Origin: Longimicrobiales bacterium
GTDB lineage: Bacteria > Gemmatimonadota > Gemmatimonadetes > Longimicrobiales > Gaopeijiaceae
Reading direction: 5' to 3'
Assembly (NCBI GenBank): GCA_965204735.1
Contig: OZ242008.1
Span: forward strand, 384,001 to 448,000
DNA: 64,000 nucleotides
Position numbers and translations under genes: made by a program
Shown: piece by piece, positions 1 through 64,000 of the stretch
Layout: every line of letters begins with the position of its first letter
How positions within the stretch are numbered: position 1 is the first letter of the stretch
Notes under the pieces: model-generated
What the model was told of the DNA's origin: nothing
The model's database searches: none
Seen by the model: only the letters and a program-made list of their open reading frames with translations

Positions 1-1311
1 GCGGAAGATCTCGTGATCGGTGAGGACGTTGAACGGGGGCGACGACTCGGGGAGCCGGAAGCCGCCGGTCAGCGTGCCCACGGCCAGCCGGCAGCCTCGC
101 GGCGCTCTCCCGCTGCGCTCCGCCACGAGCTCTTCCAGGCGGGCGGCTTGGCCGTCGTTGTCGCAGAGGACGAGGGTGTCGGCGGCGTTCTTGGCGGCCT
201 CCGCCAGAAACTCCCGAAGGCGGCGGGTGTCCCGGTCGATCGGAGGCGGCGGCGCCGCCGCGAAGACGTGGTCGCCGACGTGTTCCTCCACGAAGACCAG
301 CCCCGGCAGGCGGTCCAGTCGACCGGCCAGGGCGCCGGGCGAGAGGAAGAGGTCGCCGGGCGGAACGGCCGGGTTGCCGTGGCGGCGCTCGGCGCGCCAG
401 CGGTCCTCGGCGCGTCCCCATGCGGCCCGGGCCTCCTGGTCCCATGCGTGGACGCCGACCTGGACGACGGTCGCGTCCCGCGGCAGACGGTCCAGAAGGG
501 AGCAGCGGACGGCGGCGGCCGTTTCGGCGCCTGTGTTCCGTTCGGCAACAGCGTTCTGTTCGGCGCTTGCGTCCCGCCGGAACTCCACGGGCAGCACGTC
601 GATCCGGTCCACGGCGTCGGTGGAACGCTGGTCGAGGATGTCGAAGAGTCGGATCGACTCCACCTCGTCGCCCCAGAACTCCACGCGCGCGGGTCCCGCC
701 GCGCCGAAGGAGAAGAGGTCCACGATGCCGCCTCGCACGGCGTAGCGTCCGACTTCCTCCACCATGGGCGCCTGCCTGAATCCCCGGGCGTCGAGGGCGG
801 CGATCAGGTCGTCCCGGCCCATCTCGGCGCCGGTCTCGACGGCGAGGCGAAGACCCGCCAAGTCGCCGGGAATGGGGGCGACCTCCTGCAGCGCGCGGCG
901 CGTGGCCACCAGAACCCGCACCCGTCCCGCCAGGAGCGACTCGACGGCCTCGACGCGCCGGCCGGAAACCTCGAAGCCTGTGGCGCCCCTGGTCTCGAGG
1001 GCGCCGAAAGGGGCGTCGTCGGCGCCGGCGGCCTCGTCGCGCTGCGGGTACTCGGCCGCGGCGCCTTCGCCCAGCAGCGTTTCCAGGTCGGCCATGTGGG
1101 CTGCCGCGTGCCGGGGCGAGGAGGCCGCCACGACCCAGATGCGGTTGGGAAGGCGCCCGGCCAGCGCCGCCACGACCGCCATGGGCAGGGCGCCGGCGGC
1201 GCCGCCCACGGTGGCCGCGCGGCCGGGACCGGGGGGCCGCCGGGCCAGCGCGCGAAGGGTCGGCGTCGCGGCGAGGGCGGCCGCGACCGGGTGCGCCTCC
1301 GGGTCAGGCAC
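1..1311 (-). CDS. mfd: Transcription-repair coupling factor Mfd, N-terminal part (runs off the left edge)
   Basis: Not in the ORF track because it has no stop in the window. Manual translation from GTG at 1311, which overlaps the upstream gene's end, gives GRYAVRGGIVDLFSFGAAGPARVEFWGDEVESIRLFDILDQRST, the UvrB-homology segment typical of Mfd. Confidence 0.85.
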   Translation of the reverse strand, partial: MPDPEAHPVAAALAATPTLRALARRPPGPGRAATVGGAAGALPMAVVAALAGRLPNRIWVVAASSPRHAAAHMADLETLLGEGAAAEYPQRDEAAGADDAPFGALETRGATGFEVSGRRVEAVESLLAGRVRVLVATRRALQEVAPIPGDLAGLRLAVETGAEMGRDDLIAALDARGFRQAPMVEEVGRYAVRGGIVDLFSFGAAGPARVEFWGDEVESIRLFDILDQRSTDAVDRIDVLPVEFRRDASAEQNAVAERNTGAETAAAVRCSLLDRLPRDATVVQVGVHAWDQEARAAWGRAEDRWRAERRHGNPAVPPGDLFLSPGALAGRLDRLPGLVFVEEHVGDHVFAAAPPPPIDRDTRRLREFLAEAAKNAADTLVLCDNDGQAARLEELVAERSGRAPRGCRLAVGTLTGGFRLPESSPPFNVLTDHEIFR

Positions 1312-3382
1312 CGGAGGACGCCTGGACGGGCGTGGCCCGGCGCGGCGTCGCCCGGGCGGGCGAGGTCGGTCCGCGTGCGCCTTGGCCCGGTCGGGAGAAT
1401 ATCCTGGTGGACGCGGCGACGCCGCTCTCGACCACCACCAGCGCGAGCAGAAGAGCCGCCAGGACTCGCCACGGCTCGGGTCCGCGCCCGGCCCGGAAGA
1501 TCGCCCCGGACCACGACTCTGGATCGTCCACCACGTCCACGACTCCCGGAAGGGCTTGGCGGAGGTCGGCACGGTCGATGGGGGCGAGGTCGGTTTCGGC
1601 GGCCGGCGCGTTGACGGCGAACGTCTCCAGCACTCTGTCGCCCGCCAAGGCCCGGTAGAAGCCGGCGACGGCCGTTGCCGGGTAGGGCTGGTCGCCGTCC
1701 ACCGGGTGCTCGGCGCCGCTCGGGTCGCGGACCGCCGTGGCCGTCGGGGGCGGCCGGACGGGTTCGCCCGCCGCGACCGCGGCCGTTCCCGCGCCGCCCC
1801 CGGACCACCGCTCCACCGCCCACTCCAGCAAGGGCACCATCGCCGCGGACACGGGAAGCCCGCTGGACGCCTCGTCCAGGGGCGACGCCAGAAGGACGTA
1901 GGGACCGGACGGGGCGGCGCCGGCCAAGACCCATGGATCGCCGTTGGAGAGCTCGGCCGCGACGTGGAACGCCGCCCCGGGCGATGCGCCCGCCGACCGT
2001 CCCGGCGCGCCCGTCGGTTCCACCATGAAGTAGCGGGAGACGACCAGCCCCTCCACTTCGACGGGAAGCGACGCCCTGGCCACCCGCGAGCCTCCGCCCT
2101 CTCGGTGGACGTACCGGAACGGGATCCCCGCCTCGGCCAGCCGCCGGTTCAGAGCCGGAAGGCCGACCGGGTCGGCCAACGGGTAGGCCACGGCCGCCTG
2201 GTCCCGACTCCGCCCGTCCAGCCCTTCGCCCCCGGCGCTCACCAGCGTCGCCGCCCGAGCCGGGCTCTCGAAGGCGATCCGCCCGTTCTCCGCCAGCACC
2301 GCCGCCGCCTCCTGCACGAAGAGCGGAGCGTCTCCCAGCACGGCAACCGGCGTCGGGTCCCGCACCGCAAAGGAGAAGTAGTGGCGGTCGTCGGCGGTCA
2401 GGGGGTCCGGGTCGATCTCGGCCCACCCCTCCACCCGCCCGGCGGGAAACGGCCCGGCCGGCACCCTCACCGTGGCCCCCGCCGGCGCCCGCGCCGCGCC
2501 TCGCATCAGCCCGCCCACGTACAGCCGAACTCCCACCGTGTCTCCAGGCTCGCCGCCGCTCACCGACACCGCCGCCTCGGTCCTGCGTCCTGCCAGCGGC
2601 GCCAGCCCGCCGCCGAAGACGACTCCCTCGATCCCTCGGTTCGCCAACCCCGCCGCCGGCGCCCCGAACACCACGATCGGCACGTCGGCGCCGTCGCCGC
2701 CGGCCCGCGCGCTTCCCGCATCCCGCTCGCCCTCGGCGTCCTCCGCGTCTCGGGGCGGCCCGTGCCCCCGGACCGGTCCCTCGCCGGCGAACGCCGTCGC
2801 CTGCAAGTCCGTGATCAGGTGGACCTCTCGCGCCGGCAGGTCGCTCTGGGCCACCAGCGCCCGCGCCCGCGCCGCCGCCTGCAGCAAGTCCCCTCGACCG
2901 TGGCTGGACGGGGTCTCGTCGATCGCCGCCAAGGCCTGGGCCGCGTTCCCCGGCGTCGCCGCCAGCCACGGCGTACCTGCCCGAATCACCCAGATCACGT
3001 CGTCCGGCCCGGCTCCTTCCGCGCTCCGTCGCGCCACCGCCTTCAGCGCGTCGAGCCTTCTTCGCCCGTCCTCGATCGCCGTCGCGCTCAGCGAGTTGTC
3101 GATCACCAGCGCCAGCGCGGTCGCGTCGTGGCTCTTCCCCGGCCCAGGGAAGTGAGTCCTCGCCCCCATCAGGACGACCACCGCCACCACCGCCACGCGG
3201 ATGAGCAGAAGCAGGACCTGCTGGGTTCTGATCTGCCGGGCTCGCTCCCGCTCGGTCCGAAGCAGGTAGCGAATTGCCGGGAAGGCGAAGGTCTTGCTCT
3301 CGCGCCTGTAGAAGAGGTGCAGGAAGACGGGCACCGCCACGGCCAAGCCGGCCAAGAGGAAGACCGGGTTCAGAAAGCCCAT
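1304..3382 (-). CDS. BatA N-terminal double-TM plus VWA domain membrane protein
   Basis: Starts MGFLNPVFLLAGLAVAVPVFLHLF...FPAIRYL; MIDAS-like LVIDNSLS; C-terminal TM EPWRVLAALLLALVVVE; lies directly downstream of a DUF58 gene. Confidence 0.85.
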   Translation of the reverse strand: MGFLNPVFLLAGLAVAVPVFLHLFYRRESKTFAFPAIRYLLRTERERARQIRTQQVLLLLIRVAVVAVVVLMGARTHFPGPGKSHDATALALVIDNSLSATAIEDGRRRLDALKAVARRSAEGAGPDDVIWVIRAGTPWLAATPGNAAQALAAIDETPSSHGRGDLLQAAARARALVAQSDLPAREVHLITDLQATAFAGEGPVRGHGPPRDAEDAEGERDAGSARAGGDGADVPIVVFGAPAAGLANRGIEGVVFGGGLAPLAGRRTEAAVSVSGGEPGDTVGVRLYVGGLMRGAARAPAGATVRVPAGPFPAGRVEGWAEIDPDPLTADDRHYFSFAVRDPTPVAVLGDAPLFVQEAAAVLAENGRIAFESPARAATLVSAGGEGLDGRSRDQAAVAYPLADPVGLPALNRRLAEAGIPFRYVHREGGGSRVARASLPVEVEGLVVSRYFMVEPTGAPGRSAGASPGAAFHVAAELSNGDPWVLAGAAPSGPYVLLASPLDEASSGLPVSAAMVPLLEWAVERWSGGGAGTAAVAAGEPVRPPPTATAVRDPSGAEHPVDGDQPYPATAVAGFYRALAGDRVLETFAVNAPAAETDLAPIDRADLRQALPGVVDVVDDPESWSGAIFRAGRGPEPWRVLAALLLALVVVESGVAASTRIFSRPGQGARGPTSPARATPRRATPVQASSGA

Positions 3383-3383
3383 G

Positions 3384-4313
3384 TCACGGAAGCCGCTGTC
3401 GCTTCCACAGGTAGAACCGAAGGGCTCTCGACAAGGGCTCGTCGGTCCCGATCGTCGAGTAGGCGATCCCTCGGCCGGTCAGCTTGGCGGTCCACTCGGC
3501 CACGGCGTCCTCGACGGCCTGCTGGTAGTGGCGCCGCATGTCCGCCACCGACACCTGGAGCGACTCGCCGGTCTCCGGGTCCACGAATCGGGTCTCGCCC
3601 GTGGTCGGCAGGTCCCGCTCCCCCGGGTCCACCAAGTGGAAGACCAGCACTTCGTGGCCGGTGTGCTGAAGGTAGGTCAGCGCCTTGGCCGTCTCCTCGG
3701 GCTCCACCAGCAGGTCCGAGATCAGAACGACCAGTCCCTTGCGCTTCAGACGCATCGCCACATGGCGGACCGCCGACTCCGCGTCGGTCCGTCCGCCGCT
3801 CCGCAGGGCGTGCAGGTGCTGGAGGAGCAGCCTCCAGTGGACCTTCCCTCCGCGAGCTCGAATCTGGCGCACGATCTTCTCGTGGAACGCCGTCAGGCCC
3901 ACGATGTCGCCCTGCCGGACCAGGATCAGCGAGACGGCCGCGGCCAAGTGCTTGGCGTACCAGAGCTTCGACGGCAGACTGGGACGGGACGACCAGGCCA
4001 TCGACTCGCTCACGTCGATCAGCATGTAGGCCCGAAGGTTCGTCTCCTCTTCGTACTGCTTGACGTAGAAGCGGTCGGAACGGGCGAACATCCGCCAGTC
4101 CAGGGTCCGCAGGTCGTCTCCCGGCTGGTACGCCCGCAGCTCCGCGAACTCCGCCGAGAACCCCCGGTTGGGGGACCTGTGAAGCCCCAGTAGGAAGCCG
4201 TGGACCACTTGGCGGGCGACGATGTCGATCCCTCCCAGCTGGGCCAGGGTTGCAGGGTCCAGCAGGTCCGCGCGCCGGTCCAGGTGAGGCGCAACCGTCT
4301 CGTTCGTGGCCAT
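3384..4313 (-). CDS. DUF58 family protein (MoxR-associated)
   Basis: GLHRSPNRGFSAEFAELRAYQPGDDLRTLDWRMFARSDRFYVKQYEEETN is the DUF58 signature. Start reassigned to ATG 4313 (MATNETV). Confidence 0.9.
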   Translation of the reverse strand: MATNETVAPHLDRRADLLDPATLAQLGGIDIVARQVVHGFLLGLHRSPNRGFSAEFAELRAYQPGDDLRTLDWRMFARSDRFYVKQYEEETNLRAYMLIDVSESMAWSSRPSLPSKLWYAKHLAAAVSLILVRQGDIVGLTAFHEKIVRQIRARGGKVHWRLLLQHLHALRSGGRTDAESAVRHVAMRLKRKGLVVLISDLLVEPEETAKALTYLQHTGHEVLVFHLVDPGERDLPTTGETRFVDPETGESLQVSVADMRRHYQQAVEDAVAEWTAKLTGRGIAYSTIGTDEPLSRALRFYLWKRQRLP

Positions 4314-4415
4314 GGAGCTTCCAATGTGGACGAAACGGGGAGCGGGGGACAGGGGAACGCCAGGCGTCGCGTCGGAGTATCGGCCGGGCCGATGTCGCTC
4401 TCTCCCCGCCGCTTG

Positions 4416-4443
4416 TTGACCCATGGGCGCGAAACGGTACGTT
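4416..4443 (+). promoter_or_regulatory. Possible sigma70 promoter for the HTH gene
   Basis: TTGACC-16 bp-TACGTT about 80 bp upstream of the 4521 start. Confidence 0.3.
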
Positions 4444-4520
4444 GGCTCCCATCGTGCTGACCAGACACCGCACTGCTTCCACCGACCGCCCAGCTTGGAC
4501 ACGCCCATGAGGACACACGC

Positions 4521-5039
4521 GTGAACCCCGACGGTCGCGTGTCCGTCGCCGATCCTGTGTCCACCAGCCAAGCCATGTTCGAGATACGGCGTCTCTCGGG
4601 GCTTGACTGGGACGAGCTCGCAGCGGTCTTCGGCGTCTCTCGGCCGGATGTTTGCAGTTGGGCCAATGGCAGCGTGCTTTCTGATCGCGAACGTCTTGTC
4701 GTACTCCGCGCGCTTGCTGCAATACGACACGTAGACCGCGGAACCAGCGACGATACGCGCCGCTTTTTGATGGAAGATGACGACACAACCGGCACGTCCG
4801 TCCTTGAGTTGCTGAGATCAGAGCGGTTTGATGAAGTAATGGCAATGCCTGGTCGTGCTGTTTTCCAAAGGCCTCGTCCCGCTCTTTCCGAGGAGGCCAA
4901 GATGTTGCGGTGCCCGCCGCCGCCAATCTTTCTGCTCGACGCAGATCACAGCAGGCCCGTCGTTGCAACGGATCCTCGCGTTGCCGAAGTGATGCGGGCG
5001 CCTCAGTCGAGCGCAACAAAGGCTGACGGCCCACGGTAA
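4521..5039 (+). CDS. Xre-like helix-turn-helix protein (orphan, antitoxin/regulator-like)
   Basis: EIRRLSGLDWDELAAVFGVSRPDVCSWANG HTH pattern; more AT-rich than the flanking genes. Confidence 0.7.
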   Translation: MNPDGRVSVADPVSTSQAMFEIRRLSGLDWDELAAVFGVSRPDVCSWANGSVLSDRERLVVLRALAAIRHVDRGTSDDTRRFLMEDDDTTGTSVLELLRSERFDEVMAMPGRAVFQRPRPALSEEAKMLRCPPPPIFLLDADHSRPVVATDPRVAEVMRAPQSSATKADGPR

Positions 5040-5133
5040 ACTCCGGGCCTGGACGATCTGCAACCGACCCATCGGCTCGGCACGCCGCCATTCGAGAGCT
5101 CGCCGCTCTCGGGCCAGCTCGACCGGCGGCCGA

Positions 5134-5149
5134 TGGCCCGCTTCTTGCA
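5134..5149 (+). promoter_or_regulatory. Sigma54 (-24/-12) promoter upstream of clpB
   Basis: TGGCCCGCTTCTTGCA matches TGGCACG-N4-TTGCW with one mismatch and exact spacing. Confidence 0.65.
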
Positions 5150-5189
5150 CATCTATTCCGGGCGATTCGACCGGCGCGGCAGGGCGAAC

Positions 5190-5275
5190 CTGCCAAAATG
5201 GCAGAACTCGGCGCGCCGACCTGCCAAAATGGCAGGAATGGTCGTGCAGGCGCCGCAGACCTGCCAAAACGGCAG
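5190..5275. promoter_or_regulatory. Three copies of the palindrome CTGCCA-AAA-TGGCAG (operator-like) in the clpB leader
   Basis: Copies at 5190-5204, 5221-5235 and 5261-5275 (third reads CTGCCAAAACGGCAG). Confidence 0.75.
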
Positions 5276-5329
5276 GTTGTTCGGCCAATCTCGCCCAATC
5301 GGAACCAAGACCAGAGAGGAAGCGCCAAG

Positions 5330-7948
<2,619 letters not shown>

Positions 7949-8088
7949 CGGACGGCGAGACCGCTCCTCGGCGCGCGGCCGCGGCGCTGCCGGGGGAGCT
8001 CGACGACTGGCCGCCGGGGACCGTTCCTCGGTGCGCGCGGCTGCGGCTCAGGCGGCCGTCGCCGGCGCGCCCTCCCGCCCAAACGGCC

Positions 8089-9354
8089 TCATCCCTGGTT
8101 GCAGTAGGCGTTGCCTTCCACGTTGGCGTTGGCGCTGCACTCCGCTTGGCTGGGCGGGAAGCAGCTGTGGCGTCCCTGCATGAACGCCACGGCCCACGGA
8201 CTCAGCCCCTCCGCCGCAAAGCGCGCGTTGTCCTTCAGCCTTCGGGCCTCCAGCCAGAGCTCGAAGTTGCGCTCCCTGTCCAGAGCCAGCCACGCCTCCT
8301 GGTCGTTGGAAGCGGACACCGCCGGCACGCCCACCCGGTTGCGCACGTAGTTGATCTTTGCGATAGCCCCGTCCCGGTCGCCTCGGCGCAGCATCACTTC
8401 GGCTTCGATCAGGCGCATCTCGCGACCCTTCGCCAACGGAATGTCGTCTGCACGGGACGTGTACTTGAGCTGCCGGTAGAACGGCTTCACGCCCCCGCCC
8501 GAGGTCTGGTTCATGTCGCGCCACGGGACCCGGGGATCCGCGTCGGGGCCGATGCTGTCGTTGTACATGCTCCACACGGTGATCTGCTTCTGGTTCTCGT
8601 GGGTGAAGGAATAGATCTGGTTCCACTCCCGGTTGCTGTTGTCGGAACGGTTGGCCACCCACAAGAAGTCGTCGGGCACCATGGCCGCGAAGGAGATCGC
8701 TTGGTCGAGGTTGCCCAGCATGAGATGAGCCTGGGCGAGACCGGCGGCCGACGCCATCGCGATGGAGTCGTGGCCCGCGCTCTGCGCCCGCGAACGAGCC
8801 GTCTCGAAGCGCTCGACGGCGCGTGCGTAGTGCTCGTTGGGCTCCATGACCTCGCCCGGATCGGCCGTGCCGTCTCCATCCCGGTCCTCGCCGCCGAAGA
8901 CCGCGATGCACACGTTGTCTCCCAGCAGGCGGTTGGCCCAGCCGGCCCACATGTAGGCCGACGTGAGCCACTGGTTGTTGGCCGCGTCCGCCTGGGTGTC
9001 GGTGAGCCGCGCGATCCCCGCCGCGGCGCCCCAGCGGGCGAGCTGCATGGGGTGCCAGCTGTTCCCGGCGTTGGTGACCGTCAGCCGGCCCTCGCCGGCG
9101 TCCTGCAGCCAGGGCTGCGTGGCGTCGGCGTCCAGGTCCGTCGATGCGGGCCCGCCCAGCCAAGCCATGTCGTCGACCGCCACCTCGACGTCGGCGACTA
9201 TGCCGATCAGCACCGTCTTGCCGGCCGCTTCCTCGTTCAGGGCCTCGTCGATGATCGGGCCCGGGTTCACGACCTCGAACAGGTCGCAGGCCGGCAAAGT
9301 CGCCGCCAGCGCGACCGTCGCGAGCGCTTTGCGTCCGTGCGTGAACATCCTCAT
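8089..9354 (-). CDS. SusD/RagB family outer-membrane lipoprotein
   Basis: Lipobox LPAC-DLFEVVNPG; EMRLIEAE...INYVR...ERNFELWLEARRLKD; downstream of a SusC gene. Confidence 0.9.
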   Translation of the reverse strand: MRMFTHGRKALATVALAATLPACDLFEVVNPGPIIDEALNEEAAGKTVLIGIVADVEVAVDDMAWLGGPASTDLDADATQPWLQDAGEGRLTVTNAGNSWHPMQLARWGAAAGIARLTDTQADAANNQWLTSAYMWAGWANRLLGDNVCIAVFGGEDRDGDGTADPGEVMEPNEHYARAVERFETARSRAQSAGHDSIAMASAAGLAQAHLMLGNLDQAISFAAMVPDDFLWVANRSDNSNREWNQIYSFTHENQKQITVWSMYNDSIGPDADPRVPWRDMNQTSGGGVKPFYRQLKYTSRADDIPLAKGREMRLIEAEVMLRRGDRDGAIAKINYVRNRVGVPAVSASNDQEAWLALDRERNFELWLEARRLKDNARFAAEGLSPWAVAFMQGRHSCFPPSQAECSANANVEGNAYCNQG

Positions 9355-9400
9355 TTTCGCCTCTCCTTTCCCCGGGCCGTTGCCAGTCCCGGGGCTGTTG

Positions 9401-12400
9401 CTAGAAGTTGGCCCGGAGGCTCACGGAAAACATGACGGGCGCCGGCAGCTGGTAGTACTCGTACCGGGCCGGAAACGTCCCGACGCCTCCACCGTACCCC
9501 ACCGTCAGCTCGGGGTCGATGCCCGCGCCGTTCGACCACTTGTACGGGTTCTGCACCGTCGCCGTGAGAGTCGTGCCCGTCGCCCCCGGTATCAGGTCGT
9601 CCGGGATGAGCAGCGACGCCGAGACGGTCCTGATCTTGAAGAAGTTCGACGGCCGCATCCAGAAGTCGAAGTTGGGAGTCGGCAGCTGGCAACGCGCTCT
9701 CCAGATGGCGGGCGCCGCCGACCGGGCCGCCGCGTCGTCGGGGTCGTCCAGGCCCAGGTCGTTGCACTCGGGCCACAATCCGCGGCGCACCTGCTGCCAG
9801 GGCATGATGTTGAACTGGTACTGGCCGCCGTGGTACTCGCCGAGCGCATAGATCGTCAGCCGGTTGAAGAGGTTGATCGACGTCTTGCCGCTGAGGATGT
9901 GCGTCGGGTAGACGGGACCGTAGTAGTGGTTCTCGTCGACGATCGGATCGGCGATCGCGTCGGGGTTGGACACGTAGTCGCCCCACAAGGAGACGATGGG
10001 GTATCCGACCCGAACCCACTGGCCGAGGAGCGAGCCCCAGCCGAGAAAGAACTCGGGAGCCTCGCCCAGGCTGATCACCTCGCTGCTGGTCGTCGAGACG
10101 GAGCCGGTGATCTCCCACCGCACGTTGTCCAGCGACACGGGCACGCCGGTGACGGACACTTCCATGCCGGTGTTCTTGAACTCGCCCACGTTCTTGAGCT
10201 GCGACGTGAGGAAACCGTCGGAAGGCGCCGCGGTCACGGGCATGAGCGCGTCGCTGGTCACGCTGTTGTACCAGCTGAAGTCCACGCCCAGCCGGTCGTC
10301 CAGCAGGCTCCCTTCGAAGCCCAGCTCCAGCTCCGTGGAGCGCTCGGGCCCCAGGTCCGGGTTGCCCAGGTTGGCAGGCGTCACGCCCGCTTGGCCGTCG
10401 TACCCGGCGACGGGCGTCCAAGTCCGCACCGCGTCGAATGCGCCCGGCGCCTTGCCCGACTGGCCCCACGCCGCCCGCAGCTTCATCACCTGCCACCAGT
10501 CGCCCGGCCAGAAGTCCATGTCCGAGATCACGTACGAGGCGCTGACCTTTGGATAGACCTGCAGCCCCAGGTCCTCGCCGAAGGCGCTGTTGCCGTCCAC
10601 CCGGACGCCGCCGGTGACGAAGAGGTTGTCGTTGAACCCCACCACCTCTTGCGCAAAGAACCCGGCGTTGACGACTCGGAGCAAGTCTTCGCTGGAGGTG
10701 GTCGTCGCCCCCGAGCTCAGGGTCTTCTCGCCCGGTCCGCCGAAGTCCTCGGAGACGCCGTACACGGTGTGGTCCCAGTCGCTGTATATCTGTCCGCCGG
10801 CAGAGAACGAGGACGACACGTTGTCGCTGAAGTCGGCCTCCCAGGTGCTGCCCAAGTCGATGGTGATCGTCCGGTGCTCCCACTCGTTGAGGTTGCGGCG
10901 GCCTTGGGGCCGGAGGACGTGGTCGAAGGGAAAGTTCTGCTGGTTGAACGCCGTCGTGTAGTCGAGGCCCACCGTGAGGCGCGTGGTGAGGCCGACGCCT
11001 TCGGCGGTGTGGAGCGCCGTCAGGCCGCCGATGAAGTGCTCGACCCGGCCGCTGTTGGTGATGTCGAAGAGGATCTGGTCCGGGTCGCCCTGGTAGTTGT
11101 CCCGGTCCACGGCCGCGTTGGTGTAGTCCTGGGTGCCGCGAAGCACGTTCAGCATGAAGCCCGAGGCGTTGTCGCCCATCTCCATGTAGTTGGTGTTGCG
11201 GTGACGGTAGGACGCGCTGAGGCTCAAGTTGAGGGAAGGAGACGGCTGGAGCCCGAAGTTGCCCCGCACGTTGTAGGAACGCTCGTCGTTGTTGTCCACG
11301 ACGCCGTCGTCGTAGCCCACGCCTGCCGACACGAAGTAGCTGAAGGCGTTGGTGCCGCCCGACACGGACAACTTCGTCGCGCCCAGCGGCGCCGACGAGT
11401 ACCACGGCTTGGTGAAGCCCCAGTCGGCGGTCCGCCCCAGGATCGGTCCCATGGAGTTGCCGGTCATGAAGCGGGTCCCGCCGGTCAGCTCCGCCGTCCA
11501 CGATGCGCGCTGGCCGGCCCGACCCTTCTTGGTGAAGATCTGGATCACGCCGCCGGCCGCCTCCGTGCCGTAGAGAGTCGTGGCCGCCGCGCCGCGGACG
11601 ATCTCCACCGACTCGATCGTGGCGGGATCAATCAGGTCCAGCGGGTTCGGCGAAGTTTGTGCGCCCGCGGGACCTGGGTTGATGCTTTGGCGGTTGTTGT
11701 ACACGCCTTGGTTGTTGTTCATTCGGACGCCGTCCACGTAGATCAGCGGCTGCACGTCCTGGCTGATGCTGTTGATCCCTCGCAGGACGATCTTCGATCC
11801 GCCGCCCACTTGGCCCTCGTTGCGCCACTGCTGAATCCCCGTGGTCTGGCCGTTGAGGATCTCGGTAAGGGTTTGGGAAGGCGTGTTCTCCAGCGCCGCG
11901 GCGCGCACGCTGGCGACGCTGTTGCCGACCTCCCGTCGCGACGATGCCCCCGGCGTGCCGGTGACGACGACTTCGTCCAGCTCGAGGGCGGTCTCGCTCA
12001 TGCGGAATTCGACGACCGCGGCTTCGCCTGCCGACACCTGAACAGTCTGGGTCGCGGTGCGGTAGCCGATCCGTTCGACTCGCACCTCGTGGGCGCCCGG
12101 CGGCACTTCGAGGACGAGGAAGCGCCCGTCCTGGGACGCTATGCCGCCGAGCCCCGTGTCCCCGACCGAGATCTGGGCGACCCCGATAGGCGTGTTGTTC
12201 GAGGCGTTCAGGACGCGGCCCGTGATCCTGCCGTTCTGAGCCGCCAGCGCGCCCGGCGCGGCGACCGCCGCCAAGCCGGCGACCAGCACGGCGAGAACGG
12301 CGAGCACGGAGTGCGGCCGCGCCCCCGATGCGAGTCGGCTTCCTGGGGCGTGACGGACATTGGACGGCGACGACCGGTCGCGCTCTCGACGCCTTGCGGT

Positions 12401-12418
12401 TGCGGCTCCCACGTTCAT
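9401..12418 (-). CDS. SusC/RagA family TonB-dependent receptor
   Basis: LDEVVVTG, IESVEIVRGAAATTLYGTEAAGGVIQIFTKKG, GNPDLGPERSTELELG, C-terminal Phe. ATG 12418 is preceded by AGGAGG. Confidence 0.93.
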   Translation of the reverse strand: MNVGAATARRRERDRSSPSNVRHAPGSRLASGARPHSVLAVLAVLVAGLAAVAAPGALAAQNGRITGRVLNASNNTPIGVAQISVGDTGLGGIASQDGRFLVLEVPPGAHEVRVERIGYRTATQTVQVSAGEAAVVEFRMSETALELDEVVVTGTPGASSRREVGNSVASVRAAALENTPSQTLTEILNGQTTGIQQWRNEGQVGGGSKIVLRGINSISQDVQPLIYVDGVRMNNNQGVYNNRQSINPGPAGAQTSPNPLDLIDPATIESVEIVRGAAATTLYGTEAAGGVIQIFTKKGRAGQRASWTAELTGGTRFMTGNSMGPILGRTADWGFTKPWYSSAPLGATKLSVSGGTNAFSYFVSAGVGYDDGVVDNNDERSYNVRGNFGLQPSPSLNLSLSASYRHRNTNYMEMGDNASGFMLNVLRGTQDYTNAAVDRDNYQGDPDQILFDITNSGRVEHFIGGLTALHTAEGVGLTTRLTVGLDYTTAFNQQNFPFDHVLRPQGRRNLNEWEHRTITIDLGSTWEADFSDNVSSSFSAGGQIYSDWDHTVYGVSEDFGGPGEKTLSSGATTTSSEDLLRVVNAGFFAQEVVGFNDNLFVTGGVRVDGNSAFGEDLGLQVYPKVSASYVISDMDFWPGDWWQVMKLRAAWGQSGKAPGAFDAVRTWTPVAGYDGQAGVTPANLGNPDLGPERSTELELGFEGSLLDDRLGVDFSWYNSVTSDALMPVTAAPSDGFLTSQLKNVGEFKNTGMEVSVTGVPVSLDNVRWEITGSVSTTSSEVISLGEAPEFFLGWGSLLGQWVRVGYPIVSLWGDYVSNPDAIADPIVDENHYYGPVYPTHILSGKTSINLFNRLTIYALGEYHGGQYQFNIMPWQQVRRGLWPECNDLGLDDPDDAAARSAAPAIWRARCQLPTPNFDFWMRPSNFFKIRTVSASLLIPDDLIPGATGTTLTATVQNPYKWSNGAGIDPELTVGYGGGVGTFPARYEYYQLPAPVMFSVSLRANF

Positions 12419-12590
12419 CTTCGACCTCCTGATCGGCTCCTGCGGTGCGGAAAGACGGCGAACGGGCATGGTACGCGCCCCCCGCGATCCAGGCAAGAGT
12501 GTCCGGGGGGTGCGGTCAAGCCGACAGTAGAGTATTCTTCAAGGGCGAGAGTGCTCTGCAGGGGACGACAGCTGGGAGATCAGCGGGCGA

Positions 12591-15500
12591 GTGTTCCAGT
12601 CCATGACGATGAGGGCAGCAGTCCCGGGTGTTCGGGACTCGGCGTGCGGTGGCAAGGCGTGGGCCGGTGTCGTCGCCTTCGTATTGCTGGTGTTGATCGG
12701 AGCGGCGCCTTCGAGCCGAGCTGAAGCCCAGGCGCCGACGGTGGAGCGGATCGTCTTCCGGGGCTTGGCGGACGGCGACAGCACGTACTACCGGGGCGAG
12801 GCGGTGCGGGTGCGCGTGGCCTTCACGCGGCACATTGCGGTGGAGACGTCGGGCGGCGAGCCGCATGTGGAGCTGACGGTGGGCGCGGCGACTCGGCGCG
12901 CCGAGCTGGTCGCGTGGAAGCTGAACCGGATGGACTTCCGGTACGTGGTACAGGCGGGCGACCTCGACGGCGACGGCGTGAGCGTTCCGGCGAACGGGCT
13001 GAAGCTGAACGGCGCGGCGGTGACGGCGAAGGACGACGCTTCGCTTGCCGCGGACGTGACCCACGGCGTGGCGGAGGGCGGCTTGTCGCGCAAGGTGGAC
13101 GGCAGCCAGTACCGGCCGCAGGGGCCGACTTTGTCGGGGGAGGGGGCGAGCGTGGCGGAGGGGGGAGCGGGCGCGGAGACGGACCTCGGGTTCGCGGTGC
13201 GTCTGGCGCCGGCGGCGGCGTCTCGCGTGACGGTCGACTATGCGGATGCGGGGAGCGGGACGGCGACGTCGGGGGTGGACTACGCGGCGATCGAGGGCGG
13301 GACGCTGACGTTCGAGCCGGGCGACACGTTGCAGACGGCGTGGGTGAAGGTGCGGGGGGACGACGCGGTGGAGGGCGACGAGACGGTGGTGCTGTCGTTG
13401 AGCGGCGCGAGCGGCGCCGAGCTGGCGACTTCGACGGTCACGGGGACGATCGTGGACGACGACGAGGCGGCTCCGCCGGGTCCGACGGTGGAGCGGATCG
13501 TCTTCCTTGGCTTGGCGGACGGCGACAGCACGTACTACCGGGGCGAGGCGGTGCGGGTGCGCGTGGCCTTCACGCGGCACATCGCGGTGGAGACGTCGGG
13601 CGGCGAGCCGCATGTGGAGCTGACGGTGGGCGCGGCGACTCGGCGCGCCGAGCTGGTCGCGTGGAAGCTGAACCGGATGGACTTCCGGTACGTGGTACAG
13701 GCGGGCGACCTCGACGGCGACGGGGTGAGCGTCCCGGCGAACGGGCTGAAGCTGAACGGCGCGGCGGTGACGGTGAAGGACGACGCTTCGCTTGCCGCGG
13801 ACGTGACCCACGGCGTGGCGGAGGGCGGCTTGTCGCGCAAGGTGGACGGCAGCCAGTACCGGCCGCAGGGGCCGACTTTGTCGGGGGAGGGGGCGAGCGT
13901 GGCGGAGGGGGGAGCGGGCGCGGAGACGGACCTCGGGTTCGCGGTGCGTCTGGCGCCGGCGGCGGCGTCTCGCGTGACGGTCGACTATGCGGATGCGGGG
14001 AGCGGGACGGCGACGTCGGGGGTGGACTACGCGGCGATCGAGGGCGGGACGCTGACGTTCGAGCCGGGCGACACGTTGCAGACGGCGTGGGTGAAGGTGC
14101 GGGGGGACGACGCGGTGGAGGGCGACGAGACGGTGGTGCTGTCGTTGAGCGGCGCGAGCGGCGCCGAGCTGGCGACTTCGACGGTCACGGGGACGATCGT
14201 GGACGACGACGAGGCGGCTCCGCCGGGTCCGACGGTGGAGCGGATCGTCTTCCTTGGCTTGGCGGACGGCGACAGCACGTACTACCGGGGCGAGGCGGTG
14301 CGGGTGCGCGTGGCCTTCACGCGGCACATCGCGGTGGAGACGTCGGGCGGCGAGCCGCATGTGGAGCTGACGGTGGGCGCGGCGACTCGGCGCGCCGAGC
14401 TGGTCGCGTGGAAGCTGAACCGGATGGACTTCCGGTACGTGGTACAGGCGGGCGACCTCGACGGCGACGGGGTGAGCGTCCCGGCGAACGGGCTGAAGCT
14501 GAACGGCGCGGCGGTGACGGTGAAGGACGACGCTTCGCTTGCCGCGGACGTGACCCACGGCGTGGCGGAGGGGGGCGCGTCGCGCAAGGTGGACGGCAGC
14601 CAGTACCGGCCGCAGGGGCCGACTTTGTCGGGGGAGGGGGCGAGCGTGGCGGAGGGGGGAGCGGGCGCGGAGACGGACCTCGGGTTCGCGGTGCGTCTGG
14701 CGCCGGCGGCGGCGTCTCGCGTGACGGTCGACTATGCGGATGCGGGGAGCGGGACGGCGACGTCGGGGGTGGACTACGCGGCGATCGGGGGCGGGACGCT
14801 GACGTTCGAGCCGGGCGACACGTTGCAGACGGCGTGGGTGAAGGTGCGGGGGGACGACGCGGTGGAGGGCGACGAGACGGTGGTGCTGTCGTTGAGCGGC
14901 GCGAGCGGCGCCGAGCTGGCGACTTCGACGGTCACGGGGACGATCGTGGACGACGACGAGGCGGCTCCGCCGGGTCCGACGGTGGAGCGGATCGTCTTCC
15001 TTGGCTTGGCGGACGGCGACAGCACGTACTACCGGGGCGAGGCGGTGCGGGTGCGCGTGGCCTTCACGCGGCACATCGCGGTGGAGACGTCGGGCGGCGA
15101 GCCGCATGTGGAGCTGACGGTGGGCGCGGCGACTCGGCGCGCCGAGCTGGTCGCGTGGAAGCTGAACCGGATGGACTTCCGGTACGTGGTACAGGCGGGC
15201 GACCTCGACGGCGACGGGGTGAGCGTCCCGGCGAACGGGCTGAAGCTGAACGGCGCGGCGGTGACGGTGAAGGACGACGCTTCGCTTGCCGCGGACGTGA
15301 CCCACGGCGTGGCGGAGGGGGGCGCGTCGCGCAAGGTGGACGGCAGCCAGTACCGGCCGCAGGGGCCGACTTTGTCGGGGGAGGGGGCGAGCGTGGCGGA
15401 GGGGGGAGCGGGCGCGGAGACGGACCTCGGGTTCGCGGTGCGTCTGGCGCCGGCGGCGGCGTCTCGCGTGACGGTCGACTATGCGGATGCGGGGAGCGGG

Positions 15501-18500
15501 ACGGCGACGTCGGGGGTGGACTACGCGGCGATCGGGGGCGGGACGCTGACGTTCGAGCCGGGCGACACGTTGCAGACGGCGTGGGTGAAGGTGCGGGGGG
15601 ACGACGCGGTGGAGGGCGACGAGACGGTGGTGCTGTCGTTGAGCGGCGCGAGCGGCGCCGAGCTGGCGACTTCGACGGTCACGGGGACGATCGTGGACGA
15701 CGACGAGGCGGCTCCGCCGGGTCCGACGGTGGAGCGGATCGTCTTCCTTGGCTTGGCGGACGGCGACAGCACGTACTACCGGGGCGAGGCGGTGCGGGTG
15801 CGCGTGGCCTTCACGCGGCACATCGCGGTGGAGACGTCGGGCGGCGAGCCGCATGTGGAGCTGACGGTGGGCGCGGCGACTCGGCGCGCCGAGCTGGTCG
15901 CATGGAAGCTGAACCGGATGGACTTCCGGTACGTGGTACAGGCGGGCGACTTTGACGGCGACGGGGTGAGCGTTCCGGCGAACGGGCTGAAGCTGAACGG
16001 CGCGGCGGTGACGGAGAAGGACGACGCTTCGCTTGCCGCGGACGTGACCCACGGCGTGGCGGAGGGGGGCGCGTCGCGCAAGGTGGACGGCAGCCAGTAC
16101 CGGCCGCAGGGGCCGACTTTGTCGGGGGAGGGGGCGAGCGTGGCGGAGGGGGGAGCGGGCGCGGAGACGGACCTCGGGTTCGCGGTGCGTCTGGCGCCGG
16201 CGGCGGCGTCTCGCGTGACGGTCGACTATGCGGATGCGGGGAGCGGGACGGCGACGTCGGGGGTGGACTACGCGGCGATCGAGGGCGGGACGCTGACGTT
16301 CGAGCCGGGCGACACGCTGCAGACGGCGTGGGTGAAGGTGCGGGGGGACGACGAGGTGGAGGGCGACGAGACGGTGGTGCTGTCGTTGAGCGGCGCGAGC
16401 GGCGCCGAGCTGGCGACTTCGACGGTCAGAGGCACGATCGTGGACGACGACGAGGCGGCTCCGCCGGGTCCGATAGTGGAGCGGATCGTCTTCCTTGGCT
16501 TGGCGGACGGCGACAGCACGTACTACCGGGGCGAGGCGGTGCGGGTGCGCGTGGCCTTCACGCGGCACATCGCGGTGGAGACGTCGGGCGGCGAGCCGCA
16601 TGTGGAGCTGACGGTGGGCGCGGCGACTCGGCGCGCCGAGCTGGTCGCATGGAAGCTGAACCGGATGGACTTCCGGTACGTGGTACAGGCGGGCGACTTC
16701 GACGGCGACGGGGTGAGCGTTCCGGCGAACGGGCTGAAGCTGAACGGCGCGGCGGTGACGGCGAAGGACGACGCTTCGGTGGACGCGGATGTGGCCCACG
16801 GCGTGGCGGAGGGCGGCGCGTCGCGCAAGGTGGACGGCAGCCAGTACCGGCCGCAGGGGCCGACTTTGTCTGGGGAGGGGGCGAGCGTGGCGGAGGGGGG
16901 AGCGGGCGCGGAGACGGACCTCGGGTTCGCGGTGCGTCTCGCGCCGGCGGCGGCGTCTCGCGTGACGGTCGACTATGCGGATGCGGGGAGCGGGACGGCG
17001 ACGTCGGGGGTGGACTACGCGGCGATCGGGGGCGGGACGCTGACGTTCGAGCCGGGCGACACGTTGCAAACGGTGTGGGTGAAGGTGCGGGGCGACGACG
17101 CGGTGGAGGACGACGAGACGGTGGTGCTGTCGTTGAGCGGCGCGGCCGGCGCTGAGCTGGCGACTTTGACGGTCACGGGGACGATCGTGGACGACGACGG
17201 GCCCGAGCCCCGCGGTCCGACGGTGGAGCGGATCGTCTTCCGGGGCTTGGCGGCCGGCGACAGCACGTACTACCGGGGCGAGGCGGTGCGAGTGCGCGTG
17301 GCCTTCACGCGGCACATCGCGATGGAGATGTCGGGCGGCAAGCCGCATGTGGAGCTGACGGTGGGCGCGGCGACTCGGCGCGCCGAGCTGGTCGCATGGA
17401 AGCTGAACCGGATGGACTTCCGGTACGTGGTGCAGGCGGGCGACCTCGACGGCGACGGGGTGAGCGTCCCGGCGAACGGGCTGAAGCTGAACGGCGCGAC
17501 CGTTAAGGCGAGGAACGGCCCCGCGCTTGACGCGAACCCTGCCCACGGCGCGGCGGAGGGCGGCGCGTCGCGCAAGGTGGACGGCAGCGGGCACCGGCCG
17601 CTGGGGCCCACGCTCTCTGCGGGCGGGTCCAGCGTGACGGAGGGCGGTTCGAATACCGAGACGGATCTGGAGTTCGCGGTGTGGCTTGGCCCGCCGGCGG
17701 CGTCTCGTGTGACGGTGGCGTACGCGGATGCGGGGAGCGGCACGGCGACATCGGACGTGGACTACGCGGCGATCGAAGCAGATACGCTGACGTTCGAGCC
17801 GGGCGAGACGCTGAAGACGGTGAGCGTCACGGTGCGGGGCGACGACGAGGTCGAGGACGACGAGACGGTGGTGCTGTCGCTGAGCGGCGCGACGAACGCC
17901 GAGCTGGCCAGCAGGAGGGTGACGGGCACGATCGTGGACGACGACGGGTCCAGGCCGACCGTGTCGATCGACTCGGCCACGGTCCGCGAACCTGGGCCCG
18001 GAGAGGCCGTCGCCCTCTCCTTCACGGTGTCGCTCAGCGCGCCGTCGGCCAGGCAGGTGACGGTCCGGTACACGGACGCCGGCACGGGCACGGCGACGTC
18101 CGGCGGCGACTACGACGCGGTGACGCCCGGCACGGTGGTGTTCGCCGCGGGCGACACGGCCCAGACGGTGGAAGTGACGGTGAAGGGCGACGCGCTGGAC
18201 GAGCCGGTCGAGACGATCGTGCTGGCGCTGGGAAGGCCGGTCAACGCCGACCTTCCGAACGGCGGCGCAAGGGGCGTGGGCACGATCGTGGACGACGACG
18301 ACGCGCCGACCCTTTCGGGCGACTCGCCTTCGGTCGAAGAGGGCAAAGGCGAGGGCCGGCGCCTGACGTTCACGCTTGCGCTGGACCGCCCCAGCGGCCG
18401 CGGCTTGGCGCTGTACTACGCCGACGCTGGCACGGGCACGGCCACGTCGGGCGCCGACTACGAGGAAGTTGTGCCGGACACCCTCTTCTTCGAGCCGGGG

Positions 18501-21500
18501 GAGACGACGAAGTCGATTGACGTGATGGTGGTGGGGGACACGCTCCAGGAACTCGACGAGACCGTGGTTCTGCGGCTGTCTGCCGCCGATTCGTCGCTGC
18601 TGGCGGTATCCACGGCGCTGATCGCCGGCACGATCGTAGACGACGACGGCGAAGACCTGGCGCCTTCATTCGGCGACGCGGTGGTTCCGGCGCAGCGCTG
18701 GGTCCGGGCCTGCGAGATCCGGGCCGTGCAGTTGCCTGCGGCCGAGGGGGGCGACGCGCCTCTGACGTACGGGCTGGCGCCCGCGCTGCCTCTGGGACTG
18801 GCGTTCGATGCCGGACGTCGGACGATCGCCGGCACGCCCGAGCGGGAGCAGCCGGTCACCACCTACCGCTACACGGCGACGGACGCGGACGGGGACTTGG
18901 CGACGTTGAGCTTCACGGCCCAGGTCGAGTTGCTCGAATGCGGCTTGGAGGCCGACGGGCTGGATGCCGACGGGGAGCCGGAGGCAGTGGATGCGGCAAG
19001 CAGCGAAACGCCGTCGATTGGCGACGCTGGAGACTTTGACGCCGAGCGGGAAACGCTTTCGGGGGACGCAACGGCGGTCTCGATGCATCAAGACGTCGAT
19101 GCGGAGGGCGGCTTGGCAACCGGGGCGGTGGTTGGTGCCCAGTCGTCGACGCTGACGGTGCAGCGGATCGTCTTCCGCGGCTTGGCGGCAGGCGACAGCA
19201 CGTACTATCTGAACGAAGTAGTGCGGGTGCGCGTGTTCTTCACGCAGCACGTCACAGTGAACACGTCGGGTGGCAAGCCGTACCTGGACCTGACGGTGGG
19301 ATCGACGACTCGGCGGGCCGCATACAACTCTTCGCGGCAGAACTACTTGGGCTTCAGCTACCGGGTTCAGGCGGACGACTTCGACGGCGACGGCGTGAGC
19401 GTTCCGGCGAACGGGCTGAAGCTGAACGGCGCGACGGTGACGGCGAGGAACAACCCATCGGTGGTCGCGGACCCTGCGCACGGCGTGGCGGAGGGCGGCT
19501 TGTCGCGCAAGGTGGACGGCAGCCAGTTCCGGCCGCCCGGGCTGGCGGTGGAGCGGATCGACTTCCGGAGCGCGCCTGGGGGCGACAGCACGTACTACCG
19601 GGACGAGATCGTGCGGGTGCGAGTGTTCTTCACGGAGCAGATCGCGGTGGACGCGTCGGGCGGGTTGCCGTCGGTGGACCTGACGGTGGGCGCGGAGACG
19701 CGGCGTGCTGTGATGGGTTCCAGGAGCTGGAACCAGAATCGGTTGGAGCTTCGGTACGTGGTACAGGCGGGCGACTTTGACGGTGACGGTGTGAGCGTTC
19801 AGGCGAACAGCTTGTCGCTGAACGGGGCGGTGGTGACGGCGCAGGGCGACGCTTCGGTCTTGGCGGAGACGGGGCATGGGGCGGTGGAGGGAGGCGCGTC
19901 GCAGAAGGTGGACGGCAGCCAGTACCGGCCGCAGGGGCCGACGCTGTCTGCGGGCGGGACGAGTGTGGTCGAGGGGGACTCGGGCGCGGAGACGGACCTC
20001 GAGTTCGCGGTGCGGCTGGCACCGGCGGCGGCTTCTCGTGTGACGGTCGACTACGCCGATGCGGGGAGCGGGACCGCGACGTCGGGGGTGGACTACGCGG
20101 CGATCGGGAGCGGGACGCTGACGTTCGAGCCGGGCGACACGCTGAAGACGGTGAGCGTGACGGTGCGGGGCGACGACGAGGTGGAAGACGACGAGACGGT
20201 GGTGCTGTCGCTGAGCGGCGCGACTGGTGCGGAGCTGGCGACTTCGACGGTCAGGGGCACGATCGTGAACGACGACGAGGCGGCGCCGGCGCTGACGGTC
20301 CAGCGGTTCAACTTCCGGGGCTTGGGGGCTGCCGACAGCACGTACTATCTGAACGAAGTGGTGCGTGTGCGCGTGTTCTTCACGGAGCATGTGACGGTGG
20401 ACACGTCGGGCGGCGAGCCGTACCTGGACCTGACGGTGGGCTCGACGACTCGGCGGGCCGCATACAACTCCTCGCGGCAAAACTACTTGGGCTTCAGCTA
20501 CCGGGTTCAGGCGGACGACTTTGACGGCGACGGCGTGAGCGTTCCGGCGAACGGACTGAAGCTGAACGGCGCGACGGTGACGGCGAGGAACAACCCGGCG
20601 GTGGTCGCGGACCCTGCGCACGGCGTGGCGGAGGGCGGCTTGTCGCGCAAGGTGGACGGCAGCCAGCTCCGGCCGCAGGGGCCGACGCTCTCTGCGGGCG
20701 GGACGAGCGTGGTCGAGGGGGACTCGGGCGCGGAGACGGACCTCGAGTTCGCGGTGCGGCTGGTGCCGCCGGCGGCTTCTCGTGTGACGGTCGACTACGC
20801 CGATGCGGGTAGCGGGACGGCGACGTCGGGGGTGGACTACGCGGCGATCGAGGGCGGGACGCTGACGTTCGAGCCGGGCGACACGCTGAAGACTGTGTGG
20901 GTGAAGGTGCGGGGCGACGACGAGGTGGAGGGCGACGAGACGGTGGTGCTGTCGTTGAGCGGCGCGACCGGCGCGGAGCTGGCGACTTCGACGGTCAGGG
21001 GCACGATCGTGAACGACGACGAGGCGGCGCCGGCGCTGACGGTCCAGCGGTTCAACTTCCGGGGCCTGGGGGCTGCCGACAGCACGTACTATCTGAACGA
21101 AGTGGTGCGTGTGCGCGTGTTCTTCACGGAGCATGTGACGGTGGACACGTCGGGCGGCGAGCCGTACCTGGACCTGACGGTGGGCTCGACGACTCGGCGG
21201 GCCGCATACAACTCCTCGCGGCAGAACTACTTGGGCTTCAGCTACCGGGTTCAGGCGGACGACTTTGACGGCGACGGCGTGAGCGTTCCGGCGAACGGGT
21301 TGAAGCTGAACGGCGCGACGGTGACGGCGAGGAGCAACCCGGCGGTGGTCGCGGACCCTGCGCACGGCGTGGCGGAGGGCGGCTTGTCGCGCAAGGTGGA
21401 CGGCAGCCAGTTCCGGCCGCAGGGACCGACGCTCTCTGCGGGCGGGACGAGCGTGGTCGAGGGCGACTCGGGCGCGGAGACGGACCTCGAGTTCGCGGTG

Positions 21501-24500
21501 CGGCTGGCGCCGGCGGCGGCGTCTCGTGTGACGGTCGACTATGCCGATGCGGGTAGCGGGACGGCGACGTCGGGCGTGGACTACGCGGCGATCGGGAGCG
21601 GGACGCTGACGTTCGAGCCGGGCGACACGCTGAAGACTGTGTGGGTGAAGGTGCGGGGGGACGACGAGGTGGAGGGCGACGAGACGGTGGTGCTGTCGTT
21701 GAGCGGCGCGACCGGCGCGGAGCTGGCGACTTCGACGGTCAGGGGCACGATCGTGAACGACGACGAGGCGGCGCCGGCGCTGACGGTGCAGCGGTTCAAC
21801 TTCCGGGGCTTGGGGGCTGCCGACAGCACGTACTATCTGAACGAAGTGGTGCGTGTGCGGGTGTTCTTCACGGAGCATGTGACGGTGGACACGTCGGGCG
21901 GCGAGCCGTACCTGGACCTGACGGTGGGCTCGACGACTCGGCGGGCCGCATACAACTCCTCGCGGCAGAACTACTTGGGCTTCAGCTACCGGGTTCAGGC
22001 GGACGATTTCGACGGCGACGGCGTGAGCGTTCCGGCGAACGGACTGAAGCTGAACGGCGCGACGGTGACGGCGAGGAACAACCCGGCGGTGGTTGCGGAC
22101 CCTGCGCACGGCGTGGCGGAGGGCGGCTTGTCGCGCAAGGTGGACGGCAGCCAGCTCAGGCCGCAGGGGCCGACGCTCTCTGCGGGCGGGACGAGCGTGG
22201 TCGAGGGGGACTCGGGCGCGGAGACGGACCTCGAGTTCGCGGTGCGTCTTGCGCCGCCGGCTGCGTCTCGAGTGACGGTGGAGTACGCCGATGCGGGGAG
22301 CGGGACGGCGACGTCGGGGGTGGACTACGCGGCGATCGAGGGCGGCACGCTGACGTTCGAGCCGGGCGAGACGCTGAAGACGGCGTGGGTGAAGGTGCGG
22401 GGGGACGACGAGGTGGAGGGCGACGAGACGGTGGTGCTGTCGTTGAGCGGCGCGACCGGCGCGGAGCTGGCGACTTCGACGGTCAGGGGCACGATCGTGG
22501 ACGACGACGAGGCGGCGCCGGCGCTGACGGTGCAGCGGTTCAACTTCCGGGGCCTGGGAGCCAGCGACAGCACGTACTATCTGAACGAAGTGGTGCGTGT
22601 GCGCGTGTTCTTCACGGAGCATGTGACGGTGGATACGTCGGGCGGCGAGCCGTACCTGGACCTGACGGTGGGCACGACGACGCGGCGGGCCGACTACGGC
22701 TCTTCGCGGCAGAACTACCTGGACTTCCGGTACCGGGTTCAGGCGGACGACTTTGACGGCGACGGCGTGAGCGTTCCGGCGAACGGGTTGAAGCTGAACG
22801 GCGCGACGGTGACGGCGAGGAGCAACCCGGCGGTGGTCGCAGACCCTGCGCACGGCGTGGCGGAGGGCGGCTTGTCGCGCAAGGTGGACGGCAGCCAGTT
22901 CCGGCCGCAGGGGCCGACGCTCTCTGCGGGCGGGACGAGCGTAGTCGAGGGTGACTCGGGCGCGGAGACGGACCTCGAGTTCGCGGTGCGTCTTGCGCCG
23001 GCGTCGGCATCTCGTGTGACGGTGGCGTACGCAGACGCTGGGAGCGGGACGGCGGCGTCGGGCGTGGACTACGCGGCGATCGAGGGCGGCACGCTGACGT
23101 TCGAGCCGGGCGACACGCTGCAGACGGTGAGCGTGACTGTGCGGGGCGACGACGAGGTCGAGGACGACGAAACGGTGGTGCTGTCGTTGAGCGGCGCGAC
23201 CGGCGCGGAGCTGGCGACTTCGACGGTCAGGGGCACGATCGTGGACGACGACGGGCCCGAGCCCCGCGGTCCGACGGTGGAGCGGATCGTCTTCCGCGGC
23301 TTGGCGGCCGGCGACAGCACGTACTACCGAGACGAAGTAGTGAGGGTGCGCGTGCGCTTTTCGCGGCACGTCACGGTCGCCACGACGGTCGGCGAGCCGC
23401 ACCTGGACCTGACGGTGGGCGCGACCACTCGGCGGGCCGACTTCGGCTCTTCGCGGCAGAACTACCTGGACTTCCGGTACCGGGTTCAGGCGGGCGACTT
23501 CGACGGCGACGGCGTGAGCGTCCCGGCGAACGGGCTGAAGCTGAACGGCGCGACCGTTAAGGCGAGGAACGGCCCCGCGCTTGACGCGAACCCTGCCCAC
23601 GGCGCGGCGGAGGGCGGCGCGTCGCGCAAGGTGGACGGCAGCGGGCACCGGCCGCAGGGGCCCACGCTCTCTGCGGGCGGGTCCAGCGCGACGGAGGGCG
23701 GTTCGAATACCGAGACGGATCTGGAGTTCGCGGTGTGGCTTGGCCCGCCGGCGGCGTCTCGTGTGACGGTGGCGTACGCAGATGCGGGGAGCGGCACGGC
23801 GACGGCGGGCGTGGACTACGCGGCGATCGAAGCAGATACGCTGACGTTCGAGCCGGGCGAGACGCTGAAGACGGTGAGCGTGACAGTGCGGGGCGACGAC
23901 GAGGTCGAGGACGACGAGACGGTGGTTCTGTCGCTGAGCGGCGCGACGAACGCCGAGCTGGCCAGCAGGAGGGTGACGGGCACGATCGCGGACGACGACG
24001 GGTCCAGGCCGACCGTGTCGATCGACTCGGCCACGGTCCGCGAACCTGGGCCCGGAGAGGCCGTCGCCCTCTCCTTCACGGTGTCGCTCAGCGCGCCGTC
24101 GGCCAGGCAGGTGACGGTCCGGTACGCGGACGCTGGCACGGGCACGGCGACGCCCGGCGGCGACTACGACGCGGTGACGCCCGGCACGGTGGTGTTCGCC
24201 GCGGGCGACACGGCCCAGACGGTGGAAGTGACAGTGAAGGGCGACGCGCTGGACGAGCCGGTCGAGACGATCGTGCTGGCGCTGGCCGGCCCGGTCAACG
24301 CGGACCTTCCGAACGGCGGCGCAAGGGGCGTGGGCACGATCGTGGACGACGACGACGCGCCGACCCTTTCGGGCGACTCGCCTTCGGTCGAAGAGGGCAA
24401 CGGCGAGGGCCGGCGCCTGACGTTCACGCTTGCGCTGGACCGCCCCAGCGGCCGCGGCTTGGCGCTGTACTACGCCGACGCTGGCACGGGCACGGCCACG

Positions 24501-27500
24501 TCGGGCGCCGACTACGAGGAAGTTGTGCCGGACACCCTCTTCTTCGAGCCGGGGGAGACGACGAAGTCGATTGACGTGATGGTGGTGGGGGACACGCTCC
24601 AGGAAATCGACGAGACCGTGGTCCTGCGGCTGTCCGCCGCCGATTCGACGCTGCTGGCGGTGTCCAAGGCGCTGATCGCCGGCACGATCGTAGACGACGA
24701 CGGCGAAGACGTGGCGCCTTCGTTCGGCGACGCAGTGGTTCCGGCGCAGCGCTGGGTCCGGGCCTGCGAGATCCGGGCCGTGCAGCTGCCTGCGGCCGAG
24801 AGGGGCGACGCGCCTCTGACGTACGGGCTGGCGCCCGCGCTGCCTCTGGGGCTGGCGTTCGATGCCGGGCGTCGGACGATCGCCGGCACGCCCGAGCGGG
24901 AGCAGCCGGTCACCACCTACCGCTACACGGCGACGGACGCGGACGGGGACTCGGCGACGTTGAGCTTCACGGCCCAGGTCGAGTTGCTTGAATGCGGCTT
25001 GGAGGAGGCCGACGGGCTGGATGCCGACGGGGACCCGGAGGCAGTGGACGCGGCAAGCAGCGAAACGCCGTCGATTGGCGACGCTGGAAACTTTGACGCC
25101 GAGCGGGAAACGCTTTCGGAGGACGCAACGGCGGTCTCGATGCATCAAGAAGACGATGCGGACGGCGATTTGGCAACCGAGCCGGTGGTTGGCGCCCAGT
25201 CGGGGGCTCCAGCCGTGCAGCGGATCGTCTTCCGGGGCTTGGCGGCAGGCGACAGCACGTACTATCGGGACGAAGTAGTGCGGGTGCGCGTGTTCTTCAC
25301 GCAGCACGTCACGGTGAACACGTCGGGCGGCGAGCCGTACCTGGACCTGACGGTGGGCGCGACGACTCGGCGGGCCGCATACAACTCCTCGCGGCAGAAC
25401 TACCTGGGCTTCAGCTACCGGGTGCAGGCCGCCGACTTCGACGGCGACGGCGTGAGCGTTCCGGCGAACGGGCTGAAGCTGAACGGCGCAACGATCACGG
25501 CGAAGAACGACACCTCGGTGAACGCGAACATTGCCCACGACTCGGCGGCGGGCGGCGCGTCGCGGAAGGTGGACGGCAGCAAGTACCGGCCGCCGAGCGT
25601 ACGCAGCGCGACGTTCAGCAACTCGCCCGCCAGCGGCGACACCTACGGCTACGGCGAGAAGATCGAGGCCACGGTCGCCTTTGACCGCCGCGTGTTGGTG
25701 AGCACGACGGGCGGAACGCCGAGCTTGGACTTGACGATCGGCGCGCACACGCGGCAAGCCACGCTGATCAGGGCCGGCCGGCGGACGCGCTTGATCTTCT
25801 CCTACACCGTGCAAGCAGGCGACCTCGCTCCAGCAGGCGCGAGCATCGCGGCCAACGCCGTGCGCCTGAACGGCGGGACGATCACGCACGACGCCGACAG
25901 CGCCACCCACGCGATCCTCGCACACGAGGCCGTTGCGGCCGACACGACCCGCCGGGTGAGCGGCCGCCAGGGACGCCCACCCAAGGTCGAAGGGATCGCC
26001 TTCGGCGCACCGGCCCCGACGGACAGCGTCTACTACCGGGGCGACTCGATCCGGGTGCGCGTGGCGTTCGACGACTCCGTCGCGGTGGACACGACGAGCG
26101 GCAAGCCGCAGGTGGCGCTGGCGGTCGGGACGGCGACGCGACAGGCGGCGCTCTCGGCGCACGCGGGCAAGGCGCTGGACTTCGTGTACGTCGTGCAGGC
26201 GGCGGACCGGGACTCGGACGGCGTGAGCATCGCGGCCAACGCGCTGGCGCTGAACGGCGCGACGATAAGGGGAACGGGGGCAGCGGCGGCCCGCAACGCC
26301 GACGTGACGCATCCGCCAGTGGCGCCCAGCGCGGCGCGGACGGTCGACGGAAGCAAGGTGGGGGCGCCGAAGGTCAGCAGCGTGGCGTTCGCCGGCTTGC
26401 CGCCCGACGGCGACACCTACCACTACGACGACGAAGTTCGGGTCCAGGTCGTCTTTGACGGGAGGGTTGCGGTGGACACGGTCGGAGGGAAGCCGCAGCT
26501 CGCGCTGTCGATGGGGACGCGGCGACGGCAAGCGGTCTTTGCGCCTTCAGCGAGCACGGGCACGACTCTTGTGTTCGCGTACAGGGTGCAGTCGGCGGAC
26601 GTGGACAGCGACGGGGCGAGCATCGCGGCGAACGCGCTGGCGCTGAACGGCGGCTCGATCAGAGCCGAAGCGGACAGCACGACGGCGGCGCTTGCGACGC
26701 ACGATTCGCTGGCGGCCGACCCGGCGAGAAAGGTGGACGGCAGGCCCCGGATCACGAGTCTGGAGTTCTACGATCCGCCTTCGAGCGTCCCGCCGTCGGC
26801 GGGCGTGTACGGATTCGGAGAGCGGATACGGATACTGGCGCGCTTCGATCAGAAGTTGATTTTGGACCACAGGGCGTGGGTGTCGCTGGAAGTGGGGACG
26901 GACACGGTGCAGGTGCGGTCGAGCTGGAGGCTTCGGATGGGGGACCGTGCGCTTCTATTTACGTATGTGGTGGGGCGTGGGGCGATGGACTCGGACGGCG
27001 TGCGGGTGCCGAAGGGCGCGTTGAGCCTGAACGGCGGCATGCTGAAGGCGGACTCGGACGGCGTGACGCGGGCGAGGCTGGACCATGGAGGACTTCCGGC
27101 CGACAGCAGCCGCAGAGTGAACGGGAGCGTGACGCCGACTCCGCGACCCGTGGTCACGTTGACCGACGATCCGCCGGCAAGCGGCAACACGTACACGTGG
27201 AACGAGCGCATAGAGGCGTCGGTCTACTTTAACGTGGACGTGCGTGTGACGGGCAGGCCGCGGCTGACGATGAACGTGGGGACGGGTACGCGGCAGCTGG
27301 TCGCCGACGAGTACGGAGGGCGAGGGCCGCTGACGTTCGAGTACGTCGTGCAGGCGGCGGACATGGACGCAGACGGCATCAGCTTTCCGGCGAACGCATT
27401 GTCGCTGCCGAGCGGGGCGACGATCCGGTCGGCGGCCGACACGAGCATCCATGCAGCCCTGTCGCATGATTCGGTGCCGGCCGATCCGCAACGAAAGGTG

Positions 27501-30500
27501 GACGGGCAAAGCGTTCAGGCGCCGAAGGTGCTGCGGACCTCCATCGGCCCGCCCCCGTCGGGCGGCGACACGTACACGCGAGGCGAGACGTTCTTGGTGG
27601 GGGTGTCCTTCGACAGGGACGTGGCGGTGGACACGACGGGAGGCCGGCCCCGGGTCGCGCTGGAGATCGGGGATTCGACGCGGTATGCGACGTACCGGGG
27701 TCCCCCTCGTGGCAGACCTTGGGAGTTGCTGTTCGTTTACGTCGTGCAGGCAGGAGACCGGGACGCGGACGGCGTCAGCATCAAGGCGAACGGGTTGTCG
27801 GCGAACGGCGGCTCGATCACCCTGCTGGGCGACACTACGCCCGCGGTGCTGTCGCACATCGGGCTGTTTCCGACGGGACACAAGGTGGACGGCGGCCGCG
27901 TGGGTGCTCCGCACGTGCGATGGGCGGCGTTCAACGCTCCGGTGAAGGGGGACACGTACCTTCGAGGCGAGCGGATCGAGGTGACGATCGGCTTCGATCG
28001 TGTCGCGTCGGTGGACACGGTCGGGGGACGGCCGCGGATCGCGTTGCAGGTGGGGGACTCGACGCGGTACGCGACGTACCTGGGCCCTTCACGCGCGCAA
28101 GCGCACATCAGATTTGGCTACGTGGTGCGGGCTGGGGACACGGACACGGACGGGCTGAGCATCGGGTCCAACGCGGTGGAGCTGAACGGCGGCACGATCA
28201 CGGCGCCGGGGGACACGACGGCTGCCGTTCTGACGCGCGCCACGGTGCCGACGAGCGCGGCGCACAAGGTGGACGGCAGCCGAGCGGGAGTTGCAGAAGT
28301 GCAGTGGCTGGCCGTCGGTCCGCCTCCGTCGCGGGACAGCACGTACACGCGGGGCGAAGTGCTCTACGCGAGCGTGCACTTCGACCGGGCCGTTGCCGTG
28401 GACACGACGGGAGGCCGGCCGCGGATCGCCCTCGAGATCGGGGACTCGACGCGGCACGCGACCTACTCGCATCAGTTCACGAATACGCCGGCGCGACAGG
28501 TGTTCAAGTACGTGGTGCAGGCGAGCGACCGGGACGCCGACGGGCTGAGCGTCGCGGCCGACGCATTGGAGCTGAACGGCGGTTCGATCACGGCGCCGGA
28601 CGACACGGTGTCGGCGGACCTGTCGCACGCGCCGGTGGCGGCGGACTCGGCCTTCAAGGTGGACGGCGGTCGGACGGGCGCTCCACATGTGCGCTGGGTG
28701 TGGTTGAACGTCCCGGCGAGCGGCGACACGTACCTGCGCGGCGAGCAAGTTGTGGTGGTGGTGGACTTCGACCGAAGCGCTTCGGTGGACACGGTCGGCG
28801 GGCGGCCGCGGATCGCCTTGCAGGTGGGGGACTCGACGCGGCACGCGACGTACCTCGGCGCTCCGGGCGCGCGGCCGAGCTACGGCTTCACGTACGTGGT
28901 GCAGGCGGGCGACCGGGACGCGGACGGGCTGAGCATCGCGGCGAACGCATTGGAGCTGAACGGCAGCACGCTCACGGCGCCGGGCGACACGGCGGCGGCC
29001 GTTCTGACGCACGACTCGGTGCCGACGAGCGCGGCGCACAAGGTGGACGGGAGCCGAGCGGCCGGCGACGTCGCGGCGGAGGAGAATCGAGCGCCGGAAG
29101 TGGTGTCGGAGATCGCGCCGAAGACGATGGAGGTGGCGAGTCCGCCGGCCGTCGTCGACCTGTCGGCGCACTTCCGCGATCCCGACGGCGACGAGCTCCG
29201 GTACTTCGCGGCTTCGGCGACGCCGCGGTCGGTGCGAGTGGACGAGGCGGGCGGTGTCTTGACGATCCATGCGGCGGCGGTGGGCCAGTCCACCGTGACG
29301 GTGAGGGCGGTCGATCCCGAGGGTGCGGAAGCGGAGCAGAGCTTCTTGGTGACGGTCGAGGCGTCGCGTGCGGACCGCGCCCGCATCCTGAAGCGCTCGC
29401 TGGCCGCCTTCGGTCGGAGCGTGGGCACGGAGACGGTGGAAGCGATCGGCGGACGGCTGGGCGCGGCGGACGATCCGACTGCAATGGGCGCGATGGGCGC
29501 GGCGCATCTTCAAGTCGGCGGCCGGTCGCTTTCGTGCGTCGGCGCCGCGGAGCGCTGCGACCTGCAGGAGCTGGCCAGGCAGGCCGCCGGGCTGCTCGGC
29601 GTGCGGCCGTCGCACGGAGCGGGCAGCCTCGCGTCGGCGCTGCGGGCGGCTGCGAAGGGAGGCCACGACGCGGGCGCACTGCGCGGGCTGGCGGACGCCT
29701 TCGGACGATCGGCCCAGATCGGCGCCGCCGGCAGCTTCGGCGCACAGGACGGTTTCGCCGCCGGCAGCTTCGGTGCCACGGGCGGCTTGGGGACCGGCAG
29801 CCTCGGCGCACAGGGCGGCTTGGGCACCGTGGGCAGCTTGGGGGCCGGCGGCCTCGGCGCCACGGGCGGACGCGGCGACCGTCCCCGCTGGGGTCGGCTG
29901 GTCGCCATGGACCCCGTGACGCGCGACGAGCTGCTCACGCGGTCGTCGTTCCGGTTCTCGCCGGGCGCAGGCGCCGCCGGCGGCGCGCCGGCGGCGCCCG
30001 GCGGGTGGACGTTCTGGGGCCGAGCCAGCGCCGGCGGCTTCGAGGGCCGGCCCGAAGACGACCTTGCGCTGGACGGCACGGTGCGCTCGGCGTACCTGGG
30101 CGCCGACTACCGGTTCGGAGCGGGGCCGCTGGTGGGCCTGGCGCTGTCGCGAACGACGAGCTTGATCGGCTTCGAGAGCGGGATCAACGGCACGGGCACG
30201 GTGGACGCGCGCCTGACGAGCTTGTACCCGTACGCGCAGTGGTCGCCGCGCGCGGGATTGAGCGTGTGGGGGCTGGTCGGTGCGGGCCGGGGGACGGCGG
30301 CGCTGTCGGAGGACGCGACGCGCCGCCGGTACGAGACGGGCATGGGGATGGCGATGACGGCGGCGGGCGTGCGCCAGCGGCTGACGGGCGTGCTGGCCGT
30401 GAAGGCGGACGCTTTCGAGGTGCGCACCGATGCCGACGAGGCGGAGGGGTTGGCGGGCGTCGTGGCGAACGTGCGCCGGTTGCGCGTGGCGTCCGAGGTC

Positions 30501-31145
30501 GTGGGGCGCTGGGGGCTGTCGGGCGGGTCGTCGATTGCTTCGCAGGTGGAGGTGGGCGCGCGCTTCGACGGTGGCGACGCGGAGACGGGCGCGGGCGCGG
30601 AGGCGGGCGCGGGGATCGGCTACGTGCACGAGGGCATCGGGCTGAGCGTGGACGCGCGGGGCCGGGCGCTGGTGGCGCATCAGGCGTCGTCGTTCCGGGA
30701 GTGGGGCGCAAGCGTCGCGGTGCGTCTGCGGCCGAGTGGCGAGGCGGGCGGGTTGTCGTTCACCCTCGAGCCGAGCTGGGGCAATGCGGCGAGCGGCGTG
30801 GCGACGCTCTGGCGGGAGGGAGCGGCAGCGGGCGCGCCCGGCGTGCCGCTGGGCGGTTCCCTGTCGCCGGCGCAGGCGGGGGGCGTGCCGCTTGCGAGCG
30901 AGCGCGCGAGCGCCAGCCGGCTCCACATGGAGGTGGACTACACGATCGTGCTGGCGGACGGCGGGCGAGTGGCGCCGTTCGGGCGCTGGGCGGTCGAGGG
31001 TGGTTCGGGGCGTCGGCTGAACGTTGGGGTCCGGCTGTCGGTGCTGGAAGCGGCGACGCTCGACCTCTTCGGCGAGGAGGTCTCGGGCGGCGCCGAGCCC
31101 GCGGACCGCCGACTAGGCCTGCAGGGCGCAGTGCGGTTCAAGTGA
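12591..31145 (+). CDS. Giant (~6180 aa) autotransporter adhesin: signal peptide, tandem Ig-like plus Calx-beta units, two He_PIG-like domains, cadherin-like domain, C-terminal beta-barrel
   Basis: Single open frame of 18.5 kb. Signal peptide ...VVAFVLLVLIGAAPSSRAEA; Calx-beta motif TATSGVDY..GTLTFEPG..VRGDD.VEGDETVVLSLS..GTIVDDD; He_PIG-like ALPLGLAFDAGRRTIAGTP..YTATDADGD; barrel from WTFWGRAS (~30005) to GLQGAVRFK. The real start may be ATG 12603 or 12609. Confidence 0.92.
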   Translation: MFQSMTMRAAVPGVRDSACGGKAWAGVVAFVLLVLIGAAPSSRAEAQAPTVERIVFRGLADGDSTYYRGEAVRVRVAFTRHIAVETSGGEPHVELTVGAATRRAELVAWKLNRMDFRYVVQAGDLDGDGVSVPANGLKLNGAAVTAKDDASLAADVTHGVAEGGLSRKVDGSQYRPQGPTLSGEGASVAEGGAGAETDLGFAVRLAPAAASRVTVDYADAGSGTATSGVDYAAIEGGTLTFEPGDTLQTAWVKVRGDDAVEGDETVVLSLSGASGAELATSTVTGTIVDDDEAAPPGPTVERIVFLGLADGDSTYYRGEAVRVRVAFTRHIAVETSGGEPHVELTVGAATRRAELVAWKLNRMDFRYVVQAGDLDGDGVSVPANGLKLNGAAVTVKDDASLAADVTHGVAEGGLSRKVDGSQYRPQGPTLSGEGASVAEGGAGAETDLGFAVRLAPAAASRVTVDYADAGSGTATSGVDYAAIEGGTLTFEPGDTLQTAWVKVRGDDAVEGDETVVLSLSGASGAELATSTVTGTIVDDDEAAPPGPTVERIVFLGLADGDSTYYRGEAVRVRVAFTRHIAVETSGGEPHVELTVGAATRRAELVAWKLNRMDFRYVVQAGDLDGDGVSVPANGLKLNGAAVTVKDDASLAADVTHGVAEGGASRKVDGSQYRPQGPTLSGEGASVAEGGAGAETDLGFAVRLAPAAASRVTVDYADAGSGTATSGVDYAAIGGGTLTFEPGDTLQTAWVKVRGDDAVEGDETVVLSLSGASGAELATSTVTGTIVDDDEAAPPGPTVERIVFLGLADGDSTYYRGEAVRVRVAFTRHIAVETSGGEPHVELTVGAATRRAELVAWKLNRMDFRYVVQAGDLDGDGVSVPANGLKLNGAAVTVKDDASLAADVTHGVAEGGASRKVDGSQYRPQGPTLSGEGASVAEGGAGAETDLGFAVRLAPAAASRVTVDYADAGSGTATSGVDYAAIGGGTLTFEPGDTLQTAWVKVRGDDAVEGDETVVLSLSGASGAELATSTVTGTIVDDDEAAPPGPTVERIVFLGLADGDSTYYRGEAVRVRVAFTRHIAVETSGGEPHVELTVGAATRRAELVAWKLNRMDFRYVVQAGDFDGDGVSVPANGLKLNGAAVTEKDDASLAADVTHGVAEGGASRKVDGSQYRPQGPTLSGEGASVAEGGAGAETDLGFAVRLAPAAASRVTVDYADAGSGTATSGVDYAAIEGGTLTFEPGDTLQTAWVKVRGDDEVEGDETVVLSLSGASGAELATSTVRGTIVDDDEAAPPGPIVERIVFLGLADGDSTYYRGEAVRVRVAFTRHIAVETSGGEPHVELTVGAATRRAELVAWKLNRMDFRYVVQAGDFDGDGVSVPANGLKLNGAAVTAKDDASVDADVAHGVAEGGASRKVDGSQYRPQGPTLSGEGASVAEGGAGAETDLGFAVRLAPAAASRVTVDYADAGSGTATSGVDYAAIGGGTLTFEPGDTLQTVWVKVRGDDAVEDDETVVLSLSGAAGAELATLTVTGTIVDDDGPEPRGPTVERIVFRGLAAGDSTYYRGEAVRVRVAFTRHIAMEMSGGKPHVELTVGAATRRAELVAWKLNRMDFRYVVQAGDLDGDGVSVPANGLKLNGATVKARNGPALDANPAHGAAEGGASRKVDGSGHRPLGPTLSAGGSSVTEGGSNTETDLEFAVWLGPPAASRVTVAYADAGSGTATSDVDYAAIEADTLTFEPGETLKTVSVTVRGDDEVEDDETVVLSLSGATNAELASRRVTGTIVDDDGSRPTVSIDSATVREPGPGEAVALSFTVSLSAPSARQVTVRYTDAGTGTATSGGDYDAVTPGTVVFAAGDTAQTVEVTVKGDALDEPVETIVLALGRPVNADLPNGGARGVGTIVDDDDAPTLSGDSPSVEEGKGEGRRLTFTLALDRPSGRGLALYYADAGTGTATSGADYEEVVPDTLFFEPGETTKSIDVMVVGDTLQELDETVVLRLSAADSSLLAVSTALIAGTIVDDDGEDLAPSFGDAVVPAQRWVRACEIRAVQLPAAEGGDAPLTYGLAPALPLGLAFDAGRRTIAGTPEREQPVTTYRYTATDADGDLATLSFTAQVELLECGLEADGLDADGEPEAVDAASSETPSIGDAGDFDAERETLSGDATAVSMHQDVDAEGGLATGAVVGAQSSTLTVQRIVFRGLAAGDSTYYLNEVVRVRVFFTQHVTVNTSGGKPYLDLTVGSTTRRAAYNSSRQNYLGFSYRVQADDFDGDGVSVPANGLKLNGATVTARNNPSVVADPAHGVAEGGLSRKVDGSQFRPPGLAVERIDFRSAPGGDSTYYRDEIVRVRVFFTEQIAVDASGGLPSVDLTVGAETRRAVMGSRSWNQNRLELRYVVQAGDFDGDGVSVQANSLSLNGAVVTAQGDASVLAETGHGAVEGGASQKVDGSQYRPQGPTLSAGGTSVVEGDSGAETDLEFAVRLAPAAASRVTVDYADAGSGTATSGVDYAAIGSGTLTFEPGDTLKTVSVTVRGDDEVEDDETVVLSLSGATGAELATSTVRGTIVNDDEAAPALTVQRFNFRGLGAADSTYYLNEVVRVRVFFTEHVTVDTSGGEPYLDLTVGSTTRRAAYNSSRQNYLGFSYRVQADDFDGDGVSVPANGLKLNGATVTARNNPAVVADPAHGVAEGGLSRKVDGSQLRPQGPTLSAGGTSVVEGDSGAETDLEFAVRLVPPAASRVTVDYADAGSGTATSGVDYAAIEGGTLTFEPGDTLKTVWVKVRGDDEVEGDETVVLSLSGATGAELATSTVRGTIVNDDEAAPALTVQRFNFRGLGAADSTYYLNEVVRVRVFFTEHVTVDTSGGEPYLDLTVGSTTRRAAYNSSRQNYLGFSYRVQADDFDGDGVSVPANGLKLNGATVTARSNPAVVADPAHGVAEGGLSRKVDGSQFRPQGPTLSAGGTSVVEGDSGAETDLEFAVRLAPAAASRVTVDYADAGSGTATSGVDYAAIGSGTLTFEPGDTLKTVWVKVRGDDEVEGDETVVLSLSGATGAELATSTVRGTIVNDDEAAPALTVQRFNFRGLGAADSTYYLNEVVRVRVFFTEHVTVDTSGGEPYLDLTVGSTTRRAAYNSSRQNYLGFSYRVQADDFDGDGVSVPANGLKLNGATVTARNNPAVVADPAHGVAEGGLSRKVDGSQLRPQGPTLSAGGTSVVEGDSGAETDLEFAVRLAPPAASRVTVEYADAGSGTATSGVDYAAIEGGTLTFEPGETLKTAWVKVRGDDEVEGDETVVLSLSGATGAELATSTVRGTIVDDDEAAPALTVQRFNFRGLGASDSTYYLNEVVRVRVFFTEHVTVDTSGGEPYLDLTVGTTTRRADYGSSRQNYLDFRYRVQADDFDGDGVSVPANGLKLNGATVTARSNPAVVADPAHGVAEGGLSRKVDGSQFRPQGPTLSAGGTSVVEGDSGAETDLEFAVRLAPASASRVTVAYADAGSGTAASGVDYAAIEGGTLTFEPGDTLQTVSVTVRGDDEVEDDETVVLSLSGATGAELATSTVRGTIVDDDGPEPRGPTVERIVFRGLAAGDSTYYRDEVVRVRVRFSRHVTVATTVGEPHLDLTVGATTRRADFGSSRQNYLDFRYRVQAGDFDGDGVSVPANGLKLNGATVKARNGPALDANPAHGAAEGGASRKVDGSGHRPQGPTLSAGGSSATEGGSNTETDLEFAVWLGPPAASRVTVAYADAGSGTATAGVDYAAIEADTLTFEPGETLKTVSVTVRGDDEVEDDETVVLSLSGATNAELASRRVTGTIADDDGSRPTVSIDSATVREPGPGEAVALSFTVSLSAPSARQVTVRYADAGTGTATPGGDYDAVTPGTVVFAAGDTAQTVEVTVKGDALDEPVETIVLALAGPVNADLPNGGARGVGTIVDDDDAPTLSGDSPSVEEGNGEGRRLTFTLALDRPSGRGLALYYADAGTGTATSGADYEEVVPDTLFFEPGETTKSIDVMVVGDTLQEIDETVVLRLSAADSTLLAVSKALIAGTIVDDDGEDVAPSFGDAVVPAQRWVRACEIRAVQLPAAERGDAPLTYGLAPALPLGLAFDAGRRTIAGTPEREQPVTTYRYTATDADGDSATLSFTAQVELLECGLEEADGLDADGDPEAVDAASSETPSIGDAGNFDAERETLSEDATAVSMHQEDDADGDLATEPVVGAQSGAPAVQRIVFRGLAAGDSTYYRDEVVRVRVFFTQHVTVNTSGGEPYLDLTVGATTRRAAYNSSRQNYLGFSYRVQAADFDGDGVSVPANGLKLNGATITAKNDTSVNANIAHDSAAGGASRKVDGSKYRPPSVRSATFSNSPASGDTYGYGEKIEATVAFDRRVLVSTTGGTPSLDLTIGAHTRQATLIRAGRRTRLIFSYTVQAGDLAPAGASIAANAVRLNGGTITHDADSATHAILAHEAVAADTTRRVSGRQGRPPKVEGIAFGAPAPTDSVYYRGDSIRVRVAFDDSVAVDTTSGKPQVALAVGTATRQAALSAHAGKALDFVYVVQAADRDSDGVSIAANALALNGATIRGTGAAAARNADVTHPPVAPSAARTVDGSKVGAPKVSSVAFAGLPPDGDTYHYDDEVRVQVVFDGRVAVDTVGGKPQLALSMGTRRRQAVFAPSASTGTTLVFAYRVQSADVDSDGASIAANALALNGGSIRAEADSTTAALATHDSLAADPARKVDGRPRITSLEFYDPPSSVPPSAGVYGFGERIRILARFDQKLILDHRAWVSLEVGTDTVQVRSSWRLRMGDRALLFTYVVGRGAMDSDGVRVPKGALSLNGGMLKADSDGVTRARLDHGGLPADSSRRVNGSVTPTPRPVVTLTDDPPASGNTYTWNERIEASVYFNVDVRVTGRPRLTMNVGTGTRQLVADEYGGRGPLTFEYVVQAADMDADGISFPANALSLPSGATIRSAADTSIHAALSHDSVPADPQRKVDGQSVQAPKVLRTSIGPPPSGGDTYTRGETFLVGVSFDRDVAVDTTGGRPRVALEIGDSTRYATYRGPPRGRPWELLFVYVVQAGDRDADGVSIKANGLSANGGSITLLGDTTPAVLSHIGLFPTGHKVDGGRVGAPHVRWAAFNAPVKGDTYLRGERIEVTIGFDRVASVDTVGGRPRIALQVGDSTRYATYLGPSRAQAHIRFGYVVRAGDTDTDGLSIGSNAVELNGGTITAPGDTTAAVLTRATVPTSAAHKVDGSRAGVAEVQWLAVGPPPSRDSTYTRGEVLYASVHFDRAVAVDTTGGRPRIALEIGDSTRHATYSHQFTNTPARQVFKYVVQASDRDADGLSVAADALELNGGSITAPDDTVSADLSHAPVAADSAFKVDGGRTGAPHVRWVWLNVPASGDTYLRGEQVVVVVDFDRSASVDTVGGRPRIALQVGDSTRHATYLGAPGARPSYGFTYVVQAGDRDADGLSIAANALELNGSTLTAPGDTAAAVLTHDSVPTSAAHKVDGSRAAGDVAAEENRAPEVVSEIAPKTMEVASPPAVVDLSAHFRDPDGDELRYFAASATPRSVRVDEAGGVLTIHAAAVGQSTVTVRAVDPEGAEAEQSFLVTVEASRADRARILKRSLAAFGRSVGTETVEAIGGRLGAADDPTAMGAMGAAHLQVGGRSLSCVGAAERCDLQELARQAAGLLGVRPSHGAGSLASALRAAAKGGHDAGALRGLADAFGRSAQIGAAGSFGAQDGFAAGSFGATGGLGTGSLGAQGGLGTVGSLGAGGLGATGGRGDRPRWGRLVAMDPVTRDELLTRSSFRFSPGAGAAGGAPAAPGGWTFWGRASAGGFEGRPEDDLALDGTVRSAYLGADYRFGAGPLVGLALSRTTSLIGFESGINGTGTVDARLTSLYPYAQWSPRAGLSVWGLVGAGRGTAALSEDATRRRYETGMGMAMTAAGVRQRLTGVLAVKADAFEVRTDADEAEGLAGVVANVRRLRVASEVVGRWGLSGGSSIASQVEVGARFDGGDAETGAGAEAGAGIGYVHEGIGLSVDARGRALVAHQASSFREWGASVAVRLRPSGEAGGLSFTLEPSWGNAASGVATLWREGAAAGAPGVPLGGSLSPAQAGGVPLASERASASRLHMEVDYTIVLADGGRVAPFGRWAVEGGSGRRLNVGVRLSVLEAATLDLFGEEVSGGAEPADRRLGLQGAVRFK
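12735..17950 (+). repeat. Seven tandem 747-bp (249-aa) intragenic units, block A
   Basis: Units start at 12735, 13482, 14229, 14976, 15723, 16470 and 17217; the inner units are nearly identical. Confidence 0.95.
20292..23270 (+). repeat. Four tandem 744-bp (248-aa) intragenic units, block B
   Basis: LTVQRFNFRGLG units start at 20292, 21036, 21780 and 22524. Confidence 0.92.
23271..25500 (+). repeat. Second copy of the ~2.2-kb segment at 17217-~19440 (offset about 6054 bp)
   Basis: Same order of Ig, three Calx-beta, He_PIG and acidic linker; near-identical DNA, e.g. GSRPTVSIDSATVREPGPGEAV at 17947 and 24001. Confidence 0.9.
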
Positions 31146-31156
31146 TGATCCGCTGG

Positions 31157-31666
31157 TCATCCCCCTGATCGGCCCACGGGAATCCTGATCGCGGCGAGAA
31201 GGCGTTGGAACGCCGACCGGTGCCCGGGACCGTCCGGGGCGCCGTCGGAGGCGCCCACGTTGCCCGCCAGGACAACGCCCAGAGCGCCGGCAACGGCAAT
31301 CCCCCCGGCGAGAAGACTGGTCCGGGCCGGAGAGAACCGCTGCATCTCCACGCTCGTCACGTCCGCCCGCAGAACGCGCAGGGTGTCGGCAACCTTCGTG
31401 TTCCGATGCAGCCCAGGATCGATTCCCGGGATGGGAACCTGGAGCACCAACGCCTCCGGCTCGACGGAAAGCAGATCGCCGTCAAGGCTGGTGCGGGCCA
31501 CGCCAGTGACCTGGGCTTGGCGGAGCTGGCCCTCCGCGGCGAGCTGCGTGCGTATCCGTTCGCCGGGAATCGGGTCGCCGGCAATGGGTTGGAATGTCGT
31601 GCACCCAAGACACGCTAGAGCTAGAGCCAGAAGAGCGAAGCCGACGGCCGCCGTTGGCCAGCGCAT
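31157..31666 (-). CDS. Hypothetical lipoprotein with C-terminal TM segment
   Basis: MRWPTAAVGFALLALALACLGC signal/lipobox; C-terminal SPARTSLLAGGIAVAGALGVVL. It is the 3' end of the listed 31157..33961 frame. Confidence 0.7.
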   Translation of the reverse strand: MRWPTAAVGFALLALALACLGCTTFQPIAGDPIPGERIRTQLAAEGQLRQAQVTGVARTSLDGDLLSVEPEALVLQVPIPGIDPGLHRNTKVADTLRVLRADVTSVEMQRFSPARTSLLAGGIAVAGALGVVLAGNVGASDGAPDGPGHRSAFQRLLAAIRIPVGRSGG

Positions 31667-31945
31667 GCCTGCGTCGGGACGAAGGGGGACCACGAAACCG
31701 CTCCTCGGTTCTTGGGACGACACGCTTCTTGGGGCCACACGCCGCAAAGTCTGCCGGGGTTCGGGTCCAGTCAAGCGGCAGCTGCCCAGCAACCCACGAT
31801 CCTCCGACAGCCCCTGATCCCCCGACAACCCCTTGCCGACCGTCGGCGTCGGTCCGTCGTCGCCTTCCTCTGGTCTGGCCAGCTCTGGTCTGGCGAGATT
31901 TCCGTTCGCTTTCTCCTCCGTCCTCGTTGCACAGGGGTCCGTGCC

Positions 31946-32578
31946 ATGCAAGCTCGTTTCCGCGCCATCCGCCGTTCCTTCGCCCCCGCCCGCCGTCTCC
32001 TCGCCCTCGCCCGCCGTCCCCTCGCCGCCACCGCCCTCGCGCTGGCGACCGCAGGAACCGCGCCTGCATTCGTCCCGACGCCTCTTCAGGCCCAGCGTCC
32101 GCCTCAGGTCGGGAACACGCCGGACTTCCGGGCCGAGTTCATCGGGCAGTTCGAGGCGTCCGCCCGGAAGCTGGTGGCCTTGGCCGAGGCCATGCCCGCA
32201 GAGAGCTACTCGTGGCAGCCCATGGAGGGCGTGGCGTCGGTGGCTCGGGCGTACATGCACGTCGCCCGGTACAACTACATGTATCCGGACCAGAACCTGG
32301 GCGTTCCCGCGCCCGCCGGCACGGAGTACGAGACGCTGGAGGAGGCGGTGACCGACAAGGACGAAGTCGTGGCGGTCCTCTCGGCGTCGATGGAACACGT
32401 CCGCAGCGTGGTGGCCGGCATGTCCGACGCCGACCTGGAGGCGCCGACCCGTCTGTACGGTCGAGAAGTCGCCGGCTGGGCCGTCCTGCTCCAGCTGGTG
32501 AACCACATGAATGAACATCTGGGGCAGCAGATCGCCTACGCCCGCATGAATCGGGTGGCGCCTCCCTGGTCGCGGTAG
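31946..32578 (+). CDS. Exported DinB/YfiT-like protein
   Basis: LAEAMPAESYSWQPMEGVASVARAYMHVA...HMNEHLGQQIAYARMNRVAPPWS with DinB His ligands; Arg-rich signal peptide; start ATG 31946. Confidence 0.85.
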   Translation: MQARFRAIRRSFAPARRLLALARRPLAATALALATAGTAPAFVPTPLQAQRPPQVGNTPDFRAEFIGQFEASARKLVALAEAMPAESYSWQPMEGVASVARAYMHVARYNYMYPDQNLGVPAPAGTEYETLEEAVTDKDEVVAVLSASMEHVRSVVAGMSDADLEAPTRLYGREVAGWAVLLQLVNHMNEHLGQQIAYARMNRVAPPWSR

Positions 32579-32643
32579 AACCACCGTCGTCGCGGGAACG
32601 ACCACGGCGCGCCTGCGGTCGGCGCCGACCGGACGGACGCCGC

Positions 32644-33417
32644 TCAGATCGCTTCCAGCGCGTCCAGCTCCAGCCAGCCGACCTTTCCGTCGGCCAACAC
32701 CACTTCGGCCCACTCGCCCGAGCGCTGATCGATCCGCACCTTCGTGCCGGCGTGCAGCGTGAAGACCGTCAGGCCGCCCTCGGCGGAGGGGGCGCTGAGC
32801 ACCCGGGCCTGGGCCGCCACGACCACGGCTTCCTCGGGCTGGGCGACTCCGGCCTCCCGCGCCAGCAGCGTTCCGCCCAGCGCCGCCGTGGCCAGCGCCG
32901 CTCCGTACCCGGTCCGACGGACCGCGACCTTCCAGCCTCGCGGCCGACGCAGCACCAGAAGCACCCCCGCCAACCCCAGGACGCCCCAGCATCCGGCCAC
33001 GGCCGCGGCCAGCGCCCCCCTCGGCAGCAGCTTCATCCACCAGTCGAACGCCCCCAGCAGCCAGAAGCGGGGCAACGGCTCGATCCTGTCCCGAAGCCGT
33101 TGGTTGACGAGCGACAGGTTGGCAAGGACGTCGTCGTTGCCGGGGTCCAGCCGGAGAGCGCGTTCGTAGGCGACCACCGCAGGAGCGACCTCGCCCATCC
33201 GGTAGCGGGCGTTGCCCAGGTTGTAGTAGAGGACGGCGGACTCCCAGCCGCTCTCCAGCACGGCCTCGTACTTGGCGGCAGCCCCGGCGAAGTCGCCCCC
33301 TTGGTAGAGCCGGTTGCCTTCCTCGAAGAACGTCGTCTGGGCCGACGCGGCGAAAGGCCGTCCCAGCGCCGCCGCCAGGACGACGGTTGGAAGCAAGAGC
33401 GCCCCGGAACGCTTCAC
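32644..33417 (-). CDS. batE: BatE-like TPR plus SH3b protein
   Basis: FEEGNRLYQGGDF..YYNLGNARYR TPRs, TM segments, LHAGTKVRI..WAEVVLADGKVGWL SH3 domain. GTG 33417 overlaps the batD stop. Confidence 0.85.
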   Translation of the reverse strand: MKRSGALLLPTVVLAAALGRPFAASAQTTFFEEGNRLYQGGDFAGAAAKYEAVLESGWESAVLYYNLGNARYRMGEVAPAVVAYERALRLDPGNDDVLANLSLVNQRLRDRIEPLPRFWLLGAFDWWMKLLPRGALAAAVAGCWGVLGLAGVLLVLRRPRGWKVAVRRTGYGAALATAALGGTLLAREAGVAQPEEAVVVAAQARVLSAPSAEGGLTVFTLHAGTKVRIDQRSGEWAEVVLADGKVGWLELDALEAI

Positions 33418-35264
33418 GTCGAGAACTCCTTGGCCAACTTCGCCATGAGCGTCGCGGCGCGTTCCAGCGCCTGCTCCGGGGGTTCGCGGTCGGTGCCGGC
33501 CGGGGCGAACCGCTGTCGGTCGCAGTGGTCCAAGCACTCGAAGAGGCGCTCCAGCGTGTCGGCGGAAGCGCCCCGAGCCGCCGCCGCCCGCCGGACCTCC
33601 TCGCGGACCAGACTGGCCGCGGAGACGTTGATCTTGTCGGCAAGGAACCCCTGGAGGGCGCCCGCCACCTCGGCGTAGAAGGCCCGCGGGTCGCCGGAAG
33701 CCAGTCCCTTGGCCTTGGCCAGCCGCTTCCTCGCCATCCGACCGGCTCGGCGAGTGCGGGCGTACGCCAAGTCCCCTTCCAGTCGGTCGCGATGCCGGCG
33801 GTACGCCCCCGCGCCCGCCACCGCCCCAAGGGGCAGCAGCAGCGCGACCCAAAAACCGCCGGTGGCGAAGAGGCTGCGGCCCACCGGCGCGAACCTGGCT
33901 CGCCCCACGTGGATGAAGCGGATCTCCTCCCGAACCGCCTCGACGGCGGACGGAACCGCACCCGGTCCCTCGGACGAGACGGCGCTCGCGACCGACACCT
34001 CGATCGGCCCCGCTCGCGACGTGCGGTACGTCTGGGCGCCGGGGTCGAAAGAGGACACCTCCACGGGCGGCAGAACCACGCGCCCAGGAGCGCGGGGGAT
34101 CAGCACGTAGTCGAAGGAGCGAGCCCCTTGAAGACTGCCGCCGCCTGGAGAGATGCGCTCGCTGGCTTCGGGGGGGAAGACCTCGAACTCGGACGGAAAG
34201 TCGATCTCGGGGGGCGGCAGGGTGCGCAAGTTGCCGGTGCCCGTCATCTCCACGCGGAAGGTGACCGCTTCGTTGGCGTTCACCGAGGATCGGTCCACCG
34301 ACGTGGAGACGCTCAGGTCGCCCACGTGGCCTCGGAAGCTCGCGGGCCGCCCCCCCGGGGGCAGAGGAAGGACCTCGATCTCGACTGGCCGCGACGCGGC
34401 CGCCACCGGGACTCGGCTGTCCAGCAGGCTCGACCGCCCGAAGATGTCGCCGAAGGGGTCGAAGGAGCGGTTCCGAACCCGAACCTGCGCTTCCAGGCCG
34501 ATCGGGTCCAGCGTCTTCTTGCCGGGGCCGGTCGGGAAGAGGGCGGTGCGGCGGATGACCGCCGAGGCGTACGCCTGCCCGTCGCGCACCACCTGCTCCA
34601 CGCGGGGCGACTCCGGCTGCTCCAGCTCCTCCGTCAAGAAGCCGGTCGCCAGGGGCAGGTCCGTGATCGAGTACGACTCCACGTCGACTCGGGTAAGGAT
34701 ACGGTACTCCACGGTCACCGGCTCGTTCTCGAAGGCCCGGGTCTTGCTCACGGTGGTCTCGACGAACAAGTCGTCCGGACCAACCGCGGCACCCGGGTCG
34801 CCCACGCCCGCTCCGGCGCCCTGCCCGGCGCCCGCCCCCTGCCCCGCTCCGCTTCCGGGCGCCGGCGCATCGGACACCACCAGGGTCACGGGCGCCGTCT
34901 CCACGCTTCGGCCGCCCGCCGCGACCTGCACCGGCCCGATCTCGAAGGAGCCCTCGCGCGTCGCCAAGAAGCGGTACTGGTACGTGAGCGACACGCTCGC
35001 CCGACCGTTCACGAACTGCATTGACGTGGACGTGCCGGCCCCCTGGTAGCGAGCGAACTCCTCCATGGGGGGCAACGTCGGTTCGGCGTCCAGCTGCTGC
35101 ACGCCCGACACTTCCACGTTCAGGACGAACTGCCGCCCGACCCCCACCTGCGCCGCGCTCAAGTACGCCCGCGCCTCCACCTCCTGGGTGCTGGTCCCGG
35201 CGCTTCCGCCGCTCCACGCAGTCGCGACCAGCACGGCCAGGACGCCGCCGGGGACCCTGCCCAC
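33414..35264 (-). CDS. batD: BatD family protein
   Basis: STSMQFVNG, GSFEIGP, FRGHVG, GTGNL motifs; C-terminal TM; position in the bat operon. Confidence 0.88.
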   Translation of the reverse strand: MGRVPGGVLAVLVATAWSGGSAGTSTQEVEARAYLSAAQVGVGRQFVLNVEVSGVQQLDAEPTLPPMEEFARYQGAGTSTSMQFVNGRASVSLTYQYRFLATREGSFEIGPVQVAAGGRSVETAPVTLVVSDAPAPGSGAGQGAGAGQGAGAGVGDPGAAVGPDDLFVETTVSKTRAFENEPVTVEYRILTRVDVESYSITDLPLATGFLTEELEQPESPRVEQVVRDGQAYASAVIRRTALFPTGPGKKTLDPIGLEAQVRVRNRSFDPFGDIFGRSSLLDSRVPVAAASRPVEIEVLPLPPGGRPASFRGHVGDLSVSTSVDRSSVNANEAVTFRVEMTGTGNLRTLPPPEIDFPSEFEVFPPEASERISPGGGSLQGARSFDYVLIPRAPGRVVLPPVEVSSFDPGAQTYRTSRAGPIEVSVASAVSSEGPGAVPSAVEAVREEIRFIHVGRARFAPVGRSLFATGGFWVALLLPLGAVAGAGAYRRHRDRLEGDLAYARTRRAGRMARKRLAKAKGLASGDPRAFYAEVAGALQGFLADKINVSAASLVREEVRRAAAARGASADTLERLFECLDHCDRQRFAPAGTDREPPEQALERAATLMAKLAKEFST

Positions 35265-35265
35265 C

Positions 35266-36186
35266 CTACCAATCCTTCCGGGGACGGCGGCCCCGGGCCT
35301 GGGCGGCTTTCCGGTTGACCTCTCCCGGGTCTTCGTTGATCGCCTGCAGCAGCCGCTCGGCTTGCTCGGGCGTCATCTCGCCGGGCGCCCGGCCGGCTTG
35401 GCCGTCGCCCTCTTCTTCCTCCGGTTCGTCCTGGCGGCGGCCTTCCTCCGGCTGGTCCCGAGGCGACTCGTTCTCGGCGCCGCCTTCGCCTTCGTCCTGC
35501 TGCTCCTGGGGCTCGCTGCGGTCCTGCCTGCCCTGTCCCTGCTGCCCTTCCTGATCTTCGTCCTGCTGCTCCTGCTCCTCGTTCGAGTCGCCGCTCTGGT
35601 CCTGCTGCTGTTGCTGCTGCTCGAGCTGCATCAGCGCCATCTCCAGGTTGTGCTTCGCGTCGCCGTCCGACGGGTCCAGGCGCAACGATTCCTTGTACGC
35701 CTCGACCGCCGCGCCCGGCTGCTGCTGGCGCACCAGGGCGTTGCCCACGTTGTACCACGCTCGGCTCCTCCACTCCGGGTCGCCGTTCTCCAGCGCATCC
35801 ATGTACGCTTGCATCGCACGCTGGAACTCTTGGCTCTGGTAGAGCGCGTTGCCCTCGTTGAAGCGGGCCAGCGGCAGCCCCGGAGCCTTCTTCAGCGCCT
35901 CCAGGTACCGAGCGTGGGCCTCCGAGTACTTGCCCTCTTCGTACAGCCGGTTGCCCGCCTCGACTTCCCTTCGTCCCTCTTGGGCGAAGCCATGGTCGGG
36001 CAAGACGGCCGCCGAGCCCACGAGCGCCAGGCACGCGGCAGTCAGCCGGGCGAAGCGCCGTCGCGCCGGGGCCACGCCACGGGCACGCGTTGTCGTAATG
36101 GTTGACGTGCCGAAGCGCCCTCGCGCCGCGGCCACGCCTCTGCCGTCCGCGCCGCCGGCGAAGCTCCTCTTCCGGATCGCGTCCAT
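35266..36186 (-). CDS. batC: BatC-like TPR protein with Q/E-rich tail
   Basis: GNRLYEEGKY..FNEGNALY..WYNVGNAL..YKESLRLDPSDGDAKHNLE, poly-Q, MTPEQAERLLQAI...KDW. Confidence 0.85.
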   Translation of the reverse strand: MDAIRKRSFAGGADGRGVAAARGRFGTSTITTTRARGVAPARRRFARLTAACLALVGSAAVLPDHGFAQEGRREVEAGNRLYEEGKYSEAHARYLEALKKAPGLPLARFNEGNALYQSQEFQRAMQAYMDALENGDPEWRSRAWYNVGNALVRQQQPGAAVEAYKESLRLDPSDGDAKHNLEMALMQLEQQQQQQDQSGDSNEEQEQQDEDQEGQQGQGRQDRSEPQEQQDEGEGGAENESPRDQPEEGRRQDEPEEEEGDGQAGRAPGEMTPEQAERLLQAINEDPGEVNRKAAQARGRRPRKDW

Positions 36187-37214
36187 CACCTTTCTCCCTC
36201 TTCTCGGCGCGGCCGGCGCCTCTTCGTTCCGGGCACGACGAACTCCAGCGCCAGAAGGAGCAGCGCCGCCGCGACGAAGCTCTGGTACTGCTCCTCGAAC
36301 TGGGTCACCTCTCTTGATTCTACCTCGCGACCGCCCGTTCCGATCCGCTCCGCCAGCTGGACCAAGCCGTCGCCGGCCTGCCCGATCCTGTAGTAGCGGC
36401 CGCCCGTCTGCATGGCGATGTCCTGCAAGGCGGTCTCGTTCAGCCGCGTGGTGATCACGGCGCCCTGGTCGTCCCGGCGAAAGCCCCGTCGCGCACCGCT
36501 CTCGTCCACGGCGGGCAGCGGCACCCCCGCCGCCGTTCCCACCCCCACCGCGTGCACCGTCACGTTGGCCTCCGAAGCCTCCGCGATGGCCCCGGCCACG
36601 CCGCCTTCGTGGTCCTCGCCGTCCGTGACGATCACCAGGACGCGGTGCTCCGCCGGCGTCTCCTCCAGCGCCTCCAGCGCCACGGCCACGGCCTTCCCCA
36701 CGTCGGTGCCCTGGGTGGACATCAGGGTCGGGTCCATGGCGTTCAGGAACATCATCGCCGCGCCGTAGTCCGTGGTGAGGGGGCTCTGGACGAAGGCGTC
36801 GCCGGCGAAGGCCACCAAGCCGATCCGGTCGCCGTCGAGGCGCTGGATGATGCGGCCGACCTCGATCTTCGCGCGTTCCAGGCGGTTCGGCGCCACGTCC
36901 TCGGCGTACATCGAGCGGGAGACGTCCAGCGCCACGACCACGTCCTGCCCTTCCCGGCGCACGGTCTCGACCCGGTTTCCGAACTGGGGACGCGCCAGAG
37001 CCAACCCCAGGAGCGCGAACGCGACCAGCCCCAGGGCCGCCTTCCAGCGGCGCGCCGTGGCGCTCACCGAAGGGCGAAGCCTGCGCACCAGGGCGTGCTC
37101 GCCGAAGCGGTCCAGGAGCCCGCGCGAGCGCCGGGCCGCGTACCAGTGGAGGCCGAGGAGCAGCGGGACCAGCGCCAGGCTCCACAGGGCGACGGGGGCG
37201 CCGAACCGGAACAC
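36186..37214 (-). CDS. batB: BatB VWA domain protein
   Basis: LARPQFG, LDVSRSMYAEDVAPNRLERAK, FAGDAFVQSPLTTDY, VTDGEDHEG. Confidence 0.9.
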   Translation of the reverse strand: MFRFGAPVALWSLALVPLLLGLHWYAARRSRGLLDRFGEHALVRRLRPSVSATARRWKAALGLVAFALLGLALARPQFGNRVETVRREGQDVVVALDVSRSMYAEDVAPNRLERAKIEVGRIIQRLDGDRIGLVAFAGDAFVQSPLTTDYGAAMMFLNAMDPTLMSTQGTDVGKAVAVALEALEETPAEHRVLVIVTDGEDHEGGVAGAIAEASEANVTVHAVGVGTAAGVPLPAVDESGARRGFRRDDQGAVITTRLNETALQDIAMQTGGRYYRIGQAGDGLVQLAERIGTGGREVESREVTQFEEQYQSFVAAALLLLALEFVVPGTKRRRPRREEGER

Positions 37215-37229
37215 TGCGCTAGCCCCTCG

Positions 37230-38222
37230 TCATGGCAGCGTCCGCAGCCAAGTGCGGGCCAGGAGCGCCTCCGCCAGCAGCAGCGCCAAGCCCGCCAGCA
37301 GCGGCAGAGCGAAGCGCTCGCCGTAGCGGGTGAAGTTCTCGACCTCGATCTCGGTCGTCTCCAGCTCGTCGATCTCGTCGTAGATCGCTTCCAGGCTCTG
37401 GCGGTCGGTGGCCCTGTAGTACCGGCCTCCGGTGGCCTCGGCGGTGGCGCGCAGGGCGGGCTCGTCCACGTCGACCTGGGTCGTGACGTAGCGACGGCCG
37501 CCGAAGCGGTCCGCGACGGGCACCCTGGCCATGCCTCGCGAGCCGGCGCCGACGGTGTACACGCGGACGCCCAGGGCTTGCGCCGCGTGAGCGGCCGTGA
37601 TCGGGTCGATCTCGCCCCGGTTGTTGCGGCCGTCGGTGAGGAGGACGACCACCTTCGACGCGGCCTCGCTGGCCTGCAGCCGCTTCACCGCGGTGGCCAG
37701 CCCCATGCCGATCGCCGTTCCGTCCTCGACCATCCCCACCTCCAGCTCGCCCAGAAGCGACGTCACCACGGAGTGGTCCAGCGTGAGGGGCGCCTGGGTG
37801 AACGCCTTGCCGGCGAAGATCACCAGCCCGATCCGGTCGTTGCGACGCCCCCGGGCGAAGTCGGCGGCGACGGCCTTGGCCGCTTCCAGCCGGTTCGGCG
37901 TCAAGTCCTCGGCGAGCATCGAACTGGAAACGTCCAGGGCCAGGATGATGTCAAGCCCTTCCGCGACCACATTCTCGCCGGTCACTCCGGTCTGGGGACG
38001 CGCGAACGCCACGACCAGGCAAGCGACGGCCAAGCCGCGCAGCGCCGCCGGCAGGTGTCGCGCCCACGTGCCTTCGCCTCGGCTCGCCTCGCGCAGCCCC
38101 GCCACGTTCGGGTGCAGCAGCGAGCCCTTCCGCTTGCGTCCCCGGGCCGCGTACCACCACGCCAGCAGGGGAACAACGCCCAGCAGGAGCAGGAACCAGG
38201 GGTCTTCGAAGCGGAAGATCAC
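37230..38222 (-). CDS. batA: BatA VWA domain protein
   Basis: FARPQ, LDVSSSMLAEDLTPNRLEAAK, DGTAIGMGL, LLTDGRNNRG, TGGRYYRATD; GTG start 38222. Confidence 0.9.
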   Translation of the reverse strand: MIFRFEDPWFLLLLGVVPLLAWWYAARGRKRKGSLLHPNVAGLREASRGEGTWARHLPAALRGLAVACLVVAFARPQTGVTGENVVAEGLDIILALDVSSSMLAEDLTPNRLEAAKAVAADFARGRRNDRIGLVIFAGKAFTQAPLTLDHSVVTSLLGELEVGMVEDGTAIGMGLATAVKRLQASEAASKVVVLLTDGRNNRGEIDPITAAHAAQALGVRVYTVGAGSRGMARVPVADRFGGRRYVTTQVDVDEPALRATAEATGGRYYRATDRQSLEAIYDEIDELETTEIEVENFTRYGERFALPLLAGLALLLAEALLARTWLRTLP

Positions 38223-39316
38223 GAGACCGCCTCGGCGGGGACTGGCTCCCGCGCGGTGCGAGCGTGGCCGCCGCTGGTCATCCTCACCAGCTCGCGCGCC
38301 TGCTCCAGCACGCCTCGGGAGTCGGCGACGGACGGGCGCAACTTCGCGAACTTGACCAGGTCGCAGCGCTCCAGGAAAGCGCCGAAGCCGCCGCACACGG
38401 GTTCGCCCAGAGCGGCACGGCGCAACCCCCCCACGACTTCGGCCGTGGTCATTTCCAGCGCGGGCACTCCCAGCTGGCCCTCCACGTAGGCGCGCACGAT
38501 CTCGGAGACCTGGACATGGTACTCCTTGACTTCTCCCCGCTCCAGCAAGGACGACGCCTCCAGCGCCGCCAAGGACTCCAGCGCCACGAGGTGATGGGGC
38601 CGAGGCGGCGCCGGGGGCGGCCCGGTGCGGCGCGCGACCGGCCGGTTCCTTCGCCGACGCCAGAGGTGGACGACGCCTGCCGAAGCTGCGACCGCCAGGG
38701 CGAGCCACGCGAGGGGACCCCACCAGCTCCGAGCGATCGACAGCGGTCCCTTGATCTCCCGGATGTCGCCGGAGTCGTCCAGCCCCACGCTCTCGACGCC
38801 GATCCGGAAGGGGTCCGTCGTCAGGGTGTCCACGGTCCCGCCGGGCGCTGCGACGAGAACCTGGATCGGCGGCACCTCCAGCTCTCCCAGCTCGAAGCTG
38901 GTCACGACGAGCTCCGCCGCCGACCGCAAGGCGCCGCCCTCGATCGACTGCGGCTCGACGAGCCGGAAGCGCTGCACCTCGAAGGGAGACACGTCGATGG
39001 AATCGGCCCAGAGCACGGACCAGCCCGGCGGGTGGTCCACGACGAGCCGCACCGAGGTCGGATCGCCCACATGGATCGTCGTCGTGTCCACCTCCATGGA
39101 GACCCGGAGCTGCTGCGGCCCGGCAAGCTCTGCCGCCACCACCGCAGGCGCTCCGGCCCCGGTGCCCGCCCCGGCCGCAGAAGGTGCCCAGCCCCCGACC
39201 ACCGCGACGGCAGGTGCCCCGGCCCCGGCGACCGCCCCGACCGCAGAAGGTGCCCAGCCCCCGACCCCCGTCGCAGCCGCAACCGCCAACCCCACTGCCG
39301 GTCCCCGCCCCCTCAT
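38219..39316 (-). CDS. Bat-operon membrane protein (BatD-like N-terminus, TM, C-terminal helical domain)
   Basis: Overlaps both neighbours by 4 bp; DIREIKGP-TM-...ALEMTTAE..CDLVKFAK typical of the gene between DUF58 and batA. Confidence 0.8.
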   Translation of the reverse strand: MRGRGPAVGLAVAAATGVGGWAPSAVGAVAGAGAPAVAVVGGWAPSAAGAGTGAGAPAVVAAELAGPQQLRVSMEVDTTTIHVGDPTSVRLVVDHPPGWSVLWADSIDVSPFEVQRFRLVEPQSIEGGALRSAAELVVTSFELGELEVPPIQVLVAAPGGTVDTLTTDPFRIGVESVGLDDSGDIREIKGPLSIARSWWGPLAWLALAVAASAGVVHLWRRRRNRPVARRTGPPPAPPRPHHLVALESLAALEASSLLERGEVKEYHVQVSEIVRAYVEGQLGVPALEMTTAEVVGGLRRAALGEPVCGGFGAFLERCDLVKFAKLRPSVADSRGVLEQARELVRMTSGGHARTAREPVPAEAVS

Positions 39317-40191
39317 CGCAGCCTTCGCGCCCGCGCCTCGAAGAACTGTCGCAGCGACCGCTCGTAGGGAACGCCCGTCGTCACGTCGACGGCGTCGATC
39401 CCGACCCGCCGAAAGAGCTCGTCCACCTTCTCCCGGGCGTCGGCCCGGAGCCGCCCGTACCGCTCCTGAAACGTCCGCGCCGACGTGTTGACGACGGCGT
39501 GCGACCCCGTTTCCGGGTCCTCGAACTCCACGAACCCCATGGGAGGCACCTCCGCCTCCCGAAGGTCTCCCACCCTCACCGCCACCAAGTCGTGGCGCCG
39601 GGCCGCGACCGACAGCACCTTCTCGTAGCCCGACGCCAGGAAGTCGGACGCCAGGAAGACCACGGCCCGCCGACGGATCACCCGGGCCAAGTACTCCAGC
39701 GCCTCGGCCAAGTCCGTTCCCTTCCCCTCGGTGGGGTGGTACAGAAGCTCCCGCAGCACCCGCAGCGCGTGGCGCCGCCCCTTGCGGGGAGGCACGAAGC
39801 GTTCGATCCGATCCGTGAAGAGGATCAGCCCGACCTTGTCGTTGTTCTTGATCGCGCTGAACGCCAGCACGCCGCAGAGCTCCGCCGCCAGCTCGGCCTT
39901 CATCCGATCCCGAGTGCCGAACCCCGCCGACGCGCTGGCGTCCACCACCAGCATCACCGTCAGCTCCCGTTCCTCCTCGAACACCTTGACGTGGGGCGTG
40001 CCCGTCCGAGCCGTGACGTTCCAGTCGATCCCCCGGATGTCGTCTCCGTAGGCGTACTCCCGCACCTCGGCGAAGCTCATCCCCCGCCCCTTGAAGACGG
40101 AGTGGTACTCGCCCGAGAACACCTCGTTCACCAAGCCCCGGGTCGTGATCTCGATCCGGCGCACCTGCTTCAGTATCTCGCGTGGAATCAC
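39313..40191 (-). CDS. DUF58 family protein
   Basis: GEYHSVFKGRGMSFAEVREYAYGDDIRGIDWNVTAR..VKVFEEERELTV. Confidence 0.93.
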   Translation of the reverse strand: MIPREILKQVRRIEITTRGLVNEVFSGEYHSVFKGRGMSFAEVREYAYGDDIRGIDWNVTARTGTPHVKVFEEERELTVMLVVDASASAGFGTRDRMKAELAAELCGVLAFSAIKNNDKVGLILFTDRIERFVPPRKGRRHALRVLRELLYHPTEGKGTDLAEALEYLARVIRRRAVVFLASDFLASGYEKVLSVAARRHDLVAVRVGDLREAEVPPMGFVEFEDPETGSHAVVNTSARTFQERYGRLRADAREKVDELFRRVGIDAVDVTTGVPYERSLRQFFEARARRLR

Positions 40192-40210
40192 TGCGCGCCG
40201 CCCCCTCGTC

Positions 40211-41200
40211 CTACGGAACTTCGACCGTGTCCAGCACCCGGGTCACCACGTCCTCGGCCGTGGTCTCTTCCGCCTCGGCTTCGTAGGTGAGGATCACCCG
40301 GTGGCGCATCACGTCCATCGCCACCGAACGCACGTCTTCGGGCGTCACGTAGCCCCGATGCCGCAGGAAGGCGTGGGCCCGCGCCGTCCTTGCCAGGCAG
40401 ATCGTGGCCCTCGGCGACGCCCCGAACGCCACCAGCGGCTCCAGCTCCTCCAGTCCGAAGGCCTTCGGCTCCCGGGTGGCGAAGACCAGGTCCACGACGT
40501 ACCGCTCGACTTGGCTGTCCATGTAGATCGTCTCGACCGCCCCTCGAGCCGCGACGATCTCCTCGGGCGTCACCACCGGCTGCGCCCTGGGCGCCGGCCC
40601 CGCGCTCATCCGCCGCATGATCTCCAGCTCTTCGTCCTTCGACGGGTACCCCACGGAGAGCTTGAGCATGAAGCGGTCCACCTGCGCTTCGGGCAGCGGG
40701 TAGGTGCCCTCCTGGTCGATGGGGTTCTGGGTTGCCAGCACCAGAAAAGGGGACGGGAGCTCGAAGGTGTTGTCGCCGATCGTGACGGTGCGCTCCTGCA
40801 TCGCCTCCAGGAGGGCCGACTGGACCTTGGCCGGCGACCGGTTGATCTCGTCGGCCAGCACGACGTTGGCGAAGACCGGCCCCTTGCGGGTCTTGAACTC
40901 CGACGCCTGGGGGTCGTAGATCAGCGTGCCGATCAAGTCCGCCGGCAGCAGGTCGGGCGTGAACTGGATGCGCTTGAAGGACGTGCGGATCGCGTCGGCG
41001 AGGGTCCGCACCGTGAGCGTCTTGGCCAGGCCAGGCACCCCCTCCATGAGGACGTGCCCGTCGGAGAGGATGCCGATCAGCAGGCGCTCGACCATCGTCT
41101 TCTGGCCCACGACCACTCTTCCCAGCTCCTCGAAGAGCCGGTCGAGGAAGGCGCTCGTCTTCTGGATTCTCGCCTGAATGACTTCGATTTCTCGGTTCAT
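40211..41200 (-). CDS. moxR: MoxR family AAA+ ATPase
   Basis: EGVPGLAKT, RIQFTPDLLPAD, LADEINRSPAKVQSALLEAMQE, ATQNPIDQEGTYPLPEAQVDRF; start ATG 41200. Confidence 0.95.
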   Translation of the reverse strand: MNREIEVIQARIQKTSAFLDRLFEELGRVVVGQKTMVERLLIGILSDGHVLMEGVPGLAKTLTVRTLADAIRTSFKRIQFTPDLLPADLIGTLIYDPQASEFKTRKGPVFANVVLADEINRSPAKVQSALLEAMQERTVTIGDNTFELPSPFLVLATQNPIDQEGTYPLPEAQVDRFMLKLSVGYPSKDEELEIMRRMSAGPAPRAQPVVTPEEIVAARGAVETIYMDSQVERYVVDLVFATREPKAFGLEELEPLVAFGASPRATICLARTARAHAFLRHRGYVTPEDVRSVAMDVMRHRVILTYEAEAEETTAEDVVTRVLDTVEVP

Positions 41201-41490
41201 GCAGAGTTGGCGCGGCTTGCGGCTTGGCAGGGCTGGGGGTTGCGCGAGATCGGGGGCGGACCGGCTGCGGCCCAGGGTCGCGGCCAGCGGTCCCGTGGCC
41301 GAAGCTCCGATTCGACGCTCGCGTGAAGACCGTCGAAAATTAGTGGACGCCGGAGGTTTCGGAACGGTTGCCCAGCGAAGCCCCCCGATGCGGCGGCGGC
41401 CGCCACGTGTCGCGGCATTTGCCGCGTTGCCGGGAAACACGCCAAGTTGCGCGGTCCTGCTCGGGGGTCTATCGTCGCACCCGTTGAAAG

Positions 41491-41532
41491 ACTTCGACCC
41501 GTCACCAGGGAACTTCGACCCGTCACCAGGGA
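41491..41532 (+). repeat. Perfect 21-bp tandem duplication just upstream of the DoxX-like gene RBS
   Basis: ACTTCGACCCGTCACCAGGGA x2. Confidence 0.9.
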
Positions 41533-41541
41533 GAGGACGTC

Positions 41542-41973
41542 ATGAAACGCTGGGGGTTGTTCGCACTGAGGGCGACGATCGGGTGGCTTCTGGTCCTGTG
41601 GGGCCTGGACAAGCTGGTGAACGTCGAGCACGGGGTTCGGGTGGCCGACGCCTTCTACCTGGGCATCGGGAACCAAGCCCTGATCCAGAACGTCCTCGGC
41701 GTGCTGGAGATCGTCCTCGGGCTGCTGGTCGTCGTCGGGCTTTGGCGGAAACTGACCTACCCCGTGGCGTTCGTCGTGCTGGCGGTCACGGCGGCGGCGG
41801 TCTGGAAGTCCGTCTTGGACCCGTGGGGCTGGTTTCTGGAAGGCGCCAACGTCCTCTTCTACCCATCCGTGATCATCGCGGCGGGCGCGGCAGTGCTGTG
41901 GGGGACCCGAGACGAAGACGAGCTGACCTTGGACCACAGGCGGACCAAGGCCGACGACGACCCGCCCTGGTAG
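41542..41973 (+). CDS. DoxX-like small membrane protein
   Basis: LRATIGWLLVLWGLDKL..GVLEIVLGLLVVVGL; four hydrophobic segments; GAGAGGA RBS. Confidence 0.75.
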   Translation: MKRWGLFALRATIGWLLVLWGLDKLVNVEHGVRVADAFYLGIGNQALIQNVLGVLEIVLGLLVVVGLWRKLTYPVAFVVLAVTAAAVWKSVLDPWGWFLEGANVLFYPSVIIAAGAAVLWGTRDEDELTLDHRRTKADDDPPW

Positions 41974-42098
41974 CAGGCACGCGCCTCGGGCCCGGCAACG
42001 CACGGGCCGTCTTGGTCGCGGCACTTCGAGCGAGCCTCGTGCGCCCCGTGCCCGGCAGCGCACCGTCGAGACAGCGTCCTTGCCCGGAGGGCTTCCCT

Positions 42099-42539
42099 TT
42101 AGGGAGGCGGAGGCTGGCAGACGTCTCGCTGGGGGTCGCCGGCCAGCGCCTTGAGGCCTACCCACACGAAGAGGGTGGTGTCCCTCGGCTCGCTCCACTC
42201 GACTGCGACTTCCACTTGGGCGCGCAGCCCGGCCTCGTATTCGAACGGAACGCTTTCGCCCGGCGTCACTTCCACGTCGATCTCGGCGTCGCCGAAGAGG
42301 TCGTGGGTGCGAACCCGCCACCTGCCGGAGTGGCCTTCCCATACTTGGAAGCAGCCTTCCAGCGACAAGCCGGCCACAGGCATCGCGGCGCTCTTGAAGC
42401 TGCCCCGCCCGCCCTCCACTTCGATCGTGGTCCAGCTTCCGCCGTTGGCGACCGCCCGGAACAGCTCCGCCAGCTGGCCTTCGGCGGAAGAGGGAACGGC
42501 AGCGAGGGCGGCGGCGGCAACGACGACGGCGGTCTTCAT
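42099..42539 (-). CDS. Hypothetical secreted protein
   Basis: Signal peptide MKTAVVVAAAALAAVPSSAEG; host-like codon usage. Confidence 0.7.
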   Translation of the reverse strand: MKTAVVVAAAALAAVPSSAEGQLAELFRAVANGGSWTTIEVEGGRGSFKSAAMPVAGLSLEGCFQVWEGHSGRWRVRTHDLFGDAEIDVEVTPGESVPFEYEAGLRAQVEVAVEWSEPRDTTLFVWVGLKALAGDPQRDVCQPPPP

Positions 42540-42675
42540 GCCCTAACGCTAACGGAATCTCCGGCGTTCCAGGACGGTCCCGACGTCGGCTCGCTTGGCG
42601 CGGGAGCGGTGCGCCGGCGGTGGACGCGTGACGTTGGAAGGGCCGATGCCAGCCCAATCGCAAGGTGATTCGGAA

Positions 42676-43818
42676 ATGGCCACAGACACCGCAAGCGGAG
42701 TGCACCTTCCAAGCCTGTCGATCTCGAGCTTCCGGGGCATCAAGCGCCTGCGCATTCCCCGGCTCGGGCAAGTCACCTTGCTTGGGGGCATGAACTCCTC
42801 GGGAAAGACGACGGTTCTCGAAGCGGTTCGCGAATACGCGGCACGGGGCAGAAACTTGCCCGCCCTGCTCGCGGGCCGCGACGAGTACTCGACGTCATTC
42901 GACGAAGACGGCGACAAGGTGGCCGTTCCCGATCCGGCGGCCTTGTTTCATGGAAGAACCGTGCCGCAGGAATCCGGGATCTTGATTGGTCCCAACGACG
43001 GCCGTGTCGCCGACATGCTTTCCATCCGGGCAGTTTCCCCGAACGACGAACAGATCGAACTGCTCGGCGATCTCTGTCAGGATGATTCGTTCGAGCCGTT
43101 GGTGATGCAAGTTGCCTTCGGCAAGGGGAAGCGGGTCATGCCGTGGTGTCTGCCCCCGGCCACCTACGGAGAACGAAAGGCGATGTCTCCTTCTTCCCAG
43201 TACAGATACGCAAGGCGTCGCAACGGTGATGCAGACTTGCCGCCCCCACTAAGTGTTGACTGGCTGGGCGCCGGCGTCGTGTCGAATCGCCAGCTGGCTG
43301 ACATGTGGGAGGACGTAGTGCTGACCCAGGCCGAGGATCGTGCGACAAGGGCGCTTGCCATGGTCGTCGGCGACTCCGTAGACCGCGTTGCCATGGTTGG
43401 ATCGACCAAGGGGATGCGGGGGGAGCCTCACGTGTCGGTGAGACTCCGGGACCAAGCGACGCCCGTTCCCCTAAGAAGCTTGGGCAACGGCGCAGTCAGG
43501 ATCTTTGCGGTTGCCCTTGCCTTGGCTAATGCCAGCGGCGGGTTTCTGCTCATCGACGAAGCAGAAGACGGCATTCACCACAAGGTGCATCAGGGCTTCT
43601 GGCGCATGATTCTACAAGCCGCACGAGAGAGCAACGTCCAGGTCCTCGCCACGACGCACAGCTTCTCTTGCGTGCGAGGCTTCGCGCTGGCGTGCGCAGA
43701 GTCGGCCGGTCAAGGAATCTACGTGCGACTGGAACGGAGCGCCGACGAAACCAAGGCCGTTACGTATACGGAAGACGAACTCGAGATCGTCGCGGAACAA
43801 GGCATCGAGGTGAGGTAG
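42676..43818 (+). CDS. ABC-type AAA ATPase (AAA_15/AAA_21, AbiEii/OLD-like), no partner gene
   Basis: LSISSFRGIKRL, Walker A GMNSSGKTT, signature LRSLGNG, Walker B LLIDEAEDGIH, H-loop VLATTHS. The start could be ATG 42646. Confidence 0.85.
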   Translation: MATDTASGVHLPSLSISSFRGIKRLRIPRLGQVTLLGGMNSSGKTTVLEAVREYAARGRNLPALLAGRDEYSTSFDEDGDKVAVPDPAALFHGRTVPQESGILIGPNDGRVADMLSIRAVSPNDEQIELLGDLCQDDSFEPLVMQVAFGKGKRVMPWCLPPATYGERKAMSPSSQYRYARRRNGDADLPPPLSVDWLGAGVVSNRQLADMWEDVVLTQAEDRATRALAMVVGDSVDRVAMVGSTKGMRGEPHVSVRLRDQATPVPLRSLGNGAVRIFAVALALANASGGFLLIDEAEDGIHHKVHQGFWRMILQAARESNVQVLATTHSFSCVRGFALACAESAGQGIYVRLERSADETKAVTYTEDELEIVAEQGIEVR

Positions 43819-43836
43819 ATGGCGGGGACTGGCGTC

Positions 43837-43941
43837 GATCCGAAAGCAGATCGATCTGTCATATAGCGAATATAGCATATATAGCAAATGAGAAGCCCCG
43901 AATGAACCGCCTTTCGGGGAAGGAACTGGACTCGCCGGCAA
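43837..43941. repeat. Dispersed intergenic element, copy 1 (three tandem 9-bp ATATAGC repeats)
   Basis: ATATAGCGA-ATATAGCAT-ATATAGCAA-ATGAGAAGC at 43861-43896; flanks resemble copy 2; hairpin CCCCGAA..TTCGGGG follows. Confidence 0.75.
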
Positions 43942-43951
43942 CTTCGCAGCG

Positions 43952-46042
43952 CTACCTGGCAGTAGCTTCGTCCTTCAGGAACTGGTCGAAGAAGGCGAGC
44001 ATGTCCGCGAGCATCTGGCGGCGGTTGGCCTTGCCGTAGACGTAGTAGTTCTCGTCGGGGTAGGTCGTGTAGCGGAAGGGCTTGTAGTGGTTCTCCAGCG
44101 CACGGGCGAAGAGTTCGGACTGGTCGGAGCCCGGGTAGCGCCCGACGCCGTGGACCATGAAGAGCGGCGTGGCCACCTTGTCCACTTGCGTGACGGCGGA
44201 GCTGCGTCGCCACACGTCTTCGCTGGTGGCGAAGGCTCCCAGCTCGTGCTCCAGCAGCTTCACGTGGCGCAGCTCGTTCTCGCCGTGGTAGAAGTGCACC
44301 CAGTCGGCGTAGCCGGAGCCTGCGATGCCCGCACGGAAGTAGTCCGGCGCAAACGCCACCGCGTACATCGTCATGACGCCGCCGTAGCTGGTGCCCGTGA
44401 TCCCGATCCGCTCCGGGTCCACTTCGGGCAGCGTCTTCAGGTACTCTCCGCCGGCGACCACGTCCTCCAGGTCGCAGTGTCCCCAGCAACCGTTGTTCGC
44501 GTCGGCGAAGGACTTCCCGTACCCCGAGCTCCCGCGGATGTTGGGCAGGAGCACGACGTATCCCCTTTGAGCGAAGAAGTGGACGTGCTGCTGAAAGGTG
44601 TCGTTGAACTGCGACGTGGGACCGCCGTGAATCCAGAGAACGCCCGGGCGCTTGCCGCCGGACGCCGTGGCCCCCGCGTCCCCAGGGGTCGATGAAGTCG
44701 TTGCCGGCGGTCGGTAGAGGTAGGCCGGTATCTCGAAGCCGTCGCTGCTGGCGTAGCTGACCTTCTCGGGCGCCGCCAGCCGGCCCTCGAAGCCGCCGGC
44801 CGGCATGGAGCGCGTCAGCTGTCGCGTCTTGCCGTCGGCCAGCGAGACCGTGAACAGGTCCTTGGGCTTGGTGAGCCCCTCGGCGAAGTAGGCGATTGCG
44901 TCGCTGCCCGGAGCCCACGACGGCGCCGACACGACGCCTTCTTCGGGCGACACCAGGACACGGGGCTCTCCGCCGTCCGCCGACGCCAGGCGCAGTTCGT
45001 GGCGGCCGTTGTGGTTCTCCGTGTAGGCGATCCAGCGTCCGTCGGGAGACCACGCGGCGCCGCTCTGGTCGGCTTCCGCCGGGGCGATCTGCCGGGGTTC
45101 GTCGCGGTCGTCGTTTCCCGTGCGCGACCGTCCCTCTTCCAGCGGGGCGACGAAGTAGTTGATCCAGCCGCTGCGGTGGGAGGGGAAGAGAACGTGTCGG
45201 CCGTCGGGGGAAGGCTGGGGGTGGCCGAACGTGCCGCCGGCCCGGTAGTCGAAGAAGTCGGTGTCGACGAGAACCGTGCGCGGGTTGGCGCCGTCCGCGT
45301 CCACCTCGATGACCTCGTGGTCCTCCCATGCGTCGTCCAGACGCACGTAGAGGATGCGGCGGGAATCCGGCGTCCAGCTGGGGAACACGTCGTAGCGTTC
45401 GTCGGCGGTCAGCCGCTGGACGCGGCCCGTGGCGACTTCGGCCTTCCAGATGTCGTAGTTGCCGTAGCGGTCCCCGGCGAAGGCGATCCAGCGCTCGTCG
45501 GGGGACCAGCTCATGGAGTTGATCCGCGCCCCAAGGTTCGTGAGCTGCACCTCCCGCCCGTCGGCGGTGGACCACAGCCAAATCTCCGGCGCGCCGCTCT
45601 TGTCGGACACATAGGAAATCCAGCTTCCAGCCGGCGACCAGCCGGGCATCTGGGACGCCAGGAAGTGGCCGGAGCTGCCCATCTCCACGGGTATGCGGAC
45701 CGGGAAGCCGCCGTCGGGGGAGATCGTCGTCAGGCCGCCGGTCAGTGCCGATTGGACCAGTATCTGCGAGCCGTCGGGCGACCACGCAGGCGAACCGGAG
45801 ACCACCGACTCGATGGAGAGGAGCTGATCGACGCCGAGAATCTGGGTCGCGGCCCCGGCGCGCGGCGCCGAAGCCATCTGCAGCAGAGCCGAAGCGGCGA
45901 GCAGAGCCGCCGCCGAGCGTCGAGTCGCCGCCGGACGCCGTTGTGGAGAGCGTCGTCGCAGAGTCGAGCGTCGTTGTGGAGCCGAGCGTCGTTGCGGAGT
46001 CGAACGTCGTCGCGGAAGGGAGGTCAAGCTGGCGTTGGACAT
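43952..46042 (-). CDS. S9/prolyl-oligopeptidase-like alpha/beta hydrolase with TolB/PD40 propeller
   Basis: Repeated WSPDG motifs, IHGGPTSQ, PNIRGSSGYG, nucleophile motif GTSYGG; signal peptide. Confidence 0.9.
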   Translation of the reverse strand: MSNASLTSLPRRRSTPQRRSAPQRRSTLRRRSPQRRPAATRRSAAALLAASALLQMASAPRAGAATQILGVDQLLSIESVVSGSPAWSPDGSQILVQSALTGGLTTISPDGGFPVRIPVEMGSSGHFLASQMPGWSPAGSWISYVSDKSGAPEIWLWSTADGREVQLTNLGARINSMSWSPDERWIAFAGDRYGNYDIWKAEVATGRVQRLTADERYDVFPSWTPDSRRILYVRLDDAWEDHEVIEVDADGANPRTVLVDTDFFDYRAGGTFGHPQPSPDGRHVLFPSHRSGWINYFVAPLEEGRSRTGNDDRDEPRQIAPAEADQSGAAWSPDGRWIAYTENHNGRHELRLASADGGEPRVLVSPEEGVVSAPSWAPGSDAIAYFAEGLTKPKDLFTVSLADGKTRQLTRSMPAGGFEGRLAAPEKVSYASSDGFEIPAYLYRPPATTSSTPGDAGATASGGKRPGVLWIHGGPTSQFNDTFQQHVHFFAQRGYVVLLPNIRGSSGYGKSFADANNGCWGHCDLEDVVAGGEYLKTLPEVDPERIGITGTSYGGVMTMYAVAFAPDYFRAGIAGSGYADWVHFYHGENELRHVKLLEHELGAFATSEDVWRRSSAVTQVDKVATPLFMVHGVGRYPGSDQSELFARALENHYKPFRYTTYPDENYYVYGKANRRQMLADMLAFFDQFLKDEATAR

Positions 46043-46082
46043 CTTCGTGCCTCCGAAGTTGTGCCGTCGGGCGGTCCGGGCT

Positions 46083-46517
46083 TCAGTACACCCAGAGGCT
46101 CGACTGTTCCAGGTGGTTCTCCAGGCGCCACAGGATCGTCTCGCCGCGCCTGGGGTAGATGGTGGCGCTGTAGTAGGGCGCGTCGGCGCCGACGGGGTCG
46201 GCCACGAGGCGGAAGCCGGAGCCTGCCAGCAGGCTTCTCGGCAGGGCCGTCGAGTCGGTGCGCATGCTGGTCACCGAGAGGAGGCGGTAGCGCTCGGCCT
46301 CGCGGACGGCGTAGATGCGCATGTCGGCCCAGTTGCGGTTGTGGACGTGCAGGCGGCTGGGCGCCTCAGCCGCCTCCGCTGCGTCCGCCCCGGCCCCCAG
46401 GCCCTCGACGCGGGAGGACCCGGGGGACGCGCAGGCGGTCCCTGCCAGCAGCAGTACGACGGCTGCGCAGACCAGGGGCCGTCCGCCTACGGGACGAACC
46501 CGGGTTGGGTCGTGCAC
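46083..46517 (-). CDS. Hypothetical lipoprotein
   Basis: LVCAAVVLLLAGTAC lipobox; LHVHNRNWADMRIYAV; overlaps the end of the SusD gene. Start uncertain. Confidence 0.65.
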   Translation of the reverse strand: MHDPTRVRPVGGRPLVCAAVVLLLAGTACASPGSSRVEGLGAGADAAEAAEAPSRLHVHNRNWADMRIYAVREAERYRLLSVTSMRTDSTALPRSLLAGSGFRLVADPVGADAPYYSATIYPRRGETILWRLENHLEQSSLWVY

Positions 46518-47893
46518 CCCGCCGGAACGTCGGGCTCCCGGGGCAGGCACTCGCTCAGCGGATACGGCATGGCGTCGTGCAGGCGCTGATCGGCGCTGGG
46601 CGGCCCAAGCACGGGGATCTCCATCAGCTTGCCGTAGCGGTTCATGTCGACCCAGGTGTGGCCCCACTCGAACACCAGCGAGAAGCGCTTGTTGTACAGC
46701 AGCTCGTCCAGCAGGTCGGCGTCGGAGCCGGCGTAGGACTCCGGCAACGGCTCGAGGCCCCCGGAGCTGGTGCGGACCAGGTTGATGTCCGCGATGGCCT
46801 GGTCGCGGGCGCCCATGGCCAAGTTCGCCTCGGCTCGGAGCAGCACGAGCTCCTCGTTCTTGATCCAGACGAAGGGGTCGCCCGGGTTCTCGTACAGCGT
46901 GTACTGCAGGTCCGAAGCCACCTCCAGAAGCTGATAGGTGGGCACTTCCTTGAACTTCGTCGCGAAGCGCAGGTCCCTGGAGCCGTCGGCCCGCGTCTGC
47001 GCCTCGTCGCGGAAGCGGGTGTTGGCCCACAGCAGGTCGGGACGGTTGGCCGGGTTCACCATGTCGCCCGAGTTGACGGACCAGTCGTGGTAGGCGCCGT
47101 GGTCCAGCGGGCGGTCCGGGTCGAGGAACGATTCCGACAACGCCTGGAGCGCTGCCGGCCAGTTGTTCCGCTGCACCTCGGCGCGCGCCTTGAGCGCCCG
47201 GTTGAGCGCAAGAAACGAGGAGGGCGCGTTGAAGTCGTCGAGTCCGCCGGGAACGCTGAAGGGGAAGGCGTCGGCGCCGGCCAGGTCCGAGCGGGCGTCG
47301 TCCAGCAGATTCGCGACGTGGTCGTAGAGCTCGGTTTCCGAGACGATCGGCGCAGGGTCGGCGTTGGGGTCCGAATCGACTGCCACGGGCGCCCCCAGCC
47401 GCCTTCGCGTGACGGCCACGTGGAGGAACTCGTACGCCTGGATCGTCTTGGCGAAGCCCCGCACCGCCGCGGTCTCGCCTGCGGGCAGCTCGGACGCGCC
47501 CAGGGCTTCGAGCAGCAAGTTGGCGTTGCGGATGTTCTGGTAGGCCTCGCCCCAGACCTGCGTGCCCACCCAGAGGGTCCCGTCCCAGGGGTCGCGCACG
47601 CTGCCCGGAAGCGCGGAGCCGGTCGGCGCCATGGGGTAGACTTCGCGCCCGAAGGCGCCGACCCACATCACCATGTCGGCGGCCGTGATCCTCGTGTCGA
47701 AGAGCAGCCCCTGGGCCGCGGCCGCGACTGCCGCCCGGTTGGGGTTGTTCTGCAGGTCTTCCACGCTGGGGTTGTTGTAGTCGGGGACCACGAGGTCGCA
47801 CGCGGACGCCGCCGTTGCGGCCAGCCCGGACGCCAGAACCCCGACCCGGAGCCGGCGGATGCCGGCGCGCCGAGCGACGAATCGCTTGTTCAT
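46487..47893 (-). CDS. SusD/RagB family lipoprotein
   Basis: AASAC-DLVVPDYNNP lipobox; KNEELVLLRAEA..INLVRT..FEWGHTWVDMNRYG. Alternative start ATG 47911. Confidence 0.9.
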   Translation of the reverse strand: MNKRFVARRAGIRRLRVGVLASGLAATAASACDLVVPDYNNPSVEDLQNNPNRAAVAAAAQGLLFDTRITAADMVMWVGAFGREVYPMAPTGSALPGSVRDPWDGTLWVGTQVWGEAYQNIRNANLLLEALGASELPAGETAAVRGFAKTIQAYEFLHVAVTRRRLGAPVAVDSDPNADPAPIVSETELYDHVANLLDDARSDLAGADAFPFSVPGGLDDFNAPSSFLALNRALKARAEVQRNNWPAALQALSESFLDPDRPLDHGAYHDWSVNSGDMVNPANRPDLLWANTRFRDEAQTRADGSRDLRFATKFKEVPTYQLLEVASDLQYTLYENPGDPFVWIKNEELVLLRAEANLAMGARDQAIADINLVRTSSGGLEPLPESYAGSDADLLDELLYNKRFSLVFEWGHTWVDMNRYGKLMEIPVLGPPSADQRLHDAMPYPLSECLPREPDVPAGCTTQPGFVP

Positions 47894-47910
47894 CTCTCGC
47901 TCTCCCTTCA

Positions 47911-50900
47911 TCAGAACGCCACGTCCACCGAGAACCACCAGCTTCGGCTGGGCGGGAACGGCGCCACGTCCTGTCCCCGGCCCACGGCTTCGCTGCCGAA
48001 GTTGCTGACTTCCGGGTCGAGGCCGGGGTAGTCGGTGAACGTCAGCAAGTTGCGGCCGCTGACGTTGAGGCGGATCGAACGTGCGCCGCGCCAGATGCGC
48101 GCCGTCATGGCGGGCGGCACTTCGTAGCTGACGGTCAGCTCTCGCAGCTTGACGAACGACGCGTCCTGGAAGTACGTGCCCGTGTTGTTGGGAAACTCGC
48201 GGTTCCGCTTCACGCACACGCTTTCGCCGTCCACCAGGTTGTTGCAGTCCTCGGTGTTCCGCGTGAGGTCGAAGAGGAAGCGCGTGAGGTTGTTCACGGT
48301 ACCGCCCTTCTGCCAGTCCAGGCTTCCGAAGACGTTGAACTGGCCGTAGCGCAGGTCGTTCGACACGCCGACTCGAAAGTCCGCGTTGGAATCCGAGATC
48401 GGCCGCACCGCCACCTCGCCCGTCTCCGGGTCCGGCCCGTTGCCCCACAGCCAAGTCAGCGACCGGCCCTCTTCCGCCACCGTCGTTCCGTAGAAGTAGC
48501 CGAAGCCCTGGATCGTGAAGCGAGGCACCGGCAGCGACACCACCTTGCTTCGGTTCATGCCGAAGGTCGCCCGAGCGGTCCACTGCAGGTCGCGGGTGAA
48601 GTAGGGCACCGCGGTCAGCGCCGCTTCGACGCCCCAAGTGTTGATCTCGCCGCCGTTGAAGATCGCCTCGTCGAAGCCCGTGGAGGGCGCCAGCGAGCGT
48701 TCCAGGATCACGTCGCGGATCGTCTTGTTGAAGTAGGTGAACTCGACCGTGGCCCGGTCGTCTGCCAGGGTTGCGTCGAAGCCGCCCTCGATCTCGGTCT
48801 GCCGCTCCGGCCGCAAGTCGAGCGCCGCGGTGGTTCCCACGACCCGCAGCGCCGGCAGGCCGGCGATGTTGCGGCCTTCGTACTCGGTGAACTTCTGTCC
48901 GTAGACCGGCTGGTTCCCCGACTGGCCCCACGCGCCCCGGAACTTGATCTCTTCGAGCCCCGCGCGTCCCACCGGCCACCGGAAGGAGGCCGCCAGCTTG
49001 GGGTAGAAGTGGTACTCGTCGGTGTTCGAGTTGTTCGAGCTGCGGTCGGCGCGAACGCCGGCGGTGAGCAGCACGCGTTCGTCCAGCAGCAGCACCTCTT
49101 CTTGCGCGAAGACGCCGAAGTCCACGGACCTTGCGCGGTTCTGCCGCACTTCCGTGGCCGTTCCCCGGTCGATGTTCTGCAGGCCGCCGATCAGGTTCTT
49201 TGCGATTGTGCTGCTCACGTCCAGGTCGCGTATCTCGTACTGGGTGCCGAACGAGGTCGTGGAGTGGAAGGCGTCCGAGTCGTAGGTGTAGACGGCGTTG
49301 GCGTTGACGTTCAGGTACTGGCTGTATCCGGAGCCCAGCACCGACGTGCCCGACAGGCCGTCGTTGGGCTCGAACTGCGTCTCGGGAGGCGAGAAGAGCG
49401 CGTTCTTCTGGTTGAAGAAGTCGATGCCGCCGGTCGTGCTCAGGCGCAAGGTGTGGGCGCCCGACGAGATCGCGTCGAAGGTCAGGTTGCCCGAGCCCAC
49501 GAAGCGCCAGACTTCCTCGTTGTTCCGCACCAGCGACGCCGTCTCCAGGATGTTGGAGGCCGCGAAGGGGTTCCGGGGGTAGCTCCCCTGGCCGTCGGGG
49601 CAGTCGTCCACGTCGGCTTGGCGGCTTCCGTTGCCGCACACCGCGCGCAGGTCCACGAAGCTGGGGGTGGACGGCAGCGTCATGTAGTAGCTGATGCTGC
49701 GGTTGTCGTTGTTGGTGATTCCGCGTCCCGCAAGGGTGTGGACCGCGTTGGTGTTCAGGCTGAACGAGACCTTGTCGCCCAGCGTCTGGTCGATGTTGAG
49801 CTTGAGCGATTCCTTGTTGTAGAAAGTGTTGTCGATGATGCCGCCGTCGTGCTTGACCAGGCCGGAAGCGTAGTAGCGGGTGTCCTCGGTGCCTCCGCTG
49901 ACGCTGGCCGCGGTCTCGTAGGAAAGCGGCGTCCGGCCCGCCAGCAGCTCCTCGTGGTCGAAGAACTTGCCGGGCTCCCAATGGTCCGCCGCCTGGGGAC
50001 CGAAGAACTCGACGGCCTCTTCCATCGACGTGAACTCTCGCAGCCCGAGCTTGTTGGCGAGCTGGAAGAAGCCGAAGCGCTGGGTCACGTTGAACCGAGG
50101 CGCGCCGACCCGGCCCCGCTTCGTGCGGATGACGATCACGCCGTTGTTGGCCTTGGAGCCGTAGATGGCGGCGGCCGACGCTCCCTTCAGGATCTCGATG
50201 CTTTCGATGTCGTAGGGGTTGAGGTCCGAGATGCGGTTGGCCGAGTTGTCCTGGGAGCCTCCTCTGATCGGGTTCGACGAAGAGACGGTGACGGTGTGCA
50301 CGCCCGACGGTATCGTCTGGTCGCTGACGATCACGCCGTCCACGACGTAGAGCGGCCGGTGGCTCCCGAGAATGGTGGACACGCCTCGGAGCTGGAGCTG
50401 CATTCCGCCGCCGGGGGCGCCCGAGTTCGACTGGATGTTGGCGCCGGCCACCTTCCCCCTCAACGCCTGCTCCACCGAGGCCGCTGGAACGCGGTCGAGT
50501 TCCCGGGCGCTCACCGACGAGACGGCGTTGGCCAAGTTGCGGCGGGAGACGCCGGTGGCTTGGCCGGTGACCACGACCTCGTCCAGGTTGAGGACGTCCA
50601 TGCGAAGGGCCACGTCCACGTTGTCGACGCCGGCGGGAACCGCGACCGTGGCCGGCTGGTAGCCCAGCATGGTGACCTCCAGGGCGACCTCGCCGGGCGT
50701 GACGGCGACGGAGAAGTTGCCGTCGTCGTTGGTGAACGCGCCCAGCGCCGTGCCAGCGACCGCCACCGCCGCGCCGGAAACGGGTTGGCCCGTGGTCGCG
50801 TCCGACACCGAGCCCGTGACCACGCGAGTCTGCGCCCCTGCTGGGTCGGGCGCTCCGCAGAGCATGGCCCAGGCCCATCCCACCGCGAGCGTTGCGAGAA

Positions 50901-50931
50901 CGAACGCCCGTCCCTCATGACGTTGCTTCAT
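47911..50931 (-). CDS. SusC/RagA family TonB-dependent receptor
   Basis: LDEVVVTGQATG, DLNPYDIESIEILKGASAAAIYGSKANNGVIVIRTKRG, DASFVKLRE, terminal Phe. Confidence 0.95.
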   Translation of the reverse strand: MKQRHEGRAFVLATLAVGWAWAMLCGAPDPAGAQTRVVTGSVSDATTGQPVSGAAVAVAGTALGAFTNDDGNFSVAVTPGEVALEVTMLGYQPATVAVPAGVDNVDVALRMDVLNLDEVVVTGQATGVSRRNLANAVSSVSARELDRVPAASVEQALRGKVAGANIQSNSGAPGGGMQLQLRGVSTILGSHRPLYVVDGVIVSDQTIPSGVHTVTVSSSNPIRGGSQDNSANRISDLNPYDIESIEILKGASAAAIYGSKANNGVIVIRTKRGRVGAPRFNVTQRFGFFQLANKLGLREFTSMEEAVEFFGPQAADHWEPGKFFDHEELLAGRTPLSYETAASVSGGTEDTRYYASGLVKHDGGIIDNTFYNKESLKLNIDQTLGDKVSFSLNTNAVHTLAGRGITNNDNRSISYYMTLPSTPSFVDLRAVCGNGSRQADVDDCPDGQGSYPRNPFAASNILETASLVRNNEEVWRFVGSGNLTFDAISSGAHTLRLSTTGGIDFFNQKNALFSPPETQFEPNDGLSGTSVLGSGYSQYLNVNANAVYTYDSDAFHSTTSFGTQYEIRDLDVSSTIAKNLIGGLQNIDRGTATEVRQNRARSVDFGVFAQEEVLLLDERVLLTAGVRADRSSNNSNTDEYHFYPKLAASFRWPVGRAGLEEIKFRGAWGQSGNQPVYGQKFTEYEGRNIAGLPALRVVGTTAALDLRPERQTEIEGGFDATLADDRATVEFTYFNKTIRDVILERSLAPSTGFDEAIFNGGEINTWGVEAALTAVPYFTRDLQWTARATFGMNRSKVVSLPVPRFTIQGFGYFYGTTVAEEGRSLTWLWGNGPDPETGEVAVRPISDSNADFRVGVSNDLRYGQFNVFGSLDWQKGGTVNNLTRFLFDLTRNTEDCNNLVDGESVCVKRNREFPNNTGTYFQDASFVKLRELTVSYEVPPAMTARIWRGARSIRLNVSGRNLLTFTDYPGLDPEVSNFGSEAVGRGQDVAPFPPSRSWWFSVDVAF

Positions 50932-51232
50932 GAGGCCTCCTTCCTATTGTTGCGTGCTCGGCGCGTGGCCGCGACACGCTCGCTGGCGGAGTGCGCAGGC
51001 CGGCGACTTCCGGCGTGCGGTCCGCCATTTCACTGCGGTGGTCCATCATGACGCTCGAGGGTGGATGGCGCAAGATCGGGTCGCCGCCGGCCCGCCTCTC
51101 GCGCCCCTGCCGGAGTTCGGCTCCACCGAGCATCGCTCGGCACTCTCGCAGCTTGACGGGCGGGCAGGCCGTCGCTTACGCTGCGCGCGCCGGTTGGCCG
51201 TCCACGGCCATCGGCCGCCCCCATAGCATCCG

Positions 51233-52237
51233 GTGGAATACGTCTTGGCGACTCGCGAGATGGGCAGCATTCGGGAGACCAGCGTGCGGGCTCTGTGGGA
51301 CCACGAGGCCCAGGACTTCACGCCGTGGCTGGCCAGGAACATCGGCTTGCTGGGCGAGGCCCTCCAGATGGACCTGAAGTGTTGCCAGACCGAGGCGCAG
51401 GTCGGCTCGTTTTCGGTGGACATACTGGCGGAAGATCGCGGGCGAAGCCTCCGGGTCGTGATCGAGAATCAGCTTGAATGGACCGACCACGGTCACATGG
51501 GCCAGCTCCTCACGTACGCCGCCGGCCTGGACGCGAGCGTCGTCGTCTGGATTGCACCTCGTTTCCGCGAGGAACATCGAGCGGCCATCGATTGGCTGAA
51601 CCGAACGACCTCGGAAGACGTCGAGTTCTTCGGCGTCGAGGTGCGCGCCATTGCCATCGAGCAGGGTGAAGACAAGCAGGCGTCTCTTCCTGCACCCGAG
51701 TTTCGACCGGTCGCCTTCCCCAACGACTGGACCAAGGGGAACGCCGGCAAGAGAAGCGCTTCTTCAGGCCAACCAGCCAACCAACAGTGGCTCGACTTCT
51801 TTCAACCTCTTGTGGAAAAGCTTCACGAATCTGGGTTCACGACCAAGGCAAGCGCAACGAAGGGACACGTTCAACGGTTCGGTGACGAGTGCGTCCAGCA
51901 CACGTATTACAGTGCATGGTTCGGATGGAGCTACGCCATCGTGAGCGTGGTCATGTTCAACAAGGAGCTGTACGCAAAGTTGGAGGAAAGAGAAGAGGCA
52001 GTTGCCAAAGCTGTAGCCGCCGCCGACATCGAGGGCGAGCTGTTCTGGAGGACTCTCCCGACGCGGGAATTTTCCGAGATACACGTCCGAATCAAGGGAG
52101 CGATCGGCGATCCGCCGGAACGACTCGAAGAGATCAGGGACTGGATGGCTGACACTCTGCCGAAGTTCCGGGAGATCCTCAACCCGCAGATCAAGGAGAT
52201 CGTCCGCGAATCGGAAGGGGGCGCTGCGAGCGCTTAG
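51233..52237 (+). CDS. DUF4268 domain protein with N-terminal PD-(D/E)XK (NucS-like) domain
   Basis: [60 protein letters not shown] family signature. Confidence 0.8.
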
Positions 52238-52599
52238 CGTTTTCGCGAGCGCTTGCCCATGGGTTTCTGCGGGTTGCCGCCCGAGAGGACGCGGGGCTCG
52301 GCCGTCGCTGATCTCCGCCGAAGGTCGTGTTCTCTCCAGTCGGGAACGTAGGCGGTCATCAGGGCCTTGAAGAGCTTGCCGTGGTTGGGGACCCGGAGGT
52401 GGAGCAGCTCGTGAGCGATCACAAAGTCCTGGAACCCTGGCGGCTGGCCGGCCAAGTCGGTGGCCAGCGTGACGTTGCCCGCCGTGGAGCAGGAGCCCCA
52501 CTTCCGGGTCATCCGCCGAATCCGAACGGACTTGGGCTGCACGTCGAGGCGGGTTGCCCACGAAAGCACGCGACCGCGAAGGGCGTCAGTCGTCGTCAT
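52234..52599 (-). CDS. Short M48/YgjP (DUF45) metal-binding protein associated with type I R-M
   Basis: [24 protein letters not shown] (HExxH); overlaps the hsdR end. Confidence 0.88.
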
Positions 52600-55564
52600 C
52601 GGGCGTGCCCAGCACGAGGTTCATGATGCGGTCCACCACTTGCTTGCGGCGACCGCTGGTCAGCTTGAGCAACGGACTGTACAGGTGCCGTCGCAACAGG
52701 CGTTGCTCGTGCTCGCTGTGCTTCGCACTGGGGAAGCGGAGAAGCAGCTCGTCGATCCGGCGAGCCAACTCCATGGCCGACGTCGCCGCTCCGGTCACGG
52801 CCGACTCCTTCCGCAGCTCCCAGTAGACTCCAAAGGCCCTCGCGGACAGTCCACTTTCCTCTGCGGCCGCAAGCGCTTCGTCCTTCTCCTCGGCCAGCCC
52901 GGCAAGCAGGTCCATCGCCTCCATGGAGGATATCTGGCGCGTCTCCAGGTCTCGCTGCACGCGCTCGGCGCGCTCCTGCAACGGCAAGAGGACGGCGGCC
53001 AGCTCGGCGTTGTCGTCGATCTCCTTGCGCATCCCTCGCAACAGGTTGAACACCATGGCTTCGTCGCGCTCCGGCTCTTCTCGCAACTCCTCCAACGTCT
53101 TCAAGTCGAAGGTGACCGCTCGCGGGACGTGGCCCAGCCCTTCGGTGACGGCGCTCTTCTGAATCATGGCGCGGGTCTTGGCGGCCAAATCGGCCACGTA
53201 GTCCACCTTGCGGGCGTAAGCGGCCTGCGTTGCCGCGTAGAGGCCGGCCAGCAGCTTGTAGGAATCGAGGTGGTCGCGCAGCTCGTCGGAGGGCGACAGT
53301 ATCTCCATCAGTGCCTCGATCTCCTTGTAGGACTCGAAGAACTCGTTGCGCGCGGTCGGATCGCGAAGCTGGTCGTATACGCGCTGCTCCAGCCAGGCGT
53401 CGTCGGCTCCTTCGACCGCTCCCGCAAGGTACTTCGCCTCTGCTCGGGCCAGCTTGTCGCGGAAGTCGCCCAGGAGCACGTCGATGCCCTCGACGACCCC
53501 GCTCACGTCGGTGGAATCGAAGCGCAGCGCCTTCTCCAGCGCCTGAAGCACGCCCACGAAGTCCACCACGAGCCCGATCCGCTTGCGGGCGCCGGTGTCC
53601 GGGTCCACGTGAGGCCGGTTCACGCGAGCAATCGCTTGCAGGAGCACATGGTCGCGCATGGGCTTGTCGAGGTACATGCAGTACAGCAGCGGCGCGTCGA
53701 ACCCCGTGAGCAGCTTGTCGGTCACGATCAGGATTCTCGGGTTCTCGCCCGCCTTCTTGAACATCAGCCGCGCTTCGTCCTCCTGGTCCCGCGACAGCTG
53801 AAGCTCCGCGACGATCGGCCGCTTCACGACGTCGTCGGGGTTCTCGGTGTAGACGGGCGCGGTCCATTCCGGCGGAAGCAGCTTGTCGAGGGCCCGCTTG
53901 TACTTGGCGCAAGCCTCTCGGTTCACGCCGACCAGGAACGCCTTGTAGCCCAAGGGTTGCACGTTCTCGCGGAAGTGGCGGGCGACGTAGGCCGCAACCT
54001 TGTCCACGCGGTCGTCGGCGGTCAGGAAGGCGCGCAGCCCGACGGCGCGGTCCAGGACCTTGTTGAGCTCGTCCACGTCGGTGACGCCCTCGGCGGCGGC
54101 CATGGCGAAGAACTCGTCGTCCAGCTGCTGGGCCGGCAGGGTCGTCTCGCTGGGCGCCACGACGTGGCGGATCGGGAGCGTGGTCTCGTCCTCGATCGAC
54201 TCGGCGATCGTGTACTTGTGCAGATAGCCCTTCTCGTCGTCGGCGCCGAATATCTTGAACGTCCCCCGGCCGTGCTCGGTCTTGGCGATCGGCGTGCCGG
54301 TGAAGCCGACGATGGTGGCGTTCGGCACCGCGCCCATGAGGTAGGTGCCCAGATCGCGGGCGACGGAGCGGTGCGCCTCGTCGATGAAGACGAAGACGTT
54401 GTCGCGGGTGCTCGCGTTCTTGTCGAGCCCCTCGAACTTGTGGATCATCGACAGGATCAGCCCGCGCCTGTCGGCTCGGAGCAGCTCCGCCAGCTCGGCC
54501 TTGGAGCCGGCCTGGTGCACCGCGATGTCCTGCTGCTGCATCTCGCCCAGCAGACGCTCGACCCACTCTCGGAGCTGCCCTTCAAGGTCGATCCGGTCCA
54601 CCACGACAATTACGGTGGGCGCCTGGAAGCGTTCGCGGTCCTGGAGCAGCAACCGGGCCGCCGTGAGGAGCGTGAAGGTCTTGCCCGAGCCTTGGGTGTG
54701 CCAGACCAGCCCCCGTCGCTTCTTCGGCTCCGCGCATCGTTCGACCACCCGCGTCGCGGCCCGCCGCTGGTGCTGCCGCAGCACCGTCTTCCGCGTTACG
54801 CCGTCCTCGACGTAGAACAGAATCCAGTCGCGGAGCGTCCGCAGGAAGTCGGTCGGCTCGAAGAAGGATTGGACGGCGAAGCGGTAGCTGTCGTCGAAGC
54901 CGCGCTTGCCCTTGTCGCTGGGCGATTCCTTCCAGCGCGCCATGAAGCGGCGCGACAGGTTCCACGTCACCCCGTACCAGTAGTCGAGCATGTGCGTGAC
55001 GTTGAAGAGCTGGGCCGAGCCGACCAGCTCCGGCGTGCTCGCCTCGTACCGCTTCAGCTGATTCAGGCCCCGCTCGATGGCGTCGGCCTGCTTGGGGTTC
55101 TTGTGCTCCACGATCGCCACGGGCAGCCCGTTGACGACGAACATGAGGTCCGCCCGCGCCCCGCGGCGTCGGGCAGGCGGTCTGATCGACCACTCCCATG
55201 TGACGTGAAGGACGTTGGCGTTCGGTTCGTCGAAGTCGATCAGCCGGACGAACCGCTGCCGCATCTCCGTCTCGTCGTACCATTGCCTTTCCCCGCGCAT
55301 CCAGCCCAGCATCTGGCGGTTCCCCTCGACCGTCGACGGCGTGGCCTCGATCCGCTCCACGACGGACCGGACGGCGTCGGCAGTCAGCCAAGGGTTGAAG
55401 CGACGGATGGCGGCTTCGAGCACGTCGCGGAAGAAGGCACCTTCCCGGCCTCCTCGCTCGGCCGTGGCCACCTTAGGCTCCAGCGGCGTCCAGCCGACCT
55501 CCTGCGCGTGCCGGACCATCGGAAACTGGGCGACGGCCGCCTCGTCGATCCGGCGGAGGGTCAC
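52586..55564 (-). CDS. hsdR: Type I restriction endonuclease subunit R
   Basis: Nuclease motif [19 protein letters not shown], Walker [40 protein letters not shown]. Confidence 0.96.
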
Positions 55565-55575
55565 GGGAAGAAGCT

Positions 55576-55951
<376 letters not shown>

Positions 55952-55965
<14 letters not shown>

Positions 55966-57355
55966 TGGTCCGCATCCACCGAGCAGACCAGCCCGTGCCA
56001 CGCAACTGCACTAGCCCTTCGTCTCGGAGTTCCTCCAACATTCTTCGCAGCTGCGCCTCGCTCACACTACCCCGCATCCCCGAGAGGAGCTCCCTCCGGG
56101 TCATGCCCCCAGCAGCACCATCCAGAAGCACCAGCACCTCCGTCCTTGCCGGAACCGCCCCTTCCGCGACACCCTCGGGGCCCATTTGTCCGTGTTGGAA
56201 CCGGACGATCACGGAGTCGCCCTGCTCCTCGATCTCGGGCCGGGGCAACCCGGCAGCGATCGCCGTTTCGGCCATCCTGATTGTCCCCGTGCCCCACGTC
56301 TCGATGATGCCTCTGCGATAGAACGTTCGGGCGATCCAGGGGTTCCACAGCCGGGACCTGTGCGGCTCAAAAAGGTCTTCCGGCGTCAGTCCAAAGTGCA
56401 ACGGACCGGGCGACGTGATCTCCAGCCGGTCGTCGTACATGGCCAGTCCGATGGAGCCGCCGAAGACGGCGTAGTCACGGTGGCAGAGAGCGTTCGCTAG
56501 CGCCTCCCTGGTCGCCAAGACCGGGTACAAGGGCTCGTCGAGCCGGTCGAATCGGTTCGGGTCAAACCGTCCCGCGATGGGCACCCACTCGCGTAGGAAC
56601 CGTTCGCCCGCTCGCAACAGCTCGAAAGCGTTGCCAGCGAACTGGCGGTTGTCGAGAAACTTCGACCGATCCACCCCGCGAAACCGAGCCACGCGAAGTA
56701 AGCACTGAGGAAAGTCCAGCTCCAGGCGCTCGCGCTTGCCGAACAGCACGGCGGCGGCCCGATACACAACGTCACCCTGTATCAGGCCTAGTCCGAGCAA
56801 TAGGTCCTCGACGCCTCTACGCTCCGGTTCGTCCAACCGTTCCCGTCGTACGGCCTCTGCGACCGTATTCCGAACCTCGTCTCCGTCGAGGTCGTCGATC
56901 GACCATCCCGCAGCTTCCTGGTTCTCCCAGCGGTCGCTCTTGTGATACCGCTCCAAGACCGCCCGACCGTGCTCGTCCGCCGACATCGGCAGCGTGACGT
57001 TGCCTACACGGCGGTAGCCCTGGCCTCGGTAGGTGTACGGCTTGCCTTCGCCCGCCTTCACCCGCACGACGACCACGTCGCGCCCATTCCCCACATTCAC
57101 GCGAATCACCTCTGGGTAGGCCGCCGGCTGAATCCGGCCAATCTCCGCGCCAAGTTCCTCCAACGTCCGGTCGCTGACTTGCTGTCCCACGACCGCACCA
57201 TCCGGCTTGACCCCGAACATCACGTAGCCGCCGCGCTGGTTGAGCATAGCGCATATGGTCTGCGCGGCCTCGCGGCGACCGCCGGTCGTCGTCTTCAGCT
57301 CCAACGTCTCGGACTCGCCGAATTCAACGAGGAGGGCGAGCTGGTCAGCGGTCAT
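55952..57355 (-). CDS. Schlafen/AlbA_2 plus HATPase_c_4 (RecG C-terminal-like) plus wHTH protein
   Basis: [30 protein letters not shown] (AlbA_2); [36 protein letters not shown]-terminal HTH ending GTGWSARW. Confidence 0.9.
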
Positions 57356-59907
57356 GGGATACTCCTGCTGTCCGGGCCGACTCTTTCCGATCCAATGTGC
57401 GTCCCTGATCTTGAGGCTGCGCGACGATCACTCGAGTTCGGCCAGTAGCAATTCTATGCAACAGTGCTCTGTACAGTTGTCCCGTGACACCTTCTTGGGT
57501 GCGATACAGACGAACTCTTTCTCTGACTCCGCTCAGGACAGATACGATTACCCGCTGTTCCGCTAGTGATGGCACTGGTATCCGCTGAGCTAGGACATCA
57601 GTGTCGCGAACAGCGGGATAGCTCGCACCTGTTTCCAACGATGAAATGTCGCTGACGACTGTGTCGAGTTGCATTACATGAAAAAGATAATCGGAGTCAA
57701 TTACGTTGGGATCAGCCCTCAATACACAGAAGGCCGTCGATACTATTTCTCCATGAAGTCGATCAGGGATTTGTGCTATCCGCCGCAATGCCGGACGTAT
57801 AGTGGCAAAGATCGTGTCTCCGGCATGCACGATTTTGCGTGCCCGGCTAGGTATGGTCTCAGGGCGTCGGTACTCGACTTCCTTCGTGATTGTGAGTGTA
57901 TCGCGCGATACACCGGAAACGGCGACGTACCGAATTGATGGTCTGGGCTCACGTCGAGGATTCCAAACTGAGACTGGAATCGTTACGTTGCCTATCTCCG
58001 TATGCCGCCAGTCCGAGGGCGGAGCCGCTACATGATCCATGGACAGAGATGCAAGCATCGACAACATCTTTTGCTCCAATCTAGACTGTTCCAAAGACAA
58101 TCGACTCATTGAAGCTACAAGATCATCCAACTGATCGCCGTCTGTAGTTCTTGTACGTGCCTGCGTCGTCCATCGGCTTGGAATAAGGCTATAGTCTACT
58201 GCTGCGATCTCGCTTGTCGACACAACTGCAACCTGACGGATCGTCGTATCTGCATCCAGAAACATGGCGGCCAAAGCCGGAATAGCCGCCTGGGACAAAT
58301 GGTTCTTGGCTCTCCCTCTGCGCGCCCATTCGCTAGCATCCAGCAGCACCACCTTCCCTCGTCGCGCTGGCGGCTTGTCCTTCGACAGCACCACGATCAC
58401 ACCTGCGGCCGTCGTGTTGTAGAACAGGTTGTCCGGGAGGAGGATCACGCCCTCGATCAGGTCGTTGTCCACGAACCACTTGCGGATGTTCCGCTCCTTG
58501 TCCTCGTGCTTCGCGCCGGAGCCGCGCGTCACGGCGCCGGTGTCCAGCACCACGGCGGCACGACCGCGCTCGTTCAGGCACGCCAGCGTGTGCTGGAGCC
58601 ATGCCCAGTCGCCCTTTCCGCTGGTCGGCCCTCCGGCGGTGCGGAAACGGTCGAAGGGGTCGTTGGCGAAGGTCGCCGGGTTGAACGGTTGGTTCCACAT
58701 TGGGTTGGCGACCACGATGTCGTGGGTGTCGATCTTGCCGGAGGCGGTTTTGAACTTCGGGTTGATCATCGTGTCGCCGCGTGCGATCTCCACGTCCATG
58801 TCGTGGATGATGGCGTTCATCTTGGCAGTGGCGTAGCTCTCGGCCTGGAGTTCTTGGCCGGCCAGCTTGAGGGGCACGCGGGTAGTGGGATCAAGTTCTC
58901 GGGCGACCAATTGAAGCTTGAGCAGCAGGCCGGCCGAGCCGCAGGCGTAGTCGTGGCACTTGTCTCCAGGCTTTGGGCGCATGATGTGCGCCATCAGGAA
59001 GGCGACCTCCGTCGGCGTGAAGAACTCACCCCCGCTTCGACCCGATCCCTCCGCGAACTTGCGCAGCCAGGAACTCGTAGGCGCGACCTAGAAAGTCGGG
59101 CTGCACGTCGGCGAGGCCGAGGCGATAGTCGGGGTCCGAGAAGGTCTCGATGACCTGGGCGAGCTTGGCCGGGTTGACGTCGCGCTCGCCGTTGCGCTCC
59201 CCCGCGAAGTCCACGACGTCGATGACGCCGGACAGGGAAGGGTTCTGGCGCACGACCGCCCGCACGGCCTTGGTCAGATGCTCCCCGACGTCCCTCGGGG
59301 CCGTGCTTCGGCCTTCGGCATCGCGGGGCCACTCGTGCGGTTCCCGACCGCTGATCACCGCCCAACGGGCCTCCGGCGGCAAGTAGAAGCGGAGGAGATC
59401 GTGGTCCTCCTCGGCGATCTCCCTGGCAACGTCCGCATTGCCGTATTCGGTTTCGAGTCGAGCGATCTCGTCGTCGAACACGTCGGAGAGGCGCTTCAGG
59501 AACAGGAGCGGCAGCAGATAGTCCTTGAACTTCGCCGCATCTCGTTGGCCGCGGATCGAACAGGCGGCGCTCCACAGCATCTTCTCCATGGCCGTGGTGT
59601 CGGACGATCCCGAGGTCTCGGCCGCGCGGCCGCTCTTCTTCGTCTTCCGCCGTCGCGCACGGCTCTTTGGACCGCTGGACGCCTCCGGAACGTTCCCGGA
59701 ATCCGCCGCCATCCAGTCGACACCCGCCTCCTCGGCCAGTGCCGCGATGGCCTCTCTGGACGCTCGCTGCGGCTTGACTTTGCCGCCCTCCCAGCGGTTG
59801 ACGCTGGCGAAGGACACGTCGAGTCGCTCAGCAAGCTCCTCCTGCGTGAGGTCCAGGGCCTCGCGGATGGCCCGGAGCGTAGCCGGGATGTTGCGTGGCT
59901 CAATCAC
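57345..59907 (-). pseudogene. hsdM: Xre-HTH-HsdM-single-TRD (half HsdS) fusion split by a +1 frameshift at 59067/59068 (real or sequencing error)
   Basis: [24 protein letters not shown]; Hsd[17 protein letters not shown]; removing one base gives [29 protein letters not shown]; motif I DYACGSAG; motif [53 protein letters not shown]. Confidence 0.85.
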
Positions 59908-60727
59908 GAAGACAGAGGGCACGGCCATCGTTGTGGAACAGCCGGTGCAAGCCGAGCATGACGAGTTGCCTGGCCTGACCGATGAAGGGCGTCTGAGCCA
60001 GCGTTCGGTTTTCGTCGTCCGTGAGGCCATTCATCAAGTCGTCGGCCGTGTAGCCCTCGAAGCGCTGGTGCTCCGGCCAATCCCGAGGATCGTTCCACGG
60101 ATCGACCAAACCGAGCGTCTCCGCTATGTCGCGGGTACAACCGCCGAAACCTCCCACCAGGAACAACGGCTGTCCGGCCTCCAACGACAGCAGCGCCTCT
60201 TCGGCAATGCCCGGCATCTTGCCCTTGTAGTTCTCGACTTGGCCACCGATGGCTATTCGGCCGCTCGTTTCGGCTCGCATCATCGCCCGCATGCTTGTCA
60301 GACCTGATCGCCAATCCCTCTCGCTCGGCTCGCATGACGGGAGCTTTCGACGCTCGTCGGCAGACATCCGCGTGCCGTTGAGGCCGACAAAGGTCAGATG
60401 CGCGACGTGGTCCACGCTGGCCGCAACTTCGTCCAAGTCGCTTGTGGACATCCGAATGTGGACAGGCCACGCGAAGTAGTTGGTCATGCGAATCGCCGTT
60501 TGGCCGGGTCGCCGGTACCGTCCCGCCAGCTCGAAGAGCACTTCGGTGAAACCCCGCTCGCGAAGGTCGCCGCCGTAGGCCAAGTCCACTCCCGAGGCCA
60601 GAAGTTCTACAACAAGCTCCACGAACGTGTCCCACACATGGTCCACACTGACTCCCAGTCCGTTGGTGTCCGGGCTGTCGGAGATCGAGACGGCGATGGC
60701 TCGCGGCGGATGCAGAGCCGTGTTCAT
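59900..60727 (-). CDS. Stand-alone SLOG protein (SLOG cluster 2 / LD_cluster2-like), paralog B
   Basis: [68 protein letters not shown] before ATG 60727. Confidence 0.8.
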
Positions 60728-60748
60728 GCGTGCCTCCGTATCCAATCG

Positions 60749-61606
60749 TCAAGCGTGTGAAGCTGCACGCTCGGGTCGATGAAACAGGCTGCGGCCGTCT
60801 CTGCGGTAGAGGCGGTACAGGCCCGTCATGACCAAGTTCACGGCCTGGCCGATGTAGGACGTATGGGCGAGCTTTCGGTTCTCGTCGGCGGTGAGCCCGT
60901 TGCCCAGAGAATCCACCGAGTAGGCGTCGAACATGCGGCGACCCGGCCACGAGCGTACCCCGTTCCACGGTTCGATCACTCCCATGGCTTCCGCTATGTC
61001 CCTGGTGCAGCCTCCGAATCCGCCAACCAGAAACACCGGCTGTCCCGCCTGGAGCGACAGCAGCGCCTCCTCGGCGATGCCGGGCATCTTGCCCTTGTAG
61101 TTTTCCACCTGACCGCCGACCACGATTCGTGCGCTTGTGTTGTCGAGCATCGTCGTCCGCATGGAGGTAAGGCCGAGCCGCCACTCCTCGTCGTCGGGCT
61201 CTCTTGAAGGCAGGGCCCGGCGAACCTCGGTGGAGATGGGTGCCCCGTCGGGTCCGACCAGCACCAGCCGGGCGGCGGGCGCCACGGCGGCCGCAACCTC
61301 GTCCAAGTCGCCCACGGTCATGCGAATGTGAACCGGCCAAGCCAAGTAGTTGACGACGCGAGTCAGGGCCTGGCCGCGTCGCTGGTATCGGCCGACGAGC
61401 TCAAACAGCAGCTCGGTGAAGCCGCCGTTGCGACGGCTGCGCATGTCTCCGCCGTAGGCGAGATCCGTCCCGGTCGCGAGGAGGAATACCGCCAGCTCTG
61501 CCAGTATGTCGTCCAGGTGCTCGTCGATGAATCCGAGGACTGCCATGTCCGGACTCGCGGACACGGAGACGCCGATGGCCTTGGGGACATGGAGCCGTGT
61601 AGTCAT
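60749..61606 (-). CDS. Stand-alone SLOG protein (SLOG cluster 2-like), paralog A
   Basis: Same motifs as paralog B. It is the 3' end of the listed 60749..63874 frame; ATG 61606 follows GAGGA. Confidence 0.8.
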   Translation of the reverse strand: MTTRLHVPKAIGVSVSASPDMAVLGFIDEHLDDILAELAVFLLATGTDLAYGGDMRSRRNGGFTELLFELVGRYQRRGQALTRVVNYLAWPVHIRMTVGDLDEVAAAVAPAARLVLVGPDGAPISTEVRRALPSREPDDEEWRLGLTSMRTTMLDNTSARIVVGGQVENYKGKMPGIAEEALLSLQAGQPVFLVGGFGGCTRDIAEAMGVIEPWNGVRSWPGRRMFDAYSVDSLGNGLTADENRKLAHTSYIGQAVNLVMTGLYRLYRRDGRSLFHRPERAASHA

Positions 61607-61685
61607 GGCCGGTTCCTCACGTACCAGTCGTCCATCGTGCGCAGCTGGACACTTGGGTCGATGCCGTCTCGCCGACAGCTTGGGA

Positions 61686-61772
61686 GATCGGAAACGGATC
61701 GCGGGTCTGCGATATAGCGAATATAGCACATATGGCAGAAATGGGAAGCGGACGGCCAGAAATCGCCGGCAA
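61686..61772. repeat. Dispersed intergenic element, copy 2
   Basis: ATATAGCGA-ATATAGCAC-ATATGGCAG-AAATGGGAAGC at 61712-61749; shares GATC.GAAA..GATCG and TCGCCGGCAA flanks with copy 1. Confidence 0.75.
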
Positions 61773-61806
61773 ACCACCCGTTTGGCGGCCAGCTGCCGGT
61801 CAAGCG

Positions 61807-64000
61807 TCACGTCCCGGCTGTCGCCGAAAGGCCGTAGGGCTCGAGCAAGGCGTTCAGCTCGGGAACCGTGGTCGTGGCGAGTTCGTTCAGCCGCCCGACG
61901 GCTTGGCGGGCGTTCTCGCGCACTCGTGCCAGCCTCCGGCGCTGGTCGTCCGAGGGCCCGGCAAGGGACCCCGTCGTGGACGGACCGCCGTCGAACTTGC
62001 CGATCAGGCCGGTCCACCAGTTCCGCAGGTCGTTGTTGACTTGGCGCCACTCGTCGGCGGTCTCCTTGATCGTGTCGGCCAGCGCCTGGGCCCTTGTCGC
62101 GGCTGCGTCGTCCGGCGCCAGCACAGCCAACGAATCCACGGCCTCCGTCGCCGCCCGCTCCATCTCGTATGCCGTCGTTCCTTCGTCGTAGGCGAGCCTC
62201 TGAAGCTCGTAGAGTTCCAACGTGAACTCGTACCGCGCCAAGCGTTCTTCGGCGGGAACAGGGAAGAGCGGATCGGGACGCACGACCAGCTCCTGCACTC
62301 GCTGGCCGTCCCGCGCCTCCTCCCCGTTCACGACGAGCTCGACCGAGTAGGCGCCGGGAAGGACCAGAGGCCCGTCGGGACCCGTGTCCAGGTTGGGCAC
62401 TTCGTAACGGGCGGTGTCGTGCGGGACGGGATCGTGGCGCAGGTCCCACGAGGCCCGGTTCAGGCCGGCTGCCCCAGGTCCGTGCAGCGTGCGCACCAAG
62501 TCGTTCGCTTCGTTGCGGATGCGCAGCTGAACGCCCTCGCCGCCCAACGCCTCGGGCAGCCGATAGTCCAGGTTGGCGCCGTAGGCCGGGTTCTCCGCCC
62601 GGTAGACCCCCTGGCCCATGGACGGGACGTCGTTGCGGTAGAGGAAGAGCGTCGCGGGACGAGGCGCGAAGAGCCGGGGGCCGTCGGTTGCCGAGGAGCC
62701 GCCGGACCCGACGGCGCCCCCGTCCGACAGCGGCGTGATGTCGTCCAGGATCCAGATGCTCCGTCCATGCGTACCGGCCACGACGTCGTTCTCTCGGGAG
62801 TGGATCTCGATGTCGTCCACGGGAACGGCGGGCATCCCGGAGCCCAAGCGCGCCCATGTCGTCCCCCGGTCCACCGACGCGAAGACGCCGTTCTCCGCGC
62901 CCGCCACCAGCAGGTCCGGGTTGCGGGGATGCTCGCGCACTACGTTGACCGTGGCGCTTCCGGCCATTGCCAAGCCCTCCGACAGCGAACGCCACGTCGC
63001 CCCCATGTCTTCGGTCGCGAACACGTAGGGGCCGTAGTCGTCGTCCCAGTGGCGGTCCAGGCTCAAGTACGCCCGTTCGGCTTCGGCGTGGGACGCCTCC
63101 ACCCAGCTCACGTATGAGGGGAACGGCGTGCCGTCGCCGGCGCCGCCCACGTCGGTCCAGCTGTCGCCGCCGTCCCGACTTGCTCGGATGCTGCCGTCGT
63201 CCGCGCCCGTCCATAGCAGACCGGGCGTCACCGGCGACTCGGCGACGGCCGTGATCTCGCCGTAGCCCGATGCTCCGTCGTGCTTGGAGAGCGTCGTGGA
63301 GTCGGGAAGGACGCCCATGATCGGAAGGCTGTCCTGGTGAAGCGCCAGCGTAAGGTCTTCCGTGGCCCGCCAGCTCGCGCCCCGGTCGTCGGAGATGAAC
63401 AATCGGTTGCCGCCCAGGTACACGCGACTTGCGTCGTGCGGCGAGACCAGGATCGGCGACTTCCAGTCGAAGCGAAACTCCTCCGTCGTGTCGCGGGGGA
63501 AGGGCTTGAGGGCCTTGCGGTCGCCAGTGGCCACGTCCACCCGCACGATGCCGGCGTTCTGCGAAGTCACGTACACGGTTCCTGGGTCGGACCAGTCCGT
63601 TTCGGCGTACATGCCGTCGCCGTAGTCCACAACTTGCCAATCCCGGTTGAGGATTCCCTGGTATCGGCGCGTGCGGCTCGGCCCTCGGTAGGAGTTGTTG
63701 TCCTGCAGCCCGCCGTAGACGTTGTACGGCTCCGACATGTCCAAGTCCACGTCGTAGAACTGGCCGATGGGAAGGTTGGCGACAAAGCTCCAGTTGGCTC
63801 CCATGTCCCATGTCGTGTACACGCCGCCGTCGTTGCCGAGGATCATGTGGCGGGAGTCGCGCGGGTCGATCCAAAGGTCATGATGATCCACGTGCACTCC
63901 GGTGTTGTACTCGAGCTCCATGGGGAGCGCGTCGAACGTCTGCCCGCCGTCCTCCGAGCGGTGCAGCGCTCCCGCGACCAAGTACACGCGCTGGTCGTCG
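61807..64000 (-). CDS. VPS10/BNR (Asp-box) beta-propeller glycosyl-hydrolase-like protein, C-terminal part (starts beyond the window)
   Basis: Asp-boxes SEDGGQTF, SDDRGASW, SRDGGDSW, SVDRGTTW; HVDHH, GNDGG, YGGLQDN, GTHGRSIWILDDITPL, GLNRASWDLR. Confidence 0.9.
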   Translation of the reverse strand, partial: DDQRVYLVAGALHRSEDGGQTFDALPMELEYNTGVHVDHHDLWIDPRDSRHMILGNDGGVYTTWDMGANWSFVANLPIGQFYDVDLDMSEPYNVYGGLQDNNSYRGPSRTRRYQGILNRDWQVVDYGDGMYAETDWSDPGTVYVTSQNAGIVRVDVATGDRKALKPFPRDTTEEFRFDWKSPILVSPHDASRVYLGGNRLFISDDRGASWRATEDLTLALHQDSLPIMGVLPDSTTLSKHDGASGYGEITAVAESPVTPGLLWTGADDGSIRASRDGGDSWTDVGGAGDGTPFPSYVSWVEASHAEAERAYLSLDRHWDDDYGPYVFATEDMGATWRSLSEGLAMAGSATVNVVREHPRNPDLLVAGAENGVFASVDRGTTWARLGSGMPAVPVDDIEIHSRENDVVAGTHGRSIWILDDITPLSDGGAVGSGGSSATDGPRLFAPRPATLFLYRNDVPSMGQGVYRAENPAYGANLDYRLPEALGGEGVQLRIRNEANDLVRTLHGPGAAGLNRASWDLRHDPVPHDTARYEVPNLDTGPDGPLVLPGAYSVELVVNGEEARDGQRVQELVVRPDPLFPVPAEERLARYEFTLELYELQRLAYDEGTTAYEMERAATEAVDSLAVLAPDDAAATRAQALADTIKETADEWRQVNNDLRNWWTGLIGKFDGGPSTTGSLAGPSDDQRRRLARVRENARQAVGRLNELATTTVPELNALLEPYGLSATAGT

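Follow-up and report, generated by a model that had tools for sequence, protein, structure and literature searches.

A probable type I restriction-modification operon with putative remnants of a TIR-SLOG-ThsB module in a Longimicrobiales genome

Genes and features of the locus

The window is the whole stretch of 64,000 nucleotides analysed here, and the locus occupies its positions 51233..61772 (Table 1). All genes described by the earlier note are present, and their positions were checked. The coupling that it described is exact: a 21-bp gap separates SLOG-A from SLOG-B, and overlaps of 8, 11 and 14 bp join SLOG-B to hsdM, hsdM to the Schlafen gene and hsdR to the M48 gene, respectively. The 8-bp overlap requires a GTG start at 59907, which lines up with the ATG of hsdM in the related genomes G003 and G114. 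As also stated before, the genes called between 51 and 62 kb include no integrase.

Table 1. Positions of the genes and other features of the locus in the window
Feature	Position	Strand	Basis
Upstream block, candidate extended -10 promoter within direct and inverted repeats	61706..61761	-	Conserved in relatives
3′ remnant (~20 codons) of deleted ~390-aa TIR gene	61603..61666	-	Aligns with TIR gene end in G002
SLOG-A, SLOG cluster 2, 285 aa, orphan	60749..61606	-	PF18163
Second TIR gene 3′ remnant, overlapping SLOG-A end	60724..60781	-	Match to G002
SLOG-B, SLOG cluster 2, 275 aa, orphan	59900..60727	-	PF18163
hsdM 5′ part, XRE HTH and HsdM_N	59026..59907	-	Profile matches; truncated by +1 frameshift near 59070
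hsdM 3′ part, N6_Mtase fused to single TRD (half HsdS)	57345..59069	-	Profiles, motifs
Schlafen (AlbA_2)-HATPase_c_4-probable wHTH, 467 aa	55952..57355	-	Profiles; C-terminal HTH inferred from homologues
Intergenic palindromic repeat array	about 55576..55920	-	12 cores CYAAGAYG
hsdR, 992 aa	52586..55564	-	TIGR00348, motifs
Short YgjP/M48 metallopeptidase, 121 aa	52234..52599	-	HExxH intact
DUF4268-like gene (PADLOC PDC-S11), flanking	51233..52237	+	Profile match

HsdR scores 436 bits with TIGR00348 (cut-off 284.55), and its PD-(D/E)xK nuclease and SF2 helicase motifs are intact. HsdM matches PF02384 and PF12161 and retains methylase motifs I and IV (DYACGSAG and NPMW), but its frame is broken in this assembly, while hsdM-TRD is a single open frame of 831-846 aa in G002 and G003. 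In the window, as in these two genomes, one TRD is fused to HsdM and there is no separate HsdS with two TRDs; G114 has a separate two-TRD frame. The short M48 protein is equally short in G002, G003, G114 and G307.

The Schlafen gene keeps the Ex4ExK motif (ESETLELK at residue 14), which agrees with the Ex4(E/D)xK definition for prokaryotic Schlafen in PMC13056530, and its dN/dS is 0.08-0.16. The earlier note saw in it an RNase guarding the restriction enzyme. This role is not upheld. The architecture of the protein is the most frequent one among prokaryotic Schlafen proteins, and the window genome holds 15 paralogous loci.

The array between the Schlafen gene and hsdR is composed of short palindromic units and includes a 96-bp duplication and a 36-nt run of G. 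Cores occur at the same place in G002 (8), G003 (11) and G114 (9), and this is the sole such cluster in the window genome. Its fold z-score of -6.6 is explained by the palindromic units. A known RNA or a CRISPR-like array was rejected, as there is no Rfam match and the repeat-spacer period is not fixed. The idea of an in-frame linker repeat of AlbA paralogues was discarded for an intergenic array that is the only one of its kind in the genome, and copies of a methylase target were discarded because the outer half-sites of most units, inspected by eye, are without adenine.

The DUF4268-like gene matches the profile PDC-S11, a single-gene candidate in PADLOC, over its full length (residues 8-322, E 6e-86). 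It had been counted with the system, but it is better described as a gene of the flanking site: in G003 it comes after the same SusC-like gene, at a site without the cassette, and it is found in 0 of 59 metagenome SLOG clusters.

Both SLOG genes match PF18163 far above its gathering threshold of 25.3 bits (SLOG-A, 218 bits, E 2e-64; SLOG-B, 212 bits, E 1e-62), and the Atlas clusters nearest to them belong to the same family. The two proteins are 62% identical, with a dS of 1.08. They retain 77 (SLOG-A) and 74 (SLOG-B) of 81 conserved columns, both in the low tail of the distribution.

The cassette in related genomes and the loss of its TIR genes

The same cassette is present in two congeners and one other genus (G002, G003 and G114), so the components that the earlier note had joined do co-occur elsewhere. 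Its nucleotide identity to the window is 91-93% in G002 and 79-84% in G003. From the relatives, the complete order is promoter, TIR (~390 aa), SLOG, ThsB-like TIR, HTH-hsdM, hsdS/TRD, Schlafen-ATPase, array, hsdR and short M48. The SLOG gene is flanked by TIR_2 and ThsB_TIR genes, the latter being lost in G002 as well. Single-base indels, possibly assembly errors, are present in the TIR genes of G002 and G114.

The coupled genes of the cassette follow a single conserved upstream element. This block matches, at 89-96%, the sequence upstream of the TIR gene over 53 nt in G002, 58 nt in G003 and 25 nt in G114; each of these genomes has a single copy, and no copy was found in G001 or G008. It has a promoter-like site at 61747-61720 and is a candidate operator for the HTH of HsdM.

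In the window, both ~390-aa TIR genes have been deleted. A 3′ tail of about 20 codons, not noticed in the earlier note, precedes each SLOG gene; the first likely carries the ribosome-binding site of SLOG-A. The two remnants are 80% alike and begin at the same homologous base, and the match of the second to G002 begins at 60781, within the TIR gene of that genome. The ThsB-like TIR gene, which sits just upstream of hsdM in G003 and G114, is absent between SLOG-B and hsdM. A search of the 98%-complete genome for a cognate TIR elsewhere found none, with one unrelated TIR_2 match.

SLOG-B is the orthologue of the cassette SLOG (94% identity to G002, 83% to G003 and 79% to G114). In the tree, SLOG-A is basal to the clade of G523, G003, G114, G002 and SLOG-B, with support 99/92; judged from these sequences, it is a divergent second allele and no recent duplicate of SLOG-B. 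The earlier proposal of SLOG-SLOG as a unit is ruled out as a designed pair, because among 16 family SLOG matches the only tandem pair is that of the window genome, and the dS between its alleles exceeds 1.

Taken as a whole, the locus is in our judgement probably a type I restriction-modification operon, formed by an HTH-HsdM fused to one TRD, a Schlafen-ATPase passenger, HsdR and the short M48 protein, in which the two SLOG genes are leftovers of a TIR-SLOG-ThsB module stripped of its TIR genes. Since these partner genes were deleted, the window copy is likely a broken, inactive relic. With hsdM frameshifted in this assembly, it is probably dead in both arms, which makes it a poor experimental subject.

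On the side of selection, dN/dS is 0.08-0.28 in every cassette gene tested, both SLOG genes included, an observation that counts against decay.

The odd layout, with two SLOG genes, deletions and a frameshift, could also have arisen as an error or chimera when this genome was assembled from a metagenome. The assembly contains 19 runs of G or C that are 18 nt or longer, including one within the array, the cassette is located at a synteny break, and the TIR genes of G002 and G114 have single-base indels too. On the other hand, frame changes split 0 of 45 host orthologues, the lone flag being a tandem paralogue family; SLOG-A has a tail of its own and forms a coherent open frame, and deletions of kilobase size with a novel 42-nt junction do not resemble base-call errors. 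We regard an artefact as extremely unlikely.

Another alternative is that selection keeps orphan SLOG genes because they mute incoming or resident TIR modules, acting as antidotes or as sinks for the signal; the tandem pair would then be a small collection of them behind a live promoter. SLOG genes without TIR occur in G000 (twice), G227, G312 and G523, besides the fusion in G307, in three SLOG clades; they keep a short TIR tail or leader with the likely ribosome-binding site. Both window remnants begin at the same base, and the frames are open with a dN/dS of 0.12-0.27. However, the TIR loss followed the split from G002 (dS 0.16), and therefore the low SLOG dN/dS is mostly a record of the period when the partner was still present. 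Other SLOG matches are themselves fragments (G235 and G284), both window SLOGs fall in the low tail for conserved columns, and the sample is small and related. We regard an antidote role as very improbable and retain the reading of the SLOG genes as leftovers.

The TIR-SLOG module in other genomes and its predicted mechanism

The earlier note took nucleotide sensing by SLOG as a guard of the restriction enzyme. The constant partner of SLOG proved to be another protein, the ~390-aa TIR deleted here: its gene lies directly upstream of SLOG in all 49 metagenome clusters that have 1.3 kb or more of upstream sequence. TIR-SLOG fusion proteins of 686-689 aa are found on two plasmids, from Priestia and Gloeothece, and have small TIR genes as neighbours. 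The catalytic glutamate is invariant in 45 of 45 TIR partners, the partner itself being absent from the window. Among 301 family genomes, five of 13 long SLOG matches are without a TIR gene (one more is undecidable at a contig end), and there is no long TIR match without SLOG; the TIR gene, likely costly, likely tends to go first.

The suggested recurrence of SLOG cluster 2 with hsdM/hsdR and AlbA_2 is seen within the family and seldom beyond it. Of the 25 metagenome clusters with 3 kb or more of flanking sequence on each side, two had HsdM, one had HsdR and none had AlbA. Trios occur without type I genes in G008 (3 copies) and G184, and the module occupies different slots in different type I loci. 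Searches for the HsdM clade returned no match on plasmids at 1e-120 (best, 37% identity at 1e-40) and no further genome at class level, and one scan of genome contigs with a single query sequence gave only 4 loci. Of the earlier interpretation, the recurring coupled cassette and the frequent presence of SLOG in type I loci of the family hold, and the SLOG/Schlafen guard is not supported. It is likely that type I loci carry the module as cargo and that no dedicated biochemical link joins the two.

Three observations count against this cargo reading. SLOG is in or at the operon in all five of the 301 family genomes that have this HsdM clade, nine of the 16 family SLOG matches are in or beside type I loci, spanning three HsdM clades, and G307 has a SLOG fused to a Schlafen-ATPase.

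The intact cassette may accordingly be a coupled two-layer system, in which TIR-SLOG-ThsB, perhaps with Schlafen, backs up the type I enzyme in the manner of PrrC under co-regulation by the HsdM HTH, the window copy being decayed all the same. The five-in-five association and the G307 fusion favour it, as do L063 and L111, where the trio follows hsdS in loci of the same HsdM clade, and the translational overlaps from TIR through Schlafen behind one conserved upstream element. Nevertheless, a single inherited cassette accounts for four of the five genomes, the position of the module varies, HsdM (2/25) and AlbA (0/25) are rare near SLOG in the broader clusters, and other type I loci hold unrelated cargo (a Gabija-like pair in G312 and several genes in the other loci of the window genome). 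Such coupling is unlikely in our assessment, and cargo remains the preferred reading.

TIR and SLOG are also predicted to bind each other. The complex model reached 0.83, versus 0.00 for the best control, a mark attained by 116 of 157 solved pairs and by 2 of 215 that were mismatched, with at least 85% contact agreement between runs and a partner pLDDT of at least 86. SLOG is predicted to bind the N-terminal domain and the C-terminal tail of the ~390-aa TIR, leaving the catalytic TIR domain free; the predicted interface comprises TIR residues 49-54 and 360-388 and SLOG residues 22-27 and 246-261. The description of PF18163 mentions an associated protein with one active and one inactive TIR domain. 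In the ~390-aa partner an inactive TIR domain is not established, because the N-terminal domain aligns only weakly with the protein's own TIR domain (probability 4.8%, E 0.008). A fold search with the partner model (pLDDT 79) gave generic alpha/beta matches only (TM-score at most 0.35), and the SLOG profile had no significant match among solved structures in the PDB.

How the intact module would work is a matter on which we are evenly divided: a signal from a small TIR may pass through SLOG to a TIR effector, as in a ThsA divided into two chains. The small ThsB-like TIR would sense the phage and produce an ADP-ribose-derived signal; SLOG would bind it, and the docked TIR domain would be switched on as an NAD+-consuming effector. 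By analogy with Thoeris, the order of signal maker and effector among the chains is a putative one. In the restriction arm, an intact M-half-S fusion would form a dimer on a bipartite palindrome and act with HsdR, and its HTH may control the shared promoter.

A further proposal, which we hold to be rather doubtful, is that SLOG cluster 2 and the ~390-aa TIR are an undescribed Thoeris type, with receptor and effector on separate chains docking via non-catalytic domains of the TIR protein, with interchangeable small TIR sensors, and repeatedly recruited as a type I back-up under the HsdM HTH. The module is not named in PADLOC 2.0 or NCBIfam 20, and no experimental study of SLOG cluster 2 was found in the literature searched; it could already figure among the putative types in Table S1 of 10.64898/2025.12.03.692087. 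The window draws attention to a TIR-SLOG cluster 2 module that is widespread, a predicted phage-defence signalling system in many bacteria, and the fusions, the binding model and the asymmetry of loss make the idea of a Thoeris-like system split into SLOG receptor and TIR effector concretely testable.

Comparison with known systems

Thoeris type III, described in accessible parts of 10.64898/2025.12.03.692087 and 10.64898/2026.01.22.701046 as a ThcA SLOG with several ThcB TIR proteins, is similar in having a stand-alone SLOG gene beside several TIR genes, as in G003, G114, G008 and G184 (none remain in the window), and the ThcB4 model (375 positions) is close in length to the TIR partner. Membership is ruled out by NCBIfam scores below the cut-offs. 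With the ThcA model (184 positions, cut-off 110), SLOG-A scores 13.7 bits, its relatives at most 23, and SLOG-B has no match; with ThcB4 (cut-off 220), partner TIRs score 17-43 bits, over the TIR domain only. The alignment of the TIR partner had no match to the NucS family.

Thoeris type I consists of a ThsB TIR that makes the signal and a ThsA SIR2-SLOG effector. The intact copies share the ThsB_TIR gene (PF08937) and SLOG as the predicted signal receptor. They differ in that the module is without a sirtuin, its effector is predicted to be a TIR protein, either separate or fused, and its SLOG is of cluster 2 and not STALD (15.8 bits, cut-off 24).

The Schlafen protein, with its intact Ex4ExK motif, resembles the HisKinase(-HTH) class of PMC13056530, HATPase_c_4 probably corresponding to the HisKinase label. 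According to the accessible part of that work, these classes form 34% and 19.2% of the Schlafen set, and two of seven tested systems defended, only those with DUF262 and Ig-like fusions; RNase activity of the HisKinase(-HTH) class is not among the results given in that part.

The restriction arm is comparable to M1/2Sfus (PMC6158711) and NgoAV (PMC3874165), which, in the accessible parts of these sources, combine HsdM, one TRD and HsdR. The engineered M1/2Sfus is reported there to dimerise, recognise a palindrome and restrict with HsdR. The fusion in the window differs in being natural, in having an N-terminal XRE HTH and in being frameshifted; a natural HTH-HsdM-half-S fusion thus mirrors a previously engineered enzyme. 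Finally, the cassette resembles EcoprrI/PrrC in carrying cargo genes within a type I operon.

Gene content and decay of the cassette

The window copy is a decayed composite, in which a type I restriction operon is joined to the remnants of a TIR-SLOG-ThsB module; the cassette itself is real and recurrent. All six minus-strand genes, and the gene convergent to them, were found where the earlier note had placed them, and the 21-bp gap and the overlaps of 8, 11 and 14 bp were exact on recheck. Pfam assigned SLOG cluster 2 to each of the two leading genes; HTH_3, HsdM_N, N6_Mtase and a single Methylase_S domain to hsdM; and AlbA_2 plus HATPase_c_4, HsdR domains and YgjP to the other genes.

The cassette recurs outside the window. 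Among 40 relatives, the shared segment was present in two congeners, G002 and G003 (nucleotide identity of 91–93% and 79–84%, respectively), with different flanking genes, and the cassette also occurs in G114, of another genus. The order in G003 and G114 is upstream element, TIR_2 (~390 aa), SLOG, ThsB_TIR, HTH-hsdM, TRD or hsdS, AlbA, array, hsdR and M48. The G002 cassette has no ThsB gene, and in both G002 and G114 the TIR gene has one single-base indel near its start.

The window copy retains the upstream element and lacks the ThsB gene, and ahead of each SLOG gene just ~20 3'-terminal codons of a TIR gene are left, both remnants beginning at the same homologous base. No cognate TIR or ThsB was found on searching the whole genome of the window, G000 (98% complete), which holds one unrelated TIR_2 elsewhere, within an 840-aa frame. 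SLOG-B is the orthologue of the cassette SLOG; SLOG-A is a divergent allele (62% to SLOG-B, dS 1.08), basal to the cassette SLOG clade in a tree of 33 rows, and therefore stems from an additional copy of the module.

The hsdM gene carries one extra base relative to G002 and G003, whose frames are both open. This break is probably real, since an indirect check on the assembly gave 0/45 host orthologues broken by a frame change, the one case flagged being a tandem paralogue family. The working restriction system guarded by SLOG and Schlafen proteins, as first proposed for the window, is not supported. The intact HsdM-TRD proteins of G002 and G003 would likely dimerise and restrict with HsdR, because an engineered M-half-S fusion does so (PMC6158711). 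In favour of the reading first proposed for the window, dN/dS was 0.08–0.28 for every cassette gene tested.

The Schlafen protein retains Ex4ExK and has 15 paralogous loci in G000. It resembles the commonest class of PMC13056530, in which defence is reported for only two other architectures. The array keeps its position in 4/4 cassette copies, with 8–12 cores; our guess is that it acts in mRNA structure ahead of hsdR.

The upstream element, which holds an extended -10 match, is in single copy in G002, G003 and G114, and none was found in G001 or G008. In G002 and G003 it includes inverted repeats of 10 bp, and it is a candidate operator for the HsdM HTH. A second copy of its core (GCTATAT direct repeats), located between convergent genes, counts against this reading. 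Beside that copy lies the gene of a lone, AbiLi-like AAA ATPase (PADLOC PDC-M38A, E 6e-64), for which gene calling gave no partner.

Insertion site and other genomic features

The DUF4268 gene, a PADLOC PDC-S11 match, had been counted with the system; in G003 it follows the same SusC-like gene with the cassette absent, and it belongs to the site and not to the cassette. The host gene directly upstream of the G002 cassette has its G003 orthologue two places away from DUF4268; a single insertion, rearranged afterwards, may therefore have given rise to the cassettes of both G000 and G002. The BNR-repeat gene of the window has an orthologue in G001, and ~5 kb downstream of that orthologue is a different type I locus, which includes an AlbA gene.

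Contig C1 of G000 holds 19 G or C runs of 18–36 nt, which are either hypermutable tracts or a sequencing artefact; several of them stand a few bases before an ATG. The window also includes a 6,134-aa ORF whose GC skew is high and which probably encodes a repetitive surface protein.

Coordinates of the features discussed (L, loci; C1, contig of G000)
Feature	Source	Position	Strand
Repetitive ORF	window	12741-31145	+
AAA ATPase	window	42676-43818	+
Second element core	window	43867-43885	-
Segment shared with congeners	window	52315-60781	
Extra base in hsdM	window	near 59070	
SLOG-B	window	60727-59900	-
SLOG-A	window	61606-60749	-
Upstream element	window	61706-61761	-
Gene of the orthology comparison	G000:C1	294620-296704	
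Gene of the orthology comparison	L016	4625-5200	
Gene of the orthology comparison	L021	8249-10358	
GGHP-motif gene	G000:C1	3727133-3727690	
Type I locus with AlbA gene	G001, L023	1446-8637	
Type I locus with SLOG fusion	G307, L046	3105-14546	
Type I locus with orphan SLOG	G312, L047	2-13198	
Orphan SLOG	G523, L054	9001-9960	

Partners of SLOG

PF18163 (SLOG cluster 2) has 16 places in 12/301 family genomes. Nine of these adjoin or lie within type I loci, which belong to three HsdM clades (two places in G000 and one each in G002, G003, G114, G227, G284, G307 and G312); this strong link between SLOG and type I loci within the family speaks for the reading first proposed. SLOG is present in all five genomes of the HTH-HsdM clade (5/301) and in two metagenome loci of this clade, L063 and L111 (best 80 of 116 loci); in G307 it is fused to a Schlafen-ATPase. 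Several points count against taking this link as mechanistic: four of the five HTH-HsdM-clade genomes share one inherited cassette; the SLOG slot varies (before hsdM, after it, or between hsdS and either hsdR or AlbA); at four family places, three in G008 and one in G184, the TIR-SLOG-ThsB trio occurs with no type I genes; and the loci hold other unrelated cargo.

The G307 locus, of the same HsdM clade, comprises a half-HsdS, two opposite-frame cargo ORFs that resemble short Argonaute and SIR2-like protein genes, the Schlafen-ATPase-SLOG fusion and then hsdR. The G312 locus holds an orphan SLOG, an OLD-TOPRIM ATPase/UvrD pair (Gabija-like), a DUF4062-HATPase-HTH gene and an AlbA-HATPase-HTH gene. 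In another type I locus of G000, broken by a transposase, one gene shows by eye a SLOG-like GGHP motif.

Among metagenomes, the best 80 of 116 loci formed 59 clusters at 90% identity. A TIR gene lies within 300 bp upstream of SLOG in 49/49 clusters with at least 1.3 kb upstream, the other ten being too short for this test. Where each side of SLOG extended for at least 3 kb (25 clusters; 34 fell short), TIR was present in 25, a ThsB-like match in 15, HsdM in 2, HsdR in 1 and AlbA in 0; HsdM occurs in 6/59 overall. Plasmids gave 11 SLOG records, five of which were inspected: three have a separate TIR gene upstream (with an IS3 between TIR and SLOG in one), and two encode TIR-SLOG fusions of 686–689 aa, with SLOG at the C-terminus and the first ~380 residues aligning end to end with the partner TIR (29% and 25%).

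The TIR profile matched nine places in 7/301 genomes, eight adjoining a SLOG match and one being an N-terminal scrap, and the 13 long SLOG matches include seven with TIR, five without and one at a contig edge. SLOG is likewise without TIR in G523, outside this sample. This pattern is what a TIR that is costly and a SLOG that does no harm, or protects, would leave, in a small sample of related genomes. The orphan SLOG of G523 stands directly after an operon that is presumably ImuA-ImuB-DnaE2-like, and before ~20 initial codons of a ThsB-like gene.

Proposed mechanism and known systems

The modelled G003 TIR and SLOG pair scored 0.83, versus 0.00 for the best control; the score mark is attained by 116/157 solved pairs and 2/215 mismatched pairs. 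Runs share at least 85% of contacts, with partner pLDDT of at least 86. Binding is thereby predicted, at an interface (TIR residues 4–69 and 360–390) outside the TIR domain (182–273), whose glutamate is invariant in 45/45 partner TIRs. The pair resembles a split gene, since fused forms exist, and split genes tend to pass this scoring. No significant relative of SLOG was found among solved structures, and a fold search with the TIR partner gave no close match.

On the model of type I Thoeris (10.64898/2025.12.03.692087), the small variable TIR would make the signal, SLOG would receive it, and the docked large TIR would be the effector. SLOG may instead restrain or degrade the product of the large TIR; PMC9503650 allows SLOG domains either role, the receiving one or this one. 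The interest of the locus lies in the intact TIR-SLOG-ThsB module, with its testable split receptor-effector model.

PADLOC has no model for this SLOG. Literature searches under the family name and Thoeris III gave no experimental work on SLOG cluster 2, and supplements and subscription papers may contain some; the Pfam description presumably already names the TIR partner. Membership of Thoeris III was ruled out by NCBIfam models, this system being otherwise compared from descriptions in two preprints, and the module is also distinct from type I Thoeris.
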